Of a DNA stretch of 64,000 nt, positions 1 to 64,000 are shown one piece after another. The notes under the pieces were generated by a model. It was not told the origin of the DNA. It saw only the letters and a program-made list of their open reading frames with translations, and did not search any database. Where the stretch lies: positions 257,235 to 321,234 of the forward strand of contig JBAZFH010000002.1 of assembly GCA_041653535.1 (NCBI GenBank), read 5' to 3'. Made by a program: the position numbers and the translations under genes. This stretch comes from Patescibacteria group bacterium (GTDB lineage Bacteria > Patescibacteriota > Patescibacteriia > JACRDY01). Position 1 is the stretch's first letter; each line of letters begins with the position of its first letter.

Positions 1-422
1 GGAAAACAGTAATTGGTTAGGCGGTTCAATATTTCAAAAAGTAGATTGGCTGATCCGCCCTCCATTATCTCTTGATAAAATTTGGGGTTTTTTTCACAGC
101 GAGTAAAAAATTCACGAAGCGGCGGCAGTTGACCATCGTGAATAGTAACTATAAAATTGCGACCAATAAAAAAATCAACTTCCGTAGCCTTTATTTCCCG
201 AGTTTTTCGATTGTAAATCGGGAAGAGTAGAACCATAAAAAGATATTCGTCGTGTTCTACTAATTTTGGTCGCTGTGTCGGAGGTAGACAGTCTTGGACG
301 TCAGTATGGTAAAAAGGAAAACTTTTTTTTAACCAGTTTATTTCCCGTAGAGTATTTTGAGTGACATTAAACCATTGAAAGCCACCCAATCGTAAAAGAT
401 GTATATGTTTTGGTTTTTCCAT
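1..422 (-). CDS. corA: Mg2+/Co2+ transporter CorA, N-terminal cytoplasmic region; gene runs off the window edge (partial)
   Basis: Minus-strand translation from ATG (complement of 420-422): MEKPKHIHLLRLGGFQWF...CLPPTQRPKLVEHDEYLFMVLLFPIY...VDFFIGRNFIVTIHDG. This matches the conserved CorA N-terminal pattern HPL..ED...QRPK.E.Y.DYLF.VL...F.GKNF.ITVH. The C-terminal TM part lies outside the window. Confidence 0.7.
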   Translation of the reverse strand, partial: MEKPKHIHLLRLGGFQWFNVTQNTLREINWLKKSFPFYHTDVQDCLPPTQRPKLVEHDEYLFMVLLFPIYNRKTREIKATEVDFFIGRNFIVTIHDGQLPPLREFFTRCEKNPKFYQEIMEGGSANLLFEILNRLTNYCF

Positions 423-543
423 AATTTATTTTTGTTTGTTAAAATATTATAACATATTTTGGTTTGATTGAGAAATAATAGTAATGACCCGTTACTAAAA
501 CTAGATATTTTTGCTATAATAGTAGTGTTAATATAATAAAATT

Positions 544-1077
544 ATGTCTCAAAAAGAAGGTAAAAAAGACGCGGCTTTTGCCCCGATAACCCCGGAGGTA
601 GTATCGCAAACTCCAGAATCGTTAGAACAACCATTAAATCCAGAGGATTTGGCTAGCCCAGAGACTACCACTGGAGTTGTAACTGAGGGCGAGCCGCAGA
701 CATCAACTGATGGTTATCCGCCGCTTCCTGGTTCGGGAACGGTCGGTAAAGCTGCTGATATTTTGGCAACGGCAAAAGACGAAACCCTGGAAAATATAGA
801 AGATATTTTAGAAGACGATTTAGAGCAGGTATACGCCAATTTACCGGAAGAAAAAAAACAAGAATTTAAAATTGAGGGAGAAAAAACAGCTTACGCCATC
901 CGGGGAGTTCTCTCTTCGGTAAGAATTAAAGCCAGAAGAATTTTTCGTCTGATTGCCAGTTGGCTGAAAATCGTCCCTGGAATTAATAAATTTTTTTTGG
1001 AACAAGAGGCAAAGATAAAAACTGATGAGATATTGGATTTGGTTGACGAGGAAAAGAAAAACAAAAATATAAAATAA
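544..1077 (+). CDS. hypothetical acidic protein (Glu/Asp/Pro/Thr-rich N-terminus)
   Basis: ORF of 177 aa with an AT-rich upstream region. No recognisable domain. Confidence 0.4.
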   Translation: MSQKEGKKDAAFAPITPEVVSQTPESLEQPLNPEDLASPETTTGVVTEGEPQTSTDGYPPLPGSGTVGKAADILATAKDETLENIEDILEDDLEQVYANLPEEKKQEFKIEGEKTAYAIRGVLSSVRIKARRIFRLIASWLKIVPGINKFFLEQEAKIKTDEILDLVDEEKKNKNIK

Positions 1078-1090
1078 ATTTTTATTTAAC

Positions 1091-3676
1091 ATGGACCAGG
1101 AGCTTCAATTTGGGTTGCCGACTGGCAATCCGGCTGAACAAGTAAGTCAAGGTTTGGTGGCATCCAGCCCGTGGCTGATGTTTATTTTTTATTTTGCGCT
1201 CACGGCGCTTTTTGTTTTTATTATACTTTTGTTTATTCGTTATTATTTTTACCGTCGGGAAAAGGTTCCGGCTGCTTTTCGTAAAGTCATTTTGCTTATT
1301 ACTTTACCCAAGGAGTCGTTGAAGCAAGAAAAAGGACACGAGAGGGAAACGCAGCAGTCAATTGCCGAGGAAATATCACTAGGAGAAATGTTGGCTGGTA
1401 GTATCGGCGGGCTAAAAGCGCAAAAAGGTTTGCGTTATTGGTTGTTCGGTCGGACTGACCATGTCGCTTTAGAAATAGTCGCCCATGATGGTTTTATCTC
1501 TTTCTACGCTGCCGTGCCTAGTTATTTGCAGCAATATTTTGAACAGCAAATACATGCACACTATCCAGAGGCTTTTATTGAAATAAAGGAGGATTATAAT
1601 ATTTTTAGCCCGCAAGGAGTGATTCGAGCGGCTTATTTGAAATTTAGACGTGAGTTTTTCTTTCCTATCAAAACTTATAAAAAAATGGAAAACGACCCCC
1701 TGGAATCGTTGACTAATGCCATGGGGAAGCTAGCTGATAATGAAGGGGCAGTGATACAGGTTATTGTCCGTAGTTCTCGTCCCAGCTGGCACAAGGTGGG
1801 CAGTCGTGTTGTTTCTGAAATGAAGCAAGGAAAAAAATTAAAAACAGCCGTTCGTGCTGCCGGAACAAATGGATTTTTGAAATTTTTGGGAGTAGTAGCT
1901 GATGTTTTTAAAACTAAAAATAAAGATGAGCAGCAGATAGGAATGATGGATAGTAGGCATTACCAGCTTTCACAGATGGAAGAGGAAATGGCAAAAGGCA
2001 TTGAGGAAAAATCCAGTAAAGCGGGACTGGACGTAAATATTAGGGTAGTGGTTTCCGCACAAGACCCTACCAGTGCTCAGCTTTGTCTAGATAATATTGT
2101 TAATGCTTTTTTTCAATATAATATTTATGAATATGGTAATGGTTTTGTTAAAAAGGTTCCTTATCGTATAGATGGAATCGTTAATGACTTTATTCATCGA
2201 AATTACACGGAAAAGTATAAAATGATTATGAACACCGAAGAAGTCGCTAGCATTTATCATTTGCCACTTACTTCGACCGACATGCCAAACATTCGTTGGT
2301 TGACCTCTAAAAAGGCGCCGGCACCTCTTAATGCGCCCAAGGAAGGCATTCGGCTTGGTACTAATATTTATCGCGACGTCGCTACTCCGATTTTTATCAA
2401 AAGGGAGGATCGTCGAAGACACGTGTATATTATTGGTAAATCAGGCGTCGGTAAATCCGTTTTGATGGGGGGGTTGGCTACTCAGGACATAATTAATGGC
2501 GAAGGAGTTTGCGTTATTGATCCGCACGGAGATTTAGTTGATGATGTTCTGGCAGCAGTGCCAAAAGAGCGGGCTGACGATGTTATTATTTTTGATCCGG
2601 CGGATATCGAACGACCAATGGGTTTAAATCTTTTGGAATATGATCCGCGTTATCCGGAGCAAAAAACTTTTGTTATCAACGAAATGATTAAAATATTTGA
2701 TAAACTGTATGATTTGCGAGCTACCGGCGGTCCAATGTTTGAGCAATACATAAGAAATGCGATGTTATTGATTATGGAGGATCCCGAATCGGGTTCGACT
2801 TTGATGGAGATATCCAAAGTGTTAGCCGATGCCGAATATCGTCGTTATAAACTATTGAAGTGCAAAACTCAAGTGGTTAAAGATTTCTGGCAAAAAGAAG
2901 CGGAAAAAGCCGGCGGTGAAGCATCGCTGCAAAATATGGTACCCTATATTACTTCAAAATTAAATACTTTTGTTTCCAATGATTTTATGCGACCGATTAT
3001 TGGTCAGCAAAAAAGCGCGATTAATTTTCGGGATATAATGGATAGCCAAAAGATTTTGCTGGTTCGATTATCCAAGGGTCGGCTAGGGGATATTAATACT
3101 AATCTACTTGGTATGATGATCGTCGGTAAGATATTGATGGCTGCTTTGAGTCGTACTGATACTTCGAGAGAAGTACGTAAAGATTTTTATCTTTATATTG
3201 ATGAATTTCAAAATTTTACCACTGACAGTATTGCTGTTATTTTGTCGGAAGCCCGTAAATATATGTTGAATCTGATAATTGCTCATCAATATATCGGTCA
3301 GCTGGTGGTAAATAATGATACTACTATTCGCGACGCGGTGTTTGGTAACGTCGGTACGATAGTTTGTTTCAAAATTGGCGTGGAAGACGCGGAAATACTG
3401 GCTAAAGAGTTTGCGCCGGTATTTAACGAGTATGATGTTATCAACATTGAAAAATATACCGCTTATGTTAAACTTTTGGTGGATAACGAGGCAACAAAGG
3501 CCTTTAATATGGCTACCGACTACTTTAATCCTCAAAGCCGTGATTTAGCGGAAAAAATTCGTGAATTGTCGCGTTTGAAATATGGTCGCGATCGAGATAT
3601 AGTGGAAAGAGAGATACTGGATCGGTCTAAGACGGCTGGAGTCGCAAGTTTTATACCGTCAACTGATCGTGAATAA
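1091..3676 (+). CDS. TraG/TraD/VirD4-family (type IV coupling-protein-like) P-loop ATPase with N-terminal membrane anchor
   Basis: 861 aa. N-terminal TM helix (WLMFIFYFALTALFVFIILLFI). Walker A YIIGKSGVGKSVLMGG followed by CVIDPHGDL. Walker B-like YLYIDEFQNF, and LLVRLSKGRLGDINTNLLGMMIVGKILMAAL. The overall layout resembles VirD4/TraG/TrwB coupling ATPases. No cognate VirB4 or relaxase is present in the window. Confidence 0.5.
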   Translation: MDQELQFGLPTGNPAEQVSQGLVASSPWLMFIFYFALTALFVFIILLFIRYYFYRREKVPAAFRKVILLITLPKESLKQEKGHERETQQSIAEEISLGEMLAGSIGGLKAQKGLRYWLFGRTDHVALEIVAHDGFISFYAAVPSYLQQYFEQQIHAHYPEAFIEIKEDYNIFSPQGVIRAAYLKFRREFFFPIKTYKKMENDPLESLTNAMGKLADNEGAVIQVIVRSSRPSWHKVGSRVVSEMKQGKKLKTAVRAAGTNGFLKFLGVVADVFKTKNKDEQQIGMMDSRHYQLSQMEEEMAKGIEEKSSKAGLDVNIRVVVSAQDPTSAQLCLDNIVNAFFQYNIYEYGNGFVKKVPYRIDGIVNDFIHRNYTEKYKMIMNTEEVASIYHLPLTSTDMPNIRWLTSKKAPAPLNAPKEGIRLGTNIYRDVATPIFIKREDRRRHVYIIGKSGVGKSVLMGGLATQDIINGEGVCVIDPHGDLVDDVLAAVPKERADDVIIFDPADIERPMGLNLLEYDPRYPEQKTFVINEMIKIFDKLYDLRATGGPMFEQYIRNAMLLIMEDPESGSTLMEISKVLADAEYRRYKLLKCKTQVVKDFWQKEAEKAGGEASLQNMVPYITSKLNTFVSNDFMRPIIGQQKSAINFRDIMDSQKILLVRLSKGRLGDINTNLLGMMIVGKILMAALSRTDTSREVRKDFYLYIDEFQNFTTDSIAVILSEARKYMLNLIIAHQYIGQLVVNNDTTIRDAVFGNVGTIVCFKIGVEDAEILAKEFAPVFNEYDVINIEKYTAYVKLLVDNEATKAFNMATDYFNPQSRDLAEKIRELSRLKYGRDRDIVEREILDRSKTAGVASFIPSTDRE

Positions 3677-3697
3677 AAACAAAAAAACAAAATAAAT

Positions 3698-4306
3698 ATG
3701 AAAGACAAAAAAAACAAAAATGAAGTTTTGGATTTGGGCGATATGGCAGATAGTATGGGAGTTGACGATGAAAAAAAAGAGGCTTTGCGTCAAATCTTAA
3801 ATAATATAAAAAGCAATATTGAAAGGGCGATAAAAATAGTCGAAGATAGCGGTAGCGGTAATGGAGGGTTGGTTTTAGAAAAGCTGGAAAGTATAAAAAG
3901 CGATGTTGATTTTGATGGTAAATATTTTGATGAACAAAAAGTGGTGGAGGGAGTTTTTGACGGACAAAAAATGATTGATACCGAAGGACAGGAATATCAA
4001 ATACCGCCAAATTATATTTCCAAATCAAAATTAGTAGAGGGTGATATTTTAAAGTTAACTATTGACGATCGTGGTAATTTTGTATACAAACAGATAGGTC
4101 CGGTCGGTCGTCGAAGGGTCAAAGCTCAGCTTGGTCAGGATCCGGAAACCAAGCAATATTACGCTGTCGCCGGCACTAAGCGCTGGAAGTTGATTACCGC
4201 AGCAGTTACTTATTTTCGCGGTGATCCGGGCGATGAGGTGGTTATTTTGGTGCCCGAGGAGAGTAAATCGGCTTGGGCGGCAGTGGAAAACGTGATTAAA
4301 TCATAA
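3698..4306 (+). CDS. hypothetical protein
   Basis: 202-aa ORF directly downstream of the ATPase. No recognisable motif. Confidence 0.4.
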   Translation: MKDKKNKNEVLDLGDMADSMGVDDEKKEALRQILNNIKSNIERAIKIVEDSGSGNGGLVLEKLESIKSDVDFDGKYFDEQKVVEGVFDGQKMIDTEGQEYQIPPNYISKSKLVEGDILKLTIDDRGNFVYKQIGPVGRRRVKAQLGQDPETKQYYAVAGTKRWKLITAAVTYFRGDPGDEVVILVPEESKSAWAAVENVIKS

Positions 4307-4321
4307 TAGTAGTAAAAAAAT

Positions 4322-4585
4322 ATGGCGATTTTTGGCTCTTTGTTTGGTTCCAGTAGAAAAATTTTTCACACCAAGGATGAAATAAAAAAATCTTTGTTTA
4401 GACTCAATACCTTGACTCAAGATCAGCGTGAAATAATTTTTAATATTGTCGCCGGAGAATTGGACGATAATGGCGTTACCGAATTTGAATGGAAAAAACG
4501 TCTCAGTCCGATTTTTTATCAACTGGTCAAAGAGGGGAAAATCAGCCAGATCGATTACGAAAAATTGAAAAATTTAGGCAACTAA
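4322..4585 (+). CDS. hypothetical small protein
   Basis: 87-aa ORF. Confidence 0.3.
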   Translation: MAIFGSLFGSSRKIFHTKDEIKKSLFRLNTLTQDQREIIFNIVAGELDDNGVTEFEWKKRLSPIFYQLVKEGKISQIDYEKLKNLGN

Positions 4586-4598
4586 TAATCTTGTATTT

Positions 4599-5249
4599 GT
4601 GGTAAAAGATAAAAAAATATACCGAATAGTATTTTTGGGTCCGCAAGGGTCGGGTAAAAGCACTCAAGCGAAAATATTAGCTCAAAAATTAAATATTCCA
4701 ATAATTTCTACGGGAGAAATGTATCGACATGAGGCAAAAAAGAAGACGATTTTTGCTGAGCAGGTCTCCGGTTATATTAATCAAGGTAAGCTCGTCCCCG
4801 GAGAGATTACCAATGCTTTGGTTAAAAAAAGACTGGCAAAAAAAGACTGCGCCAAAGGCTTTGTATTAGACGGTTATCCGCGAACAATTGATCAGGCAAT
4901 AGATTTGGATGAAATGACTAAAATTACACACGTTGTTTTGATTGATTTAGCGGATCACGAAGCGTTGTATCGGATTAGCGGTCGCGAGGTTTGTCCTAAG
5001 TGCGAAGAGGTTTATCATTTTAAGTTTAAACCTCCAAAAGTTGATAACCAATGCGATCGCTGTAATATTAAATTGGTTACTCGTCGTGATGATGACGAAG
5101 ACGCGGCTCTACGCAAAAGATTAAGTATTTATCGTGAGGAAATCGGACCGATTATTGAAAGATATCAGAATAAAAAAATTATTCATGAAATAAACGGTTT
5201 TAGAAATATTCCTCAGGTTGAGGCAGATGTAACAAAAATCTTTAGTTGA
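4599..5249 (+). CDS. adk: adenylate kinase
   Basis: P-loop IVFLGPQGSGKSTQA. Zn-binding lid CPKC...CDRC. GYPRT motif. Confidence 0.9.
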   Translation: MVKDKKIYRIVFLGPQGSGKSTQAKILAQKLNIPIISTGEMYRHEAKKKTIFAEQVSGYINQGKLVPGEITNALVKKRLAKKDCAKGFVLDGYPRTIDQAIDLDEMTKITHVVLIDLADHEALYRISGREVCPKCEEVYHFKFKPPKVDNQCDRCNIKLVTRRDDDEDAALRKRLSIYREEIGPIIERYQNKKIIHEINGFRNIPQVEADVTKIFS

Positions 5250-6019
5250 CTATGATTACCATAAAAACAGAAAAAGAAATCAGAAAGCTCGCTTATAGCG
5301 GCAAGATTTTATCAAAAATTTTGAGACATTTGTTTTTAGAATCAAAGCCAGGAGTAACCACGGCGCAGATTGACGAGATTGCCGAGAGAATGATTCGCGA
5401 AGTCGGCGGCACACCGGCTTTTAAAAATTACCAAAGTTCTCACAACGATCCGCCTTTTCCTTCCACTATTTGCGCTTCAATAAATAATCAACTGGTTCAT
5501 GCGCCGGCATCGCCAATAAAAAAATTAAAATCAGGCGACATTTTTACTATTGATATCGGCATGGAATACGAAGGTCTGTATACCGATATGGCAGCAACGA
5601 TAACGATAGGAAAAGTTCCGGCACGAGTTAATAAATTGATCAAAGTAACCAAAAAAAGTCTTGAAAACGCTATTAAGCAAGTGAAGCCAGGAAATACCGT
5701 TGCCGATATTTCTTACGCCGTGCAGAGTTATGCTGAAAAAAATGGCTTCGCGGTAGTTAAAGAATTAGTCGGGCATGGCGTCGGTTACGCGCCGCACGAA
5801 GAGCCGATGATTCCTAATTTTGTGGCCATTCATCAGCCAAAAATAGAATTAAAACCAGGAATGGTTTTAGCTATTGAGCCGATGTTAACAGACGGTACTG
5901 ACCGGGTGAAGTTTTTAGATGACGGTTGGACGGTGGTGACAGCCGATGGATCAATGTGTGCTCACTTTGAACATACGGTAGCGGTAACAGAAAAAGGCTG
6001 TCAAATTTTAACAAAATAG
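5246..6019 (+). CDS. map: methionine aminopeptidase type I
   Basis: MetAP fold motifs (FTIDIGMEYEGLYTDMA, GHGVG, EPM). The start overlaps the adk stop. Confidence 0.9.
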   Translation: MTMITIKTEKEIRKLAYSGKILSKILRHLFLESKPGVTTAQIDEIAERMIREVGGTPAFKNYQSSHNDPPFPSTICASINNQLVHAPASPIKKLKSGDIFTIDIGMEYEGLYTDMAATITIGKVPARVNKLIKVTKKSLENAIKQVKPGNTVADISYAVQSYAEKNGFAVVKELVGHGVGYAPHEEPMIPNFVAIHQPKIELKPGMVLAIEPMLTDGTDRVKFLDDGWTVVTADGSMCAHFEHTVAVTEKGCQILTK

Positions 6020-6057
6020 CAGTTAGCGGGCAGCAACCAGTAAATAATATAAAAAAT

Positions 6058-6450
6058 ATGTCTAAAATATTGGGAATGGATTATGGTTCGGTGCGTATCG
6101 GTTTGGCACTCGGTGATGAAGAGCAAAAAATAGCTCTTCCTTTTGATGTTATTGCTAACAACGAAGGAGTGGTGGGCAATTTACGCCGGATAATAGATGC
6201 GGAAAAAGTTTATCGCATCGTCATTGGTTTGCCTCTCAATATGTCGGGAGTCAGTACGAAAAAAACCGAAGAAGTCGAGGATTTTATCGATTTATTAAAA
6301 AGTAATTTTAACTTGCCAATTTTGACTGAAGACGAAAGACTAAGCTCAAAAATGGCTGATAGTTTGTTCAAAGATTTTAAACAAAAATATGATCGTGACG
6401 CCATTGCCGCGATGATAATTTTGCAGGGATATCTGGATAAGATAAAATAA
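6058..6450 (+). CDS. ruvX: Holliday-junction resolvase-like nuclease RuvX/YqgF
   Basis: N-terminus ILGMDYGSVRIGLALGD is typical of YqgF. Length is about 130 aa. Confidence 0.85.
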   Translation: MSKILGMDYGSVRIGLALGDEEQKIALPFDVIANNEGVVGNLRRIIDAEKVYRIVIGLPLNMSGVSTKKTEEVEDFIDLLKSNFNLPILTEDERLSSKMADSLFKDFKQKYDRDAIAAMIILQGYLDKIK

Positions 6451-6454
6451 TAAT

Positions 6455-7186
6455 ATGGTTGAAAATTTTTCTCAACAATTGTGGGAACCATCGGTAGGCG
6501 AAAAAAGGAAGACCGACCTAAACCCTTTTATTGAAGAATTGCGTCGCCCAATAAAGAAAATCATTAATAAACTTAGAGAGAAGATTGATAATTGCGAGTA
6601 TACCCATATTATCGGTGATGATGCCTCTGGACGTATTCCCGCCTTAGTCTTTAGAAAAATTTTAGAGCATGTTTATAAAACTAAAGGCAAAGAGGCACCA
6701 AAAACATTTTTTATTCCTGGACATTCTCCGGCAGTAAGCAGGGTAAAAAAAATTTTTCCTACGCAAGTTGAAAAAGACACTAAAATTCTTATTGTAACCG
6801 ACACAATTGTGACTGGTAATAGTTTATATACTCTCACCCTAACTTTAAAAGAATTTGGCATTCCCTTCGATATCGCAACCATTGGTATTTATTCTCCGCT
6901 CGAAGGTCGTAATGGGAAAAATCCCGGCGACCAATATATTCAGGAAATAGAACGTGCTTTGGGAGGAGATATTTTTTATGGGTCGTATGCCACTCCGGAA
7001 TTATATGAAGAAGAAGGACATAAATTGACAGGTGTAAAAAAGGACAGAGGCGCTGACATTTCTTTTCGCCTCGTAAAACAAAAAACCGATCAAGATATGG
7101 TTAATAAGGCTCGAAAAGACGCTAATATTCTAGCCGAAGAATTAGTAGCGGAATACGAAAAAAGCGTAAGTTTTGAGAATGATTAA
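6455..7186 (+). CDS. phosphoribosyltransferase-like protein (type I PRTase fold)
   Basis: PRPP-binding-loop-like ILIVTDTIVTGNSL. Confidence 0.45.
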   Translation: MVENFSQQLWEPSVGEKRKTDLNPFIEELRRPIKKIINKLREKIDNCEYTHIIGDDASGRIPALVFRKILEHVYKTKGKEAPKTFFIPGHSPAVSRVKKIFPTQVEKDTKILIVTDTIVTGNSLYTLTLTLKEFGIPFDIATIGIYSPLEGRNGKNPGDQYIQEIERALGGDIFYGSYATPELYEEEGHKLTGVKKDRGADISFRLVKQKTDQDMVNKARKDANILAEELVAEYEKSVSFEND

Positions 7187-7207
7187 TTAGCAGGTTAATC
7201 GGACCAA

Positions 7208-7945
7208 ATGGAATACTACACGGCAGCCATTGTTTTATCTAAAAGCGACGTTAAGGAATACGACCGCTTTTTTTCGCTTTATACCAAAAATCTTGGCAAG
7301 ATATCGGTGCTTGCCCGGGGCGTACGACGACTGCAGAGTAAAATGGCTGGACATCTTGAGCCATTCGGCGTGGTGGTGGCTAAGATCGTTTTGGGTAATA
7401 AATCAGCGCGGTTATCTAATATCGAAACCATTGAAAGATATCAAAATATTATCAAAGATTTGGATTCTTTGCGCTTGGCTAAAAAATGTTTGACTGTTAT
7501 CAATAATTTGGTGAAAGAAGGCAGCTGCGATCTTGGTATTTTTGAGTTGCTTTCTTCCATATTATCGAACCTGGATGACAGGGATCGGTTAGTTTGGGAA
7601 AAAGAATTTTTATTTAGTGTTTTTATTTTGAAACTTTTAGTTCATCTGGGTTATCGGCCAGAGTTGTGTAACTGTGTTATATGTAAAAATCGTGTTATGC
7701 CCGAGGACAATATTTTTGATTTTTTACGCGGCGGGTTAGTTTGCGGTGATTGCAAAAAAGCTGTCGGTCTTGGCGGTAGCGGTCAGTTTGCGGTGAGCAG
7801 TAATGAAATAAAGGTGTTGCGGTTGATGCTGGAAAAAGATTTAGAATTTTTTTCAAAAAATAAAATTAATAAAAAATTAGCCGATTTTACCGGTAATTTG
7901 GTTAAAGGTTTTGCTCGAGTCGTGGGTGAGGTTGACTTTTTATGA
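7208..7945 (+). CDS. recO: DNA repair protein RecO
   Basis: N-terminal OB region (AIVLSKSDVKEYDRFFSLYTKNLGKISVLARG) and a C-terminal Cys4 zinc motif (CNCVIC...CGDC). Confidence 0.8.
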   Translation: MEYYTAAIVLSKSDVKEYDRFFSLYTKNLGKISVLARGVRRLQSKMAGHLEPFGVVVAKIVLGNKSARLSNIETIERYQNIIKDLDSLRLAKKCLTVINNLVKEGSCDLGIFELLSSILSNLDDRDRLVWEKEFLFSVFILKLLVHLGYRPELCNCVICKNRVMPEDNIFDFLRGGLVCGDCKKAVGLGGSGQFAVSSNEIKVLRLMLEKDLEFFSKNKINKKLADFTGNLVKGFARVVGEVDFL

Positions 7946-8046
7946 CAATATGATACAGTATAAATGTATGAAATTTATAGTTGTACAATTTAATAATAAT
8001 AATCAGCACTGGGGCTGACGAGTTTTTGTTTACTCGTCGTAAGATA

Positions 8047-8071
8047 GCCCCGCAAAGATCGCGGGGTTTTT
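8047..8071 (+). terminator. rho-independent terminator-like hairpin (GCCCCGCaaagatcGCGGGG + T-run)
   Basis: Perfect GC stem followed by TTTTT, seen directly in the sequence downstream of recO. Confidence 0.5.
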
Positions 8072-8092
8072 AAATAGGTTGTTTGCAAAATT

Positions 8093-8124
8093 CTCGGGTA
8101 GTTTAAAGGTAAAACGCCTGGCTG
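8093..8124 (+). repeat. degenerate copy of the tRNA-Asn 5' half (26 nt identical to the D-arm and anticodon-stem 5' side)
   Basis: CTCGGGTAGTTTAAAGGTAAAACGCCTGGCTG versus the tRNA segment TCTGGGATAGTTTAAAGGTAAAACGCCTGGCTG. Confidence 0.7.
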
Positions 8125-8138
8125 CCTGCCCGCCAGCC

Positions 8139-8210
8139 TCTGGGATAGTTTAAAGGTAAAACGCCTGGCTGTTAACCAGGATAGTGGAGGTTCGATTCCT
8201 CCTCCCAGAG
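8139..8210 (+). tRNA. tRNA-Asn (anticodon GTT)
   Basis: Hand fold. Acceptor TCTGGGA/TCCCAGA, U8, D-stem GTTT/AAAC with an A14..G18G19..A21 loop, anticodon stem CCTGG/CCAGG, loop CTGTTAA (anticodon GTT), T-arm GGAGG-TTCGATT-CCTCC, discriminator G. CCA is not encoded. Confidence 0.8.
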
Positions 8211-8228
8211 GCAGGCAATGGCAGGCGG

Positions 8229-8268
8229 GTTAACCAGGATAGTGGAGGCTCGATTCCTTCTCCCAGAG
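8229..8268 (+). repeat. near-identical copy of the tRNA-Asn 3' half (anticodon 3' stem through acceptor 3' strand; 2 mismatches)
   Basis: GTTAACCAGGATAGTGGAGGCTCGATTCCTTCTCCCAGAG versus the tRNA segment GTTAACCAGGATAGTGGAGGTTCGATTCCTCCTCCCAGAG. Confidence 0.75.
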
Positions 8269-8321
8269 TTTTGTAAACAAGCCGCGATGTCTGCCGGTTG
8301 AAGGCGGGTTAACGCTGTTTC

Positions 8322-8345
8322 ATTAACCAGATAAACCACCCCGCA
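8322..8345. repeat. REP-like GC hairpin repeat, copy A (aaccagataaaccacc + CCCCGCatgtGCGGGG)
   Basis: Shares the left arm with the 17904-17950 copy. Confidence 0.6.
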
Positions 8346-8705
8346 TGTGCGGGGTGAGTGCGTTTAAAAGCGTAGTTTTCGGACAAAGAGAAGCAACACC
8401 TTTATTTTGTTGACCATCTTTCGCCCTTATACCGCCTGCCTGCCGGTAGGCAGGGGCAGGCAGTTATCCAAGCTGCAGCGCCCTGCAGCTGGGCAACCAA
8501 AGAGTTTTGGGGGCTCCAGAAGCGCGAATACCTTAGCACCTCATCGTTCCTAAACCCGCCTCACCCTTTTCGCTCGCCCCGCCAAGGCGGGGCTCGACTC
8601 TCGGGGCTTCGGCTTTGGCGCAGCTTCCGCTCCCAAACCCCCGCAGTTTTAACAATTTAATATTTTTGAAATGAGGTTAAAGCCTTGGCTGGCATAAGCC
8701 AGCAA

Positions 8706-8748
8706 ACGGAAACCGCCCCGCTGCATAGCGGGGCGGTAGTTCATTTAG
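8706..8748. repeat. REP-like GC hairpin repeat, copy B (CGCCCCGCTgcatAGCGGGGCG + gtagttcattta)
   Basis: Identical over about 32 nt to the right part of the 17904-17950 copy. Confidence 0.6.
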
Positions 8749-8988
8749 CGTTCAGAATTATTAAATAACATTTAATTACACAACAACCCTGATTAATAAG
8801 TAGATAATTTTTACCCATAAAACCCTATAAAAACCCCTAAAATTGCTTAAAATATCCCAAATACTTTACAGGAATGGTTATTTGTGCTATATTTTAGAAT
8901 CTTGTCATCGTGGTGATGATGGGATTTCGCGCCTCAAATAGAGGCAAAATTCGACATTCGGCAAATAGCCGAAAGGAGGACGGGTATC

Positions 8989-10014
8989 ATGACAACTTAT
9001 CGTACTACGCTTTTGGAACAGGCGGCGCAGTTGATTCTCATGTTGGGCGGATCCGATAAGGTTACCGCACTACTTGAGAGTCGGGAAGGCGCCAACTTCA
9101 AGTTTGGTCAATTCGATTTTGGTCAGCTTGAGGCGATTCTCAACAAGCTCATTCAGGCCGGGGTTGCCGATCAAGGCGTACTCGGTCAGCTCTTGCGAGA
9201 CGAGTTGGAAATTCAGCTTGTGTCGGCAATCAAAAAGTTTTTCGCCCAAAATGGCCGCCGCATTCCCAGGGGTTTGAAAGCGAACCACACTGACTCCAAC
9301 CGTAACTTTCATCTCGTTCAGCCCAATCTGGATATGGTGGAAGCCCTGGCTTTGCGCCTAGTTCGGTTTCAGGAGGCGCTCCAACCGGGGCTGATCATGT
9401 CGGCGGCGGATTTCCAAGGCAAGGTCAATGAGCTCCTGACGGCGCTTAGCGCCGACGAGCAGATCGCCAATCTGACCAGCGGCATCTGCCTGCCAATCAT
9501 CATGCCGCAGATCGAGAAAAAGAAATTCGACTACGGCAAGGTTCTTGAGCAGACTTTTGTCGCGGCGGCTAAGAAGGCTTATGAGAAAGAGTTCTCCGGT
9601 CGGCCGTTCAACAACTACCGCAAGGACGATTTGTTCGGCAAGGTGACAATCATCGACGACAGCCATCGTCGGCTTGTCGAGCGGCTCTTCCAAAGCCATC
9701 TGGTCGCCTTGTACTTCCCAAACCCGCTTCAGGGCTTCTCAGTCCATGCCGACCGTGAGCAGATGGAAGGTTTGCCGACGACCCTGCACCTCGCTGGCGG
9801 GTTCGACACCCTGTCCGCCGTCACCATGTATCCGGATGTCCTGGGTCGGGATTTCAATACCCCGGGTCTGGACATGGCCGCACTGGAATGGCAGGGTCCC
9901 GGCCGCTCGCTCCACTTCGGGGTCGGCGACGGCAACGCCGGCTTCGGCGACGGGGCGGGCCTCGGCGATGCCGACGCCCGCTGTTCCGGCGGGCTCGTGT
10001 TCTGCCTCGCGTAG
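8989..10014 (+). CDS. DGR target (variable) protein; the C-terminal about 40 aa are encoded by the variable repeat
   Basis: 341-aa GC-rich ORF with RBS GGAGGA. The 3' 120 nt (VR) is a near-copy of the downstream TR and differs only where the TR has adenine. The C-terminus is ...GVGDGNAGFGDGAGLGDADARCSGGLVFCLA. Confidence 0.8.
   Translation: MTTYRTTLLEQAAQLILMLGGSDKVTALLESREGANFKFGQFDFGQLEAILNKLIQAGVADQGVLGQLLRDELEIQLVSAIKKFFAQNGRRIPRGLKANHTDSNRNFHLVQPNLDMVEALALRLVRFQEALQPGLIMSAADFQGKVNELLTALSADEQIANLTSGICLPIIMPQIEKKKFDYGKVLEQTFVAAAKKAYEKEFSGRPFNNYRKDDLFGKVTIIDDSHRRLVERLFQSHLVALYFPNPLQGFSVHADREQMEGLPTTLHLAGGFDTLSAVTMYPDVLGRDFNTPGLDMAALEWQGPGRSLHFGVGDGNAGFGDGAGLGDADARCSGGLVFCLA
9889..10009 (+). 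repeat. DGR variable repeat (VR)
   Basis: Aligned base-by-base to 10386-10507. About 22 mismatches, all at TR adenines (TR A to VR G or C), consistent with adenine-specific mutagenic retrohoming. The shared 3' end ttccggcggg.tcgtgttctgcctcg is a candidate IMH. Confidence 0.85.
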
Positions 10015-10385
10015 CGCAGCCCTTGGGACTTGGTTTCCTTGTCCCTCGGCTTGGATCCTTGGCATCAGTACCGCCGTTAGGCGGTCGCCACAAAATGGTA
10101 TTTCGGGGACGTATTCGTACGCCCCCTTTTCTTTTACAAAAAATCGGGTAGAATATACTTGGGAGTAGGTTAATGTATCTTAGTTCAAAAGATTAAGGTC
10201 ACCGAAACCTGGAATTTTTCCAATGTGCCAGAGTCCGATAGTTGCTATTTCGTGATTATCGGAGAGTGCACGGTAAAATTCTAAGCACTACTTGCCGGGC
10301 TCTAATGACCAACCTGGGTCAGAATAAAATACAGGGCGGATAGCAATATCTTCCCGGTGCTTATAGGCGGAGAACGGCAAAATTC

Positions 10386-10507
10386 TAGCAGGATCCCGAC
10401 CACTCGCTCAACTTCAAGGTCAACGACGACAACGCCGACTTCGACAACAGGACGAACCTCGGCAATGCCAACGACAACTATTCCGGCGGGATCGTGTTCT
10501 GCCTCGG
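10386..10507 (+). repeat. DGR template repeat (TR)
   Basis: Adenine-rich master copy. It is dominated by AAC/GAC/AAT codons (aac gac gac aac gcc gac ttc gac aac agg acg aac ...), as expected for a TR. Confidence 0.85.
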
Positions 10508-10561
10508 TTATGCTTAGAAAAAATTCAAAAGTCCCTCTGCGGTGCAGAAGGACTTTTGTTG

Positions 10562-10900
10562 TTATTGAACCGACTTTTGCCAACCACCAATCATTCTCCC
10601 AATTTCTTGAATTTGTTGTTGCAAGATAATGTACTTTTTATCCTCGAGTAGGTTTAAATCTTTGACAAGTCGGATAAATACTTTTAAGATGTCTAGTTTT
10701 AAACTGGCTTGCTGGATAAGTCGAGATTTGTCAGTCCGGACTCCTACGCTGGTAGCAATAAGCAGTTCCATGATCTCTAGGATATATTCCTCGCATTTAC
10801 CACCCAGAGCATATTTGTCTTTCTTCGGAAACAATTCCAAATAACCGTAAAAGATTTTGTACAGCTCATAAGTTTTTAAGATAATCGGCGTGTCTATCAT
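10562..10900 (-). CDS. avd: DGR accessory variability determinant (Avd; four-helix-bundle protein)
   Basis: 112 aa. The residue pattern LKTYELYKIFYGYLELFPKKDKYALGGKCEEYILEIMELLIATSV...LKVFIRLVKDL...IQEIGRMIGGW parallels Bordetella phage bAvd (YDQMLIVERY...IPRKHGVAREMFLKCLLGQVELFIVAGKS...VGRILGSW). Confidence 0.75.
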   Translation of the reverse strand: MIDTPIILKTYELYKIFYGYLELFPKKDKYALGGKCEEYILEIMELLIATSVGVRTDKSRLIQQASLKLDILKVFIRLVKDLNLLEDKKYIILQQQIQEIGRMIGGWQKSVQ

Positions 10901-11978
10901 ATGGTTAAGAGTTTTGATGAATTAATTAGTTTGAAGAATATTTTTAGTTGTTGGCGTGATTTTAGGAGAGATAAAGCCAAGAAGCCAGATGTTATGGAGT
11001 TTGAACGATGTTTAGAAGATAATATTTTTAAGCTTCATAATGAATTATCCTCCGATTGTTATCGCCACGGTCCCTATTCCACCTTCCATATCTACGACCC
11101 CAAGCATCGAGTTATCAGTAAGGCGTTAGTTCGTGATCGTCTAGTTCACCACGTGGTTTTTAACGAGCTCTATCGTATTTTTGATCCCAGCTTTATTTAT
11201 CATTCCTATTCTTCCCGAGTTGCCAAGGGCACACATTTGGCGGTTCTCAACTTATTTCATTGCCTCCGCCAAGTTAGCCACAATTACACCCAAACCGTCT
11301 ATATCCTCAAATGCGACATCAAAAAATTCTTTTGGAGCGTGGATCACCAAAAACTCTTGGCAATAATCCAAAACAAGATTAAAGACGAGAAGTTTCTTTG
11401 GTTAATCAACGAGATTATTGGGAGTTTTTTATCTACGAAAATTGCTAAGGGGGGGGGCTTTAAAGGGTTTGCCTATCGGTAATGTCACCTCGCAAATTTT
11501 CGCCAACATATATTTAAACGAATTAGACCAGTTCATTAAACACAAGTTGAAAATCAAGGACTATTTTCGCTACGCCGATGACTTTGTTATCGTTCATCCC
11601 CAAAAAGAATTTTTACAGACCACCTTAACACGAATCCAAGAATTTTTACAAGAGGAATTATTACTAGAACTTCATCCCGGGAAAGTTTCGATTCAAAAAT
11701 TTATACAAGGCGTGGACTTTTTGGGCTATGTTGTTTTACCGCGATATATTGTTTTAAGAACCAAAACTAAAAAACGGATGCTAAAGAAGATCAGTTTGAG
11801 GAAACAAAAATTGGAACAAGGTCTGATAGCAAAAGAATCGTTTAATCAGTCGTTGCAATCGTACTTTGGGATACTAAAGCATTGTCAGGGACGTGAAATA
11901 GGGCAAAAAATTCTGGAAATAGCTAAATATTCCCAAAAAAACTCCTTCAAAAAATCAGTTACGGTGTTACTAGACTGA
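10901..11978 (+). CDS. DGR reverse transcriptase (frame broken by a 1-nt excess in a G9 tract at 11449-11457)
   Basis: N-terminus YRHGPYSTFHIYDPKHRVISKALVRDRLVHHVVFNEL parallels the bRT segment YERGPYREFLVYEPKPRLISALEFKDRLVQHALCNIV. After the frameshift come GLPIGNVTSQIFANIYL (the DGR-specific I/LGxxxSQ motif 4) and RYADDFVIV (YADD). The two ORFs 10901-11482 and 11418-11978 join in frame if the G tract is 8 nt. Confidence 0.8.
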
Positions 11979-12013
11979 ATTCGGAGATATTGAGGTAGTT
12001 ATCTATCTAAAAA

Positions 12014-12046
12014 TAAAAAAGGATGTATCAGATACATCCTTTTTTG
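12014..12046. terminator. bidirectional rho-independent terminator (GGATGTATCaGATACATCC, A-run and T-run on either side)
   Basis: Perfect 9-bp stem flanked by aaaaaa and tttttt, between the convergent RT and nucleoside hydrolase genes. Confidence 0.65.
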
Positions 12047-12053
12047 GTTGTTG

Positions 12054-13109
12054 TTAAAACCGTAACGCGGAAGTTTCCGCGGCGGTTAAAAATTGACGTA
12101 GACCGTCAATGTCTCGGACACCGTGATTGTCGGATGAAACGCCGATGACCAAATGTCGTACTCCGTTGACCCACACTTCGGTTGGGTCGAAAAACGTGTC
12201 GATTAAGTTCGGTATGGCGGCGACAAAGTTAATCGGGTCGTATAGGTTGAAATTTTGGACATACGACCAGATGTCATCGCCGTCATTAATTGCGGGATCA
12301 ACGTCGCCGCAGAAGACTTTAACAAACCATTGGCGGTTTCGGTCGACCGGCAGCGTACCGCGAATTTTTGATTCGGGAGCGGAACAAGCCGCTTGCCATA
12401 GTTTTTGCAGCGCGGGCTTTTGCCGACCTTTTAAACAATCGCCGATAGGATTGCCCGTATTTTCCATATCGTCATAGACAGTAAGGGGAAATTGGCAGGC
12501 ATACGCTGCGTCTCGAGTGGTAATAATCATCGGAATTTTTAATTCTTGCAGTCGCCAGTACAAAAAAACAGCTGATTCGCGGTCGAATTCGTTGTTGTTG
12601 GCGTTATTGGGTGTCATCATGCCGCGAATGTCAAGTTTGATTTTTTTATTTTCGGTTTCGACGCCGCCCATAATAGCAACCTGGCGGATTTTTTGTGTAA
12701 ATAAAAATGGTTCTCGGTCTAACAATTCGGCCGCATCGGTCATACCTGATTGTAGCACCAAAATTACGTTTCGATCGCTGCTTTTTAGCAGAGTGGTTTT
12801 TAGGAGATCAAAACCGTTTGGCAACACCTCGCTTAAATCGGCAAGATAGGAAATTCGTGTTTCGTAAGGGTGGGTTTTTCCCTCAAAGACTGGCGTGCCA
12901 ACAGCAACAGGAACGCTGTCCAGGTCGAGCTGTTTGAGCATACCTTTGGCTATGCGAGCGCGTAAATGCGCCGGCGATAGATTGGCGACGACCGCTTTTA
13001 AGTTGATTATGCCTTGACGGGCGAGTCGGGCGGCGACAAGTAACGTGTGTTCATCGTCGAGGTCTTTACCAAAGTCGCCGATGATAACCAAGTTTGGTCT
13101 AGCAGTCAT
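12054..13109 (-). CDS. inosine-uridine-preferring nucleoside hydrolase (IU-NH) family protein
   Basis: N-terminal aspartate cluster IIGDFGKDLDDEHTLL resembles the IUNH DXDXXXDD motif. Length 351 aa. Confidence 0.55.
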   Translation of the reverse strand: MTARPNLVIIGDFGKDLDDEHTLLVAARLARQGIINLKAVVANLSPAHLRARIAKGMLKQLDLDSVPVAVGTPVFEGKTHPYETRISYLADLSEVLPNGFDLLKTTLLKSSDRNVILVLQSGMTDAAELLDREPFLFTQKIRQVAIMGGVETENKKIKLDIRGMMTPNNANNNEFDRESAVFLYWRLQELKIPMIITTRDAAYACQFPLTVYDDMENTGNPIGDCLKGRQKPALQKLWQAACSAPESKIRGTLPVDRNRQWFVKVFCGDVDPAINDGDDIWSYVQNFNLYDPINFVAAIPNLIDTFFDPTEVWVNGVRHLVIGVSSDNHGVRDIDGLRQFLTAAETSALRF

Positions 13110-13121
13110 TTTACCTTCCCC

Positions 13122-13850
13122 TTATTTGTAACCTAGCTGGTGATACAACGCCAAGGCAATGAAGGATTTTCCGTCTTGAATGACGGAAGATAAGAGTCTC
13201 AGTTGCAATATCTGAAGGGTGATTTTTTCTCCTTCATTTGCAACACCGGTGATTTTGTTTTGCAGTTCTTGCATTTTTTTTCGGGTCATGACCAGTTTGA
13301 TCATGTAAAATTTTGCTTTTTCGTCGAGCATACCAGGGCTGAAATAAATCCCGTTGGCGCTCGCCGGAAGATTCTCGGTCATGTCGATTAATTCTTTTTG
13401 TCCGACAACCAAACCAAGTTCCTCGTATAATTCACGAGCTGCCGCGCCGGAAAAAGTACCGTTGTCGATCATGCCAGCGGGTAGCTCAGGCAATGCGATT
13501 TTGCCGGTAGCGATACGCGGTTGGCGAACCAAGACAGTAAAAATTTCGCCGTCCACATCAATAATCGGCAGCATGACAACGGTGTTGCCACGCAGTTCAA
13601 CGACCGCCGGATAGAGCAGGTTGGCACAGGTAACCTTCATCCGAATAAACAAGACGTTTTTCGCGGTCGCTTCTCCGCGAAAATCAACAGCTTGGATAAA
13701 GATGTGGGAAATTTTGAATTTCCGGCTCAGGCTATTTTTCCAGTTTTTGAAGATTCTGGAATTAATTGCCATTGTGGCTTCCGTAAAGTTCACGGCGACA
13801 GAATAAGATATTTCTACATCTTGGCGGTTGATTTTTACGATGCCTTGCAT
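13122..13850 (-). CDS. NUDIX hydrolase (ADP-ribose pyrophosphatase-like)
   Basis: Nudix box GTFSGAAARELYEELGL (Gx5Ex7REUxEExGU). Confidence 0.7.
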   Translation of the reverse strand: MQGIVKINRQDVEISYSVAVNFTEATMAINSRIFKNWKNSLSRKFKISHIFIQAVDFRGEATAKNVLFIRMKVTCANLLYPAVVELRGNTVVMLPIIDVDGEIFTVLVRQPRIATGKIALPELPAGMIDNGTFSGAAARELYEELGLVVGQKELIDMTENLPASANGIYFSPGMLDEKAKFYMIKLVMTRKKMQELQNKITGVANEGEKITLQILQLRLLSSVIQDGKSFIALALYHQLGYK

Positions 13851-14186
13851 GCCTTTTCTCCTTTGTTTTTTCGATTTTTAATGGACTGGTAGTCAAGATT
13901 GTCAAAATCGTTGATTGCTAATATTACCAATAATTTGAAGGTTTTGTCAACATGCCGTATTGTTTACTATCGCGAAGAGGCGCTAGTTTTTCATTTTTTT
14001 ATAAACAAAGAATCCGTCTTTGTATATTTATAATATTTCTGTTTTCTTTGGCTTCCGGTTTGAGTAGTGTTGCTAATATGATTACTTTACTTAAATTGTT
14101 AATTGTGGTGAAAAGTGATAAAATTAAGCTATCAGTGTAACTTTCGTCGGTAGAAGTCGTCTTATATCGAGTACCTTGTCGTATTT

Positions 14187-15947
14187 ATGAAGGATAATAC
14201 TAAAAAAACAATATCGATTTATTGGCATAACCTTATGCAGTACAAAGGTTATGTTTTTGTTATGCTTTTTTCAGTGCTGGGTGCGTCTATAATAAACGTG
14301 ATTATCCCACTTTTTTTCAAAGATTTTTTTGATATTTTATCCAGTGGGCAAGAGCAGTCGGCGATAATCGATGGACTGATAAAGGTTTTAATACTGATTG
14401 GTATTTGGAGTTTAGTTCAATGGGGATTCTGGCGCATTGCTACTTTTACCGCCAGTTACTTTTATTCGAAGGTGATGATGAACATGACCAACTACTGTTT
14501 CGCTTATTTGCATAAACATTCCTTTTCTTTTTTTAACAACAATTTTGTTGGTTCTTTAACTAAAAAAGTAAAATGGTTTGTTAACGCTTTTGAAGATATT
14601 CTTGACCGTATCACTTGGAGCTTTCTGCCGTTGGTAGTAAATATCGTGGTTATTATATTCGTTTTGTACCGTCGTAGCTGGGCGCTCGCCGCCGGCATGG
14701 GTGTTTGGATAGTTTTGTTTATAATAGTTAATGGTTTTTTTACCAAATATAAACTCAAATACGATATCCAGCGTAGCGCTGCCGAGACCGAATCAACGGC
14801 AATATTAGCTGATACTATCACTAATCATAACAACGTTAAGCTTTTTAACGGTTATCAGCGAGAGATAGATAATTATAGCGGGGTTAATGAAAAATTAAGA
14901 AAATTGCGTCGTTGGACCTGGGATTTCGATAATTTTTTTGACGCGGTTCAAGGTTTGCTGATGACTGTTTTGGAAGTAGGAATATTTTATCTGGCAATTC
15001 GGCTATGGCAAAAGGGAGTTTTGACAGTAGGTGATTTTGTCTTGATTCAATCTTACGTTCTCAATATTTTTCAGCGCGTTTGGGATTTTGGTCGAATAAT
15101 CCGCGGTCTATATACGCGCCTTGCTGACGCTGAAGAAATGACAATAGTATTACAAACTCCGCACGAGGTGAGAGATTACCGCTACGCTAAGGACCTGAAA
15201 GTTCGTCAAGGTAAAATAGAATTTAAAAAAGTTGATTTTTGTTATCAAAAAACCAGAAAGGTTTTAGCTCAACTGAGCTTGATAATAAAACCGCACGAAA
15301 GGCTGGCTTTGATTGGTCCTTCGGGCGCCGGTAAAACCACGGTGGTCAAATTGTTGTTACGAATGCATGATTTGACCGGCGGAAAAATTTTGATTGATGG
15401 TCAGGATATTTCCAAGGTAAAACAAGAAAGCTTGTGGCGGGCAATCAGTTTGGTGCCGCAGGATCCAATACTTTTTCACCGGTCGCTGAGAGATAATATC
15501 GCTTACGGTAAACCAGACGCGACCGATCAGGAGGTGGTAGAAGCGGCAAAAGCAGCTCACTGTCATGAGTTTATTACTTCTTTTCCTGAAGGCTATGATA
15601 CTTTCGTCGGTGAGCGAGGAGTGAAGCTGTCCGGCGGTGAACGTCAGCGTGTAGCGATTGCTCGGGCAATACTGCGCAATGCGCCGATACTCGTTTTAGA
15701 CGAAGCAACGTCAAGTCTGGACAGCGAATCGGAAATACTGATTCAAGACGCTTTGGACAAATTAATGAAAAATAAAACCGTAATCGTAATCGCGCATCGA
15801 CTTTCGACGATACGAAAAGTTGATCGGATAGTGGTGATTGATGAAAAGGGAATAGTAGAAGAGGGTAGTCACGAACAACTGAGTAAAAAGCCAGATGGTC
15901 TGTATCACAAGTTATGGCAGCTGCAGGCCGGTGGGTTTATTGAATAA
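14187..15947 (+). CDS. ABC exporter, fused permease/ATPase (MsbA-like)
   Basis: Six predicted TM segments, then Walker A GPSGAGKTT, signature LSGGERQRVAIARA and Walker B ILVLDEATS. Confidence 0.85.
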   Translation: MKDNTKKTISIYWHNLMQYKGYVFVMLFSVLGASIINVIIPLFFKDFFDILSSGQEQSAIIDGLIKVLILIGIWSLVQWGFWRIATFTASYFYSKVMMNMTNYCFAYLHKHSFSFFNNNFVGSLTKKVKWFVNAFEDILDRITWSFLPLVVNIVVIIFVLYRRSWALAAGMGVWIVLFIIVNGFFTKYKLKYDIQRSAAETESTAILADTITNHNNVKLFNGYQREIDNYSGVNEKLRKLRRWTWDFDNFFDAVQGLLMTVLEVGIFYLAIRLWQKGVLTVGDFVLIQSYVLNIFQRVWDFGRIIRGLYTRLADAEEMTIVLQTPHEVRDYRYAKDLKVRQGKIEFKKVDFCYQKTRKVLAQLSLIIKPHERLALIGPSGAGKTTVVKLLLRMHDLTGGKILIDGQDISKVKQESLWRAISLVPQDPILFHRSLRDNIAYGKPDATDQEVVEAAKAAHCHEFITSFPEGYDTFVGERGVKLSGGERQRVAIARAILRNAPILVLDEATSSLDSESEILIQDALDKLMKNKTVIVIAHRLSTIRKVDRIVVIDEKGIVEEGSHEQLSKKPDGLYHKLWQLQAGGFIE

Positions 15948-16138
15948 AATTTTGTATAAAAAACCAACTCTTCTTAGTGTTGGTTTTTTTTGTTTATTCT
16001 GCTAAAACAAAAAGAGGTGATACTTCGTCGGAGCGAGAATTGACAATTTTTGTCTGTCCGGAGTAAAATAAAGGCGTTATTTATCAAGTAAATAACAGGC
16101 TAGTTTTTTTAAGAACAATAAACTAAGGAGGGGAGTTT

Positions 16139-17176
16139 ATGCTTTATCTACCTCACCCAGCAATGGTTTTGACCACAACCGGTTCGGACGTTTTGGCACA
16201 AGCCATTGCCGAAGAACTTAAACGACGACTGCCAACTGATTTACAGGCTGATCCTATTTTTGTTTCACCACAAGTGGTTCGGTTCTCTAATGACAATATT
16301 CAAGTGCAAGTGCCGAACGTTCGTGGTCATGTGGCAGTGATCGTACATACTCAAGTGCCGCCGGTTAATGATCATTTGGTGGAATTGTTTGAATTGATTG
16401 CCGCAGCGCGTGACGCTCGCGCTTACGACATCATGGTGGTTTTTCCGTACATGCCGTATGCTCGGTCGGATCGCAAAAATAAACCGCGAATTTCGACTAT
16501 GGGTGTGGTTTTGCCGCAGCTCATCGAAAACTTGGGAGTCAAGCGCGTTTTATTGCTTGATCCTCACGATACGCATATCAAGCACTATTTTCGACCGGGC
16601 GCAGATGAAATATCGGCGGTTTATCTGCTGATAGATTATTTGCAAAATAATTTTTTCACCACCACGCCCAGGGAAGAATGCACGTTGGTTTTTTCCGACG
16701 AAGGTTCGTCGAAACGTTTTGGTCATGTGTCGGGAATGTTGAAAATTCCCACCGCTCACATCGATAAAACTCGTTTGGATGATACCGAGCGACCTAAGGC
16801 TGAAATGATGATTGGTGACGTGCGCGGTCGGACGGCCATTATCATCGATGACGAAATTTTGACCGGTCGGACGGTCGAAGAAGACGTGGCGATTATTAAA
16901 GCAGCCGGTGCTGCCAAGGTGATCATGATTGCTATTCACGCACCGATGGATGATATCAAGACTTCAGCGACGGAAGTGATTAATCGTCTGGAGCGTTCGG
17001 CAGTGGATCAGTTTATTGTTACTGATTCGATTCCGATAGCCCATAAACTTGAACTAAGTAGTAAAATCAAAGTGCTGTCGGTCGCCGGTCTGCTCGCTGA
17101 AGCGATTAACCGTGAGGTGACCGATCAGTCACTGACCGAACTACATCAACTGGAAAACGCCGGTCTTTATCGTTAA
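16139..17176 (+). CDS. prs: ribose-phosphate pyrophosphokinase (PRPP synthetase)
   Basis: VVFPYMPYARSDRK and PRPP-binding loop IIIDDEILTGRT. RBS GGAGGGGAG. Confidence 0.85.
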   Translation: MLYLPHPAMVLTTTGSDVLAQAIAEELKRRLPTDLQADPIFVSPQVVRFSNDNIQVQVPNVRGHVAVIVHTQVPPVNDHLVELFELIAAARDARAYDIMVVFPYMPYARSDRKNKPRISTMGVVLPQLIENLGVKRVLLLDPHDTHIKHYFRPGADEISAVYLLIDYLQNNFFTTTPREECTLVFSDEGSSKRFGHVSGMLKIPTAHIDKTRLDDTERPKAEMMIGDVRGRTAIIIDDEILTGRTVEEDVAIIKAAGAAKVIMIAIHAPMDDIKTSATEVINRLERSAVDQFIVTDSIPIAHKLELSSKIKVLSVAGLLAEAINREVTDQSLTELHQLENAGLYR

Positions 17177-17186
17177 AAGTTACGAC

Positions 17187-17218
17187 AAACCTCCTGATTT
17201 TAATGTCAGGGGGTTTTT
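17187..17218 (+). terminator. rho-independent terminator (AACCTCCTGA...TCAGGGGGTTTTT)
   Basis: Stem-loop followed by a T-run immediately after the prs stop codon. Confidence 0.6.
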
Positions 17219-17338
17219 AAAATCCGGCAGATCGCAGCCGGCATAGATGTATTTTTTAACATTGACTTTTTTTTGCAAAGGAGCTAAATTGTATAGCCAG
17301 CTTTTGACGAATAATGTTTTTTTCAAAGGAGGAAGTAA

Positions 17339-17857
17339 ATGAAAAGCGTTAAGGTGCTATCGGTGGTTTTAATTTTGGTGTTGGCGGCGGCTTTTTCGAC
17401 CGGTTGCGGTCGAACCCCTTCGCGATTTCTGGGCAAGGATTCGCGACAGATTTTGACAGTAGAAGGGATGGCGGAGTATATCAACACCAGCTTTGACTGG
17501 CGGCAAGACAGTACTGTCAAAGACGTTACTTTCAAAGCTCTCGACGGCTATGTCTATACGCGGGAGTTCAAAGACGCGCACATGTTTCAGGGCGTGATCC
17601 GTTGGGTGCCGTTTAATGAAACTGATTCAATCGTTCAGTCACGGGCACTTTCCCGTTGGGTCGGCGGAGTGGTTAATTTGCGTTTACCCGAGGACTGCGC
17701 ACAAGTGCTTGGTGTAGACGTTAGTTATTCTGGTTCCAATGAAAGAGTAAAAAATTTAGCCTATCGTTCAAACACCGGTCAGATTTTTGTCCGAGAATAT
17801 CGGGAAGGTCTAATCAATCGGCGTTTTGAAGGTTGGCTAGAGATAGTCGCAAAATAG
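17339..17857 (+). CDS. lipoprotein, function unknown
   Basis: Signal peptide plus lipobox (LAAAFSTGC). RBS AAGGAGGAAG. Confidence 0.55.
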   Translation: MKSVKVLSVVLILVLAAAFSTGCGRTPSRFLGKDSRQILTVEGMAEYINTSFDWRQDSTVKDVTFKALDGYVYTREFKDAHMFQGVIRWVPFNETDSIVQSRALSRWVGGVVNLRLPEDCAQVLGVDVSYSGSNERVKNLAYRSNTGQIFVREYREGLINRRFEGWLEIVAK

Positions 17858-17903
17858 CAAGTCAGTCGTAGATCCCGTGTTTAAAAAACACGGGATTTTT
17901 ATT

Positions 17904-17950
17904 TAACCAGATAAACCACCCCGCTGCATAGCGGGGCGGTAGTTCATTTA
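17904..17950. repeat. REP-like GC hairpin repeat, joined form (ttaaccagataaaccacc + CCGCTgcatAGCGGGGCGgtagttcattta), plus a second hairpin at 17958-17985
   Basis: Left part equals 8322-8340 and right part equals 8712-8747. Sits between convergent genes. Confidence 0.6.
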
Positions 17951-17991
17951 ATAACAAAAAAAGCCCCGTCGGGTGACGGGGCGGTGGTTTG

Positions 17992-18550
17992 TTACTTGGG
18001 TTTTTTCTGCGTTTTTCCCTTGGGATTTTTGCTGCGCGCAGCAGCAACCAGCTGTTGCAGGGTCATGCCGCTGCTGATGATGTCGACGAGCTCTTCCAGA
18101 AGATCCGGTTTTTCTCGCAGTGTCGCCTTGGTTCTGGCTCGGACGTTGTCGTCGCCTTCGATCGGGACCTGGCGAATACGCGGTTTGGTCGCTTTACCTT
18201 CTTCGGCTGTTTTTTTCCAGAGCGTGATTGATAAAATTTTCAGCTCCGCCAAGGATTTTTTCGGCCAAATTGATCGCTCTGTCACCACGGTCTTTCAGCG
18301 TGTTGCCGGTCTTTTTGGCAAGGTTGAAAGTCTTTATGACTTTTTCGAACAGGGGAGAGTCTTCTTCGGTGAACTCGGCCGGGACGTGAATGAACTTTTC
18401 TTTGCCGCTGTTTTCAACGGTGAAATTAATTCCAGTCTCGGTAAAAATTTGGACGAATTTAGTGAACTGGGTGATGTCGTTGAAGGCAAAGACAATCGTC
18501 AGTTTTCCATTTTCGTCCGGGGATATAAAAACGTTTTTGTTACTTGCCAT
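17992..18550 (-). CDS. hypothetical protein, interrupted by a frameshift at an A7 tract (about 18213-18219 on plus strand = T7)
   Basis: ORFs 18194-18550 and 17992-18288 overlap in different frames. Removing one A in the minus-strand A7 run joins ...NHALEK to TAEEGKATKPRIRQVPIEGDD... into a protein of about 186 aa. Confidence 0.4.
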
Positions 18551-19040
18551 GACCCTTGGCTCCTTTTTGTTGTTTTTGCATCAGGTTGTCAAAAATTTTG
18601 TTGTAGGCTTTCACATAGGTGACCCAGACTGTGTTTGCGGAGGCGTAGGTGCCTTCCGCATTTTTTAGACCTGTCCAATTTTGCAGCCCGTAATATTTTT
18701 GTTTTTGTTGCCAAAATTTTTCCAATTTTTCGGTGGTCATATCTTTTCTTTTGGCAATGTTCAAAATTTCATATGGATCGGTCAGGTTTTTTATCCTTCT
18801 CACTTCATTTTTTACCCAAAGGATTAACCGCGGATCAACGGCGGTCCGTGGTTCGGGCAATGTTTTACCGGTAAGAAGGGTAAATATCCGTCTGCCGGCA
18901 CGGCGAATGTCATAAGGGAGTAATAAGTCGGGGATGTCGGTTCTTTTGATCCCATAGTCTTCGTCGCCGGTGGTGATCAGCATGATGTCGCGGTAAAGAT
19001 TGTCGAGACGATTAACAACGAGATTTACCTTTTTAGGCAT
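18540..19040 (-). CDS. hypothetical protein (start MPKKVNLVV, RBS GGAGGT)
   Basis: ATG (complement of 19038-19040) is preceded by GGAGGTAAT. The ORF track's longer N-terminus lacks an RBS. Confidence 0.5.
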   Translation of the reverse strand: MPKKVNLVVNRLDNLYRDIMLITTGDEDYGIKRTDIPDLLLPYDIRRAGRRIFTLLTGKTLPEPRTAVDPRLILWVKNEVRRIKNLTDPYEILNIAKRKDMTTEKLEKFWQQKQKYYGLQNWTGLKNAEGTYASANTVWVTYVKAYNKIFDNLMQKQQKGAKGHGK

Positions 19041-19214
19041 TATTACCTCCTTACAGTGGGGGATTGATTTGTATGTCAACGAACTTGGAATTGGTCTTTA
19101 AAGTTATCAAAATGGGGGTTTAATGTCAATTGAGGGAATTAGGGGCTGGGAACTAGGAACTGGGAACTGGGGGTTGGGGATGGGTGTGGATAAGACGGTT
19201 ATTGACGTTTTTAG

Positions 19215-19248
19215 TTAGTGTGTTAGTATGTGTATAGAATACACTAAG
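19215..19248. promoter_or_regulatory. palindromic operator candidate TTAGTGTgttagtatGTGTATagaATACACTAAG immediately upstream of nrtR
   Basis: Nested inverted repeats (GTGTAT-N3-ATACAC inside TTAGTGT...ACACTAA), ending 7 nt before the nrtR ATG. Related to the site before pnuC. Confidence 0.5.
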
Positions 19249-19255
19249 ATAAAAT

Positions 19256-19933
19256 ATGGTCAAGAAATTAACCAAAAAATACAAATTTGCCACTATTGCT
19301 ACCGATGTGGTTATTTTTACCATCAAAGACGAAAAGCCGCAGGTACTACTGATTAAGATGAAGAAAAAACCTTTTGCTGACTCGTGGGCAGTACCGGGCG
19401 GGTTAGTACATGGTGATGAATCGGTTGACCGAGCGGCACGCCGTCATCTTTTTTCTAAAACCGGTCTCAAAGACGTTTATCTCGAACAGCTTTATACTTT
19501 TGGTAGTGTTGATCGCGATCCTTTTGGTCGGGTAGTGTCGGTTGCTTATTTTGCCCTGATTCCGAATGCCGACTTGAAACTAAAAACCACCAGTGAATAT
19601 GCCGGAGTGCAATGGTGTCCGGTAGATAAATTGCCAAAACTTGCCTATGACCACAAAGAGGTGGTGAGTAAAGCGGTAGAAAGACTGCAGGCTAAACTTG
19701 GTTATACCAATATTGTTTTTGGGCTGCTACCGCCAGAGTTTACTTTGTCGGAGCTACAAAAGACTTACGAAATAATACTCGGTAAGAAATTAGATAAAAG
19801 AAACTTTCGCAAAAAATTGTTTAGTCTGAAACTGGTGCAAAGTACCGGTGGTCGCAAAGCGGGGGATGCTAATAGACCGGCTGAGCTTTATCGTTTTGCC
19901 AGCAAACACCCGCAGCTAATCGAGATCCTTTAA
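19256..19933 (+). CDS. nrtR: Nudix-related transcriptional regulator NrtR-like (degenerate Nudix domain plus C-terminal winged-helix region)
   Basis: Nudix-like segment GGLVHGDESVDRAARRHLFSKTGL. Length about 225 aa. It heads a pnuC-nadR operon, the classic NrtR context. Confidence 0.55.
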   Translation: MVKKLTKKYKFATIATDVVIFTIKDEKPQVLLIKMKKKPFADSWAVPGGLVHGDESVDRAARRHLFSKTGLKDVYLEQLYTFGSVDRDPFGRVVSVAYFALIPNADLKLKTTSEYAGVQWCPVDKLPKLAYDHKEVVSKAVERLQAKLGYTNIVFGLLPPEFTLSELQKTYEIILGKKLDKRNFRKKLFSLKLVQSTGGRKAGDANRPAELYRFASKHPQLIEIL

Positions 19934-19958
19934 TTCCTTTTTATTTTTTATCCAGAGT

Positions 19959-19977
19959 TAGTGTAATAAATACACTA
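19959..19977. promoter_or_regulatory. palindrome TAGTGTA-ataaa-TACACTA upstream of pnuC (candidate NrtR box)
   Basis: Perfect 7-bp inverted repeat with a 5-nt spacer. Shares GTGTA...TACAC half-sites with the nrtR-upstream site. Confidence 0.5.
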
Positions 19978-20016
19978 TAAAGATATAAATAATCTAATAA
20001 ATAAAGAAAAAAGCAT

Positions 20017-20601
20017 ATGAGTATCTTTGAAATCATCGGAGTGATATTTGGTGTCTGGTCAGTATATCTGACTGTAAAACAAAAAGTACTCAGTTGGCCG
20101 GTGGGGCTAGTCAGCGTCGTGGCGCTAGGCATAATGTTTTTCCAGATAAAACTTTACGCTGATGCCATGGAGCAGATTTATTACGTCATTACCGGCTTTG
20201 TCGGCTGGTATCTATGGAAATATGGGGGAGAGAAAAAAAGCGAACTAAAGGTTTCGCTACTAAACAACAAGCAGCGAGTGATCGGCGCCGGGATTGTCTT
20301 GGCACTATCAGCAGTACTTGGATATTTGCTCGACACTTATACCGACGCTTCACTGCCTTATCTGGATTCAGTCACTACAGTCATGAGTCTATGCGCGCAG
20401 CTACTGCTCACTAAAAAGATTTTCGAAAACTGGATTTTATGGATTATCGTCGACGTCATGGCACTTGGTATTTATACCTATAAAGGCGTCTATCTGACTA
20501 CCGGTCTTTACGTCATTTACCTAGTATTAGCTAGCGGCGGTTTTGTGCAGTGGTATAAATCACTAGTCGCTAACAAAAAGTATGTCAAAGAAACCATCTA
20601 A
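20017..20601 (+). CDS. pnuC: nicotinamide riboside transporter PnuC
   Basis: About 194 aa, 7-TM pattern. N-terminus IFEIIGVIFGVWSVYLTVKQKVLSWPVGLV is typical of PnuC. Confidence 0.75.
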   Translation: MSIFEIIGVIFGVWSVYLTVKQKVLSWPVGLVSVVALGIMFFQIKLYADAMEQIYYVITGFVGWYLWKYGGEKKSELKVSLLNNKQRVIGAGIVLALSAVLGYLLDTYTDASLPYLDSVTTVMSLCAQLLLTKKIFENWILWIIVDVMALGIYTYKGVYLTTGLYVIYLVLASGGFVQWYKSLVANKKYVKETI

Positions 20602-21649
20602 AAATCAAACTACTGGACTCGTGCTCGGCAAATTTGCTCCGTTTCACGCTGGGCACCAGTATCTGGTGGAAACCGCAATCAAGCAAACCGACAGGGTGAT
20701 TGTCCTGATTTACAATTGTCCGGAAACAATCGATATACCGCTTGATGTCCGTGCCGAATGGATTCGACAAATTTATCCGCAAGTGGAAGTGATAGAGGCT
20801 TGGGATGGACCGACCGAGTCAGGGCACGATCCGCGAGTGATAAAATTAAACGAAGATTATATTTTGCAAAAAATAAAAGAGCCGATCACGCATTTTTTTT
20901 GCAGTGAGTGGTATGGCGATCATGTTAGCAAGGCGCTTGGCGCTATTAACTGCGTGGTGGATGAGAAAAGAGAAACTTTTCCGGTGTCGGGAACGATAAT
21001 TCGTTCCAACCCACATGTTTACAAAAAATTTTTACATCCGGTGGTTTACAAAGACTTTGTAAAGAAAATTGTTTTTCTTGGTGCCGAGTCAACCGGTAAA
21101 ACCACCATTACTAGAGAGCTAGCCAAAATTTACAAAACCGAGTGGATGCCGGAACTAGGCAGAGAGTATTGGGAAAAAAACCAAATAGACGGAAAACTCT
21201 CGGAAGAGCAGCTGCTAGATCTAGCCTATCAGCATATAGAAAAAGAAGAAGAACTCCTTTTACGAGCGAACAGATATTTTTTTGCTGATACTAATGCTAT
21301 AACCACGGCAATGTTTTCCCGCTATTATCACGGTCATATCCATCCGCAACTGGAGTGTCTGGCAAGAAGAGTGGAATCTCGCTACGATTTGTATTTTGTT
21401 TGTGATATAGATATCCCTTATGAAGACGATGGTGCCAGGTCCGGCGCCGATCACAGACTAATTTTTCAGCAGCAGATAATAGAGGACCTAGAAAGAAGGG
21501 GGATAAACTATATTTTACTTCGTGGCGACTTGGGACAGCGGATGAGACGGGTAAGAGAATATCTAAACATGCTAGAAAAAGATCAAAAAATAGAGGAGAA
21601 TATTGGTTTTTTCTTGTATTTTAGTAAGATGTTAAGACAATTTGGCTAA
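20582..21649 (+). CDS. nadR: bifunctional NMN adenylyltransferase / ribosylnicotinamide kinase (NadR-like, no HTH domain)
   Basis: N-terminal (H/T)xGH motif GKFAPFHAGH (compare H. influenzae NadR GKFYPLHTGH). C-terminal P-loop kinase IVFLGAESTGKTTITRELA. Confidence 0.7.
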   Translation: MSKKPSKNQTTGLVLGKFAPFHAGHQYLVETAIKQTDRVIVLIYNCPETIDIPLDVRAEWIRQIYPQVEVIEAWDGPTESGHDPRVIKLNEDYILQKIKEPITHFFCSEWYGDHVSKALGAINCVVDEKRETFPVSGTIIRSNPHVYKKFLHPVVYKDFVKKIVFLGAESTGKTTITRELAKIYKTEWMPELGREYWEKNQIDGKLSEEQLLDLAYQHIEKEEELLLRANRYFFADTNAITTAMFSRYYHGHIHPQLECLARRVESRYDLYFVCDIDIPYEDDGARSGADHRLIFQQQIIEDLERRGINYILLRGDLGQRMRRVREYLNMLEKDQKIEENIGFFLYFSKMLRQFG

Positions 21650-21824
21650 ATCTTGACATTTTATATCTATTATGTTAAGTTTTGGGGTTAGAGCTGACGG
21701 TATTTAACACGTAGAAAAACAAAGAAAAAAGTAGCTAAAATCTGGCTAATTTTTTCTAGCTTTGATTGCAAATATCAAGGCTGAAGTGAACATTAAATTC
21801 AAAAACGAAGAAGGGAGGATATAG

Positions 21825-22622
21825 ATGGATGTTTTGTCTCGAAACAATGGGGTAACGACGATAACTTCGGATAGGGGTTTTACCAAGTCGTTTGCTCCGG
21901 GTCGGGTGTTTTTGCCCGATGAGTATCCGGAAGTGCTGCAGAAGTTTCTGCAGGGTCCAAACGTCGTGGTCATCGGCTTGACCGGCTATTCGTCGATCAA
22001 GTCCGAGCATTGTGCTCGTTGGGGGATTAAGCCCGGCGCTTATGAGTATGCGGTTCATAGCATGCTTACCAATTTAGTGAATGAACTGCGTACCGCCTAT
22101 CCCGGCATCGATATTCGCTTTGTCCACGGCGCTTCGGATATGGGCGTGGACAAGGAAGTTATTGCAGTCGGTGAAGAGCTTGGTGTCCCGCAACTCGGAT
22201 TTTCTTGTCCGGAATTTCTGTCATACGTCGACAACGAAAATCATGACTTTCCGATCTACGTCGGCGCCGATCAAGCGGACTACTCGGACAAGTTCATCCA
22301 GGCACTCGATATTCTAGTTGCGGCCAATGGTCGTAAGCAGGCGTTCATCCACGATATGTCGGCGGCGCTTAGCCACGCTAAATACATCGTGCCGATCAAT
22401 ATCGTGCAGGCGATTTCCAGTACTGGTGGTCCGGCAGCCATCAACGAAGACGGTACGATCGAAGACGCAACCGAGCTGTTTTATCAGCGGGTTGTCTATT
22501 TAGCTATCCAGTTTGGCATCGCCGGACAGGATGTCTGGGCTGAGCTCAACCAGAAACTTACCCAGGCGATCAAGGCAATCACTCGTAAGATTTTGCCGGC
22601 AAACGCTGCTTTTCCTATTTAA
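21825..22622 (+). CDS. hypothetical Rossmann-fold protein, SLOG/DprA/LOG-like (nucleotide-binding)
   Basis: VVVIGLTGYSS...FVHGASDMGVD...LGFSCPEF resembles the DprA/SLOG glycine-rich loops (compare DprA in this window: LAVVGTRR...SGLARGIDSTAH...LGTGLD). Embedded in the NAD island. Confidence 0.3.
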   Translation: MDVLSRNNGVTTITSDRGFTKSFAPGRVFLPDEYPEVLQKFLQGPNVVVIGLTGYSSIKSEHCARWGIKPGAYEYAVHSMLTNLVNELRTAYPGIDIRFVHGASDMGVDKEVIAVGEELGVPQLGFSCPEFLSYVDNENHDFPIYVGADQADYSDKFIQALDILVAANGRKQAFIHDMSAALSHAKYIVPINIVQAISSTGGPAAINEDGTIEDATELFYQRVVYLAIQFGIAGQDVWAELNQKLTQAIKAITRKILPANAAFPI

Positions 22623-22661
22623 CCGTTGATGATAGTCACACGAAAGGAAAGGAGATTTCCG

Positions 22662-23411
22662 ATGAAAAATGTTACTATTGGTCCGCATGACGCGGTCATT
22701 GCCGTCGATTTGTTTCAGAAGGCTTTTCGCTTCGGTGGCGGATTGCCGATAGTGGGCGGTGATGGTTTGGTTATTCCGGCGATTAACTTTATTTCCCTGC
22801 CGTGGGGATATGTTGTTGCCAGTATTGACCAGCATCAGCTGGGAAATATTTCTTTCGCCAGCTCGTACCGAAACGTGCCGGTACCGAAAATCGGTTATCC
22901 GGAAATAACCCTGGAGATGGTACGGAAAAACTGGGCGGATTATTACGTCGGTCCGGCTGCCAAGTTTACCGCGAAGCAGTTGGTTGATTATTTGGAAAAC
23001 GTCGTTTCCTGCTCGCAGGTTCTCTGGCCGAACCATGGTACGGTCGAAGCCGGTGACGGTGTTATTAGTCCGCCGTTTATCGAAGTGTCGCTCGACTACA
23101 TTCTGTTCAAGGGAACAGATGTGTTATGTGACAGCTACTCCGCTTTTGTCGACAATCTCGGTCGTCCGACCGGTCTTGCCGATGAATTGCGTCGATGCGG
23201 TATTAAGCGCGTTTTTTTGATTGGACTTGCTTTCGACTATTGCGTCGGTTGGTCAGCGCTCGACGGCGTGAAGGAAAGTTTCGAGGTCTACATTGTTGAA
23301 AATCTGACCAAGTCGGTCGGCTTTCCGGCTAATTCGGTCGAAGCGATGCGCGAGCAGCTTCTCGCGACCGGGGTGAAAATCATCACCACCGCCGACATCT
23401 CGACGATGTAA
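22662..23411 (+). CDS. pncA: nicotinamidase / isochorismatase-family hydrolase
   Basis: Catalytic-Cys context FLIGLAFDYCVGWS (compare PncA GIATDYCV). RBS AAGGAG before the ATG at 22662. Confidence 0.65.
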   Translation: MKNVTIGPHDAVIAVDLFQKAFRFGGGLPIVGGDGLVIPAINFISLPWGYVVASIDQHQLGNISFASSYRNVPVPKIGYPEITLEMVRKNWADYYVGPAAKFTAKQLVDYLENVVSCSQVLWPNHGTVEAGDGVISPPFIEVSLDYILFKGTDVLCDSYSAFVDNLGRPTGLADELRRCGIKRVFLIGLAFDYCVGWSALDGVKESFEVYIVENLTKSVGFPANSVEAMREQLLATGVKIITTADISTM

Positions 23412-23457
23412 AAAAAACAACACGTGCGGAGGGTGCTCTACGGAGTACCTTCCGCCC

Positions 23458-23520
23458 TAGAAAATTTGCACCAAAGAAATTTGGTTCAAGCTTTCTGGTC
23501 ACAACCACACGGCTGCGGCC
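23458..23520 (+). promoter_or_regulatory. conserved about 60-bp promoter/operator module, copy 1; core 24-bp palindrome TTGCACCAAA-GAAA-TTTGGTTCAA at 23466-23489
   Basis: AGAAAATTTGCACCAAAGAAATTTGGTTCAAGCTTTCTGGTCACAAC... Near-identical copies at 24750-24812 and 26380-26440. Each copy follows a GC hairpin and precedes a gene start by about 80 bp. Confidence 0.6.
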
Positions 23521-23600
23521 TAAAATGTTCTTTAAATTTCAGTTACTCATAAATCAACCAACCAACTTTTGTCCAAAAAAGTTCAGAAAGGGGATAGAAA

Positions 23601-24701
23601 ATGGTGAACAGAAGTAGGGAAGATTTTTTGCTTAGCCGTGTTTACGCGGCGCTCGTTGGTCTATGGATCGGCGATGGCATGGGTATGCCGGTGGAAATGA
23701 TGACACCGGAGCAGATCAAAGAGACAGTCGGTCGAGTCACTGGGTTTATTACGCCGGTGCAAAGGCATATCGGAGGCACGGCCTTCCTTCCGGCAGGTCA
23801 CTGGACCGATGACTGGCAGTTGGCGCGCGCTATTTTGCGGTCGCTAGTTGAATCTGGCGGCTACAACATCAATGATATCGTCGGGCAGCATTTGCTCGCC
23901 CTGAAAGAATCGACCATAGGATGGGGCAAGGCGACCAAAAACGAGCTTCTGAATATCCAGCGGTTTTTCGAAACCGGTGGGACCGAAGGTCGTAATCCAG
24001 CCACTTCGCCGCAGTTGATCGCCGGCCAGGGTACTGGCAATGGCGTGGCGATGAAAATCGCTGCGCTCGCGCTGTACCAAGTGTTGAAACAAGGCGGCTT
24101 TTATCGGCTGCCGCTCGTTACCCAAGTGAAAGAAGTGGGTCTACTGACTCACGCTGATCCTCGGGCGAGCGTTGCGGCGTTTGCTGTCGCCGCGGTGATT
24201 GGCATGGTTATGGAAAAGCCTTTTGAGCTTTTTTGGCCTGCCAAAAAATTTCAGCAGCAAAGGTTTTTGCGGCGGCTGATCGCTCTGACCGAATGGGCCG
24301 AGCAAGACGGTGGTTTGAAAAGCGTCAATTACACTGACCAGTTTTTTTCCGAAGCACTTGGTTATCTGGCTAGCAACAATGGATTACTCCTCGAAGGGTC
24401 GGAATATTTGCGCAAAATCGGTACGAACTGTTTCGCCTTGAATTCGGTGCCGTTTGCAATCGGTGTATTCTTGCGTCACCCGACAGACTTTCGCGCTGGA
24501 GTGCTTGAAGCGATCAACGCCGGCGGCGATACCGACACGACCGCGGCCATGGTTGGCGCGATGATCGGAGCCAACGTTGGTTTGGAAGGTATTCCTCTGG
24601 AGTGGCGACACTTTTTGATGGAACACTATAGCGATGACTACGGCGAATTGCTTTCCTTGGGCAGTGCGCTTTTCATGCAGGCCACGGGGAAGGTTGAGTA
24701 A
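23601..24701 (+). CDS. ADP-ribosylglycohydrolase family protein (DraG/ARH-like)
   Basis: N-terminal ALVGLWIGDGMGMPVEMM (the G.xGDAxG.P.E metal-site motif) and C-terminal GGDTDTTAAMVGAM. Confidence 0.7.
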   Translation: MVNRSREDFLLSRVYAALVGLWIGDGMGMPVEMMTPEQIKETVGRVTGFITPVQRHIGGTAFLPAGHWTDDWQLARAILRSLVESGGYNINDIVGQHLLALKESTIGWGKATKNELLNIQRFFETGGTEGRNPATSPQLIAGQGTGNGVAMKIAALALYQVLKQGGFYRLPLVTQVKEVGLLTHADPRASVAAFAVAAVIGMVMEKPFELFWPAKKFQQQRFLRRLIALTEWAEQDGGLKSVNYTDQFFSEALGYLASNNGLLLEGSEYLRKIGTNCFALNSVPFAIGVFLRHPTDFRAGVLEAINAGGDTDTTAAMVGAMIGANVGLEGIPLEWRHFLMEHYSDDYGELLSLGSALFMQATGKVE

Positions 24702-24749
24702 CTAAACAAACACGCGGCGGGCGTCTTTATAAAAAGGGCGTCCGCCGAC

Positions 24750-24812
24750 AGAAAATTTGTACTAAAGAAATTTGGTTCAAGCTTTCTAGTCGTAACCAAG
24801 GTTGTGACTAAA
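24750..24812 (+). promoter_or_regulatory. conserved promoter/operator module, copy 2; palindrome TTGTACTAAA-GAAA-TTTGGTTCAA at 24757-24780
   Basis: CAGAAAATTTGTACTAAAGAAATTTGGTTCAAGCTTTCTAGTCGTAACCAAGGTTGTGACT, with a downstream hairpin AGTCGTAACC/GGTTGTGACT. Confidence 0.6.
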
Positions 24813-24854
24813 ACGAACTTTACAACAAAATTTTTACGATAAAGGAGCAAAAGG

Positions 24855-26333
24855 ATGAAAATCGACAAAAATGACATTGCGGTTTACGGCGGCAGTTTTA
24901 GCCCGCCGGGAAACCACCATGTGAAGGTAGTGGAGGTGCTAATCGAAGCAGGGTTTCGGCGAATCATCGTCGTTCCTTGCGGCTATCGCGATGACAAAAA
25001 AACCCGAACTAACGACATCGAAAAACTGCATCGAGCAGTAATGTCGGATATGGCTTTTGGTCATTTGCCCGGTGTCGAGGTCGACCTGTTTGATCTTGAA
25101 AAAGACGTTTTTACCAGAACGTGGGATTTGGAACGTCGTTACAAAAACCAGGGTCGGGTTTGGCACGTCATCGGCGCTGATATGATCATCGGCGGGCGCG
25201 CTGGTGAGTCGGAAATCCAGCGGGAATGGGAACACGGCCGCGAACTGTGGAACAAGTCCAACTTCGTGGTTTTCACCCGTGATGGCTACAATCTTTTGAA
25301 AGAAGATTTACCGCCGCATAATGTGGTAATGACGGCAGCGGTAGAGACTGCAAAATCCAGTACGGAAATTCGGCGCGCTATCGCCGCTCACGAATCAATC
25401 GCTGATATGACCCCGCCGCTAGTGACGGATTATATCGAAAGATATCGTCTGTACAGTGCTGGGTTAACCGTGCGCAGCGGAGAAATAAATATTCATTCGC
25501 CGCGCCTTTTGATTATTTCTGATCCGGATAATTTGCGGGCGCAAGAGATAGCACGATATTTTTCGCGCTTTGCTTGTCCGCAAAAACCGAATATGATTTT
25601 GGTTGTCGGCGGCGACGGCACGATGCTGCGGGCGGTCAGAGAAAATTGGCGAAAACGTTTGCCGTTTTTTGGTATTAACGCCGGTCATCTGGGATTTTTG
25701 CTCAACCGTATCGAGGCATTGCCGGAAGAGTGGGAAGACGTTTTTGTTTCGCCATTTGTAGTGCATCAGTCGCCGTTGCTTTACGTGGAAACACGAAAGC
25801 ATCTGCATGATTGGAAAGGCGCTTTTGCCGTCAACGATGCCTGGGTGGAGCGGCAGACGCTGCAAGCCGCCTGGATCGAGCTGATTGTTCGTCAGCGCGC
25901 CAACGGTCATGTGACAACCGAAGAGTGGCATCTGGATAAACTGGTCGGTAATGGCGCGCTTGTTTCCACGGCAGCCGGGTCGACCTCTTATGCCCAACCG
26001 ATGGGTGCTCCGGCGATGTTAGTCGGTTCACCGCATTTGGTCTTGGTGGGAGACGATGTAAAATTTCCTGCCAACTGGGAGTATTCGACATTGGACTTGA
26101 ATCAAGAAGTTGAAATGGTCGGTTTGGACGGTAAAAAACGTCCTTTGCGTGGTTCGGTCGACGGTGTGGATTTGGGTCGAGTTCAAGCCATGCGGGTTCG
26201 TACTTCCAACATCGCCGCCGCCGAATTTGTTTTTGTCAAAGGGCAAGACCTGGCAGGAAAATTGGAAGAAATCCAATTTCCCGGAGCGATCAGTTCATCG
26301 GGCTGGCGCAAGAGGCCGACGACAAATTCGTAA
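24855..26333 (+). CDS. fusion protein: N-terminal nicotinate/nicotinamide-mononucleotide adenylyltransferase (NadD/NMNAT-like) plus C-terminal NAD+ kinase (NadK)
   Basis: N-terminal VYGGSFSPPGNHH (cytidylyltransferase (H/T)xGH motif). C-terminal NAD kinase motifs VVGGDGTMLRAV, INAGHLGFL and GSTSYAQPMGAP (GGDGT / NxGxLGFL / DGxxxxTxxGSTAYSxSAGG). Confidence 0.65.
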   Translation: MKIDKNDIAVYGGSFSPPGNHHVKVVEVLIEAGFRRIIVVPCGYRDDKKTRTNDIEKLHRAVMSDMAFGHLPGVEVDLFDLEKDVFTRTWDLERRYKNQGRVWHVIGADMIIGGRAGESEIQREWEHGRELWNKSNFVVFTRDGYNLLKEDLPPHNVVMTAAVETAKSSTEIRRAIAAHESIADMTPPLVTDYIERYRLYSAGLTVRSGEINIHSPRLLIISDPDNLRAQEIARYFSRFACPQKPNMILVVGGDGTMLRAVRENWRKRLPFFGINAGHLGFLLNRIEALPEEWEDVFVSPFVVHQSPLLYVETRKHLHDWKGAFAVNDAWVERQTLQAAWIELIVRQRANGHVTTEEWHLDKLVGNGALVSTAAGSTSYAQPMGAPAMLVGSPHLVLVGDDVKFPANWEYSTLDLNQEVEMVGLDGKKRPLRGSVDGVDLGRVQAMRVRTSNIAAAEFVFVKGQDLAGKLEEIQFPGAISSSGWRKRPTTNS

Positions 26334-26379
26334 AAATCAAACAAGTGGAGGGTGTTACCATAAGGCGCGCCCTCCACTA

Positions 26380-26440
26380 TAGAAAATTTGCACCAAAGAA
26401 ATTTGGTTCAAGCTTTCTGGTCACAACTACGGTTGCGGCC
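26380..26440 (+). promoter_or_regulatory. conserved promoter/operator module, copy 3; palindrome TTGCACCAAA-GAAA-TTTGGTTCAA at 26388-26411
   Basis: Identical to copy 1 over about 45 nt. Preceded by hairpin GTGGAGGGTG...CGCCCTCCAC. Confidence 0.6.
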
Positions 26441-26504
26441 AAAAAAGAACATTACAATAAACCAAAGGAAAAACAGTAATAATTGCGAGACAAGGAGAAA
26501 AAAG

Positions 26505-27761
26505 ATGAGACATCGAGATAAGCCTATTATTCAGTCTCTATTGGATATGGATTTTTACAAATTTACCATGGGTCAGTTCATTTTTCGTTATTATCCTGAC
26601 CTGCAGGTCAGGTTCGCTTTGACCAACCGTACCAAAAGCGTGCGTTTGGCTGACATGATTGACCTGGGACAACTGCGAGAAGAACTGGAACATTTGCGTA
26701 GCTTGCGGTTTACCAAAAGTGAACTGCATTATCTTCGTGGCACCAACGAGTACGGCGATCGAATGTTTGGTGAAGATTATCTCACCTTTTTGTCCGAACT
26801 TCGTATGCCCGAATTTCATTTGGAAAAGCGAAGCGATGGGCAAATTAATCTCTGGTCCGAAGGCGACTGGCCCTCGGTCTCTCCTGGGGAAACCCCCGGT
26901 CTGGCTATCTTGGCCGAACTGTACTGTCGGCATCTGACCAAAGACATGACCCGTTTCGAGCTCGAAGCGGTTCGCGCCAACGGCATCATGCGTTTGCAGG
27001 AAAAACACCGCAAGTTGCGCCAGTATCCGTTTATTAAATATTCGGATTTTGGTCATCGGCGCCGTGCTTACCGGGACTGGCATGATTTCGTTGTTAGTGT
27101 CGAGGCTGAAGAAATGGCTGGACAGTTTCTCGGTACTTCCGATGCTTGGCTGGCCATGAAATACGGTCTTCTTCCTATGGGCACCAATGCTCATGAGTTG
27201 GGAATGGTGATTGCGGCATTTTTGGCTATCACGGAAGGTGACGCCGGTATCCTGCGCGCCAATCGCGAGATCGTCGATAAGTGGTGGCAGATGTATGGTC
27301 AGGGTCTGTCGATTGCCTTGCCCGACACTTTCGGCTCGGATACTTTTTTGCAGACAATGAACGGTCTCGACGCGGTGAAATGGAAGGGTTTCCGTCACGA
27401 CAGCGGTGACCCGATCGAATTCGGCGAAAAGATCATTAATTTTTACGAAGGGTTCGGTGTTGATCCGCGAGAACACATAATCGTCTTTTCCGACGGTCTC
27501 AATGTGGACGAGATTATTCGTCTAGCCCTGCACTTCAAGGACAGGATCAAGGTGTCTTTTGGTTGGGGTACGACTCTGACCAATGACCTGGGTTTCAAAA
27601 ACCTGTCCATTGTCATCAAGGTGGCTTCGGCTAACGGCCAACCGGCGGTGAAACTGTCTGACAATATCGCCAAAGCGGTCAGTCCGTCGCCGGAAGAGAT
27701 TGAACGTTACAAGCGTTTGTTCGGCTACCATGCGCAGTTCGAAGTGGTTCCTACGGTTTAA
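26505..27761 (+). CDS. pncB: nicotinate phosphoribosyltransferase
   Basis: N-terminus IIQSLLDMDFYKFTMGQ plus NAPRTase core. RBS AAGGAGAAAAAAG before the ATG at 26505, which is in frame with the longer ORF-track call. Confidence 0.8.
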   Translation: MRHRDKPIIQSLLDMDFYKFTMGQFIFRYYPDLQVRFALTNRTKSVRLADMIDLGQLREELEHLRSLRFTKSELHYLRGTNEYGDRMFGEDYLTFLSELRMPEFHLEKRSDGQINLWSEGDWPSVSPGETPGLAILAELYCRHLTKDMTRFELEAVRANGIMRLQEKHRKLRQYPFIKYSDFGHRRRAYRDWHDFVVSVEAEEMAGQFLGTSDAWLAMKYGLLPMGTNAHELGMVIAAFLAITEGDAGILRANREIVDKWWQMYGQGLSIALPDTFGSDTFLQTMNGLDAVKWKGFRHDSGDPIEFGEKIINFYEGFGVDPREHIIVFSDGLNVDEIIRLALHFKDRIKVSFGWGTTLTNDLGFKNLSIVIKVASANGQPAVKLSDNIAKAVSPSPEEIERYKRLFGYHAQFEVVPTV

Positions 27762-27988
27762 CAATGTTCCCGGGCATCCCATGTGGTGCCCGGTTCTGAC
27801 CAGGGAAGAGTAAAAATGGCACGCGGCACGAAGCACGTGGCAAAAAAAATGGCACGCGGCGAGCCTACGCAGCCGTGCGCTATTTATTCATCCTGGTCAG
27901 GAGAAAGCAGTACTTTGAAAATTTAAACAAAAAAATCAATTCACGTTTTTTTTCGTTTAAGAAAATACGAAGAAAGGAAGGTGGTTAA

Positions 27989-30040
27989 ATGAAGGCAGAT
28001 CGTTTTCTTGATATCCGTAATCATGGGTTTTTTCGTGTGGCAGCGGTAATTCCGCGGGTGTTTTTGGCTGACCCCAAGGTAAACGGCGAAGAGCACCTGA
28101 AGGTTTTACGGACATTGTACGACGAGGGCGTTATGTATGCTGTTTTTCCGGAGCTTAGCCTGACGGGTTATAGCAACGGAGACCTTTTTCAGCAAAAGAT
28201 TTTGCTGGAAGAGGCTCTGACAGAGCTGAAATTTTTGGTTAGCGAGACTGCCAGTTGGTCGATGATTATTACGGTTGGTATGCCGCTTTTGATCGAAGAT
28301 CAACTTTTTAACGTCGCCGTGACTTTTTGTCGCGGTGAGGTACTGGGTATCGCGCCGAAAAGCTATCTTCCCAACTATCGCGAATTCTATGAAGGACGGT
28401 GGTTTACCAAAGCTGCCGATGCTCGGAAAAAGGAAGTCGAGCTTTTTGGTCGAATGGTTCCTTTTGGTGCTGACGTTCTGATTCGTTCGACGTTAAATCG
28501 GAATTTCATTCTTCACACCGAAATTTGTGAAGATATCTGGGTACCGATTTCTCCCGGCGCTATCGCGGCGATTTCCGGAGCTACCGTACTCGTCAATTTG
28601 TCGGCGTCTAATATTACTATCGGTAAAACGGAATATCGTCGGCAGTTGGCTCTTAATTCGTCGGGTAAAAACGTCGCCGCTCAAATTTACGTCGCTGCCG
28701 GTTTTGGCGAATCGACCAGTGATTTGTCTTGGGATGGCAGCGCATTTGTCGCTGAGCGTGGTACCATGCTCAGCGAATCAAAGCGTTTTCAGATGGAAAG
28801 TCATTATATCATTGCCGATGTCGACGTTGATTCTCTGCAGACGGAAAGAGCGCGGCAAAATTCTTTTCAGGAAAACGCGGCGGTTTATCGGCAGCCGATG
28901 CGTATGGCGGTGGCGGAAGACAAGTCCGTTCCGGACTTCCTTAATACCTATGTCTTTGATGAATTGCGGCGTAATATTGAGCCGCAGCCATTTGTGCCGT
29001 CGGACCCGACTCGTCGTAGCGAACGATGCTACGAAACATTCAATATCCAGGCAGGAGCGTTGGCACAGCGCTTGCTCCAGTTTCCGGTTGAAAGCCGCAA
29101 AATCGTTTTAGGGGTTTCCGGAGGGCTGGATTCGACCCACGCTTTTTTGATCGCGGCTCATACCATGGATATCATGGGTTTGCCGCGCAGCAATATTTTG
29201 GCGGTAACTATGCCGGGGTTTGGGACAACGGGTCGGACGTATCATAATGCCGTTGCCTTGATTAAAGCAATCGGTGCTACGTTCTATGAGATTCCGATCA
29301 AGAATATTTCAACTGTCATGTTTGAAAACATCGGCTATGATCCCTCTTTGGAAGGGGATAAAAAAAGCTTGGTGTTTGAAAACGTGCAGGCCTGGGAACG
29401 GACAATGACACTCTTCTCGGTTTCGGCCAAAGAAGGTGGTATTGTTCTTGGCACTGGTGATCTGTCCGAACTGTTAATCGGCTGGGCGACCTATGGTGGT
29501 GATCACATGTCCCACTACGGCGTCAACGCCGATGTGCCCAAAACCCTGATTCGCTATTTGGTGTCTTGGGCGCGGGACGAGATTTTTGCCAAAGAAGCGC
29601 GGGTTCAGACGGTCCTCAATGACATTTTGGACACTCCGGTTTCGCCTGAATTATTGCCGACTACCAGGGATGGCAATATTGCTCAGAAGACCGAAGACAT
29701 TGTCGGTCCATATGAGTTGATCGACTTTTTCGGATATTGGATCGTTCGTTTTGGTTTTACGCCGTACAAGGTGGCGCGCCTGGCATTGCATGCTTTCGAC
29801 GGCAAATACACTATCGGCGAAATCAAAAATTGGCTCGGCTACTTTGTTGACGATGACGGAAAAAAACATCTCGGTTTTCTCCCGCGGTTTTTCCGCAATC
29901 AGTTCAAGCGCAACTGTTTACCGGACGGACCCAAGGTTGGTCTTACTTCTGTTTCGCCTCGTGGCGACTGGCGTATGCCGTCGGATGCGCGCGTAACTTC
30001 CTGGATGGACAGCTGGGAGGAGATTCCCTATTTATATTAA
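27989..30040 (+). CDS. nadE: glutamine-dependent NAD+ synthetase (nitrilase-like domain plus NAD synthetase domain)
   Basis: N-terminal CN-hydrolase domain (FPELSLTGY, catalytic ICEDIW) and C-terminal PP-loop VLGVSGGLDSTHAF. Confidence 0.85.
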   Translation: MKADRFLDIRNHGFFRVAAVIPRVFLADPKVNGEEHLKVLRTLYDEGVMYAVFPELSLTGYSNGDLFQQKILLEEALTELKFLVSETASWSMIITVGMPLLIEDQLFNVAVTFCRGEVLGIAPKSYLPNYREFYEGRWFTKAADARKKEVELFGRMVPFGADVLIRSTLNRNFILHTEICEDIWVPISPGAIAAISGATVLVNLSASNITIGKTEYRRQLALNSSGKNVAAQIYVAAGFGESTSDLSWDGSAFVAERGTMLSESKRFQMESHYIIADVDVDSLQTERARQNSFQENAAVYRQPMRMAVAEDKSVPDFLNTYVFDELRRNIEPQPFVPSDPTRRSERCYETFNIQAGALAQRLLQFPVESRKIVLGVSGGLDSTHAFLIAAHTMDIMGLPRSNILAVTMPGFGTTGRTYHNAVALIKAIGATFYEIPIKNISTVMFENIGYDPSLEGDKKSLVFENVQAWERTMTLFSVSAKEGGIVLGTGDLSELLIGWATYGGDHMSHYGVNADVPKTLIRYLVSWARDEIFAKEARVQTVLNDILDTPVSPELLPTTRDGNIAQKTEDIVGPYELIDFFGYWIVRFGFTPYKVARLALHAFDGKYTIGEIKNWLGYFVDDDGKKHLGFLPRFFRNQFKRNCLPDGPKVGLTSVSPRGDWRMPSDARVTSWMDSWEEIPYLY

Positions 30041-30246
30041 CATTCAACAAAACCCCTGTGTCAATAGATGATGCGGGGGTTTTTAATTAGTATATAGATC
30101 TTAGTATAGAGTATATAGAGTATATAGGGTAAATACAAATACTAAATACTATATATCAAGACCTAAATACTTTGTCTTTGTCGGTCTTAGCATGTTGTGA
30201 TAGACTTAAGGAGTAATATAGAAATAATTCATAATCTCTAAACCCT

Positions 30247-31272
30247 ATGACTAATTGGTCAACTTGGTCTATGCCAAAAAAAATCGGCGCGGTAGCTGGG
30301 CTGGTTATCGTGCTTTTGGTAGTAGTAGGTTTTGTCTTGTCTTTAGTGCCCACCGCCTACAACGCTAATAAAAACGGAAGAATATTTAGTTTTGCCGAAT
30401 CTGATGATGCCGGATTTGCAACCGGAGCAGGCAGTGCTCGCAATTCCGTTGTCATGAACTCTTTAGATTTAGCAGTCAGTGAAGAAATGGTTCCCAGCGT
30501 CGTCAGTCAAAAAGCGGTAGTCGGCAATCAAATTGTGGCACAAGATGGTGAGATGACCGCCAAAAAAATTATCCGTGACGGTAGTCTTGGTTTATTTGTA
30601 ATCAGTCCCGAAGAAGCAATAAAGCAGGTGGAAGAACTGGCTAAGGTCGCCGGCGGTTTTGTGCAAAATTCACAGATTTACGAAGTGCGTAACGGTGTTA
30701 AAGCCGGTTCGGTCATTATTCGAGTGCCGGCTGACAAATTTGAAGCGACAATCACCGAAATAAAAAAATTAGCCAAAGAAATTGACAGGGAAGAAGTTGA
30801 TTCCAGGGATGTTACCGAGCAGTTTATTGATTTAGAAGCGCGGCTACATAATGCACAGGCGGAAGAAGCCAGATATTTGGAAATCATGGGTCGAGCGCAA
30901 ACCATTAAAGACACCCTTGATGTTTCTGAACGTCTGGGCAGTGTTCGCGAGCGAATAGAAATATTAACCGGGCAGCTGCAATATTTGTCTCGACAGGTTG
31001 ATATGTCGACAATCAATGTTAGCCTGTCGTCTTATGACGATGTGAAAGTTTTCGGACTACGCTGGAGACCGCTTTATGAGATCAAAAAATCTTTCCGCGA
31101 AATGCTGACAGGTTTGACTTCATATATCGATACTATGTTGGCGTTGATTATCAATCTGCCGGTTATTATTCTTTGGATTGTCACTGTCGGTTTTATTTTG
31201 TGGGTTATTTGGAAGCTATTACGATGGATTAATAGACGTTTTATCAAAAAAAATGCTCCAGATATCAGTTAG
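30247..31272 (+). CDS. DUF4349-like membrane-anchored coiled-coil protein
   Basis: N-terminal TM, central coiled coil (EARLHNAQAEEARYLEIMGRAQTIKD...), C-terminal TM. The architecture is typical of DUF4349. Confidence 0.5.
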   Translation: MTNWSTWSMPKKIGAVAGLVIVLLVVVGFVLSLVPTAYNANKNGRIFSFAESDDAGFATGAGSARNSVVMNSLDLAVSEEMVPSVVSQKAVVGNQIVAQDGEMTAKKIIRDGSLGLFVISPEEAIKQVEELAKVAGGFVQNSQIYEVRNGVKAGSVIIRVPADKFEATITEIKKLAKEIDREEVDSRDVTEQFIDLEARLHNAQAEEARYLEIMGRAQTIKDTLDVSERLGSVRERIEILTGQLQYLSRQVDMSTINVSLSSYDDVKVFGLRWRPLYEIKKSFREMLTGLTSYIDTMLALIINLPVIILWIVTVGFILWVIWKLLRWINRRFIKKNAPDIS

Positions 31273-31481
31273 TGAAAATAAGTAAAAAATGGCTTAAATT
31301 ACAGTAAAGAACATAAAAATAGATCGTCTAAAGTAGGCGGTCTGTTTTATTATTGACAAAAAATAATAAATAGGCTGTATTGTTATAATATCCAAAAATA
31401 GAAGAAGGTCTGTTTTTGGGTCTGAAATTTGAAAAAAATAAGGAAAAAGTTTTCATTCCACGATAACAGAAGGAGGTCTAG

Positions 31482-33404
31482 ATGAATTATTGGTTTATTG
31501 GTTTGTTAGTTGCTTTTCTGCCGGTGTTTATTTTTTCCGTTTTAGGCGGGATGGTGAGCCGCCGCAATGTTTACAGTACGGTAATAGCCGGTTCGTTTTT
31601 CGGCGCGGCCTACTACTTTTTATGGGTTTTGATCGCGTGGAAAACTGCTGACGGATTCTATGGTCCGTTGCCGTATTTCGGTAGTCTCTTTTTGGCGATA
31701 GTTTTGGGTGGTACTATTGCTACAATTTCCGAGAGTGGCGGTAAGGGATCTGCCGCGCCGGCGGTTATCGGAGCTATATTTATTTTGTTGCCAGCAGTGG
31801 TTGTTACCTGCCAGGGCACCGACATGGTGAGCTCGCAAGAGAAACTAGCTCTTGCCGGCAAAATCGAAATCATCGACGATTCGAATTCCGCTATGACGCC
31901 GGTCGACACCGCACATATCTCGCTCGTCGATGAGGGGATGGCTAAAGTTGCAGCGCAAAATGCGCTCTCCAAGATCCATCTCGAAGACGGTGCGATCGCC
32001 GGCTCGCGTTACTCTATCGGGCACGGCACTAAAGTATTTGCCGATGGGCAGCTTTGGTGGGTGTTCCCTCTGGAGTTTCAAGGTTGGCTGAAATGGCGTG
32101 TCAATCCGGAGGTCCCGGGTTATCTGCGCGTTTCAGCGGAAGATCCTTTTGCTGAGCCGCAGCCTGTTTTGAAGGACAAGACGGGCGAGAAACTCCATAT
32201 CAAATATTTGGGTACCGCTTGCTGGGGATACCAGCTCGAGCGGCACCTGCGCTACAACGGGTACATGAACAAGTACCTGCTTGATTACACCTTTGAACCC
32301 GACGACAACTGGAAGCCGTTCTATACGGTCACGGTTGCCGAAAGAACGATCGGTTTCGAAGGTCTTAAGGTGCTGGGCGTCGCCGTCGTTGATGTTCAGA
32401 CGGGCAAGATTGAATTTCAGGAGATCGGTAAGATCGCTCCCTGGATCGACCGAGTTGTCCCGCTGTATGTCATCGATTATAACCTCAAAAATTGGGGTAT
32501 GTATTCGAATGCCACTTGGTGGTATAACCTTTTGCACAAAGACAAGAGTCAGGCGCCGACTCCTGGTTGGTTTATGACCTATGATCCGGAACATGGGGCG
32601 CAGTGGTTCAGCGGGTTTACCTCGCTGAACAGTGACGACCACGCCATGACTGGGTTTACCGTCACCAATGCTCGTGACGGCGTTACCCGGTTTTTCCGCG
32701 CTTCGGGGTTGACTGAACAAAAGTCTTACGACGCGGCAAATTCGCTCTGGAGCAACTTCGCTGGCGTCGAGCCCTGTGAAATGGTTCCGTACAACATCGA
32801 GGGCGTACAGACGTACGTTATACCGATGAAGTACCAGGGGCAATTTCGCGGGGTTTCCCTTGTTGCTTTGAATAACGTGAATATCAAGGCAAGTGGGAAT
32901 ACTTTCGACCAGGCTTTTGCTAGTTACCGTGCTGTGCGGGCGGCAACTGCTGAGGGTCGAATCGCTCCTGACGGCGGTGCTGCGACGGTTTCGGAAAGTC
33001 GTGGTACTATCGATCGTGTCGGTATGCCTGTGGCAAGCGGCAATATGGTGATTTTCTACTTCACCATGCGAGACATTGCCAAACGTTTTCAAGTGACCGA
33101 TTCGGTTTCCAGTCCCGGCGCAGTCCTGATGCGTTCGGGCGATCAAGCGGTTTGTCGTTATACTTCCGGTCACGCCGCGACGATCTCTTGCGACAGTCTC
33201 GAGATCATCGGCCTGAATTTTTCGGATGACAATCCGGCGCAGGTACGGTTGAACGCCAATCAGGCGCAGGTCAAGCAGGAAGAAAAGCGAGTCGACACCG
33301 ACCAGACTCGCGACCAGTTGCTGAATAGCGACCGGCTCAAAAAAGTTGATCCGCAGGCGTTGCAGCAGTTCCTGAACTCTCAACAGAGTCAGGGCGGCAA
33401 ATAG
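31482..33404 (+). CDS. membrane protein with four N-terminal TM helices and a large extracytoplasmic domain; function unknown
   Basis: 640 aa. RBS AGGAGG. GC-rich coding. Confidence 0.5.
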   Translation: MNYWFIGLLVAFLPVFIFSVLGGMVSRRNVYSTVIAGSFFGAAYYFLWVLIAWKTADGFYGPLPYFGSLFLAIVLGGTIATISESGGKGSAAPAVIGAIFILLPAVVVTCQGTDMVSSQEKLALAGKIEIIDDSNSAMTPVDTAHISLVDEGMAKVAAQNALSKIHLEDGAIAGSRYSIGHGTKVFADGQLWWVFPLEFQGWLKWRVNPEVPGYLRVSAEDPFAEPQPVLKDKTGEKLHIKYLGTACWGYQLERHLRYNGYMNKYLLDYTFEPDDNWKPFYTVTVAERTIGFEGLKVLGVAVVDVQTGKIEFQEIGKIAPWIDRVVPLYVIDYNLKNWGMYSNATWWYNLLHKDKSQAPTPGWFMTYDPEHGAQWFSGFTSLNSDDHAMTGFTVTNARDGVTRFFRASGLTEQKSYDAANSLWSNFAGVEPCEMVPYNIEGVQTYVIPMKYQGQFRGVSLVALNNVNIKASGNTFDQAFASYRAVRAATAEGRIAPDGGAATVSESRGTIDRVGMPVASGNMVIFYFTMRDIAKRFQVTDSVSSPGAVLMRSGDQAVCRYTSGHAATISCDSLEIIGLNFSDDNPAQVRLNANQAQVKQEEKRVDTDQTRDQLLNSDRLKKVDPQALQQFLNSQQSQGGK

Positions 33405-33460
33405 CCGACAGCTTCAACAATCAAAAAGGGGACCCCTGAAAAGGTCCTCTTTTTTCGTTT

Positions 33461-34225
33461 TTAAGTAATTTTTTGTTTTTGTTCTTTGGCTAGCAGGCCG
33501 ACAAAGTAGATTATGCCAATACCAACGATTAGCACGGCAAAGTGGGTTAAGATATTTTTGATTTTTCGTTCCTTGTTGGTCAGAGGTATTAGGTCGGTAC
33601 AGGCAATATAGATAAAGTTACCGGCTGCTAAAGCGATTAGAACCGTGGAAAGCGATTCGATCCTGGAGCTGAGGTAATAAGCCAGTAGTCCGCCAATGAT
33701 ACTAAAACCAGCTGAGATCAGATTGTACAAAAAAACTTTTAGCCTTTTCATTCCATTGTGCATTAGAACGGCGAAGTCGCCGCTTTCTTGTGGTATTTCG
33801 TGGAGCAAGACTGCCAGAGTGGTTACTATGCCGACTCGTAGATCGAGAATAAAAGCACTGGCAATCACCATGCCGTCCAAAAAGTTATGGATCGTGTCGC
33901 TCATGATAATAAGAGAGCTGGAGGCTGAGTGGATTTCGCATTCTTCGTTTTTGTGACAATGATAAACTATTAGCAGTTTTTCTAAAAGATAAAAAAGCAA
34001 AATTCCGGCAAAAACTAAAGCCAGATCAAAACGGATGTTATGGCTTTTTTCTATCAATTCTGGTAGCAAATCGGTAAAAACCGCCATCAGTAAAGCGCCG
34101 ACGGCAAAAGAGACTAGGTAGCTGGAAGCTTTTTTTATTCTTTTTTCTTGCCAAAGCAGCAGCGACCCGCCGCTAAGACCAATCAAGCTGGCGACTGAAA
34201 TGGCAATAACAATATAAATTAACAT
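33461..34225 (-). CDS. zupT: ZIP-family zinc transporter
   Basis: ZIP signature HEIPQESGDF, multiple TM helices and a His-rich loop. Confidence 0.75.
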   Translation of the reverse strand: MLIYIVIAISVASLIGLSGGSLLLWQEKRIKKASSYLVSFAVGALLMAVFTDLLPELIEKSHNIRFDLALVFAGILLFYLLEKLLIVYHCHKNEECEIHSASSSLIIMSDTIHNFLDGMVIASAFILDLRVGIVTTLAVLLHEIPQESGDFAVLMHNGMKRLKVFLYNLISAGFSIIGGLLAYYLSSRIESLSTVLIALAAGNFIYIACTDLIPLTNKERKIKNILTHFAVLIVGIGIIYFVGLLAKEQKQKIT

Positions 34226-34350
34226 AGATCAAGGTATTTTGTTATGTTTTAAATAACTTTAGCACAATTCGGGTAACAAATAAAGACTTGCTAAAAGCAG
34301 AAAATTGAGCTATATTTATTTTAGTAAAATAAATATTTATTTTTTTAATT

Positions 34351-34674
34351 ATGACTAAAAAGATTGTTATCGCTTTTTGTGTCTTGTCGTTAGCTTTTGT
34401 TGTTACTGGATGTGGAAAAAAAGCCCAGTCGGATGTTCAAAAAAATAATACCGAGCAACAGGAAAACGTAAAAGTAAAGCCCGCAGAAGTAGAGCTGCAA
34501 TCTAGACCAGGAGATCAAAAAGAACTGGTTACTAAAAAAAGTCCCAAAGACGTTGATCTGAACGAAGTATCTGCTTTTGTTACGGAAGTACAAACAGCAG
34601 AAGCTGTTGCCGATAGCGAAATAAACAGATTCAATAGTCTCAATGATAATTTAGATAAAGAATTGTCCTTATAG
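34351..34674 (+). CDS. small lipoprotein
   Basis: Signal peptide plus lipobox VTGCG. Confidence 0.45.
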   Translation: MTKKIVIAFCVLSLAFVVTGCGKKAQSDVQKNNTEQQENVKVKPAEVELQSRPGDQKELVTKKSPKDVDLNEVSAFVTEVQTAEAVADSEINRFNSLNDNLDKELSL

Positions 34675-34685
34675 CTTAAAATTAT

Positions 34686-35510
34686 ATGAAAAAAATAAAT
34701 TATATTTTATTTGGGGTTATTGTTTTTTTGGGTCTAGCTTTTTTTGTTCCTGTAATTGCTCAGGAAGAGCCGGCGCAAATTACTCCAGAACAGGTTAACA
34801 GTGAGGCAGGCGCTGTCAGCGGTTTTCGTTCCGCCGACACCGATGAATTAAAAACTGCTTTTTTACAAAAGTTAGGGAGTATGATGATTAATAAAAGGCT
34901 TTTATCTTTGAAGATAATAAATAACAGGCTGGAAAAGTCGGAAAAATTATCATCCGAAATAAAGAATCGTTTGCTTTCCGAAATGGATCGCAATATCAAC
35001 GGTTTGAATAGACTAAAAGACGACATCGCCAACACTTCCGACGTCGCAATACTAAAAGAAAAGGTAAAGTCTATTATTGCTGATTACCAAATTTTTCGCG
35101 TTATGTTGCCGCAATTTAGCGGTTTAGTCGCGGTTGACAGACTAGAAGTTTTTTCTGACAAAATAGTTGAGCTGAGAAATAAGGTACAGTCAAAAATAGA
35201 AGAGGTAAAAAGTTTAGACGGAAACACCGCTGCTGTTGAAGTATTAGTTGTTGTTGCCGACGAGTCGCTCTCTAAAGGCAATGAATCATTGCAGATGGCT
35301 ACAGAAAAACTTTTTTCAATGCAGGCGTCCGATCCAAAAAATGCTATTAGTTTAAAAAAAGAAAGCAAAGGAAAAATTTCCATTGCTAGAGCTGCTTATA
35401 AAGACAGCGAAAAGCAGCTTCGGACCGCTATCAGTGAATTAAAGAAAATTATTGCTGCTGCCGCTGAAGAATCAGATGACGTGAAAGAAGAACCGGCAGG
35501 ATCTGAATAA
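34686..35510 (+). CDS. secreted coiled-coil protein
   Basis: Signal peptide. Heptad-rich, low-complexity sequence. Confidence 0.45.
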   Translation: MKKINYILFGVIVFLGLAFFVPVIAQEEPAQITPEQVNSEAGAVSGFRSADTDELKTAFLQKLGSMMINKRLLSLKIINNRLEKSEKLSSEIKNRLLSEMDRNINGLNRLKDDIANTSDVAILKEKVKSIIADYQIFRVMLPQFSGLVAVDRLEVFSDKIVELRNKVQSKIEEVKSLDGNTAAVEVLVVVADESLSKGNESLQMATEKLFSMQASDPKNAISLKKESKGKISIARAAYKDSEKQLRTAISELKKIIAAAAEESDDVKEEPAGSE

Positions 35511-35661
35511 ATAAAAAAACGTTTTTGTATAAATAATACCCGCGTTTATTTCGCGGGTTTTATTGACAAAAAGATTTTTTGATGGTAAAGTCGAATAATC
35601 GCAATGCGTTATGAAGTTTTGTTTTTTGACAATTATCTTAAAAAATAAGGAGGTGGAAACC

Positions 35662-36165
35662 ATGAGCACGCCTCAAAGCCAAAATACTCATAAGTTCGGC
35701 ATTTTGATTTGGGACAAAGATCCGTCCACCGAAAAAAAATTTAACGCGGTGGTCAAGAGAAATTTACCCAGGCGTTTTGGAGTTGATGTTACTTTAACCC
35801 AAGCAGAAACCGTATCTTCCTTAAAGGAAAAAGTCAATGTCTTTTTTCGGGAAGGAAGAAAGGTTTTGGTTTTTATCTCAGTTGACGATCAGCCGTTTGA
35901 TATCTATCGCGACGTCATCGACCTGGTGGATATAAGATTTTTAAGTAAATGGGAGCTGGTTGTTATTTCGGGAAATTCTAAAATGCAGTATTGGGCGGAT
36001 CGGCTCGGTGTGAGGTTTTTGTCCAGACTGATCTCTCCTTTTCAGTTATCAAGGTTCATTGTCACCGCTCTTAAAATCGAAGGCAGCGGTAATAACAAGG
36101 ATTTAGGACAAACAAATAATTCTTCGCCTTCTCGTTTTGGGGGCACTGATAAAAACAAGCTTTAG
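35662..36165 (+). CDS. hypothetical protein
   Basis: RBS AAGGAGGTGGAAACC before the ATG at 35662. Confidence 0.45.
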   Translation: MSTPQSQNTHKFGILIWDKDPSTEKKFNAVVKRNLPRRFGVDVTLTQAETVSSLKEKVNVFFREGRKVLVFISVDDQPFDIYRDVIDLVDIRFLSKWELVVISGNSKMQYWADRLGVRFLSRLISPFQLSRFIVTALKIEGSGNNKDLGQTNNSSPSRFGGTDKNKL

Positions 36166-36376
36166 CCGGACGGTATTATAGCAAATAGTACCGGTGAATT
36201 ACGTCATAAAATAACCGTTCTCTTATTTAATAAGCAGAGCGGTTTTTCTTTTGACTTTAGCTAAAAAACGGATATAATAGAGGGGATAAGGAAATTAAGA
36301 AATAAAGAAATTAGACAGATTGTTAATATTTCATTTCTTAATTTCTTTGTTTCTTTATTTCTAATTTTCATTTTTT

Positions 36377-37666
36377 ATGGATTTAATTTCTGAGTTAAAA
36401 GGTAAGGTTGGCGAGCAAGTCACCTTAGGCGGTTGGGTTTATAATTTTCGTTCTTCCGGTGCTATTTATTTTTTGCAACTGCGCGATGGTAGTGGTTTTA
36501 TTCAGTGTATAGTGGAAAAAGCCAAAGTTGCCGAAAAAATTTGGCAGGATTGTGAAAAAATAACCCTAGAGTCATCAGTTCAAGTTTTTGGGCAGGTTAG
36601 TGAACACCCCAAAAAACCAGGAGTTTATGAGCTGCAGGTAACTGATTTAAAAATCGTGCAGATTGCCGCCGAATATCCGATAGGTAAAAAAGAGCATGGT
36701 CCTGATTTTTTACTCGACAATCGTCATTTGTGGCTACGTTCGGGCAAGCAGTGGGCGATTCAGCGCGTTCGTAATACCATCATCAACGCTACTTACGAAT
36801 ATTTTGCCAAAAATAATTTTATCAAAATTGACTCCCCAATACTTACCCCTAATGCCTGCGAGGGAACAACCGAGCTTTTTGAGTTAAATTACTTCGATTG
36901 GACTAAGGCATATCTGACACAATCGGGTCAATTGTATCTGGAGGCGGCGATAGCTGCTCACGGTCGAGTGTTTGATTTTGGTCCGGTGTTTCGCGCTGAA
37001 AAAAGCAAAACCCGCCGCCATTTAATAGAGTTTTGGATGATGGACGCCGAAATGGCGTTTTGCGACCACGAAGGTAATCTCAAAATTCAAGAAGAATTGG
37101 TAACTTACATAGTTAAAAAAGTTTTGGCTGATTGCAAGGTTGAATTAGAAATGCTTGAACGTGACATTGCGCCGTTAGAAAAAGTAGAGGCGCCGTTTTA
37201 TCGCTTGGCGCATGCCGATGCTATTAAAAAATTACGTGAACTTGGTTCCGACATTAAAGATGACGATGATTTGGGCGCTGACGATGAAACTATTCTGACT
37301 AAACTCTATGATAAACCTCTTTTTGTGGAGAGGTATCCAGCAGCGGTCAAGGCTTTTTATATGAAACCCGATCCTGGCGATCCGATTCGAGTTCTTAACG
37401 CCGACCTGCTTGCGCCAGAAGGTTACGGCGAGGTGATAGGTGGATCACAAAGAGAGGACGATTATGATAAATTGTTAGTTAAAATAAAAGAACAAGGGTT
37501 TAATATTGAAGACTGGCAATGGTATTTGGATAGTCGTAAATATGGCAGCGTACCGCACAGCGGTTTTGGTTATGGTCTGGAACGGCTGGTCGCTTGGGTT
37601 TGCGGACTGGAACACGTACGCGAAACCATTCCTTTTCCTAGACTGATAAACAGGATTAAACCTTAA
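36377..37666 (+). CDS. asnS: asparaginyl-tRNA synthetase
   Basis: Class IIb aaRS with an N-terminal OB anticodon-binding domain. Motif 2 [27 protein letters not shown] is AsnRS-type. Confidence 0.8.
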
Positions 37667-37667
37667 T

Positions 37668-38930
37668 ATGTATTCTTATATTAGGAAGCTTCTCAAAAAA
37701 ATTGGTCCTGGCTTTATTACTGGCGCTGCGGATGATGACCCGTCTGGTATTGGTACCTATTTTACTGCCGGAGCCAAATTTGGTTTTGGTCATATCTGGA
37801 CTCCATTTTTTACCTTTCCTTTAATGACCGCAGTGCAGGAGATATGCGCTCGTATTGGTATGGTAACGGGCAGGGGATTAGCTGGAGTGATTAGAGAAAA
37901 TTATTCCAAAAAATTACTTTATTTTTGTGTTGTTTTATTGGTGGCGGCAAATACTATTAATATTGGTGCTGACATCGGGGCGATGGCCAATGCTGTCGGT
38001 TTACTACTTCCCAACCAACCTTTTGGTTTTATTGCCGGAGCATTGACTTTACTGATTATTTGTCTAGAAGTATTTATCTCGTACAAAACTTATTCTAGAA
38101 TATTGAAAATTTTTGCCTTCTCATTGTTAGCTTATTGGTTAACCGCCTTTTTTGTGAAAATAGACTGGTCAGTGGTTTTTACAAACGTCATTAAGCCGCA
38201 ATGGCGTTGGGATCTGGACTACGTAATGATTTTGGTCGGTGTGCTTGGTACTACAATTTCTCCTTATTTATTTTTTTGGCAGGCCTCGGAAGAAGTCGAG
38301 GAAGAAATTATTGAAGGAAAAGTTACTTTGGAGCAACGTTTGGGCGCGACCAAGATAGAAATAAAAGAAATGCGAGAAGATGTTGTTCTTGGTATGCTTT
38401 TTTCCAATATTTCAATGTTTTTTATTATCGCTGTGGCTGCTTCGACATTGTTTGCCAATGGTATTTTTGAAATCGGTACAGCCGAGCAGGCGGCTTTGGC
38501 TTTGCGACCACTGGCGGGAGATTGGGCTTATCTACTGTTTACGTTTGGTATTATTGGCACGGGTTTGCTGGCAATTCCGGTGCTTGCCGGAGCGGCGTCT
38601 TATGCCGTTACTGAGGCGTTAAAACTACAGGGAAGCTTGGCTCTGAAATGGAACAGAGCAAAAGGTTTTTATGGAGTTATCCTAACTTCAACAATTGTTG
38701 GACTACTGATTAATTTTATCGGAATTAATCCAATGAAAGCTTTGCTTTATGCCGCTGTTATCAACGGTATTGTTTCCGTTCCTCTGCTTTTTGTGATTAT
38801 GAAAATAAGTAACGATAGTGAAGTGATGGGAGAATATAAAAACGGGATGATTGCAAACTTTCTTGGTTGGGCGGCAACCATTGCCATGACCGTCGCAGCG
38901 GTATTTTTATTAATTAGTTTTTTGTTTTAA
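37668..38930 (+). CDS. mntH: NRAMP-family divalent metal (Mn2+/Fe2+) transporter
   Basis: DPSGIGTYFTAGAKFGFGHIWTPFFTFPLMTAVQEICARIGMVTG matches the Nramp consensus region. Confidence 0.8.
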   Translation: MYSYIRKLLKKIGPGFITGAADDDPSGIGTYFTAGAKFGFGHIWTPFFTFPLMTAVQEICARIGMVTGRGLAGVIRENYSKKLLYFCVVLLVAANTINIGADIGAMANAVGLLLPNQPFGFIAGALTLLIICLEVFISYKTYSRILKIFAFSLLAYWLTAFFVKIDWSVVFTNVIKPQWRWDLDYVMILVGVLGTTISPYLFFWQASEEVEEEIIEGKVTLEQRLGATKIEIKEMREDVVLGMLFSNISMFFIIAVAASTLFANGIFEIGTAEQAALALRPLAGDWAYLLFTFGIIGTGLLAIPVLAGAASYAVTEALKLQGSLALKWNRAKGFYGVILTSTIVGLLINFIGINPMKALLYAAVINGIVSVPLLFVIMKISNDSEVMGEYKNGMIANFLGWAATIAMTVAAVFLLISFLF

Positions 38931-38931
38931 T

Positions 38932-39585
38932 ATGGAAAGGCTTTCTTGGATATATTTTTTGCGTCACGGAGAAAGCGAAGCTAACAGTAACGACAATTTT
39001 TTTGGTCATCCCAAAAAAATAAAACTTACCGATAAAGGACATGAACAAGCCAGGGAAATATTTCAACTTCTTAAAAAAGAAAAATTCGATTTGATTATTA
39101 CATCTCCCTTTCTTCGTGCTTGGCAAACTGCCAAACCTTTTATAGACTTTCATGGTAAAAAAATACCGGTTAAGGTTTGGTCGGTTGGCGAGTTTACTTA
39201 TCATGCTTTGGAAAAATATCTTAAAATAAAAAATTCACGGCGTTGGAAGCTTGCTCATAAATATTGGGAACGCAGCGATCCGGATTATCGCGACGGTTCC
39301 GGTGCGGAAACTTACCGTGAGTTTATGGGTCGGATCGATAGAACTAGGAAAAAATTAGAAAAAAGTAATTTTGATAAAATATTGATTGTTACTCATGGTT
39401 ATTTTATCAAACATTTTATTTGGCGATTATTGCATCAGACTAAAAAAATTGATCACAAAACAATGACTGACGCAATGCGTTTTTCTATCAGTACTGATGC
39501 GCAAAACACAGCTTTGGTGCGGGTTGCCAAAATCGACGGTAAGCTGTATGTTGGTGAAATAGACGCGCGACATGTTCGTGATTAA
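38932..39585 (+). CDS. histidine phosphatase (phosphoglycerate-mutase-like) family protein
   Basis: RHGESEAN catalytic motif near the N-terminus. Confidence 0.7.
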   Translation: MERLSWIYFLRHGESEANSNDNFFGHPKKIKLTDKGHEQAREIFQLLKKEKFDLIITSPFLRAWQTAKPFIDFHGKKIPVKVWSVGEFTYHALEKYLKIKNSRRWKLAHKYWERSDPDYRDGSGAETYREFMGRIDRTRKKLEKSNFDKILIVTHGYFIKHFIWRLLHQTKKIDHKTMTDAMRFSISTDAQNTALVRVAKIDGKLYVGEIDARHVRD

Positions 39586-39608
39586 ATTAATAATATTTAT
39601 CGATAAGT

Positions 39609-41006
39609 ATGAAGACATTTATAAAAGAAACCCTAGGTTTAATAGGTCAAGAAGTGGAATTAAAAGGCTGGATCCATGTTCGTCGTGATATGGGTAAAAT
39701 TTCATTTATTGATTTGCGTGATAGTACTGGTATTATTCAAGTGGTTTTAGTTCCCGGAGAAATGGATGAAAGCAAAGAATTGATCAAAGATTTAAAACCA
39801 GAATACGTGGTGGCGATCAAAGGTGTTGTCCAGGAGCGCAATGCTAAAAGTATTAACGAAAACTTAGTCACGGGCAAAATTGAAGTTTTAGCCAAAAATT
39901 TAGTTATTATTAATGAAGCGGCTCTTACTCCTTTTGAGATTAACACCGAAGAACGCCAGGCTAATGAAGAGTTGCGTTTGAAATATCGCTATTTAGATTT
40001 ACGCCACGAACGTTTGGCAAAAAATCTTACTTTACGTCACAACGTGATCGCTTTTTTGCGCCAGTCGTTATCTAACGCCGGATTTCGTGAAATAGAAACC
40101 CCGTGTCTGACCAAATCAACTCCTGAAGGAGCTCGCGATTTTGTTGTGCCGTCTCGTAATTATCCGGGTAAATTTTACGCGCTGCCTCAGTCGCCACAGC
40201 AGTACAAGCAGATGTTGATGGTGGCTGGTATTGAGCGCTATTTTCAGATTGCTCGTTGTTTCCGCGACGAAGATCAGCGCGGTGATCGCCAGGCAGAATT
40301 TACTCAATTTGATATAGAGATGAGCTTTGTTGAACAAGAAGATCTTTTGCAACTGACTGAAAAAATGCTGGTCGAACTGGTTAAGACCGTTACTCCAGAA
40401 AAAAAAATTCAGCAGGTTCCTTTTCCGCGTATTACTTTTACTGAAGCTATGAGTAAATATGGCAGTGACAAACCTGACATCCGTAACGATAAAAACGATC
40501 CTAATCTTTTAGCCTTTTGTTGGGTAGTGGACTTTCCAATGTTTGAATACAAAGAAGGAGATAAACGCTGGGGCGCGACACATCATCCTTTTACCGCCAT
40601 TCAAGATCAATACGTAGAATTTTTGGGCGACACCAAAAAAAAGATGAGTGAGATATTAGCTAAGCAATACGACATTACTCTTAACGGCAACGAAATCGGT
40701 GGCGGTAGTATTCGTACTCATAATCCAAAAATTTTAGCTAAAGTTTTTGAAGTGCTTGGGCATGCTCCAGAGGAAATTCAAGCCAAATTTGGACACCTTC
40801 TGGAAGCTTTCAAATATGGCGTACCGCCACATGGTGGTATTGCCTGGGGGCTGGATCGTTTGATTATGCTTTTAGCTGGTGAAGAAAGTATTCGGGAAGT
40901 AATTCCTTTTCCCAAAACCGCTGATAATCGTGATCCACTCATGGATTCACCAAGCGTTATTGATGCCGAGCAAATGACAGATCTCCATTTGGCGATAAAA
41001 AAATAA
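39609..41006 (+). CDS. aspS: aspartyl-tRNA synthetase, short form lacking the GAD insertion domain
   Basis: QIARCFRDEDQRGDRQAEFTQFDIEMSF (AspRS motif 2) and GGIAWGLDRL (motif 3). 465 aa, versus about 590 aa for typical bacterial AspRS. Confidence 0.8.
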   Translation: MKTFIKETLGLIGQEVELKGWIHVRRDMGKISFIDLRDSTGIIQVVLVPGEMDESKELIKDLKPEYVVAIKGVVQERNAKSINENLVTGKIEVLAKNLVIINEAALTPFEINTEERQANEELRLKYRYLDLRHERLAKNLTLRHNVIAFLRQSLSNAGFREIETPCLTKSTPEGARDFVVPSRNYPGKFYALPQSPQQYKQMLMVAGIERYFQIARCFRDEDQRGDRQAEFTQFDIEMSFVEQEDLLQLTEKMLVELVKTVTPEKKIQQVPFPRITFTEAMSKYGSDKPDIRNDKNDPNLLAFCWVVDFPMFEYKEGDKRWGATHHPFTAIQDQYVEFLGDTKKKMSEILAKQYDITLNGNEIGGGSIRTHNPKILAKVFEVLGHAPEEIQAKFGHLLEAFKYGVPPHGGIAWGLDRLIMLLAGEESIREVIPFPKTADNRDPLMDSPSVIDAEQMTDLHLAIKK

Positions 41007-41015
41007 ACAACTCAT

Positions 41016-41447
41016 ATGAAATCTCCCGGAGGTTTTGAATTTAGAAAATCTTTTGATACCTATCGTCGCGTTTCTGGTGCTCCGGATAGCGGTGGTGTCA
41101 TGGGTATTGAAGATGAAGTGGATATTAGCGATGAGGCTAGAGCAGCTAGTTCCGGGTTTGTGCCTGATAATCGGCATTCCGGATTAAAAGGCGATTTTAC
41201 GGAAACGAAATTTGAGCGGATAGAGCAAAATGATGCTAAATATCCTTCAAATCAAAAAATGTATCATGATCTTGCCAAGATTTTTCATCCAGATGTTACC
41301 GGCGATATTGATGATCGGGCTATTAAAAAACTTAACGAAATAAAAGTGGCGGCCGATAATGGCGACCCCAAAGCGTTGAGAGAAATGTATCAGCGATTAA
41401 TTTTTAAAATTAATCCTGATAAACAAAACGATAAAACAGCTGCTTAA
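41016..41447 (+). CDS. hypothetical protein
   Basis: 143-aa ORF. Confidence 0.4.
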   Translation: MKSPGGFEFRKSFDTYRRVSGAPDSGGVMGIEDEVDISDEARAASSGFVPDNRHSGLKGDFTETKFERIEQNDAKYPSNQKMYHDLAKIFHPDVTGDIDDRAIKKLNEIKVAADNGDPKALREMYQRLIFKINPDKQNDKTAA

Positions 41448-41537
41448 GATTGTGGATATATTCCTCGCGAACCGCGGGGTATTTTATTTGTTAAAAACGT
41501 CAAAAAGAGCTATAATTTAGTTGTAATTTTAGTTGAT

Positions 41538-41831
41538 ATGCAGCTTTCTGCCTTGCAAAAATATATCTTGCAGCAGTGTTGTTATGAAAAAAACAAGCTG
41601 AATCGCAGCAAGCTTTTGAGTTTTTACGGTCGGGGGTCAAAATCTCCCAAAAAAAATGATCAAATCAATATTATCACCAAAAGTATTGAACGTCTGATTG
41701 GTCGGGGATTGCTGGTGGGATTTGGCGTGCGAACAACGGAAAAGTGGTTTATCAAAGAGACCAAAGTCACGCCCAAGGGCAGGAAACTTGGTAGAAAGTT
41801 GCTTGGTCAGCAAATGAAGTTGTTTAACTAA
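41538..41831 (+). CDS. hypothetical small basic protein
   Basis: 97-aa ORF. Confidence 0.35.
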   Translation: MQLSALQKYILQQCCYEKNKLNRSKLLSFYGRGSKSPKKNDQINIITKSIERLIGRGLLVGFGVRTTEKWFIKETKVTPKGRKLGRKLLGQQMKLFN

Positions 41832-41844
41832 TAATATTAAATTT

Positions 41845-42438
41845 ATGATTGGCGCTAAAGTTTTAAACTATTTAGAAGGTAAAAAGGTTAAGTTTGAGGT
41901 GATTGATCATCGCAAAGTTTTTACTGCTTATGATTTGGCGCAGACGCTTAAACACGACTTGAAAAAAATCGCTAAGACTTTACTGGTTAAAGCTGACAGC
42001 GCTTATGTTTTGGTAGTGATACCGGCATACTATCGATTGGATTTAAAAAAATTAAAAAAATCTTTAAACGCCAAAAAAATAGAAATTCCAAACGAAAAAG
42101 TTATTATCAAAGTTCTAAAAATAAAATTAGGAGGCATTACTCCATTTGGCGCTTTGCATAAAGTGGAAACTTGGGTAGATAAAAGTTTGCTTGCCGCTCA
42201 GGATGTTATTATGAATGCCGGCAGCTTTACTCAAAGCTTACGGATGAAGGCAAGGGATTATATCAAGCTAGAAGAAGCTAGGCTCGGAAATTTTGTTGAA
42301 TCGGCGGGGTACAAACCGATAAAGATTAAAAGTAAAAAAAGTAAATCCGCAAGCAAAGTAAAGGTAAGGGGTAAAAAGAAAAAAGCGGTAAAAAGTGTAA
42401 ATAAAAAAAAGAAGGTTATTAAGAAGAAGAAAAGATAA
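41845..42438 (+). CDS. YbaK/ProX-like aminoacyl-tRNA deacylase domain protein with a Lys-rich C-terminal tail
   Basis: Length and pattern (KTLLVKADSAYVLVVIP...GGITPFG) resemble the YbaK/ProX fold. Confidence 0.45.
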   Translation: MIGAKVLNYLEGKKVKFEVIDHRKVFTAYDLAQTLKHDLKKIAKTLLVKADSAYVLVVIPAYYRLDLKKLKKSLNAKKIEIPNEKVIIKVLKIKLGGITPFGALHKVETWVDKSLLAAQDVIMNAGSFTQSLRMKARDYIKLEEARLGNFVESAGYKPIKIKSKKSKSASKVKVRGKKKKAVKSVNKKKKVIKKKKR

Positions 42439-42458
42439 TTAAAAAGATTTTTTAGTTT

Positions 42459-43151
42459 GTGAAATACGAAATAATAAGCGAACAGTTTTCTGGACCGCTG
42501 GATCTTTTGCTTGGTTTGATCGAGGGTCGAGAATTAGATATTACCAAAATTTCGTTAGCCCAGGTGGCTGACGATTATTTGCGTTATGTTAGGCAAAATC
42601 AAGGTATTAACCCGGAAGAGATGGCTGATTTTTTGGTTGTAGCAGCTAAATTAATTTTGATTAAATCAAAAGTTTTGTTGCCTAATATGGAAATCGAAGA
42701 AGAGGGAGATTTGGAGGTTCAGTTGAAACTCTATAAAGAGTTTTTAGAGGCATCAAAATTAATTGAGGCGATGATTAAAAAGAAAAAGTTTAGTTTATCA
42801 CGCGAAAAACTACCGGTTGGTATCGAGCCGGAGTTTAACCCGCCAAAAAACTTAAATTCTTCCAAAATGGCTCAGATATTTCGTATCGTGATAGATCGTC
42901 TTGAGCCTTTGATAAAATTACCCGAACGCACGGTACGAAGAGTGGTAAATATTGAAGAAAAAATTCGCCACATCCGCGACTATTTAGTTTCTAAAATACA
43001 GACGACTTTTCGTGAATTAGTAGGAAGGGGGGATAAGGCGGAGGCAATTGTCAGCTTTCTAGCGTTACTCGAGTTGGTTAAACAGAGAACGGTGGAACTT
43101 AATCAAGACGAGATGTTTGGTGATATTAGTATAAAGAAAGTCAGTAGTTAG
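42459..43151 (+). CDS. scpA: segregation and condensation protein A
   Basis: ScpA-like N-terminus (FSGPLDLLLGLIEGRELDITKISLAQVADDYL). Followed by scpB. Confidence 0.75.
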   Translation: MKYEIISEQFSGPLDLLLGLIEGRELDITKISLAQVADDYLRYVRQNQGINPEEMADFLVVAAKLILIKSKVLLPNMEIEEEGDLEVQLKLYKEFLEASKLIEAMIKKKKFSLSREKLPVGIEPEFNPPKNLNSSKMAQIFRIVIDRLEPLIKLPERTVRRVVNIEEKIRHIRDYLVSKIQTTFRELVGRGDKAEAIVSFLALLELVKQRTVELNQDEMFGDISIKKVSS

Positions 43152-43196
43152 TTATCAGAAAAGAATCTAACTGTTAACCACTAACCACTAAAAAAT

Positions 43197-43766
43197 ATGT
43201 CCAGTCTAAAATCAAAAATTGAGAGCTTGCTTTTTATCTCACCAAAACCATTGGAAATAAAAAAAATTTCCGAATTAACCAAAAAAGAAATTTCCGAGGT
43301 AGAGGAGGCGGTTAAAGAGTTAACCGACGATTATATTGATCGTGGTTTGGAGATAAAGCGGCTGGGGAATAAGCTGCAAATGATGACCAGCGGTGAAAAT
43401 TATAAACTCGCTCAAGATTTTGTCAAAGAAGAAATTACCGGAGAACTCACTCGACCATCGCTGGAAACCCTGACAGTTATAGCCTATCGCGGACCGATAA
43501 CAAAAACCGAACTAGAAATGATCCGCGGAGTAAATTGTAGTATGATTCTTCGTAATTTAATGATTCGTGGTTTAGTGGAGGAAAATGAGGATAAACAAAG
43601 GGGTTTTTTGTATAACATTACTTTTGAGTTTATGAAATATTTAGGAATAACCGAAGCAAAAGATTTGCCGGAATTTGATAAACTGAATAATGACGATAAT
43701 TTAAAAAAACTTTTAAGCGGAATAAATAAAGAAGAAAAAGAAGATGAACGAATTGAGGTGGTTTAA
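43197..43766 (+). CDS. scpB: segregation and condensation protein B
   Basis: IESLLFISPKPL and winged-helix repeats, typical of ScpB. Confidence 0.75.
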   Translation: MSSLKSKIESLLFISPKPLEIKKISELTKKEISEVEEAVKELTDDYIDRGLEIKRLGNKLQMMTSGENYKLAQDFVKEEITGELTRPSLETLTVIAYRGPITKTELEMIRGVNCSMILRNLMIRGLVEENEDKQRGFLYNITFEFMKYLGITEAKDLPEFDKLNNDDNLKKLLSGINKEEKEDERIEVV

Positions 43767-43772
43767 TATTTT

Positions 43773-44729
43773 ATGTTTCAATTAATTTTATCGCTTGTTG
43801 CATCTATTGTTTTGACTAGCAGCGGGTTGCCTGTCGTAGCGCGTGATTTTTCTGTTGAGCCTATTTTACTTGTTCAATCTGGTGGTGACGAGATCGGCTC
43901 TGCCGGCCATTTGCCTTTAGCCGCAAATAAGGAAATTAACCCGGATAAAGTGAACGAAAATAGTTTAGGAATAGAAACATCTGCTCGGAGTGGAGTAGCG
44001 GTTGATGGTAAGACAGGCAAGGTTTTGTGGGAAAAGAATTCTTCACAAATAAGATCAATTGCGAGCTTAACTAAACTCATGACGGCCTTGGTGTTTCTTG
44101 ATCACAATCCTGGTTGGGATAGTAAAATAAAGATTACTACCGAAGATCAGCATGAGGGGGGGGTGGCTTTTTTTGCTATCGGTGAAGAAGTGACTGTTAG
44201 AGATCTTTTCTATTCAGCTCTTAGTCGTTCGATTAATTCCGCTGCTGCGGCTTTGGCGCGTTCTACCGGTTTGAACGAAAAAGATTTTGTTTTTGCAATG
44301 AATCAAAAAGCTGATGAATTAGGAATGGTCAACTCTCATTTTATTGAGCCGACCGGTTTGCATACAGGTAATGTTGCAACAGCCATAGATGTGGTAATTT
44401 TACTTCGAGAGGCTTTGAGTAAAACGGCAATCGCTAACGCCACTACCCTGACTGCCTACACCACGGAGATTTTGAATAAAGATTTGGAGAGAACCGCAGA
44501 CAATACTAATTTGCTACTGAAAAGTTTTTTAAATAAACCGCCGTATAAAATACTGGGTGGTAAAACCGGCTATTTGGTAGAAGCTGGATATTGTTTGGCG
44601 ATCGGCGTAGAAAAATCCGATCATCAGATTTACTCCGTAGTGTTAGGAAGCGACAGTATTGGTAGTCGTTTTACTGATACTAAAGCTATAGTTGATTGGG
44701 TTTTTAGCAACTATTCTTGGCAAAAATAA
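43773..44729 (+). CDS. D-alanyl-D-alanine carboxypeptidase (serine-type, PBP5/6 family)
   Basis: SxxK (ASLTK), SxN (SRSIN) and KTG (GGKTGY) motifs, plus a signal peptide. Confidence 0.75.
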   Translation: MFQLILSLVASIVLTSSGLPVVARDFSVEPILLVQSGGDEIGSAGHLPLAANKEINPDKVNENSLGIETSARSGVAVDGKTGKVLWEKNSSQIRSIASLTKLMTALVFLDHNPGWDSKIKITTEDQHEGGVAFFAIGEEVTVRDLFYSALSRSINSAAAALARSTGLNEKDFVFAMNQKADELGMVNSHFIEPTGLHTGNVATAIDVVILLREALSKTAIANATTLTAYTTEILNKDLERTADNTNLLLKSFLNKPPYKILGGKTGYLVEAGYCLAIGVEKSDHQIYSVVLGSDSIGSRFTDTKAIVDWVFSNYSWQK

Positions 44730-44927
44730 TCATATCATACGTAATAAGGGTGGATGCCCCCTTTTTTATATTTGGAAAAATTGTTTGAGGCATTAAGGCT
44801 TGGTTAGAGATAATACTGATAATCCCGAGGTTGTTTTTTTATCAAGTATTTTGTACCGACTCAGGCAAAGTGCTATAATATCTTTAATAAAAAAGTTGAC
44901 TATTTAGTCGACGGTAATAATAAAAAT

Positions 44928-45551
44928 ATGGACAAAAAAACAAAGACAATTGTGATCATTGTTTTGGTGGCAATCGTCGCCGGTGGTTTGTATTATGGCG
45001 TTAATCGCTGGCGTCAACAGCGACTCGTCAATCAAATTTTAAAGGAAGCGTATGGAGTTAATACTGGCTTGCTGAGTGGTCTAACCGGTAGCGGGAGTAT
45101 TCAGGATCAGATTGCACGGGAAATGGCTCAGGACGAGGCGAAACAAAAGGCTGATGAAGAACGCGAAGCGGCTAAAACTCCCGAAGACAGATTCAATGAA
45201 ACGGAATCTGTTTCGCTGACAGGAAATATGTCGTCATTGGTTAAAAGTGTTATTGAGCCACCACTCAATGCTGTTTTTGGAAAGATAAAACCCACGCTTT
45301 TTAGCGGTAATTATTTAGGACAGGAAGGTTCCTTTTTGGTGGCTTTTAAAATACCAAAGATTCCTACTAGCGATGACATGAATAAGTTGGTTGAAGAGTT
45401 TACCGGTAATGGTTATACCGTGGCTATGAATTCTATTGCTGCTGATTCTGCAAACATACTCTTTGAAAAAGGCAAGATCATTATTAGTGTTTCTTATGAA
45501 AATCCGGAAGAGCAGGAAATAGGGGTTTTATATATGGAACAAGCCGAATAA
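44928..45551 (+). CDS. hypothetical membrane-anchored protein
   Basis: N-terminal TM helix. Confidence 0.4.
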   Translation: MDKKTKTIVIIVLVAIVAGGLYYGVNRWRQQRLVNQILKEAYGVNTGLLSGLTGSGSIQDQIAREMAQDEAKQKADEEREAAKTPEDRFNETESVSLTGNMSSLVKSVIEPPLNAVFGKIKPTLFSGNYLGQEGSFLVAFKIPKIPTSDDMNKLVEEFTGNGYTVAMNSIAADSANILFEKGKIIISVSYENPEEQEIGVLYMEQAE

Positions 45552-45652
45552 TTTTTGCCTGTGCAGGCTTAGTTCATTTTTGTCATTGCGACTCCATTAA
45601 ATTATTATTTTAATTGTTATAAACAAAAAATGCCGTCTTAAACGGTATTTTT

Positions 45653-45730
45653 TGGTAGCTGGGGAGGGAGTTGAACCCTCGACCTCGGGCTTATGAGTCC
45701 CACGCTCTAACCAACTGAGCTACCCAGCCA
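45653..45730 (-). tRNA. tRNA-Met (anticodon CAT; elongator or Ile-lysidine type)
   Basis: Reverse complement: GGCTGGGTAGCTCAGTTGGTTAGAGCGTGGGACTCATAAGCCCGAGGTCGAGGGTTCAACTCCCTCCCCAGCTACCA. Cloverleaf with anticodon loop CTCATAA and an encoded CCA. A terminator hairpin (GCCGTcttaaACGG + T-run) lies downstream on the minus strand. Confidence 0.8.
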
Positions 45731-45836
45731 TGGTAAAAATAATAGCTTTATTCTAGCCTTTTAAATTATAAAAGTCAATATAAATCTTTGACAGTAAGTA
45801 AAAAATGCTTTATTATACAGCTACTTTTGGAGCTAT

Positions 45837-45923
45837 GCCGAAGTGGCGGAACTGGCAGACGCGCACGACTCAAAATCGTGTCCCGTTCGCGGGGTGAGGG
45901 TTCGACCCCCTCCTTCGGCACCA
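45837..45923 (+). tRNA. tRNA-Leu (anticodon CAA)
   Basis: GCCGAAGTGGCGGAACTGGCAGACGCGCACGACTCAAAATCGTG...GGTTCGACCCCCTCCTTCGGCACCA. Long variable arm, anticodon loop CTCAAAA, CCA encoded. Confidence 0.8.
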
Positions 45924-45976
45924 TTTGTTGATTATTTCTTTGTTTTGGCTTATAATAAGCCCATTATTTATTACGT

Positions 45977-46053
45977 CGCGGGGTAGAGCAGTCTGGCAGC
46001 TCGTCTGGCTCATAACCAGAAGGTCGTTGGTTCAAATCCAACCCCCGCAACCA
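45977..46053 (+). tRNA. tRNA-fMet (initiator-type, anticodon CAT, C1xA72 mismatch)
   Basis: CGCGGGGTAGAGCAGTCTGGCAGCTCGTCTGGCTCATAACCAGAAGGTCGTTGGTTCAAATCCAACCCCCGCAACCA. 5' C1 opposite A72 is the bacterial initiator hallmark. CCA encoded. Confidence 0.7.
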
Positions 46054-46132
46054 AAAGAGTCTGAGTAATTCTCAGATTTTTTTGTTTATGCAAAAAGTTG
46101 GTTCTGCCCCTGCGGGGCATCTCCCGAAGGGA

Positions 46133-46153
46133 AAAAATCCAACCCCCGCAACC
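46133..46153 (+). repeat. direct repeat of the tRNA-fMet 3' end (aaatccaacccccgcaacca), 100 bp downstream of the tRNA
   Basis: 20 nt identical to 46034-46053. Intervening 80 bp contain hairpin GCCCCtgcGGGGC. Confidence 0.65.
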
Positions 46154-46284
46154 ACAAAGCCCTGAATCAAAGGATTTCGGGGTTTTATGTTTATAAAAGT
46201 TACGACACCAGTATTACAACCAAGTTGTTGTTTTATTGTTATTTTGTTAAAATTAACTAAGATAAACAATAATCAAAACAATTT

Positions 46285-46872
46285 ATGCAACAAACTATAC
46301 AAAATCTTGCGGCTGCTTTCATTGGAGAGAGTATGGCGCGAAACCGTTATACCATGTATTCCAAAATAGCCAAAAAAGAAGGCTACGAACAGATCGCGGA
46401 AATATTTTTGCTAACTGCTGATCAGGAAAGAGAGCATGCCAGCTGGCTTTTTAAATTAATTAAAGAGTTAAAAGTGAAAAACGGTGATGAGCAACAAGAG
46501 GTTAAGGTGCAGGAAGTACCAGTACCGACAACTTATGGTACGACGATAGAAAATATTAAATCAGCGATCGCCGGAGAAAACTACGAACACACTTCTATGT
46601 ATCCTGGTTTTGCCAAGATAGCGGAGCAAGAGGGTTTTTTGGAAATTGCAAAAAGATTGCTATCTATAGCTAAAGCCGAAGAACATCACGAAGAAAGATA
46701 TCAGAAGTTGCTACAAGTTTTGGTCGACGGCAAAGTGTTTAAAAAAGACAAAGAAGTTTGGTGGGTGTGTCGTGAGTGCGGTTATGTGCATTTTGGCACG
46801 CAACCGCCGGAAGAATGCCCTTCCTGCGGTCATCCGCAGGCTTTTTATCAGATAAAATGCGAAGAATATTAA
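46285..46872 (+). CDS. rbr: rubrerythrin
   Basis: Ferritin-like diiron EX29-37EX2H motifs ([15 protein letters not shown]). C-terminal rubredoxin-like CRECG...CPSCG. Confidence 0.85.
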
Positions 46873-46937
46873 AGCGCTATAAAATTATTAAAAAAACCGT
46901 CCTAACCCAGGGCGGTTTTTGAGAGTAGTGCGGAAGA

Positions 46938-47447
46938 TTACATTTGCAACGCTTCGTCTTTGCTAAGCACTTTTCCAAACTGGACGATGTTCCAATTGTA
47001 AAATGTGTTGGCAAATAAAGCCTTGGCGTAATCAGCCGCATGTTGCGCTGAAGTAAAACTTAGCGGTTCATCGCGGCGCGGACCTAGCGGCATTTGTTCG
47101 TCAGATATTACTTGCCAGTTGTTTGCTTTTTTGGCGGACAAGATTCCTAGATTTTGCAAAAAAATCAAAACCTCTTCTTTTTTTTCCGACCATTTAATGT
47201 CGTCAAGTTTTTTCCAGTCGATAGTCATTTTGGTCGGTTGGTTTTCGGCGGGATGGGAAAAAACGATTACTTGTTCGGCAAAAATACTTTCCTGGAATTT
47301 TTTAATCCAGATTGTTTTTTCGCATTCCAAGCAGACCAAATTCCAGATAGTCGTGACTATCTTGACGGGAAAACCCTGGTAGTGAAATTCCAGTGTCTTG
47401 GATTCGTTTTCCGGTATTTCGCTCTTACAGATATGACACAATTTCAT
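46938..47447 (-). CDS. hypothetical protein with N-terminal CxxC...CxxC zinc ribbon
   Basis: MKLCHICKSE...LVCLECEK. Confidence 0.4.
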   Translation of the reverse strand: MKLCHICKSEIPENESKTLEFHYQGFPVKIVTTIWNLVCLECEKTIWIKKFQESIFAEQVIVFSHPAENQPTKMTIDWKKLDDIKWSEKKEEVLIFLQNLGILSAKKANNWQVISDEQMPLGPRRDEPLSFTSAQHAADYAKALFANTFYNWNIVQFGKVLSKDEALQM

Positions 47448-47558
47448 TAAATTCTCCTTCCATGTTTAAAAGTGCTAGTTACTATTATCTTATATTGGTA
47501 ATAAGATAGCGTCAAGCGTTTTCTTTTTTTGCCAAATTTGTTATAATCTAGCTAACTT

Positions 47559-48332
47559 ATGGCAAGAATTATCTCGATAGTTAATCAAAAAGGTGGTGTA
47601 GGAAAAACCACAACCGCGGTGAATTTGGCGGCTTATTTGGCTAAGTACGGTAAAAATGTTTTGCTGGTAGACACTGATCCGCAAGCCAATGCTACTTCGG
47701 GGTTGGGTATTGACCATCAAAATTTAGATAAAGGCATTTACGAAGTGATTACTGGTCAGCATTCTCTGCGTCATGTGATAGTGCCAACAGCGCACGAAGG
47801 ATTGAGAGTTGCGCCTGCTACCATGTCTTTAGCCGGTGCTAGCGTTGAGCTGGTTAATGAAGTTGAACGAGAGTTTAAACTAGCCAAAGTTTTAATGGAG
47901 GCTCATGGTGGTTATGATTATGTTTTAATCGATTGTCCTCCTTCATTGGGGCTTATTACTATTAACAGTTTGACTGCCGCTGACGAAATATTAATACCAA
48001 TACAAGCAGAGTATTATGCCCTTGAAGGTTTGGGGCAGCTTTTAAACACGATTAATCTGGTGAAGGAAAATCTCAAACCGGATTTGAAAATACTCGGAGC
48101 GGTGTTAACTATGTATGATCGTCGCGTGTCTCTCTCTAATGAAGTAATGGAGCAGTTGTATCGTTATTTTCCTGCCAAAATATTTCGTTCAGTAATTCCG
48201 CGGGCGGTAAATCTAGCCGAGGCGCCGTCGCACGGTAAATCAATATTAGCCTATAGTCCGTTTTCTAAGGCAGCGCGAGCTTATGAACGGTTGGCTCAAG
48301 AAGTAATGGCTACGGAAAATCAAAATTTATAA
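47559..48332 (+). CDS. parA: chromosome partitioning ATPase ParA/Soj
   Basis: Deviant Walker A KGGVGKTT. ParA family length. Confidence 0.85.
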   Translation: MARIISIVNQKGGVGKTTTAVNLAAYLAKYGKNVLLVDTDPQANATSGLGIDHQNLDKGIYEVITGQHSLRHVIVPTAHEGLRVAPATMSLAGASVELVNEVEREFKLAKVLMEAHGGYDYVLIDCPPSLGLITINSLTAADEILIPIQAEYYALEGLGQLLNTINLVKENLKPDLKILGAVLTMYDRRVSLSNEVMEQLYRYFPAKIFRSVIPRAVNLAEAPSHGKSILAYSPFSKAARAYERLAQEVMATENQNL

Positions 48333-48333
48333 T

Positions 48334-48924
48334 ATGAAAAACGTCGAACAAGTTGTAGATTTTTTATTCGAGGTCGGGATTTTATCCAAAACTCCTCGTA
48401 GCGGATTTCACTTTTTAGGTAGCGGACAGCAAAGTGTTTCCGAGCACATCACTCGAGTGATGTTTATTGGTTATGTTTTAGCATCGCTGCAGGAAGATGT
48501 GAATACTGGTAATGTTCTGAAGATGTGTTTATTTCACGATTTACCAGAAGCACGAACGTCGGATCTCAACTATGTTCATCAGAAATACGCCAGAGCAGAT
48601 GAAGAGAAGGCTTTTACTGATCTGACTAGCACTTTACCTTTTGGTGATGATATGGAAAAAATAAAAAAAGAATACGAAGCGCGCGAAAGCTTGGAAGCAA
48701 AATTAGCTAAAGACGCCGATAATATAGAATGGATTTTGTCGCTCAAAGAAGAGCTTGATACTGGTAACACTCGCGCCAGCGGTTGGATTGCTTCGGCAGT
48801 CAAAAGACTGAAAACCGAAAACGCCAAAAAACTTGCTGAAAAAATAGTAGCAACTAATTCCGATCACTGGTGGTTTGCTGATCAAAATGACGAGTGGTGG
48901 GTGTCCAGAAACAAAGAAAAATAA
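48334..48924 (+). CDS. HD-domain phosphohydrolase (YfbR-like 5'-deoxynucleotidase family), inserted between parA and parB
   Basis: SEHITRVMF...LFHDLPEARTSD (H...HD motif). Confidence 0.6.
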   Translation: MKNVEQVVDFLFEVGILSKTPRSGFHFLGSGQQSVSEHITRVMFIGYVLASLQEDVNTGNVLKMCLFHDLPEARTSDLNYVHQKYARADEEKAFTDLTSTLPFGDDMEKIKKEYEARESLEAKLAKDADNIEWILSLKEELDTGNTRASGWIASAVKRLKTENAKKLAEKIVATNSDHWWFADQNDEWWVSRNKEK

Positions 48925-48964
48925 AAAACGGCTTAAATAAAAAAAATATAATCACATAACTCGT

Positions 48965-49849
48965 ATGACACTTGGTCGAGGACTGGATTCCTTAATACCC
49001 AAAAAAGTAATTGCTACGCCCACGGCGCCGCTACCAGACAAACCGGACGAAACCATCGGTGGTGAGCGGATTTTGCAGATACCGATAGAAAAAATAGCAG
49101 TCAATCCACACCAGCCACGCAAAGAGTTTGGCCACGGCGCGCTTGAAGATTTGATTAACTCCGTTAAAGAACATGGTATTTTGCAGCCGTTAATAGTGAC
49201 GAAACAAAATGACGGTTATGAATTAATCGCTGGTGAGCGTCGTTTTCGTGCTGCCAAAACATTGGAGTTCAAAACCGTTCCGGCTATAGTACGTCAGGCA
49301 AGTGAGGCGGAGAAATTAGAAATTGCTATTATTGAAAACATTCAGCGTAAAGACCTCAATCTACTTGAAGAAGCAGCTGGTTACCAGCGTTTGATTGATG
49401 AATTTTCTTTAACCCAGGAAGACGTGGCTAAAAAGGTCGGTAAATCTCGCGCAGTAGTTGCCAATACTTTACGTTTGTTGGATTTGCCAGAAGCAGTGCA
49501 ACTGGCTATCAGTGACGGTAAAATATCGGCTAGCCACGCAAGAGTACTTGCCGGTGTTGATGACAAACATGAGCAAGAAAATCTTTTCAAAAAAATAATC
49601 AGTGACGAACTAAATGTTCGCGAGGCCGAGCATGAAGCGCAAAGGGTTTCACCTCCGACCAAAAAATCGGCCAGGTCGATTACTCTGCCCGACGCCAGTG
49701 TCTTGGCGCAAGAAGAGGAGTTGCGTAAAAGACTCGGGACTAAAGTGAAGATAGAGAAAAAAGACGGTAAGGGGAAAATAATTGTTGAGTTTTTCTCGGA
49801 AGAAGAGCTAAATGATTTAATAGATAAAATGGGGCGGTTTGTCGTTTAG
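48965..49849 (+). CDS. parB: chromosome partitioning protein ParB/Spo0J
   Basis: ParB box GERRFRAA and an HTH. Confidence 0.85.
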   Translation: MTLGRGLDSLIPKKVIATPTAPLPDKPDETIGGERILQIPIEKIAVNPHQPRKEFGHGALEDLINSVKEHGILQPLIVTKQNDGYELIAGERRFRAAKTLEFKTVPAIVRQASEAEKLEIAIIENIQRKDLNLLEEAAGYQRLIDEFSLTQEDVAKKVGKSRAVVANTLRLLDLPEAVQLAISDGKISASHARVLAGVDDKHEQENLFKKIISDELNVREAEHEAQRVSPPTKKSARSITLPDASVLAQEEELRKRLGTKVKIEKKDGKGKIIVEFFSEEELNDLIDKMGRFVV

Positions 49850-49858
49850 AAAAGAAAT

Positions 49859-50383
49859 ATGAAATTTATTATTGGTCTTGGTAACCCTGGTAGGGAATAC
49901 GCCAAGACGCGACACAATTTTGGTTGGTTGGTGCTGGACGCGCTAGCTGGCGCTAGCAAATGGCAAGAAAAAATCACCGCCAAAGTTTTTATTTTAGAAA
50001 AGGAACTGAGCGGTAAAGACATGGTACTAGCAAAACCGACAACTTTTATGAATCGTTCTGGCGTGGTATTAAATTATATCAAGAAGAAATATCCAAAGTT
50101 TAAAAAATCAGATTTGGTGGTGGTCCATGATGATAAAGATTTAGACTTTGGTCGAATAAAGGTTTCGCACGATTCAAGCTCTGCTGGGCACAACGGCGTT
50201 CAGTCGATTATTGACGCGCTCGGCAGTAAAGATTTTACCCGTATTCGTTTGGGTGTAAAAAATGATTTGCTAACAAAAATGCCGACGGATAAATTTGTTA
50301 TCGGTAGATTTACAGCCGAAGAAAGTAAAAAACTCGACGGTATTATCAAAGAGGCGACTGAAGCCCTGGAAAAAGAAATTTAG
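49859..50383 (+). CDS. pth: peptidyl-tRNA hydrolase
   Basis: N-terminus MKFIIGLGNPGREYAKTRHNFGW is the canonical Pth start. Confidence 0.85.
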   Translation: MKFIIGLGNPGREYAKTRHNFGWLVLDALAGASKWQEKITAKVFILEKELSGKDMVLAKPTTFMNRSGVVLNYIKKKYPKFKKSDLVVVHDDKDLDFGRIKVSHDSSSAGHNGVQSIIDALGSKDFTRIRLGVKNDLLTKMPTDKFVIGRFTAEESKKLDGIIKEATEALEKEI

Positions 50384-50704
50384 TCAAAAATTTTTTGGAC
50401 AAAAACAAAACCCCCGAAAAAAATCAGGGGTTTTGTTTTATTTGGGTTAAACGAACAAGACGTATTTTATACGCCTGCTAGCCGGCGCAAGATCGGGTCA
50501 GAAAAATCCGACCAACCTTGACTTGCCGATTACTATCCGAAAATAGGAGGGTATTCTCGAATTTCATCGCCGGCAAGACGACGTACAAAATTTTAAAATA
50601 AAAAGTTTAGAATTATTTAATATTTAATGTAATAGAATATATTAGCATAATAGAAAATAATTGTCAATATTAGTTGTTTTAAAATATTTAAATTTAGATA
50701 AAAT

Positions 50705-51799
50705 ATGGATGATGATTGCAAAAAATATTTAGTCGGAATATCTTTAGTTGAGGCAGTCGGCGCTGTGCGATTTAAAAAAATAATAAATCATTTTAGTAAT
50801 CCCAAAGATTTTTTTAATGCAACAAGAGCCGAGTTGCTCGCCGCTGGCATTCCGGTTTGGGTGGTTGACGTGATTTTAAGGCAAAGGACGATAGTGGATG
50901 TCGAAAAAGCCTGGGATTTGCTCCAGCAAGAAGGGATTGAGGTATTAACTTTTTGGGATCAAAATTATCCCGATTTGTTAAAACAAATATATGACTGGCC
51001 GCCGATTTTATACTTTCGCGGATCGCCAGAGATACTGCGTGGCAAGATGTTGGCGGTAGTCGGAACGCGTCGACCAACTGAATATGGAATACGGGCAACG
51101 CAGGATATTGTTAGTGGGTTGGTTGCCGGCGGTGTAAGTATTGTTTCAGGTTTAGCGCGCGGTATTGATAGCACGGCGCACAAAACAGTTATTGGTTTGG
51201 ACGGTAAAACAGTGGCGGTGCTAGGGACGGGGTTGGATTGGCGATCTATTTATCCCGCCGAAAACAAAAGATTGGTGGAGGAGATAATCTATTGCGGCGG
51301 GATAGTGATTTCTGAATTTCCCTGCGGTACGCCGCCGAATCGGCAAAATTTTCCCAGACGCAATCGTTTAATTTCCGGATTGTCTCAAGGGGTTTTGGTT
51401 GTTGAGGCAGGACAGGGCAGTGGCGCGCTGATCACCGCGCGCTGCGCTCTAGACCAAAACCGTGATGTTTACGCTGTACCCGGTAATATTTATAACGTTA
51501 ATTCTTTTGGACCGAACGAATTAATTTGCCAAGGCGCCAAGCCAGTCAGTAGCGCTAACGATATTTTGGAAGCGCTAGATTTGAGTTTAATCAAAGAAAC
51601 GACTAGAATAAAGGAGGCTGTCGCGTCCAGCAAAGAAGAAAAGACACTTTTACAATTCGTTTCCTCAGAGCCAGTTCATATTGATAATTTGATTCGGCAA
51701 AGCGAATTATCAAGCGAGGTGGTTAATTCTGTTTTATTAGTAATGGAACTCGCGGGAAAGGTTAAAGATGTTGGTGGCAAAAGATACGTTATTAATTAG
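50705..51799 (+). CDS. dprA: DNA processing protein DprA (Smf)
   Basis: Rossmann-like domain LAVVGTRRPTEYG...SGLARGIDSTAH...LGTGLD and a C-terminal winged helix. Confidence 0.8.
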   Translation: MDDDCKKYLVGISLVEAVGAVRFKKIINHFSNPKDFFNATRAELLAAGIPVWVVDVILRQRTIVDVEKAWDLLQQEGIEVLTFWDQNYPDLLKQIYDWPPILYFRGSPEILRGKMLAVVGTRRPTEYGIRATQDIVSGLVAGGVSIVSGLARGIDSTAHKTVIGLDGKTVAVLGTGLDWRSIYPAENKRLVEEIIYCGGIVISEFPCGTPPNRQNFPRRNRLISGLSQGVLVVEAGQGSGALITARCALDQNRDVYAVPGNIYNVNSFGPNELICQGAKPVSSANDILEALDLSLIKETTRIKEAVASSKEEKTLLQFVSSEPVHIDNLIRQSELSSEVVNSVLLVMELAGKVKDVGGKRYVIN

Positions 51800-51822
51800 T
51801 AATTATTAATTTTTTAAAAATA

Positions 51823-52932
51823 ATGTCAAGCGATAGTAAAAAAATATGGCAGAGATATTTGTGGCTAGCTTTCTGGTTATTACCGGTTTTGGCAGTGTTT
51901 GCCGATTTGTTTTTTGTTGGTTATTTTTTTGCTAAAAAGGCGGAGACAAGACAGTATGCTTTAGTCAATCAAGCCGTGAAAAGAGTCGAACCTTTAGTTG
52001 GTGATTTAAAGACAACAACCATGATTGCTGTCGGCGACATCATGCTTTCCCGTCATGTCAGTAATAAAATGTTTGCCGTCAAAGACTTTGTTTTGCCTTT
52101 TTCTCGGACTTGGGAAGTGTTGTCTGGTGCCGATATAACGATCGGCAATCTCGAGTCGCCGTTTTATAACCGTGGTGATAAGATTTCTTCCGGTATGGTT
52201 TTTAAAGCTGAGCCCGAAGCTATCGCTGGATTAAATAAGTCTGGCTTTGACGTTTTGTCTATTGCCAATAATCATATAACAAATCAAGGCGAACAAGGAT
52301 TGAACTATACCGTTGACTATCTTTTTCAGAGTAATATTTTTCCGGTTGGCGCTGGAGCCGATTTTACTGCGGCGCATTGGGCGGCAGTAGCAGAGCGTAA
52401 CGGTTTGAAATTTGGTTTTTTGGCTTACTCTTATGCTGATTACCACGACACCCTAGGCAGTAAGTACGTTGTTGCCGGGTTAAATATCAATCAGGCAAAA
52501 AAAGACATCGCCGCGTTGCGACCGAAAGTTGATGTCATGGTTGTGCAAATGCATGCAGGGGAGGAATATACCGTCAAACCAACCAAAACACAGATTGATT
52601 TTGCTCGAGCGGCAATTGATGCTGGAGCTGATTTGGTGATTGGTCACCACCCGCATTGGGCAGGGACGGTGGAAAGCTATAAAGGCAAATGGATATTTTA
52701 TTCACTGGGCAATTTTGTCTTCGATCAGGAATGGAGCAAGGAAACAAAAGAGGGTTTGATTTTACAAGCGACTTGGAAAAATAAAGATCTTCAAGAGTTA
52801 AGATTAATCCCGGTTATAATTGAAAATTATTCTACGCCCAGAGTCGTTGACGAAGTGGAAGGTAAAAGTATTTTTGATCGAATCGGGGTAACTAATTCGG
52901 TTGTTTTTTCTACTCAAGATTTGACAGAATGA
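51823..52932 (+). CDS. CapA/PgsA-family metallophosphatase (poly-gamma-glutamate capsule synthesis-like)
   Basis: N-terminal TM, MIAVGDIMLSRH and GHHPH motifs. Confidence 0.7.
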   Translation: MSSDSKKIWQRYLWLAFWLLPVLAVFADLFFVGYFFAKKAETRQYALVNQAVKRVEPLVGDLKTTTMIAVGDIMLSRHVSNKMFAVKDFVLPFSRTWEVLSGADITIGNLESPFYNRGDKISSGMVFKAEPEAIAGLNKSGFDVLSIANNHITNQGEQGLNYTVDYLFQSNIFPVGAGADFTAAHWAAVAERNGLKFGFLAYSYADYHDTLGSKYVVAGLNINQAKKDIAALRPKVDVMVVQMHAGEEYTVKPTKTQIDFARAAIDAGADLVIGHHPHWAGTVESYKGKWIFYSLGNFVFDQEWSKETKEGLILQATWKNKDLQELRLIPVIIENYSTPRVVDEVEGKSIFDRIGVTNSVVFSTQDLTE

Positions 52933-52960
52933 AAAAACTTCTGTAATAATAGCTTCCAGT

Positions 52961-55111
52961 ATGAAATTAGTTATTGTAGAATCGCCAACTAAAGCTAAAA
53001 CAATTTCCCGTTTTTTGGGAAAAGACTATAAGGTGGACTCTTCTTATGGTCATGTTCGTGATTTGCCAAAAAGTAAATTAGGCGTTGATATTGAGCACGA
53101 TTTTGCGCCGCAGTACGTGATTTTTCGGAAAAATCAGAAAAGACTGACCGCGCTCAAAAAACTGGCGGCTAAAGCAAAAGAAGTTTACTATGCAACTGAC
53201 GAAGACCGTGAAGGAGAAGCAATCGCTTGGCATTTATCTCAGATTTTTGATATACCAAAAGAAAATGAAAGGCGCATTGCTTTTCACGAGATTACTAAAG
53301 GTGCCGTGGAAGACGCTATCGAACATCCACGAGATATTGATTTGAATCTAGTTGACGCTCAACAAGCGCGTCGAGTTTTGGATAGGCTGGTTGGTTATAA
53401 ACTTTCACCGTTTCTTTGGAAAAAGGTTGCCAGAGGATTGTCTGCTGGTCGCGTACAGTCGGTTGCGGTTCGCTTGATTGTTGAACGCGAGCGGGAAATA
53501 GAGAAGTTTAATAAAGAAGAGTATTGGACGGTGGAAGCAGATTTTCAAAAAAAAGAAGACGGCAGTCTTCATGCTAAACTTCATCGGGTAGACGGAAAAA
53601 TTTTAGATAAATTGGGAATAAAAACCGACAAACAAGCCGGTGAAATTTTAGATCAGCTAAAGAATGCTAAATACGAGGTGGTAAAGGTAGAAAAGAAACG
53701 GTCGACCAGACAACCATTGCCGCCATTTACTACTTCAACACTGCAACAAGAGGCTAACCGTCGTCTGGGATATTCGGCTAAACAAATCATGATGCTTGCT
53801 CAGCAGCTCTATGAAGGTATTGACGTCAAAGGTGAAGGACATTCCGGATTGATTACTTATATGCGTACCGATTCTGTCAATCTGTCAGAGAAGTTTTTGG
53901 GTGAAGCCGAGGATTATATCAAAGAAAGTATAGGTAAGGAATATGTGAGCGGTCCACGACATTTTAAAACCAAGAGTAAAGGCGCCCAAGAAGCTCACGA
54001 AGCTATTCGTCCGAGCGAGGTTTCCCGTACCCCTGATAGTGTCAAGGATCATCTGACAGCGCAGCAGTTTAAATTGTATGATTTGATTTGGCGTCGCGCG
54101 GTTGCTTCGCAGATGACCGAAGCGGCGATAGACAGCACTGTCGTCGATATTGCCAATGATGATAAAAAATACACTTTCCGCGCTACCGGTCAGGTGATTA
54201 GGTTTGTCGGCTGGCTCGCCGTTTATCCCAATAAAAGCGAGGATGTTATTTTGCCGGACTTAGTGCAGGGCGGAAATGTCGATTTGTTAAAACTTGAACC
54301 GCTCCAACATTTTACCCAGCCGCCGGCGCGGTATAGCGATGCAACGTTGGTCCGAGCTCTTGAAGATCGCGGTATCGGTCGACCATCAACTTATGCGCCG
54401 ACTATCGCCACTATTATTGATCGTGGCTATGTGATACGTGAAGAAAAAAAACTTCAACCAACCGAAATAGCTTTTTTAGTCAACGACTTGTTAGTTGAAC
54501 ATTTCCCTAAAATTGTCGATTATGATTTTACCGCCAAAATGGAAAGTGACCTGGACGAAGTAGCTGAGGGTAGCTTGAAATGGCAACCGGTGATCGCTGA
54601 ATTTTACGGTCCGTTTACCGATAACCTAGAAAAAAAATACGAACAGTTGGATAAAAAGGATATTATAAAAGAAGAAACCGATGAGATATGTGAAAAGTGT
54701 GGCAAGCCTATGGCTGTCAAATTTGGTCGTTTTGGTAAATTTCTTGCTTGTACCGGTTTTCCAGAGTGTAAAAACACCAAGCAAATAAATGGTAAAGGTG
54801 AAATTTTGGAAGAAGAAAAGATCGACGAAGCTTGTCCTAATTGCGGCAAGCCAATGGTTTATAAGCAAGGGCGTTTCGGTCGGTTTATCGCTTGTTCGGA
54901 TTATCCTGCCTGCAAGACTACTAAAAAGGTGCTCAAAACTATTGGCGTGAAATGTCCGGAATGCAAAGAGGGTGAGGTGGTAATCCGTCGGGGTAGGGGC
55001 AGGGTATTTTATGGCTGTTCACGTTATCCCGAATGCAAGTTTGCCTCGAGTAAAAAACCAGGTGAAGAGGCTGTTGAAGAGGAAAATAAGAAAGATATTA
55101 GGGAATCATAA
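52961..55111 (+). CDS. topA: DNA topoisomerase I
   Basis: TOPRIM N-terminus (LVIVESPTKAKTISRFLG), catalytic region and three C-terminal Zn-ribbon repeats (CEKCGKPM, CPNCGKPM, CPECK). Confidence 0.9.
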   Translation: MKLVIVESPTKAKTISRFLGKDYKVDSSYGHVRDLPKSKLGVDIEHDFAPQYVIFRKNQKRLTALKKLAAKAKEVYYATDEDREGEAIAWHLSQIFDIPKENERRIAFHEITKGAVEDAIEHPRDIDLNLVDAQQARRVLDRLVGYKLSPFLWKKVARGLSAGRVQSVAVRLIVEREREIEKFNKEEYWTVEADFQKKEDGSLHAKLHRVDGKILDKLGIKTDKQAGEILDQLKNAKYEVVKVEKKRSTRQPLPPFTTSTLQQEANRRLGYSAKQIMMLAQQLYEGIDVKGEGHSGLITYMRTDSVNLSEKFLGEAEDYIKESIGKEYVSGPRHFKTKSKGAQEAHEAIRPSEVSRTPDSVKDHLTAQQFKLYDLIWRRAVASQMTEAAIDSTVVDIANDDKKYTFRATGQVIRFVGWLAVYPNKSEDVILPDLVQGGNVDLLKLEPLQHFTQPPARYSDATLVRALEDRGIGRPSTYAPTIATIIDRGYVIREEKKLQPTEIAFLVNDLLVEHFPKIVDYDFTAKMESDLDEVAEGSLKWQPVIAEFYGPFTDNLEKKYEQLDKKDIIKEETDEICEKCGKPMAVKFGRFGKFLACTGFPECKNTKQINGKGEILEEEKIDEACPNCGKPMVYKQGRFGRFIACSDYPACKTTKKVLKTIGVKCPECKEGEVVIRRGRGRVFYGCSRYPECKFASSKKPGEEAVEEENKKDIRES

Positions 55112-55284
55112 ATAAAGGAATAAAGCCAATCTATATTTTAAAAAGACTCAAATTTATCTGAGTCTTTTTAAAATATAAAAGTAAAAAACGGGACATGGGG
55201 AAAGTGGGTATTGACAAGGGTAATATTTAATGGTAATGTTTAAAATTAGCAAATTAACAATAAAAATCTCGAGGAGGTTTAGCT

Positions 55285-56169
55285 ATGAAAAAGCGGCTTT
55301 TAGATATCCCCGGGTCTTTTCCGGATCTTTTGAAAAAAGCGGTTGCTGAAAGTTCGGGGATGGATGACGTCCGACTCAACTTGGAGGAAAACAGCAAGTT
55401 GCTATGTGCAACTATTGCTTTTGTTTTTTTGTTTGGCTGTGTCGCCATATCAGTATGGGGCGCTGTCGGCTTACTGGCTTCATCCGCCTCTCTTACCTTA
55501 TTTTTTCCTATCCAGAAGATTGCTCTTTTCCAGAAGAAGAAACGCTTCAAAAAAGAAGGAGTAAATCTTAAGCCTGGATTTAGTCGGGACGTCAAGGGCT
55601 ATCTTGATAGGCGGATTTCTGAATGGAAAGAAAATTTACTAGGGACGAAGTCTGACTATCAAGTGCTTTTCAATAGAGGCACTAAAGTTTATGAGGAGTT
55701 AAGGAGCGTTTACCATGAAGCTGCGCGGCAAAGAGACAATAATCCCGAGTTACGGGATCAGCTTCAAATCCGTGTAGAAAAGCTATACGAGGCGATCAAA
55801 AAAAACGACGAATCGCTTTTCATGCTCCAACGGTTTCGTCGGATCGCGGAGGCGTTGATCCAGGATTTAGAACGCAAGGCGAACGGCTATTATGAAAAAA
55901 TTAGTCCGTTCGACACCATGGTTCGCGCCGACGCTTTGCTTGAGGAGGCACAAAGCGTCAGAGATGAAAGCATGACGTTTTTGATCAAGGCTACGGGCGA
56001 TCTCCGTCGTCAAATTGATGACACGACGACCGAACTTGACTTTTTGTCGGCTGGCGCTTTTTCGGAAGTGGCGGCGCATTTTGTCTCTCGACCGGAAACT
56101 GATATTTTGGTCGACGTAGATATGATTGAAATGGCGACAAACCACCTCCGACGGGAAAAAGTTGCTTAA
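55285..56169 (+). CDS. hypothetical membrane-anchored protein
   Basis: TM segment near residue 40. RBS GAGGAGG. Confidence 0.4.
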   Translation: MKKRLLDIPGSFPDLLKKAVAESSGMDDVRLNLEENSKLLCATIAFVFLFGCVAISVWGAVGLLASSASLTLFFPIQKIALFQKKKRFKKEGVNLKPGFSRDVKGYLDRRISEWKENLLGTKSDYQVLFNRGTKVYEELRSVYHEAARQRDNNPELRDQLQIRVEKLYEAIKKNDESLFMLQRFRRIAEALIQDLERKANGYYEKISPFDTMVRADALLEEAQSVRDESMTFLIKATGDLRRQIDDTTTELDFLSAGAFSEVAAHFVSRPETDILVDVDMIEMATNHLRREKVA

Positions 56170-56493
56170 AATCGTTCACCCCCCCCACGCCAGCAGGCCG
56201 TGGGGGTTTTATTTTCACCTTTACATTTTTTTAAATTACGTTATACTGATTTTGCGGCTCTTGAGGAGATACCCTTATATTACTAAATAGTTTGGGGTTT
56301 AAATCTCTCTCGAGGCCGTTTTTTTTATAAACAGAAAACTCCTCGGAATAAACCAGAGGAGCTGTCTGCGTTTGAGAGTCTTTTGGACCCTTATATTACT
56401 GTCGATATCTTACCACTTATGAAAAATTTGTCAAGAGTCGAAAATACCTCAAATTGCTTTTTTTTACAGGTTAGCTTATATTCAATGTAGATT

Positions 56494-57942
56494 ATGTCTC
56501 TGCCATTATTAAAACAAATAGTAAAAAGTAACTATCCAAACGTTGACATTAAGCCCTTGGAGCAGTCTTATTATTTGGCTGCTAAAAAATTAAAAGGACA
56601 AAAACGGGGGAATATGATTTATTTTGATCATCCGGTGGAAACCGCAATGACAGTAGCAAAAATGAAAATGGGTATAGATGTTGTAACAGCAGCGTTGTTG
56701 CATGATTTACCGCGACATTCTGATTATACTTTGGAAAATATCGAAAATGATTATGGAAAAAAGGTTGCTACTATCATTAAATCCGATCTTGACTTATGCG
56801 GAGTCGAGAGTCGTTTCCGGGGTACGGAGCGTTACGTCGAAAGTGCGAAAAGAATGTTTTTTGGCGTTACTCATGATTTTCAATCAATTTTAGTCAAATT
56901 TGCCGAACACTTAAACAATCTCGATCATCTCGATACTTTTCCCGAAAGTCAGCAAAAAAGAATGGTTGAGATTGCGGAAAAGATATATATTCCGTTGGCG
57001 AGCATGCTTGGTATTTGGCGATTACGTTGGCGGATGGAAGATATGTGCTTCAAATATCGCCAGCCGCTTATTTATCAAAAGATTCAGAAAAAAATCGAAA
57101 AAGGTCTTTACCGTAAGCGTCAGCAAATTGTCGACCAGGTGAGAAAAAAGGTTTTAGCTCAGGCAAAAAAATATCAAGTAAAGTGTCGGATTGATAGTCG
57201 TTTTAAACATGTCGCCAGTATTTATCGGAAAATGAAAGAAAAAAACAAACGTTTCAATGAAATTTACGATGTTTTTGCTGTTCGTGTAATTACCGACAAG
57301 CTCGAAAATTGTTATTTGTTAATGGGCGTGATTCATAATTTATGGAAACCAGTACCACGTCGGGTCAAGGATTATATAGCATCACCAAAGCCAAACGGTT
57401 ATCAGTCTTTACATACCACTGTTTTTAGCGAAGACGGCAATCCAATAGAGTTTCAAATTCGTACCAAAGAAATGCATGATGAGGCCCAGTATGGTCTTGC
57501 CGCCCATTGGTATTATAAACATTCTTATGGTGATACGAAAATTCCGCATTGGATCAAGGAGGTTTTAGCCAAAAGGAAAATAATTGATGATGACAATAAA
57601 AAAGTTTTTTTAGACGAACTAAGTATCGACAGTTTGACGGATCATATTTTTTGTTATACTCCCAGCGGCGACATAATCGAAATGCCCAGGGGGGCAACGC
57701 CGGTAGATTTTGCTTATGCCGTCCATACCGATTTAGGGCATCACGGTAAGTCGGCTGTTGTTAACGATATTGATCGACCTCTGGATGTTGTTTTAAAAAA
57801 TAATGACGTGGTTGAAATAATTAAAAAAATGCAAAAACACCCACTAAAAATTTGGCTTAAGTTTGTCAAAACCACGAAGGCCAAAGAGGCGATTAAAAGC
57901 TACCACGAAAAAAACAAAGATGAAGGAAAAGAAATAAAATAA
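56494..57942 (+). CDS. RelA/SpoT-homolog (p)ppGpp synthetase, short form (HD-like plus synthetase plus TGS; HD motif degenerate)
   Basis: Synthetase motifs GYQSLHTTVF...EFQIRTKEMH...GLAAHWYYK, and a TGS region. The N-terminal HD region reads LLHDLPRHSDY and lacks the HDVxEDT signature. Confidence 0.75.
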   Translation: MSLPLLKQIVKSNYPNVDIKPLEQSYYLAAKKLKGQKRGNMIYFDHPVETAMTVAKMKMGIDVVTAALLHDLPRHSDYTLENIENDYGKKVATIIKSDLDLCGVESRFRGTERYVESAKRMFFGVTHDFQSILVKFAEHLNNLDHLDTFPESQQKRMVEIAEKIYIPLASMLGIWRLRWRMEDMCFKYRQPLIYQKIQKKIEKGLYRKRQQIVDQVRKKVLAQAKKYQVKCRIDSRFKHVASIYRKMKEKNKRFNEIYDVFAVRVITDKLENCYLLMGVIHNLWKPVPRRVKDYIASPKPNGYQSLHTTVFSEDGNPIEFQIRTKEMHDEAQYGLAAHWYYKHSYGDTKIPHWIKEVLAKRKIIDDDNKKVFLDELSIDSLTDHIFCYTPSGDIIEMPRGATPVDFAYAVHTDLGHHGKSAVVNDIDRPLDVVLKNNDVVEIIKKMQKHPLKIWLKFVKTTKAKEAIKSYHEKNKDEGKEIK

Positions 57943-57945
57943 AGT

Positions 57946-59412
57946 ATGGACTCTGATTTAAAAAAATTAATCGATGAAATAAAGCTGCATCAACCGGATG
58001 TTGATGTTGATGTTGTTGATTTAGCTTATGATTTTGCCAAAAAAGCTCACGAAGGGCAGTCTCGTTTTTCAGGCGAGCCCTATTTTTCGCATCCTTACAA
58101 TGCCGCTTTGATTTTGGCACAAATAAAAATGAGTCCGACGATGATCGCTGCCGCGTTATTGCATGACGTGCCGGAAGAAACAGAGATAACGATTAGTCAA
58201 ATAAAAAAAGAATTTGGCGAAGACATTGCTTTTTTAGTGGAAGGAGTAACGAAGGTGGGAAAGGTAAAATATCGTGGAGTCGAACGTTATATAGAGAATC
58301 TGCGCAAAATGTTTGTTGCGATGGCGGTTGATTTGCGCGTGATTATCATTCGTTTTGCTGACCGGCTGGATAATTTAAGCACTTTGCAAGTGCACTCCAG
58401 GGAAAAGCAAGTGCGCATTGCTCAAGAAAGTTTGGAGATATACGCGCCGATTGCCAATCGTCTGGGTATGTGGGAGATTCGTAGTCGCATTGAAGACGCC
58501 GCTTTTAAATATGCCATACCGGATGAGTACAAATGGACTGTGGATTTGGTCGCGAAAAAACAACAAGAACAGGAAAAATATTTAATTAAAGTAAAAAAAC
58601 ATTTGGAAGACGAGCTGCGTAAAGAAGGGGTTGATTTTGTTGCAGTGAATGGTCGGGTCAAACATTTGTATAGTTTGTATCTTAAACTTTTGCGACATGA
58701 TAGGGATATTAATAAAATTCGTGATTTGGTAGCGTTGAGAGTAATAGTCAAAAGCGTTGCCGATTGCTATCGGGTATTGGGTGTAGTCCATCATATTTGG
58801 CCTCCGATGCAAGGCAGGATTAAAGACTATATTGCACAGCCAAAGGCTAATGGCTATCAGTCTTTGCACACGACGGTTTTTACCGAAGGAAAAAAGGTGG
58901 TCGAATTTCAGATTCGAACCGAGGAAATGCACGAACGAGCGGAGCAGGGAGTGGCGGCGCACTGGTACTATGATGAAAAAGGCAAAGAGTCTTTTAAACC
59001 GACGGAAGAAATGAGCTGGATTCAAGAGCTTGCCAAATGGAAAAAAGAAATTGAAGAAAATCAAAAGAATTTGGAAAGGCTGAAAGTAGATGTGCTTAAA
59101 GATCGGATATTTGTTTTTACGCCAAAAGGAGACGTGATTGATTTGCCGGAAGAATCAACTCCGGTGGATTTTGCCTACGCCATTCATACTGATATTGGTA
59201 ATAAATGTAGCCGCGCTTATGTAAACGACTTGATTGTTAATCTTGATTATAAACTCAAAAACGGTGACATCGTTGAAGTATTGATTGATAAAAATCGTAA
59301 AGGACCAAATCCTGATTGGCTGAAATTTGTCAAAAGTTCTATGGCGCGTACTCATATCCGAGCGGCGACTAAAGCGGAAAGAGAAGGATTTTTAAGCAAG
59401 CTCATAAAGTAA
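57946..59412 (+). CDS. RelA/SpoT-homolog bifunctional (p)ppGpp synthetase/hydrolase, short form
   Basis: HD motif LLHDVPEETE, synthetase motifs GYQSLHTTVF...EFQIRTEEMH...GVAAHWYY and a TGS domain. No ACT domain. Confidence 0.8.
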   Translation: MDSDLKKLIDEIKLHQPDVDVDVVDLAYDFAKKAHEGQSRFSGEPYFSHPYNAALILAQIKMSPTMIAAALLHDVPEETEITISQIKKEFGEDIAFLVEGVTKVGKVKYRGVERYIENLRKMFVAMAVDLRVIIIRFADRLDNLSTLQVHSREKQVRIAQESLEIYAPIANRLGMWEIRSRIEDAAFKYAIPDEYKWTVDLVAKKQQEQEKYLIKVKKHLEDELRKEGVDFVAVNGRVKHLYSLYLKLLRHDRDINKIRDLVALRVIVKSVADCYRVLGVVHHIWPPMQGRIKDYIAQPKANGYQSLHTTVFTEGKKVVEFQIRTEEMHERAEQGVAAHWYYDEKGKESFKPTEEMSWIQELAKWKKEIEENQKNLERLKVDVLKDRIFVFTPKGDVIDLPEESTPVDFAYAIHTDIGNKCSRAYVNDLIVNLDYKLKNGDIVEVLIDKNRKGPNPDWLKFVKSSMARTHIRAATKAEREGFLSKLIK

Positions 59413-59468
59413 AAAATAAAAACCATTCGGGTAAAGCCGAACGGTTTTATGTTGCTGGGTAAAAAAGA

Positions 59469-59648
59469 TTACCCATTTTTTTTGTTTTGCTCCACGAGCT
59501 CTTTGGCGATACGATCGTGAATGAGGTGGAGTTTTTTGGCGGTTTCTTCGGTAACAGGTTTTGACCCGCCGTCGAAAAATCCGGTTTGGGTTTGTTCCCT
59601 CAGCCATTTTGAGTGCGGTGCGGTTGGGTCGGCTAGTTTTAATGACAT
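59469..59648 (-). CDS. small hypothetical protein (59 aa) with strong RBS
   Basis: Minus-strand AGGAGGCTGC-ATG. Sequence MSLKLADPTAPHSKWLREQTQTGFFDGGSKPVTEETAKKLHLIHDRIAKELVEQNKKNG. Below the ORF-track length cutoff. Confidence 0.4.
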   Translation of the reverse strand: MSLKLADPTAPHSKWLREQTQTGFFDGGSKPVTEETAKKLHLIHDRIAKELVEQNKKNG

Positions 59649-59746
59649 GCAGCCTCCTACGGTTGGTTGGAACGGTTGCCTATAAGTATTAAAACAGAGT
59701 GGTTGTTAACTGTTAATTTGGGTTTTTGTTCCTCGAAAAAACGTTT

Positions 59747-60310
59747 CTAGATTTTGGACCCGATAATCAAAACAGTGATTATACCCAAAGTGTTTAAAAT
59801 ATAGGACAATACATAAAAATTTTTATCGGAAATAGTCGATGAGGCTAGCAGAGTGACTCCGATTTCATCAGGTAGCGGCGAAGCAATAATGATCATGCCA
59901 ATGATCGGCAGAAGGTATTTTTGAGTGAAAATATTGATTTTTGATTTTAAGTAAGCAAATAATTTTTGCTCGGCAATTCTTTGTATTTCGTTAGTAAAAG
60001 AATGTCTGATAAATTTGAACAAAATTGTGTCTGAGACCAACGAGCCTATGCCGGCAATTAAACCGGATAGCACAATACTGTCTTGTTCTTTAGCCAAGAT
60101 AAGCAAAACCGCTGTAGCTGGTGCCGCAGTAAAGCCGTAAGCATAAAGCATGCCGGCGATAAAAATACCTAAATATCCCAGTGAAGACAGAAAATTATGC
60201 CAAGGCTCAAAATTTTTTTCTTTAAATAAAAAATAAGCCAGTATAATAGTTAGGAGTAAAATTAAAAGTTTGGGATATTTAAACCGAGAGAGAGCGTTTC
60301 TTATTTTCAT
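59747..60310 (-). CDS. integral membrane protein, function unknown
   Basis: About 5 TM segments. Confidence 0.45.
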   Translation of the reverse strand: MKIRNALSRFKYPKLLILLLTIILAYFLFKEKNFEPWHNFLSSLGYLGIFIAGMLYAYGFTAAPATAVLLILAKEQDSIVLSGLIAGIGSLVSDTILFKFIRHSFTNEIQRIAEQKLFAYLKSKINIFTQKYLLPIIGMIIIASPLPDEIGVTLLASSTISDKNFYVLSYILNTLGIITVLIIGSKI

Positions 60311-60342
60311 TTTTGTGTTAATAGCTGGTTTCTATCTTCCAG

Positions 60343-61734
60343 TTATTTTTTATAAAATTTTTGATGAACGATAATCGGTGTACCGACAAAGCCGAATTTC
60401 TGGCGGATTTGGTTTTCTAAATATCGAATCCATGATTTGTGTATTTCCGCCTTTGGGTGAACTAGAAGCTCAAAACGAGGCGGGCGAATGCCAGTTTGTT
60501 TAAGCGAGTAAATCTGAGGGAAAATATTGCCTTTAACTGGATTGGGTAGATGTTTTTTTGCGGCACGAGTCAGTATTTTTTCCAGCTCTTTTTCATTTAC
60601 CCTTTTTTCTCTTTCTTGTTCTATTTTTACCGCCAGGTCTAGAGCATTTTTTATTCGTTGACCTTTTTTGGCGGAGATAAAGATGATCGGCGCCCAAGTC
60701 AGGGCCGGGAAGTGACCGTAAAAGTATTTGGTAAATTCGGTCGGACTAGAGGCGTTTTTTTCTTCGACCAGATCCCATTTGTTGCCGACAATAATCAGTC
60801 CGGATCGCGAGTTAATAATTTCGTGAGCCAGGCGCGTGTCTTGGACGCTAAGTCCGGCAGCAGTGTCAATAACCAGCAGTGCAATATCTGATTCTTTAAT
60901 GCTGGTAAAAGAATCATTGACGCCAGCTTTTTCCAACCCTTTATTGACATGAGATTTGCGGCGAATGCCGGCGGTATCGACTAAAGTAAAAACTTTTTCT
61001 TTATATTCAAACTCCGCATCTTGTGATTCGCGAGTGGTGTGGGCAATAGGAGTAACAATCACGCGCTCTTCGCCAAGTATGGCGTTTAAGAGCGATGATT
61101 TGCCGGCGTTGGGTTTGCCGATAATAGCAATATTAAGGTTAGACTTTACTTTCTCTGTCTCTATTTTTTTGGCTCGGGGAAATTTTAGTTTTTTTACTAT
61201 GATATCCAACATGTCGCCAGTACCAGATCCGTTGGTGGCAGATACTGGTATTGGATCTCCTAATCCTAGACGAGCAAAATCCCAGATTTCGTTGCGGGCC
61301 GATTTGTTGTCGACTTTATTAACTACCAGCAGGTATGGTTTACGGCTTTTGCGGAGGATATTGGTAATAGTTTTATCTTCGGTTTGCATGCCTGATTTAC
61401 CGTCCACCACCATAATCAGAAAATCGGCTTTGGCAATGGCGATTTCGGCTTGTTTGACTATGTTTGTTTCAATAATATTATCTGGGTGGATGCGGCTGGA
61501 CAGTCTCATCTTTTTGGGTACCTGGGTGGCTGGCATGTAGCCGAGATCGAGTCCGCCGGTGTCTACCAGGGTAAAGTCTTTACCTCGCCAAGTAACAATA
61601 CCAAAATTACGGTCACGAGTAGTGCCGGGGGCGGGTGAGACTAAGGCTTTGCGCTGCTCGATTAGGCGGTTAAATAGGGTAGATTTACCCACATTTGTTC
61701 GACCGACCAGAGCAACAACTGGCATTTTTTGCAT
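60343..61734 (-). CDS. der: ribosome-associated GTPase Der/EngA (tandem GTPase domains plus KH-like domain)
   Basis: Two G-domains (GRTNVGKST...DTGG; GKPNAGKSS...DTAG) and a C-terminal KH-like domain. Confidence 0.85.
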   Translation of the reverse strand: MQKMPVVALVGRTNVGKSTLFNRLIEQRKALVSPAPGTTRDRNFGIVTWRGKDFTLVDTGGLDLGYMPATQVPKKMRLSSRIHPDNIIETNIVKQAEIAIAKADFLIMVVDGKSGMQTEDKTITNILRKSRKPYLLVVNKVDNKSARNEIWDFARLGLGDPIPVSATNGSGTGDMLDIIVKKLKFPRAKKIETEKVKSNLNIAIIGKPNAGKSSLLNAILGEERVIVTPIAHTTRESQDAEFEYKEKVFTLVDTAGIRRKSHVNKGLEKAGVNDSFTSIKESDIALLVIDTAAGLSVQDTRLAHEIINSRSGLIIVGNKWDLVEEKNASSPTEFTKYFYGHFPALTWAPIIFISAKKGQRIKNALDLAVKIEQEREKRVNEKELEKILTRAAKKHLPNPVKGNIFPQIYSLKQTGIRPPRFELLVHPKAEIHKSWIRYLENQIRQKFGFVGTPIIVHQKFYKK

Positions 61735-61871
61735 AAATTAAATGAATTTCAAGCTAATTATAAAGTAAAACTAGGATAAAAGCAAGTTGGTATTGACATA
61801 TTTTCGATAATATTATATTGATTTAAATCAATTGCATATAGACAATAAATCCAATAAGGGAGGGTTTCTTG

Positions 61872-62126
61872 ATGAAAAAGGCTATGGCAGTGTTGTTTTT
61901 GGTCGTCTTTGCATTGTTATTGGTGGGTGCGATCGCCTGTACCTCGATGCAAGATTTGGAAAGGAACAGCACGGAAAATGTCGTTCAAGAGACCGCGGGA
62001 AATCTGATCTATGCAAAAGACCACCGAGTGGGACTGTGTTTCGCTTTTTACCATGCGGGCTGGTACACCGGTCTTATGACCGAGGTTCCTTGCGAGAAGG
62101 TCGAACACCTTCTCGTCAACAAGTAA
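61872..62126 (+). CDS. small Cys-containing lipoprotein
   Basis: Signal peptide plus lipobox AIAC. RBS AGGGAGGG. Confidence 0.45.
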   Translation: MKKAMAVLFLVVFALLLVGAIACTSMQDLERNSTENVVQETAGNLIYAKDHRVGLCFAFYHAGWYTGLMTEVPCEKVEHLLVNK

Positions 62127-62203
62127 TGTTCCAAGCAATCAGCGGGGTTTCGGGTTTTTGTCCGAGACCCTTTTTCTTTTATCTTAGAAAATGTTAAAAT
62201 ATA

Positions 62204-62294
62204 GCTATCAGCTATCAGCTATCAGCTATCAGCTATCAGCTATCAGCTACCAGCTATCAGCTACCAGCTACCAGCTACCAGCTACCAGCTACCA
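62204..62294. repeat. heptanucleotide tandem repeat (AGCTATC)n drifting to (AGCTACC)n, about 13 units
   Basis: agctatcagctatcagctatc...agctaccagctaccagctacca seen directly. Confidence 0.9.
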
Positions 62295-62305
62295 ATTTTA
62301 ACTAT

Positions 62306-62500
<195 letters not shown>

Positions 62501-62612
62501 CTTATTACTTGTGTATTTTAATTCTGTATCCGGTATCCTGTATCCTGCATACTAAAAACAACGAGCCTTGATACCCGTTGTTTTTTATTTTTCTAAAATT
62601 GTTTGTTGTTGT

Positions 62613-63956
62613 TTACTCGGGAATATCCATTGATCCGGCGGTTTGTCCTAAAATCAGTATTATGTCACCTTTGGCAATATTTTTCACCCACGAAGGAATG
62701 GTCTGGGAAAGATTGGCTTGCATTTTTTGGGTGAGAAATTCAATAGTTTTGGGGTATTTGCCATCAGACAGGTCATAGATAACGTTTTTTTCATAATCAC
62801 GGAAAGGCGCGTTACCGATTTCAACCACGTTATAGCCTGACGATTCGATGTATTTTTCTACCTTACCGGCGAGACCAGAAATAAATGTGCCATTGCGTAT
62901 CTCAACTTTTGAGCCTTCAACGGTTTGTTTTGGTTCTTCTTTTATTGGTTCTTTTTTTACTTCCTCTGTTTTTTGAAGAGTGCTGCCGTCGTTGAAAATA
63001 TTGGCGACTATGCCGCGTATTTCATCGTAATTACCGCCAGGTGGTTGAAGTAAAAACGCTCCATCTTCACCAATGACCGTTTCTAGCTGTCCGCCGGGAC
63101 CTTCCACCAGACCTTTGTTAGTAACGTTATCTTTGTTTATGTTTTTTATTAACGAGGCAAGCCGCACCATTTCCCATATTTCCATATTAGTGGCGACATT
63201 GTCGCTGTATTGGCTATAAAGATTGCTGATTCGAAAAGGATTAACCAAGGTGGAGAAGGATAGCAGTTTTTCTTTGGCAGCTAACAAAACTTTTTGCTGG
63301 CGACGACTACGAGCAAAGTCAGAGCCTTCGCCGTTGTTGCCGTGACGGGAGCGGACGTATTGGAGAGCGGTTTTACTGTCCATCATCTGGCAGCCTTCTT
63401 GAAAAGAAACGGTTTGAGTTTTATAGTCTTCGGTAGGGTAAAGATTGTCGGTAAAAGCCTGATCAACGCATATTTTTACTCCATCCAGTTCGTCGATAAA
63501 TTTTTCAAAACCATTAAAATCAACTCGAACATAGTATTGTATGGGCAGGTTAAAAACTTTAGAAATAGTTTCGACGGTCAGTTCCGCTCCTTTTCCTGGA
63601 TTATTTATTTCACCATAAGCATTGGCATTGTTAATTTTTCGCCAGCCATATCCTGGTATGGGCATTACCAGATCGCGGGGGATAGATATTAATGCGACCT
63701 TTTTTTCTTTTGGTTTGAAACTGACCAGAATAATAGTATCGGTCAAATAGGGTCCGTCGTGTCCTTCTCCGCCAATACCCAGGAGTAAAAAATTTATTCT
63801 GTCATCTTCTTCTCCTTTTAGTTCTTTCTCACCGCTTAAAACCAAATGTTTTATTTGCGTCCAGACGCCGAGACTTTTTTGAGTGTTGTTTTCGTCGCTG
63901 CCAAACATTGATCTGGCGGCGGAAATAACCATCACGGCAATTAAAAAAATTACCAC
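62613..63956 (-). CDS. LytR-CpsA-Psr (LCP) family cell-envelope phosphotransferase
   Basis: N-terminal TM. LCP core FLLLGIGGEGHDGPYLTDTIILVSF...ISIPRDL. C-terminal LytR_C-like region. Confidence 0.75.
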   Translation of the reverse strand: MVIFLIAVMVISAARSMFGSDENNTQKSLGVWTQIKHLVLSGEKELKGEEDDRINFLLLGIGGEGHDGPYLTDTIILVSFKPKEKKVALISIPRDLVMPIPGYGWRKINNANAYGEINNPGKGAELTVETISKVFNLPIQYYVRVDFNGFEKFIDELDGVKICVDQAFTDNLYPTEDYKTQTVSFQEGCQMMDSKTALQYVRSRHGNNGEGSDFARSRRQQKVLLAAKEKLLSFSTLVNPFRISNLYSQYSDNVATNMEIWEMVRLASLIKNINKDNVTNKGLVEGPGGQLETVIGEDGAFLLQPPGGNYDEIRGIVANIFNDGSTLQKTEEVKKEPIKEEPKQTVEGSKVEIRNGTFISGLAGKVEKYIESSGYNVVEIGNAPFRDYEKNVIYDLSDGKYPKTIEFLTQKMQANLSQTIPSWVKNIAKGDIILILGQTAGSMDIPE

Positions 63957-64000
63957 GTATTTAGTGATTTTTCTTTTTGGGCGAGCGCTAGTTTTTATTG

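What the first reader, a model, noticed from the sequence alone, without database searches (positions are those of the whole stretch)
24855..26333. Single polypeptide fusing an NMN/NaMN adenylyltransferase domain to an NAD kinase domain
The N-terminal about 190 aa carry the (H/T)xGH nucleotidyltransferase motif (GGSFSPPGNHH) typical of NadD/NMNAT. The C-terminal about 290 aa carry all three NAD kinase signatures (GGDGT, NxGxLGFL, GSTSYAQPMG). A fused enzyme would channel NaMN/NMN to NAD(P). I am not aware of this arrangement being a standard described architecture, so it is either a lineage-specific fusion or a mis-joined gene pair.
Basis: partly seen in the sequence, partly recalled or inferred. 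Interest (0 to 1): 0.55.

Follow-up and report, generated by a model that had tools for sequence, protein, structure and literature searches.

The report
Fused NadD–NAD kinase gene, widespread family
One real gene in a Patescibacteria genome joins a nicotinate-mononucleotide adenylyltransferase-like domain to an NAD kinase domain; the same fusion occurs in hundreds of bacterial species, is already labelled in databases, but I found no study of it.

Summary
Window 24855-26333 (+) is one uninterrupted 492-aa ORF, and an independent assembly reproduces it exactly. Residues 5-201 are NadD-like and 216-477 are a complete NAD kinase.

It is neither a mis-join nor lineage-specific. At least 434 species-level genomes encode relatives, across Verrucomicrobiota, Planctomycetota, Acidobacteriota, Myxococcota and Patescibacteria. 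IMG already names some [quoted passage not shown]. Nine literature searches found no description, and no solved structure covers both halves.

- The N-terminal motif is not (H/T)xGH but a family-conserved [G/A/T]xHH.
- The gene sits in a salvage cluster (NrtR, PnuC, NadR, PncA, ARH, fusion, PncB, NadE). The N-domain most likely makes NaAD, so NadE intervenes and direct channelling to NADP is unlikely.
- This copy alone (1 of 120) has Asn for the Asp that contacts nicotinamide in solved NAD kinases.

Side finding: a roughly 118-nt three-hairpin RNA-like element, with covariation and no Rfam match, flanks the fusion gene. It recurs in another organism's equivalent cluster.

Verdict: a real, moderately interesting, divergent member of an uncharacterised but catalogued fusion family.

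The parts
24855..26333 (+). Single ORF of 492 aa: the NadD-like / NAD kinase fusion (NCBI MFA5358827.1)
24842..24847 (+). AAGGAG ribosome-binding site, 7 nt before the ATG
   Evidence: sequence
24855..25460 (+). N-terminal NadD-like nucleotidyltransferase domain (aa 1-202)
   Evidence: Pfam PF01467 aa 10-174. NCBIfam NadD models aa 5-201. 1kam aligned over 7-201. Profile E 5e-19.
24888..24920 (+). GGSFSPPGNHH: variant of the (H/T)xGH motif. Family form GGSFNPP[G/A/T]xHH.
   Evidence: pos1 G111/A7/T1/S1; pos3 H118/Q2; pos4 H119/Q1 of 120
25356..25373 (+). SSTEIR: second nucleotidyltransferase motif (ISxTxxR type). R173 is kept in 119 of 120 members.
25461..25499 (+). Short inter-domain linker (aa 203-215)
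   Evidence: pLDDT about 85-95 in this stretch
25500..26285 (+). C-terminal NAD kinase domain (aa 216-477), complete fold
   Evidence: NCBIfam PRK04761 aa 239-475. PDB sequence hits. Foldseek TM 0.65-0.82 normalised to solved NAD kinases.
25608..25622 (+). GGDGT motif. D254 is invariant in 120 of 120.
25677..25700 (+). NAGHLGFL motif (NxGxLGF)
25947..26012 (+). GNGALVSTAAGSTSYAQPMGAP: the Gly-rich NAD-binding segment. It includes N366 (nt 25950-25952) where 119 of 120 relatives and the solved NADKs aligned here have Asp, and P382 where relatives have S or A.
   Evidence: residue roles from PMC10087438
26295..26330 (+). C-terminal tail (aa 481-492), predicted disordered and absent from most relatives
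24702..24820 (+). Three-hairpin intergenic element, copy 2, directly upstream of the fusion gene
26333..26451 (+). Three-hairpin intergenic element, copy 3, directly downstream of the fusion gene
23412..23531 (+). Three-hairpin intergenic element, copy 1, between the PncA-like gene and ARH
23601..24701 (+). ADP-ribosylglycohydrolase (upstream neighbour)
   Evidence: Pfam PF03747 E 4e-54
22626..23411 (+). Isochorismatase-family, nicotinamidase (PncA)-like gene
26505..27761 (+). Nicotinate phosphoribosyltransferase PncB. The true start is probably ATG 26505, not TTG 26388.
27989..30040 (+). Glutamine-dependent NAD synthase NadE
   Evidence: NCBIfam PRK02628 at 832 bits, cut-off 473
19256..19933 (+). 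NrtR (Nudix-related, ADP-ribose-responsive regulator of NAD genes)
19229..19245 (.). Candidate NrtR box (GTGTA-N5-TACAC core), upstream of nrtR
   Evidence: consensus type from PMC2330246
19960..19976 (.). Candidate NrtR box (GTGTA-N5-TACAC core), upstream of pnuC-nadR
20017..21649 (+). PnuC transporter (20017-20601) and NadR-type NMN adenylyltransferase / ribosylnicotinamide kinase (20582-21649; canonical HAGH motif)

Best explanation
This is a genuine bifunctional enzyme of NAD(P) synthesis. It is a divergent Patescibacteria member of a widespread two-domain family. The N-terminal domain belongs to a distinct NadD subfamily with a [G/A/T]xHH motif in place of HxGH. It most likely adenylylates nicotinate mononucleotide (from PncA and PncB) to deamido-NAD. 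The separate NadE next door amidates that to NAD. The C-terminal domain is a short-type NAD kinase that phosphorylates NAD to NADP. The fusion therefore joins two non-consecutive steps of one pathway. Its benefit is more likely fixed stoichiometry, co-regulation or a shared oligomeric scaffold than direct substrate channelling. Shown: one gene, both folds, motif conservation, pathway context, spread. Inferred: both activities, NaMN preference, the reason for fusion.
For: One ORF, independently re-assembled. Both domains pass Pfam cut-offs. The N half aligns end to end with bacterial NadD structures (1kam, 5e-19) and the C half with NAD kinases (7mh7, 4e-19). The AlphaFold2 model has pLDDT 90.1 and pTM 0.89. 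The kinase half superposes on full NADK structures with TM 0.65-0.82. Catalytic and binding residues are conserved in 120 members: HH 118-119, R173 119, GGDG Asp 120, N275 116, N327/D328 112/117, Y379 119. The variant NadD also exists as a complete stand-alone gene (197-224 aa) with the same xHH motif in NrtR-linked NAD clusters (L070, L073, L077, L078, L079). In L073 and L079 an NrtR box sits directly in front of it. In three-domain relatives a canonical HxGH NadD lies upstream. Two of them (P0176, P0197) have lost both His in the variant domain, and P0226 keeps only the second. That is the pattern expected if HH is catalytic where it is the only NadD. Context here and in L006, L009, L014, L043, L045, L065, L078 is the Preiss-Handler set PncA/PncB/NadE with no other NadD in the locus. 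A separate NadR-type NMNAT next to PnuC covers the NMN route.
Against: No activity has been measured for any member, and I found no publication. The N-domain motif departs from the canonical (H/T)xGH, and all NCBIfam NadD and NadK equivalog scores fall below their trusted cut-offs. NCBI names the protein only 'NAD(+)/NADH kinase'. This copy alone has N366 in place of the Asp that contacts the nicotinamide in solved NADKs, and P382 where relatives have S or A, so its kinase half may be impaired or altered. Only 64 kb of the genome was visible, so another nadD or nadK elsewhere cannot be excluded. NaMN versus NMN preference cannot be read from sequence.
Confidence: 0.65

Rival explanations
1. 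It is an NAD kinase whose N-terminal NadD-derived domain is no longer an enzyme. That domain instead acts as a nucleotide-sensing or scaffolding module that regulates or stabilises the kinase.
For: The HxGH motif is non-canonical. NadD equivalog scores are below cut-off. Three-domain relatives keep this domain with a degenerate motif behind a canonical NadD, which shows it can persist without its His residues, that is, with a structural role. A pTM of 0.89 suggests tight packing against the kinase. NCBI calls it only a kinase.
Against: HH, the GxFxPP segment and the SxxxR arginine are 98-99% conserved in two-domain members. The same variant domain occurs as a stand-alone gene in NAD clusters under NrtR boxes, which makes no sense for a regulatory appendage. 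The PncB/NadE clusters need a NaMN adenylyltransferase, and none other is present in those loci.
Confidence: 0.15
2. The N-domain uses NMN to make NAD directly and hands it to the fused kinase, so NMN -> NAD -> NADP runs on one polypeptide with channelling.
For: The NadD/NMNAT family includes dual-specificity enzymes (established knowledge). The predicted arrangement of the two domains is rigid. PnuC and a ribosylnicotinamide kinase domain nearby could supply NMN.
Against: The profile is much closer to bacterial NaMN-preferring NadD (5e-19) than to eukaryotic NMNAT (1e-7). The immediate neighbours here and in seven other loci are PncA, PncB and NadE, which make and consume the deamido intermediates. 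The NMN route already has its own NadR-type adenylyltransferase with a canonical HAGH motif.
Confidence: 0.12
3. In this particular copy the kinase half has changed specificity. With Asn instead of Asp in the nicotinamide sub-site, it phosphorylates the deamido-NAD made by its own N-domain, giving NaADP. The two fused steps would then be consecutive.
For: D366N is unique among 120 members. The equivalent Asp (PaNADK D176', LmNADK1 D150') hydrogen-bonds the group in the nicotinamide sub-site. An amide side chain would tolerate a carboxylate better than a carboxylate side chain would (inference).
Against: It is a single conservative substitution. The other 119 members keep Asp, so the family as a whole is not built this way. 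NadE is not known to accept NaADP (my own knowledge, not tested). The change could equally be neutral or mildly deleterious in a fast-evolving genome.
Confidence: 0.05
4. It is an assembly or sequencing artefact that joins two adjacent genes.
For: Nothing beyond the general possibility. Split versions of the two genes do exist in other genomes (L078).
Against: The ORF is identical in an independent Logan assembly. More than 120 homologues have the same continuous architecture and length. The linker is conserved. The model across the junction is confident.
Confidence: 0.01

Closest known systems
NadD, nicotinate-mononucleotide adenylyltransferase (EC 2.7.7.18), e.g. B. subtilis NadD, PDB 1kam
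   Same: Same fold family (PF01467). End-to-end alignment over about 190 residues. GxFxP segment, final His of the signature and the SxTxxR motif. Same pathway context next to PncB and NadE.
   Different: The signature is PP[G/A/T]xHH instead of PxHxGH. Scores fall below the NCBIfam equivalog cut-offs (79.7 vs 112.45 for TIGR00482). It is fused to a kinase. Substrate preference is untested.
NadK / PpnK, NAD kinase (EC 2.7.1.23), e.g. P. aeruginosa 7mh7, L. monocytogenes NADK1; closest NCBIfam model PRK04761 (257-aa type)
   Same: GGDG, NxGxLGF and GSTxY motifs. Full two-lobed fold with TM 0.65-0.82. N327/D328 and Y379 are equivalent to PaNADK N146/D147 and Y189.
   Different: It carries an N-terminal NadD-like domain. 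The family has Ala for the adenine-contact Thr (Pa T184). This copy has N366 for Asp (Pa D176') and P382 for Ser (Pa S192), plus a 10-residue insert at aa 346-359. Its score of 103.9 is below the cut-off of 211.
Other multi-domain NAD-pathway enzymes: NadR (NMNAT + ribosylnicotinamide kinase), NadM-Nudix, and the archaeal bifunctional NADP phosphatase/NAD kinase (NCBIfam PRK14076)
   Same: Two enzymes of NAD(P) metabolism on one chain. A NadR-type protein is encoded in the same cluster.
   Different: The domain pair differs. I found no publication or solved structure for NadD + NadK. In NadR the fused steps are consecutive. Here they probably are not.
Uncharacterised database family 'NAD kinase/nicotinic acid mononucleotide adenylyltransferase' (IMG naming), e.g. 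in Kolteria novifilia Pan216 (NZ_CP036279.1, locus L042)
   Same: Same architecture, length, motifs and linker, at 42-50% identity.
   Different: The window's protein is the most divergent sampled branch. It has the unique D366N, a 10-residue insert and a 12-residue tail. It sits in a salvage cluster, whereas most PVC and Acidobacteriota copies stand alone.

Membership tests
NadD / NMNAT nucleotidyltransferases | Rossmann-like cytidylyltransferase fold, Pfam PF01467 above its gathering score | tested here: met
   40.2 bits against cut-off 21, aa 10-174. Full-length alignment to 1kam, 5db4 and 2h29.
NadD / NMNAT nucleotidyltransferases | Canonical (H/T)xGH signature in the first loop | tested here: not met
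   PPGNHH aligns with PPHNGH of 1kam. The family form is [G/A/T]xHH, and only the last His matches the canonical position.
NadD / NMNAT nucleotidyltransferases | Second signature ISxTxxR near the C-terminus | tested here: met
   SSTEIR at aa 168-173. R173 is kept in 119 of 120.
NadD / NMNAT nucleotidyltransferases | Score above the NCBIfam equivalog trusted cut-off | tested here: not met
   TIGR00482 at 79.7 against 112.45. PRK00071.1-3 at 78.9 against 150.
NadD / NMNAT nucleotidyltransferases | NaMN (or NMN) adenylyltransferase activity | not testable with these tools
   Supported only by context: PncA, PncB and NadE as neighbours, stand-alone homologues under NrtR boxes.
NAD kinase (NadK/PpnK) | GGDG motif with the catalytic Asp | tested here: met
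   GGDGT at aa 252-256. D254 is kept in 120 of 120.
NAD kinase (NadK/PpnK) | NxGxLGF motif and ALN(D/E) NAD-contact pair | tested here: met
   NAGHLGFL at aa 275-282. N327/D328 align with PaNADK N146/D147.
NAD kinase (NadK/PpnK) | Gly-rich DGxxVxTxxGSTAY segment, including the nicotinamide-site Asp | tested here: inconclusive
   GSTSY, T377 and Y379 are present. But the Asp is Asn (N366) in this copy only, 1 of 120. The Asp's role is taken from PMC10087438 and PMC7660225.
NAD kinase (NadK/PpnK) | Complete two-lobed NAD kinase fold | tested here: met
   Foldseek top 50 hits are all NAD kinases, with 266-315 aligned columns and TM 0.65-0.82 normalised to target.
NAD kinase (NadK/PpnK) | Score above Pfam and NCBIfam cut-offs | tested here: inconclusive
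   Pfam PF01513 at 40.3 passes its cut-off of 25.5. NCBIfam PRK04761 at 103.9 is below its cut-off of 211.
Two-domain NadD-NadK fusion family (database-only) | NadD-like domain, short conserved linker, then NadK in one ORF of about 455-495 aa | tested here: met
   95-98% query coverage with more than 120 homologues, E 1e-115 to 1e-131. Alignments A1 and A4.
NrtR regulon | NrtR operator (21-bp palindrome type with GT-N7-AC core) in front of the gene or its operon | tested here: inconclusive
   Boxes lie at 19229 and 19960, before nrtR and pnuC. None lies directly before the fusion. Co-transcription on the same strand is possible but not shown. In L073 and L079 the box directly precedes the stand-alone NadD-like gene.

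The most novel reading that the evidence does not exclude
The roughly 118-nt three-hairpin element that brackets the fusion gene is an undescribed cis-acting RNA class dedicated to NAD-salvage operons. Three copies occur in this cluster and two at equivalent places in another organism's cluster. Compensatory changes occur in all helices, and no Rfam family matches. It may be a ligand- or protein-sensing switch that sets the expression of each cistron, including the NadD-NadK fusion.
Probability: 0.15. Interest if true: 0.7.

Novelty: new variant of a known kind. Interest (0 to 1): 0.36.

Why it matters
NadD and NadK are essential enzymes and antibacterial targets. A natural fusion found in hundreds of species shows that the two can work as one unit. 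These species include cultured Planctomycetota and many Verrucomicrobiota and Acidobacteriota. The fusion also defines a NadD subfamily with an altered catalytic signature ([G/A/T]xHH), which should be tested before annotation pipelines keep calling these proteins plain 'NAD kinase'. For Patescibacteria, the cluster documents a full salvage route to NADP with a regulator, in organisms usually regarded as dependent on their hosts for cofactors. The flanking structured RNA element may give a handle on how such operons are controlled. None of this overturns current understanding. It fills a gap in annotation and offers a clean biochemical target.

Tried and rejected
- **Phage or giant-virus origin.** I considered this because of the one-strand gene order and the tRNAs. 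I rejected it: the window carries adk, map, recO, aaRS, scpAB, parAB, pth, dprA, topA and der, PHROG hits are weak, and NCBI labels the contig Patescibacteria.
- **Mis-assembly.** Rejected.
- **Literature.** Nine full-text searches with varied wording found no description of the fusion.
- **AFDB50 fold search.** The library was not available, so UniProt-level naming of the architecture could not be checked.
- **Rfam.** Nothing but tRNAs at gathering threshold, and nothing relevant at E<=5 over the cluster. The known NAD+ riboswitch classes are therefore excluded for the intergenic element.
- **Metagenome exact-pattern scan for the element.** It found only the same organism.
- **First NrtR-box pattern.** It had a one-base spacing error and found nothing. 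I corrected it.
- **NrtR box directly upstream of the fusion.** None found.
- **Promoter and terminator consensus scans.** Not above shuffled expectation.
- **Integron attC reading of the repeated element.** I considered and dropped it. The element is three separate hairpins rather than one long imperfect hairpin, and the genes form one coherent pathway. This is inference.
- **Eukaryotic-NMNAT affinity of the N-domain.** The 'GSFNP' resemblance suggested it, but the profile is far closer to bacterial NadD.
- **Covariance-model rescan with five copies.** It gave only marginal extra hits.
Full report
**1. The observation**

Window 24855-26333 (+) is one ORF of 492 aa from ATG to stop. An AAGGAG ribosome-binding site lies 7 nt upstream. 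Pfam gives CTP_transf_like at aa 10-174 (40.2 bits, cut-off 21) and NAD_kinase (40.3 bits, cut-off 25.5). NCBIfam NadD models cover aa 5-201 (E about 3e-22), and the NAD kinase model PRK04761 covers aa 239-475 (E 8e-30). All of these are below their equivalog cut-offs, so both halves are divergent.

The same ORF appears at 100% identity in a separate Logan assembly (L001). A JGI metagenome contig matches window 23202-25158 exactly (L082). The protein is on record as NCBI MFA5358827.1, 'MAG: NAD(+)/NADH kinase [Patescibacteria group bacterium]', on a 323-kb contig. A mis-join is effectively excluded.

**2. What the two halves are**

The N half aligns end to end with bacterial NadD structures (1kam, E 7e-12 alone and 5e-19 with a family profile). 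Eukaryotic NMNAT reaches only 1e-7, over the C-terminal motif. The C half aligns with bacterial NAD kinases (7mh7, 4e-19).

An AlphaFold2 model built on 25 family members is confident (pLDDT 90.1, pTM 0.89), and only residues 481-492 are disordered. Foldseek against the PDB returns only NAD kinases in the top 50. They cover the whole kinase fold (TM 0.65-0.82 normalised to target) but never more than about 45% of the query. No solved chain contains both domains.

**3. The motifs**

The N-terminal signature is not (H/T)xGH. PPHNGH of B. subtilis NadD aligns with PPGNHH here. In 120 fusion proteins the residues are as follows:

| Position | Residues found |
|---|---|
| Signature, position 1 | G111 / A7 / T1 / S1 |
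| Signature, position 3 | H118 / Q2 |
| Signature, position 4 | H119 / Q1 |
| SxxxR arginine (R173) | 119 of 120 |
| GGDG Asp (D254) | 120 of 120 |
| N275 | 116 |
| N327 / D328 | 112 / 117 |
| Y379 | 119 |

I took residue roles from the P. aeruginosa NADK paper. Sub-site N is formed by D176' from the second monomer, S192, D147 and Y189. Sub-site A is formed by N146, T184 and T187 (PMC10087438). In L. monocytogenes NADK1, Asp150 hydrogen-bonds the group in sub-site N (PMC7660225). Using the alignment, D176 maps to N366 and S192 to P382. D366 is Asp in 119 of 120 members, and only the window's protein has Asn. Position 382 is S or A elsewhere and Pro only here. The window's kinase half therefore has an unusual nicotinamide pocket. 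It also has a 10-residue insert (aa 346-359) and a 12-residue tail.

**4. Spread**

The word-indexed search returned 660 hits. The best 120 are all full-length (95-98% coverage, 42-49% identity, 451-526 aa). Source names come from Planctomycetota, Verrucomicrobiota and Patescibacteria. IMG product names include 'NAD kinase/nicotinic acid mononucleotide adenylyltransferase'.

They include Prosthecobacter, Luteolibacter, Gemmataceae, the cultured Kolteria novifilia Pan216, Blastocatellia, Chloracidobacterium, Polyangia, Gemmatimonadota and several Patescibacteria lineages. An exhaustive HMMER search of 1.84 billion representatives gave 258 clusters at E<=1e-30, and most of the top 150 are full-length fusions. 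In a neighbour-joining tree the phyla form their own clades. The window's protein sits on a long branch next to another Patescibacteria copy. The fusion is old and mostly inherited vertically. It is not lineage-specific.

**5. Is the N-domain an enzyme?**

Three comparisons bear on this.

- The same variant domain occurs as a complete stand-alone gene (197-224 aa, GGSFNPP[G/C]xHH, ending just after the 'LY' motif) in L070, L073, L077, L078 and L079. L078 carries NrtR, NadE, stand-alone NadD-like, PncA, stand-alone NadK and PncB, which is the unfused equivalent of this cluster.
- In L073 and L079 an NrtR-type box lies directly between nrtR and that gene.
- Relatives of 633-763 aa (P0176, P0226, P0197) carry a canonical NadD domain (GGAFDPIHxGHL) in front of the variant domain and the kinase. 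Their variant domains read DPPSLSDR, DPPSKYHR and DPPTSAQV. Two have lost both His and one keeps only the second.

Loss of His only where a canonical NadD is present in cis suggests the HH pair is catalytic in the two-domain form. Retention of the degenerate domain suggests it also has a structural role beside the kinase. This is inference, not measurement.

**6. Context and likely mechanism**

The window is a cellular genome of Patescibacteria type. From 16 to 30 kb, all on the + strand, it encodes:

- Prs
- NrtR
- PnuC
- a NadR-type NMNAT/ribosylnicotinamide kinase with a canonical HAGH motif
- a conserved hypothetical (21825-22622)
- a PncA-like nicotinamidase
- an ADP-ribosylglycohydrolase (ARH)
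- the fusion
- PncB
- a glutamine-dependent NadE

The same NrtR/PncA/fusion/PncB/NadE neighbourhood recurs in L006, L009, L014, L043, L045 and L065. Most PVC and Acidobacteriota copies stand alone.

The simplest pathway reading is nicotinamide -> nicotinate (PncA) -> NaMN (PncB) -> NaAD (fusion, N-domain) -> NAD (NadE) -> NADP (fusion, C-domain). PnuC and NadR form a parallel riboside route. Under this reading the fused reactions are not consecutive.

Candidate NrtR boxes (GTGTA-N5-TACAC core, the GT-N7-AC type described in PMC2330246) lie at 19229 and 19960. None lies directly before the fusion.

**7. Comparison with what is known**

Each half belongs to a well-known enzyme family, with the departures listed in the membership table. 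Fusions within NAD metabolism are known: NadR, NadM-Nudix and the archaeal NADP phosphatase/NAD kinase. Nine full-text searches found no paper on NadD-NadK, and there is no structure. The architecture is, however, already catalogued and partly named in IMG. I therefore rate it a new variant of a known kind. The window's copy is a divergent member of it rather than a discovery in itself.

**8. Side finding: a structured intergenic element**

Three spacers share a roughly 118-nt element whose 37-nt core occurs nowhere else in the window (0 expected by chance):

- 23412-23531, between the PncA-like gene and ARH
- 24702-24820, between ARH and the fusion
- 26333-26451, between the fusion and PncB

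Each copy folds into three hairpins with z-scores of -5.9 to -7.4. H1 is GC-rich, starts 10-14 nt after the stop codon and has a different sequence in each copy. H2 is conserved and has a GAAA loop. H3 is the third hairpin.

A covariance model found two more copies in L009, a different organism whose fusion is about 45-49% identical. One lies directly upstream of its fusion gene and one directly after its ARH gene. On the five copies:

| Measure | Observed | Shuffled control | Slid controls |
|---|---|---|---|
| Cells paired | 93.6% | 79.6% | 38-54% |
| Pairs changed on both sides (of 36) | 17 | 7.4 +/- 1.9 (0 of 500 shuffles reach 17) | at most 4 |

The alignment was fitted to the model, which favours the structure. 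Rfam has no match. A rescan gave only marginal extra hits, but they fall in analogous spacers.

The ribosome-binding sites lie 35-70 nt downstream and outside the structure, and no U-tract follows H1 or H3. A classical riboswitch expression platform is therefore not evident. An intercistronic processing and stability module, or a protein-binding site, is at least as likely as a ligand sensor.

**9. Verdict**

The finding is real and correctly located. The domain assignment is right. The 'mis-join' and 'lineage-specific' alternatives are wrong. The motif reading and the channelling mechanism need correcting. Interest is moderate. The fusion is a widespread, uncharacterised bifunctional enzyme with an altered NadD signature. 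This copy has a unique pocket substitution, and an undescribed structured RNA element lies on both sides of the gene.

Noticed in passing
window 23412-23531, 24702-24820, 26333-26451 (+); L009 5828-5966 and 8462-8571 (+): A roughly 118-nt three-hairpin intergenic element is repeated between NAD-salvage genes, including both sides of the fusion gene. It has a conserved 37-nt core, compensatory changes in all helices and no Rfam match. It also occurs in a second organism's equivalent cluster. Function unknown.
   Followed up: partly
window 19229-19245 and 19960-19976; also L025, L046, L073, L078, L079: Candidate NrtR operator boxes (GTGTA-N5-TACAC core) lie before nrtR and before pnuC-nadR. The same box recurs next to nrtR in other loci, and directly before stand-alone NadD-like genes in L073 and L079.
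   Followed up: partly
window 8989-11978 (+): Diversity-generating retroelement. The 3' end of a 58% GC ORF (variable repeat 9891-10009) matches a template repeat at 10388-10506 at 81% identity. Within the repeat, nearly all differences fall at template adenines. The reverse transcriptase at 10901-11978 is split into two overlapping ORFs, which suggests a frameshift.
   Followed up: partly
window about 21800-34000: The NAD sub-cluster and some neighbours have about 48-52% GC against about 37-43% for most of the window. This suggests foreign origin or a different compositional constraint. Other high-GC patches are at 8-10 kb and 12-18 kb.
   Followed up: no
window 26388-26505: The mechanical ORF call for PncB starts at TTG 26388, but that stretch is occupied by the repeated element. 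The real start is very likely ATG 26505, preceded by AAGGAG, which matches the N-terminus of the L078 PncB.
   Followed up: yes
proteins P0176, P0226, P0197: Three-domain relatives: a roughly 90-aa N-terminal segment, then a canonical NadD (HxGH), then the variant NadD-like domain, then NAD kinase. The variant domain's His pair is lost in two of them and only the second His is kept in P0226.
   Followed up: partly
protein P0191: A 779-aa relative with a CobT-like phosphoribosyltransferase domain (DBI_PRT, which uses NaMN) in front of the NadD-like and NAD kinase domains. I did not check whether this is a gene-calling artefact.
   Followed up: no
window 21825-22622 (+); L043 5070-5852: A 265-aa protein with no Pfam or NCBIfam match sits between nadR and the PncA-like gene. 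A 41% identical homologue occupies the same place in the Uhrbacteria cluster. It is a conserved unknown member of these NAD clusters.
   Followed up: no
window 12054-13850 (-): A XopQ-like nucleoside hydrolase (E 1.6e-48 to NF041355) and a Nudix protein lie on the opposite strand just upstream of the NAD cluster. A perfect 21-bp palindrome, AGGATGTATCAGATACATCCT, lies at 12020.
   Followed up: no
window 45653-46053: A small tRNA cluster: tRNA-Met (-), tRNA-Leu(CAA) and a second tRNA-Met (+). A tRNA-Asn lies at 8138.
   Followed up: no
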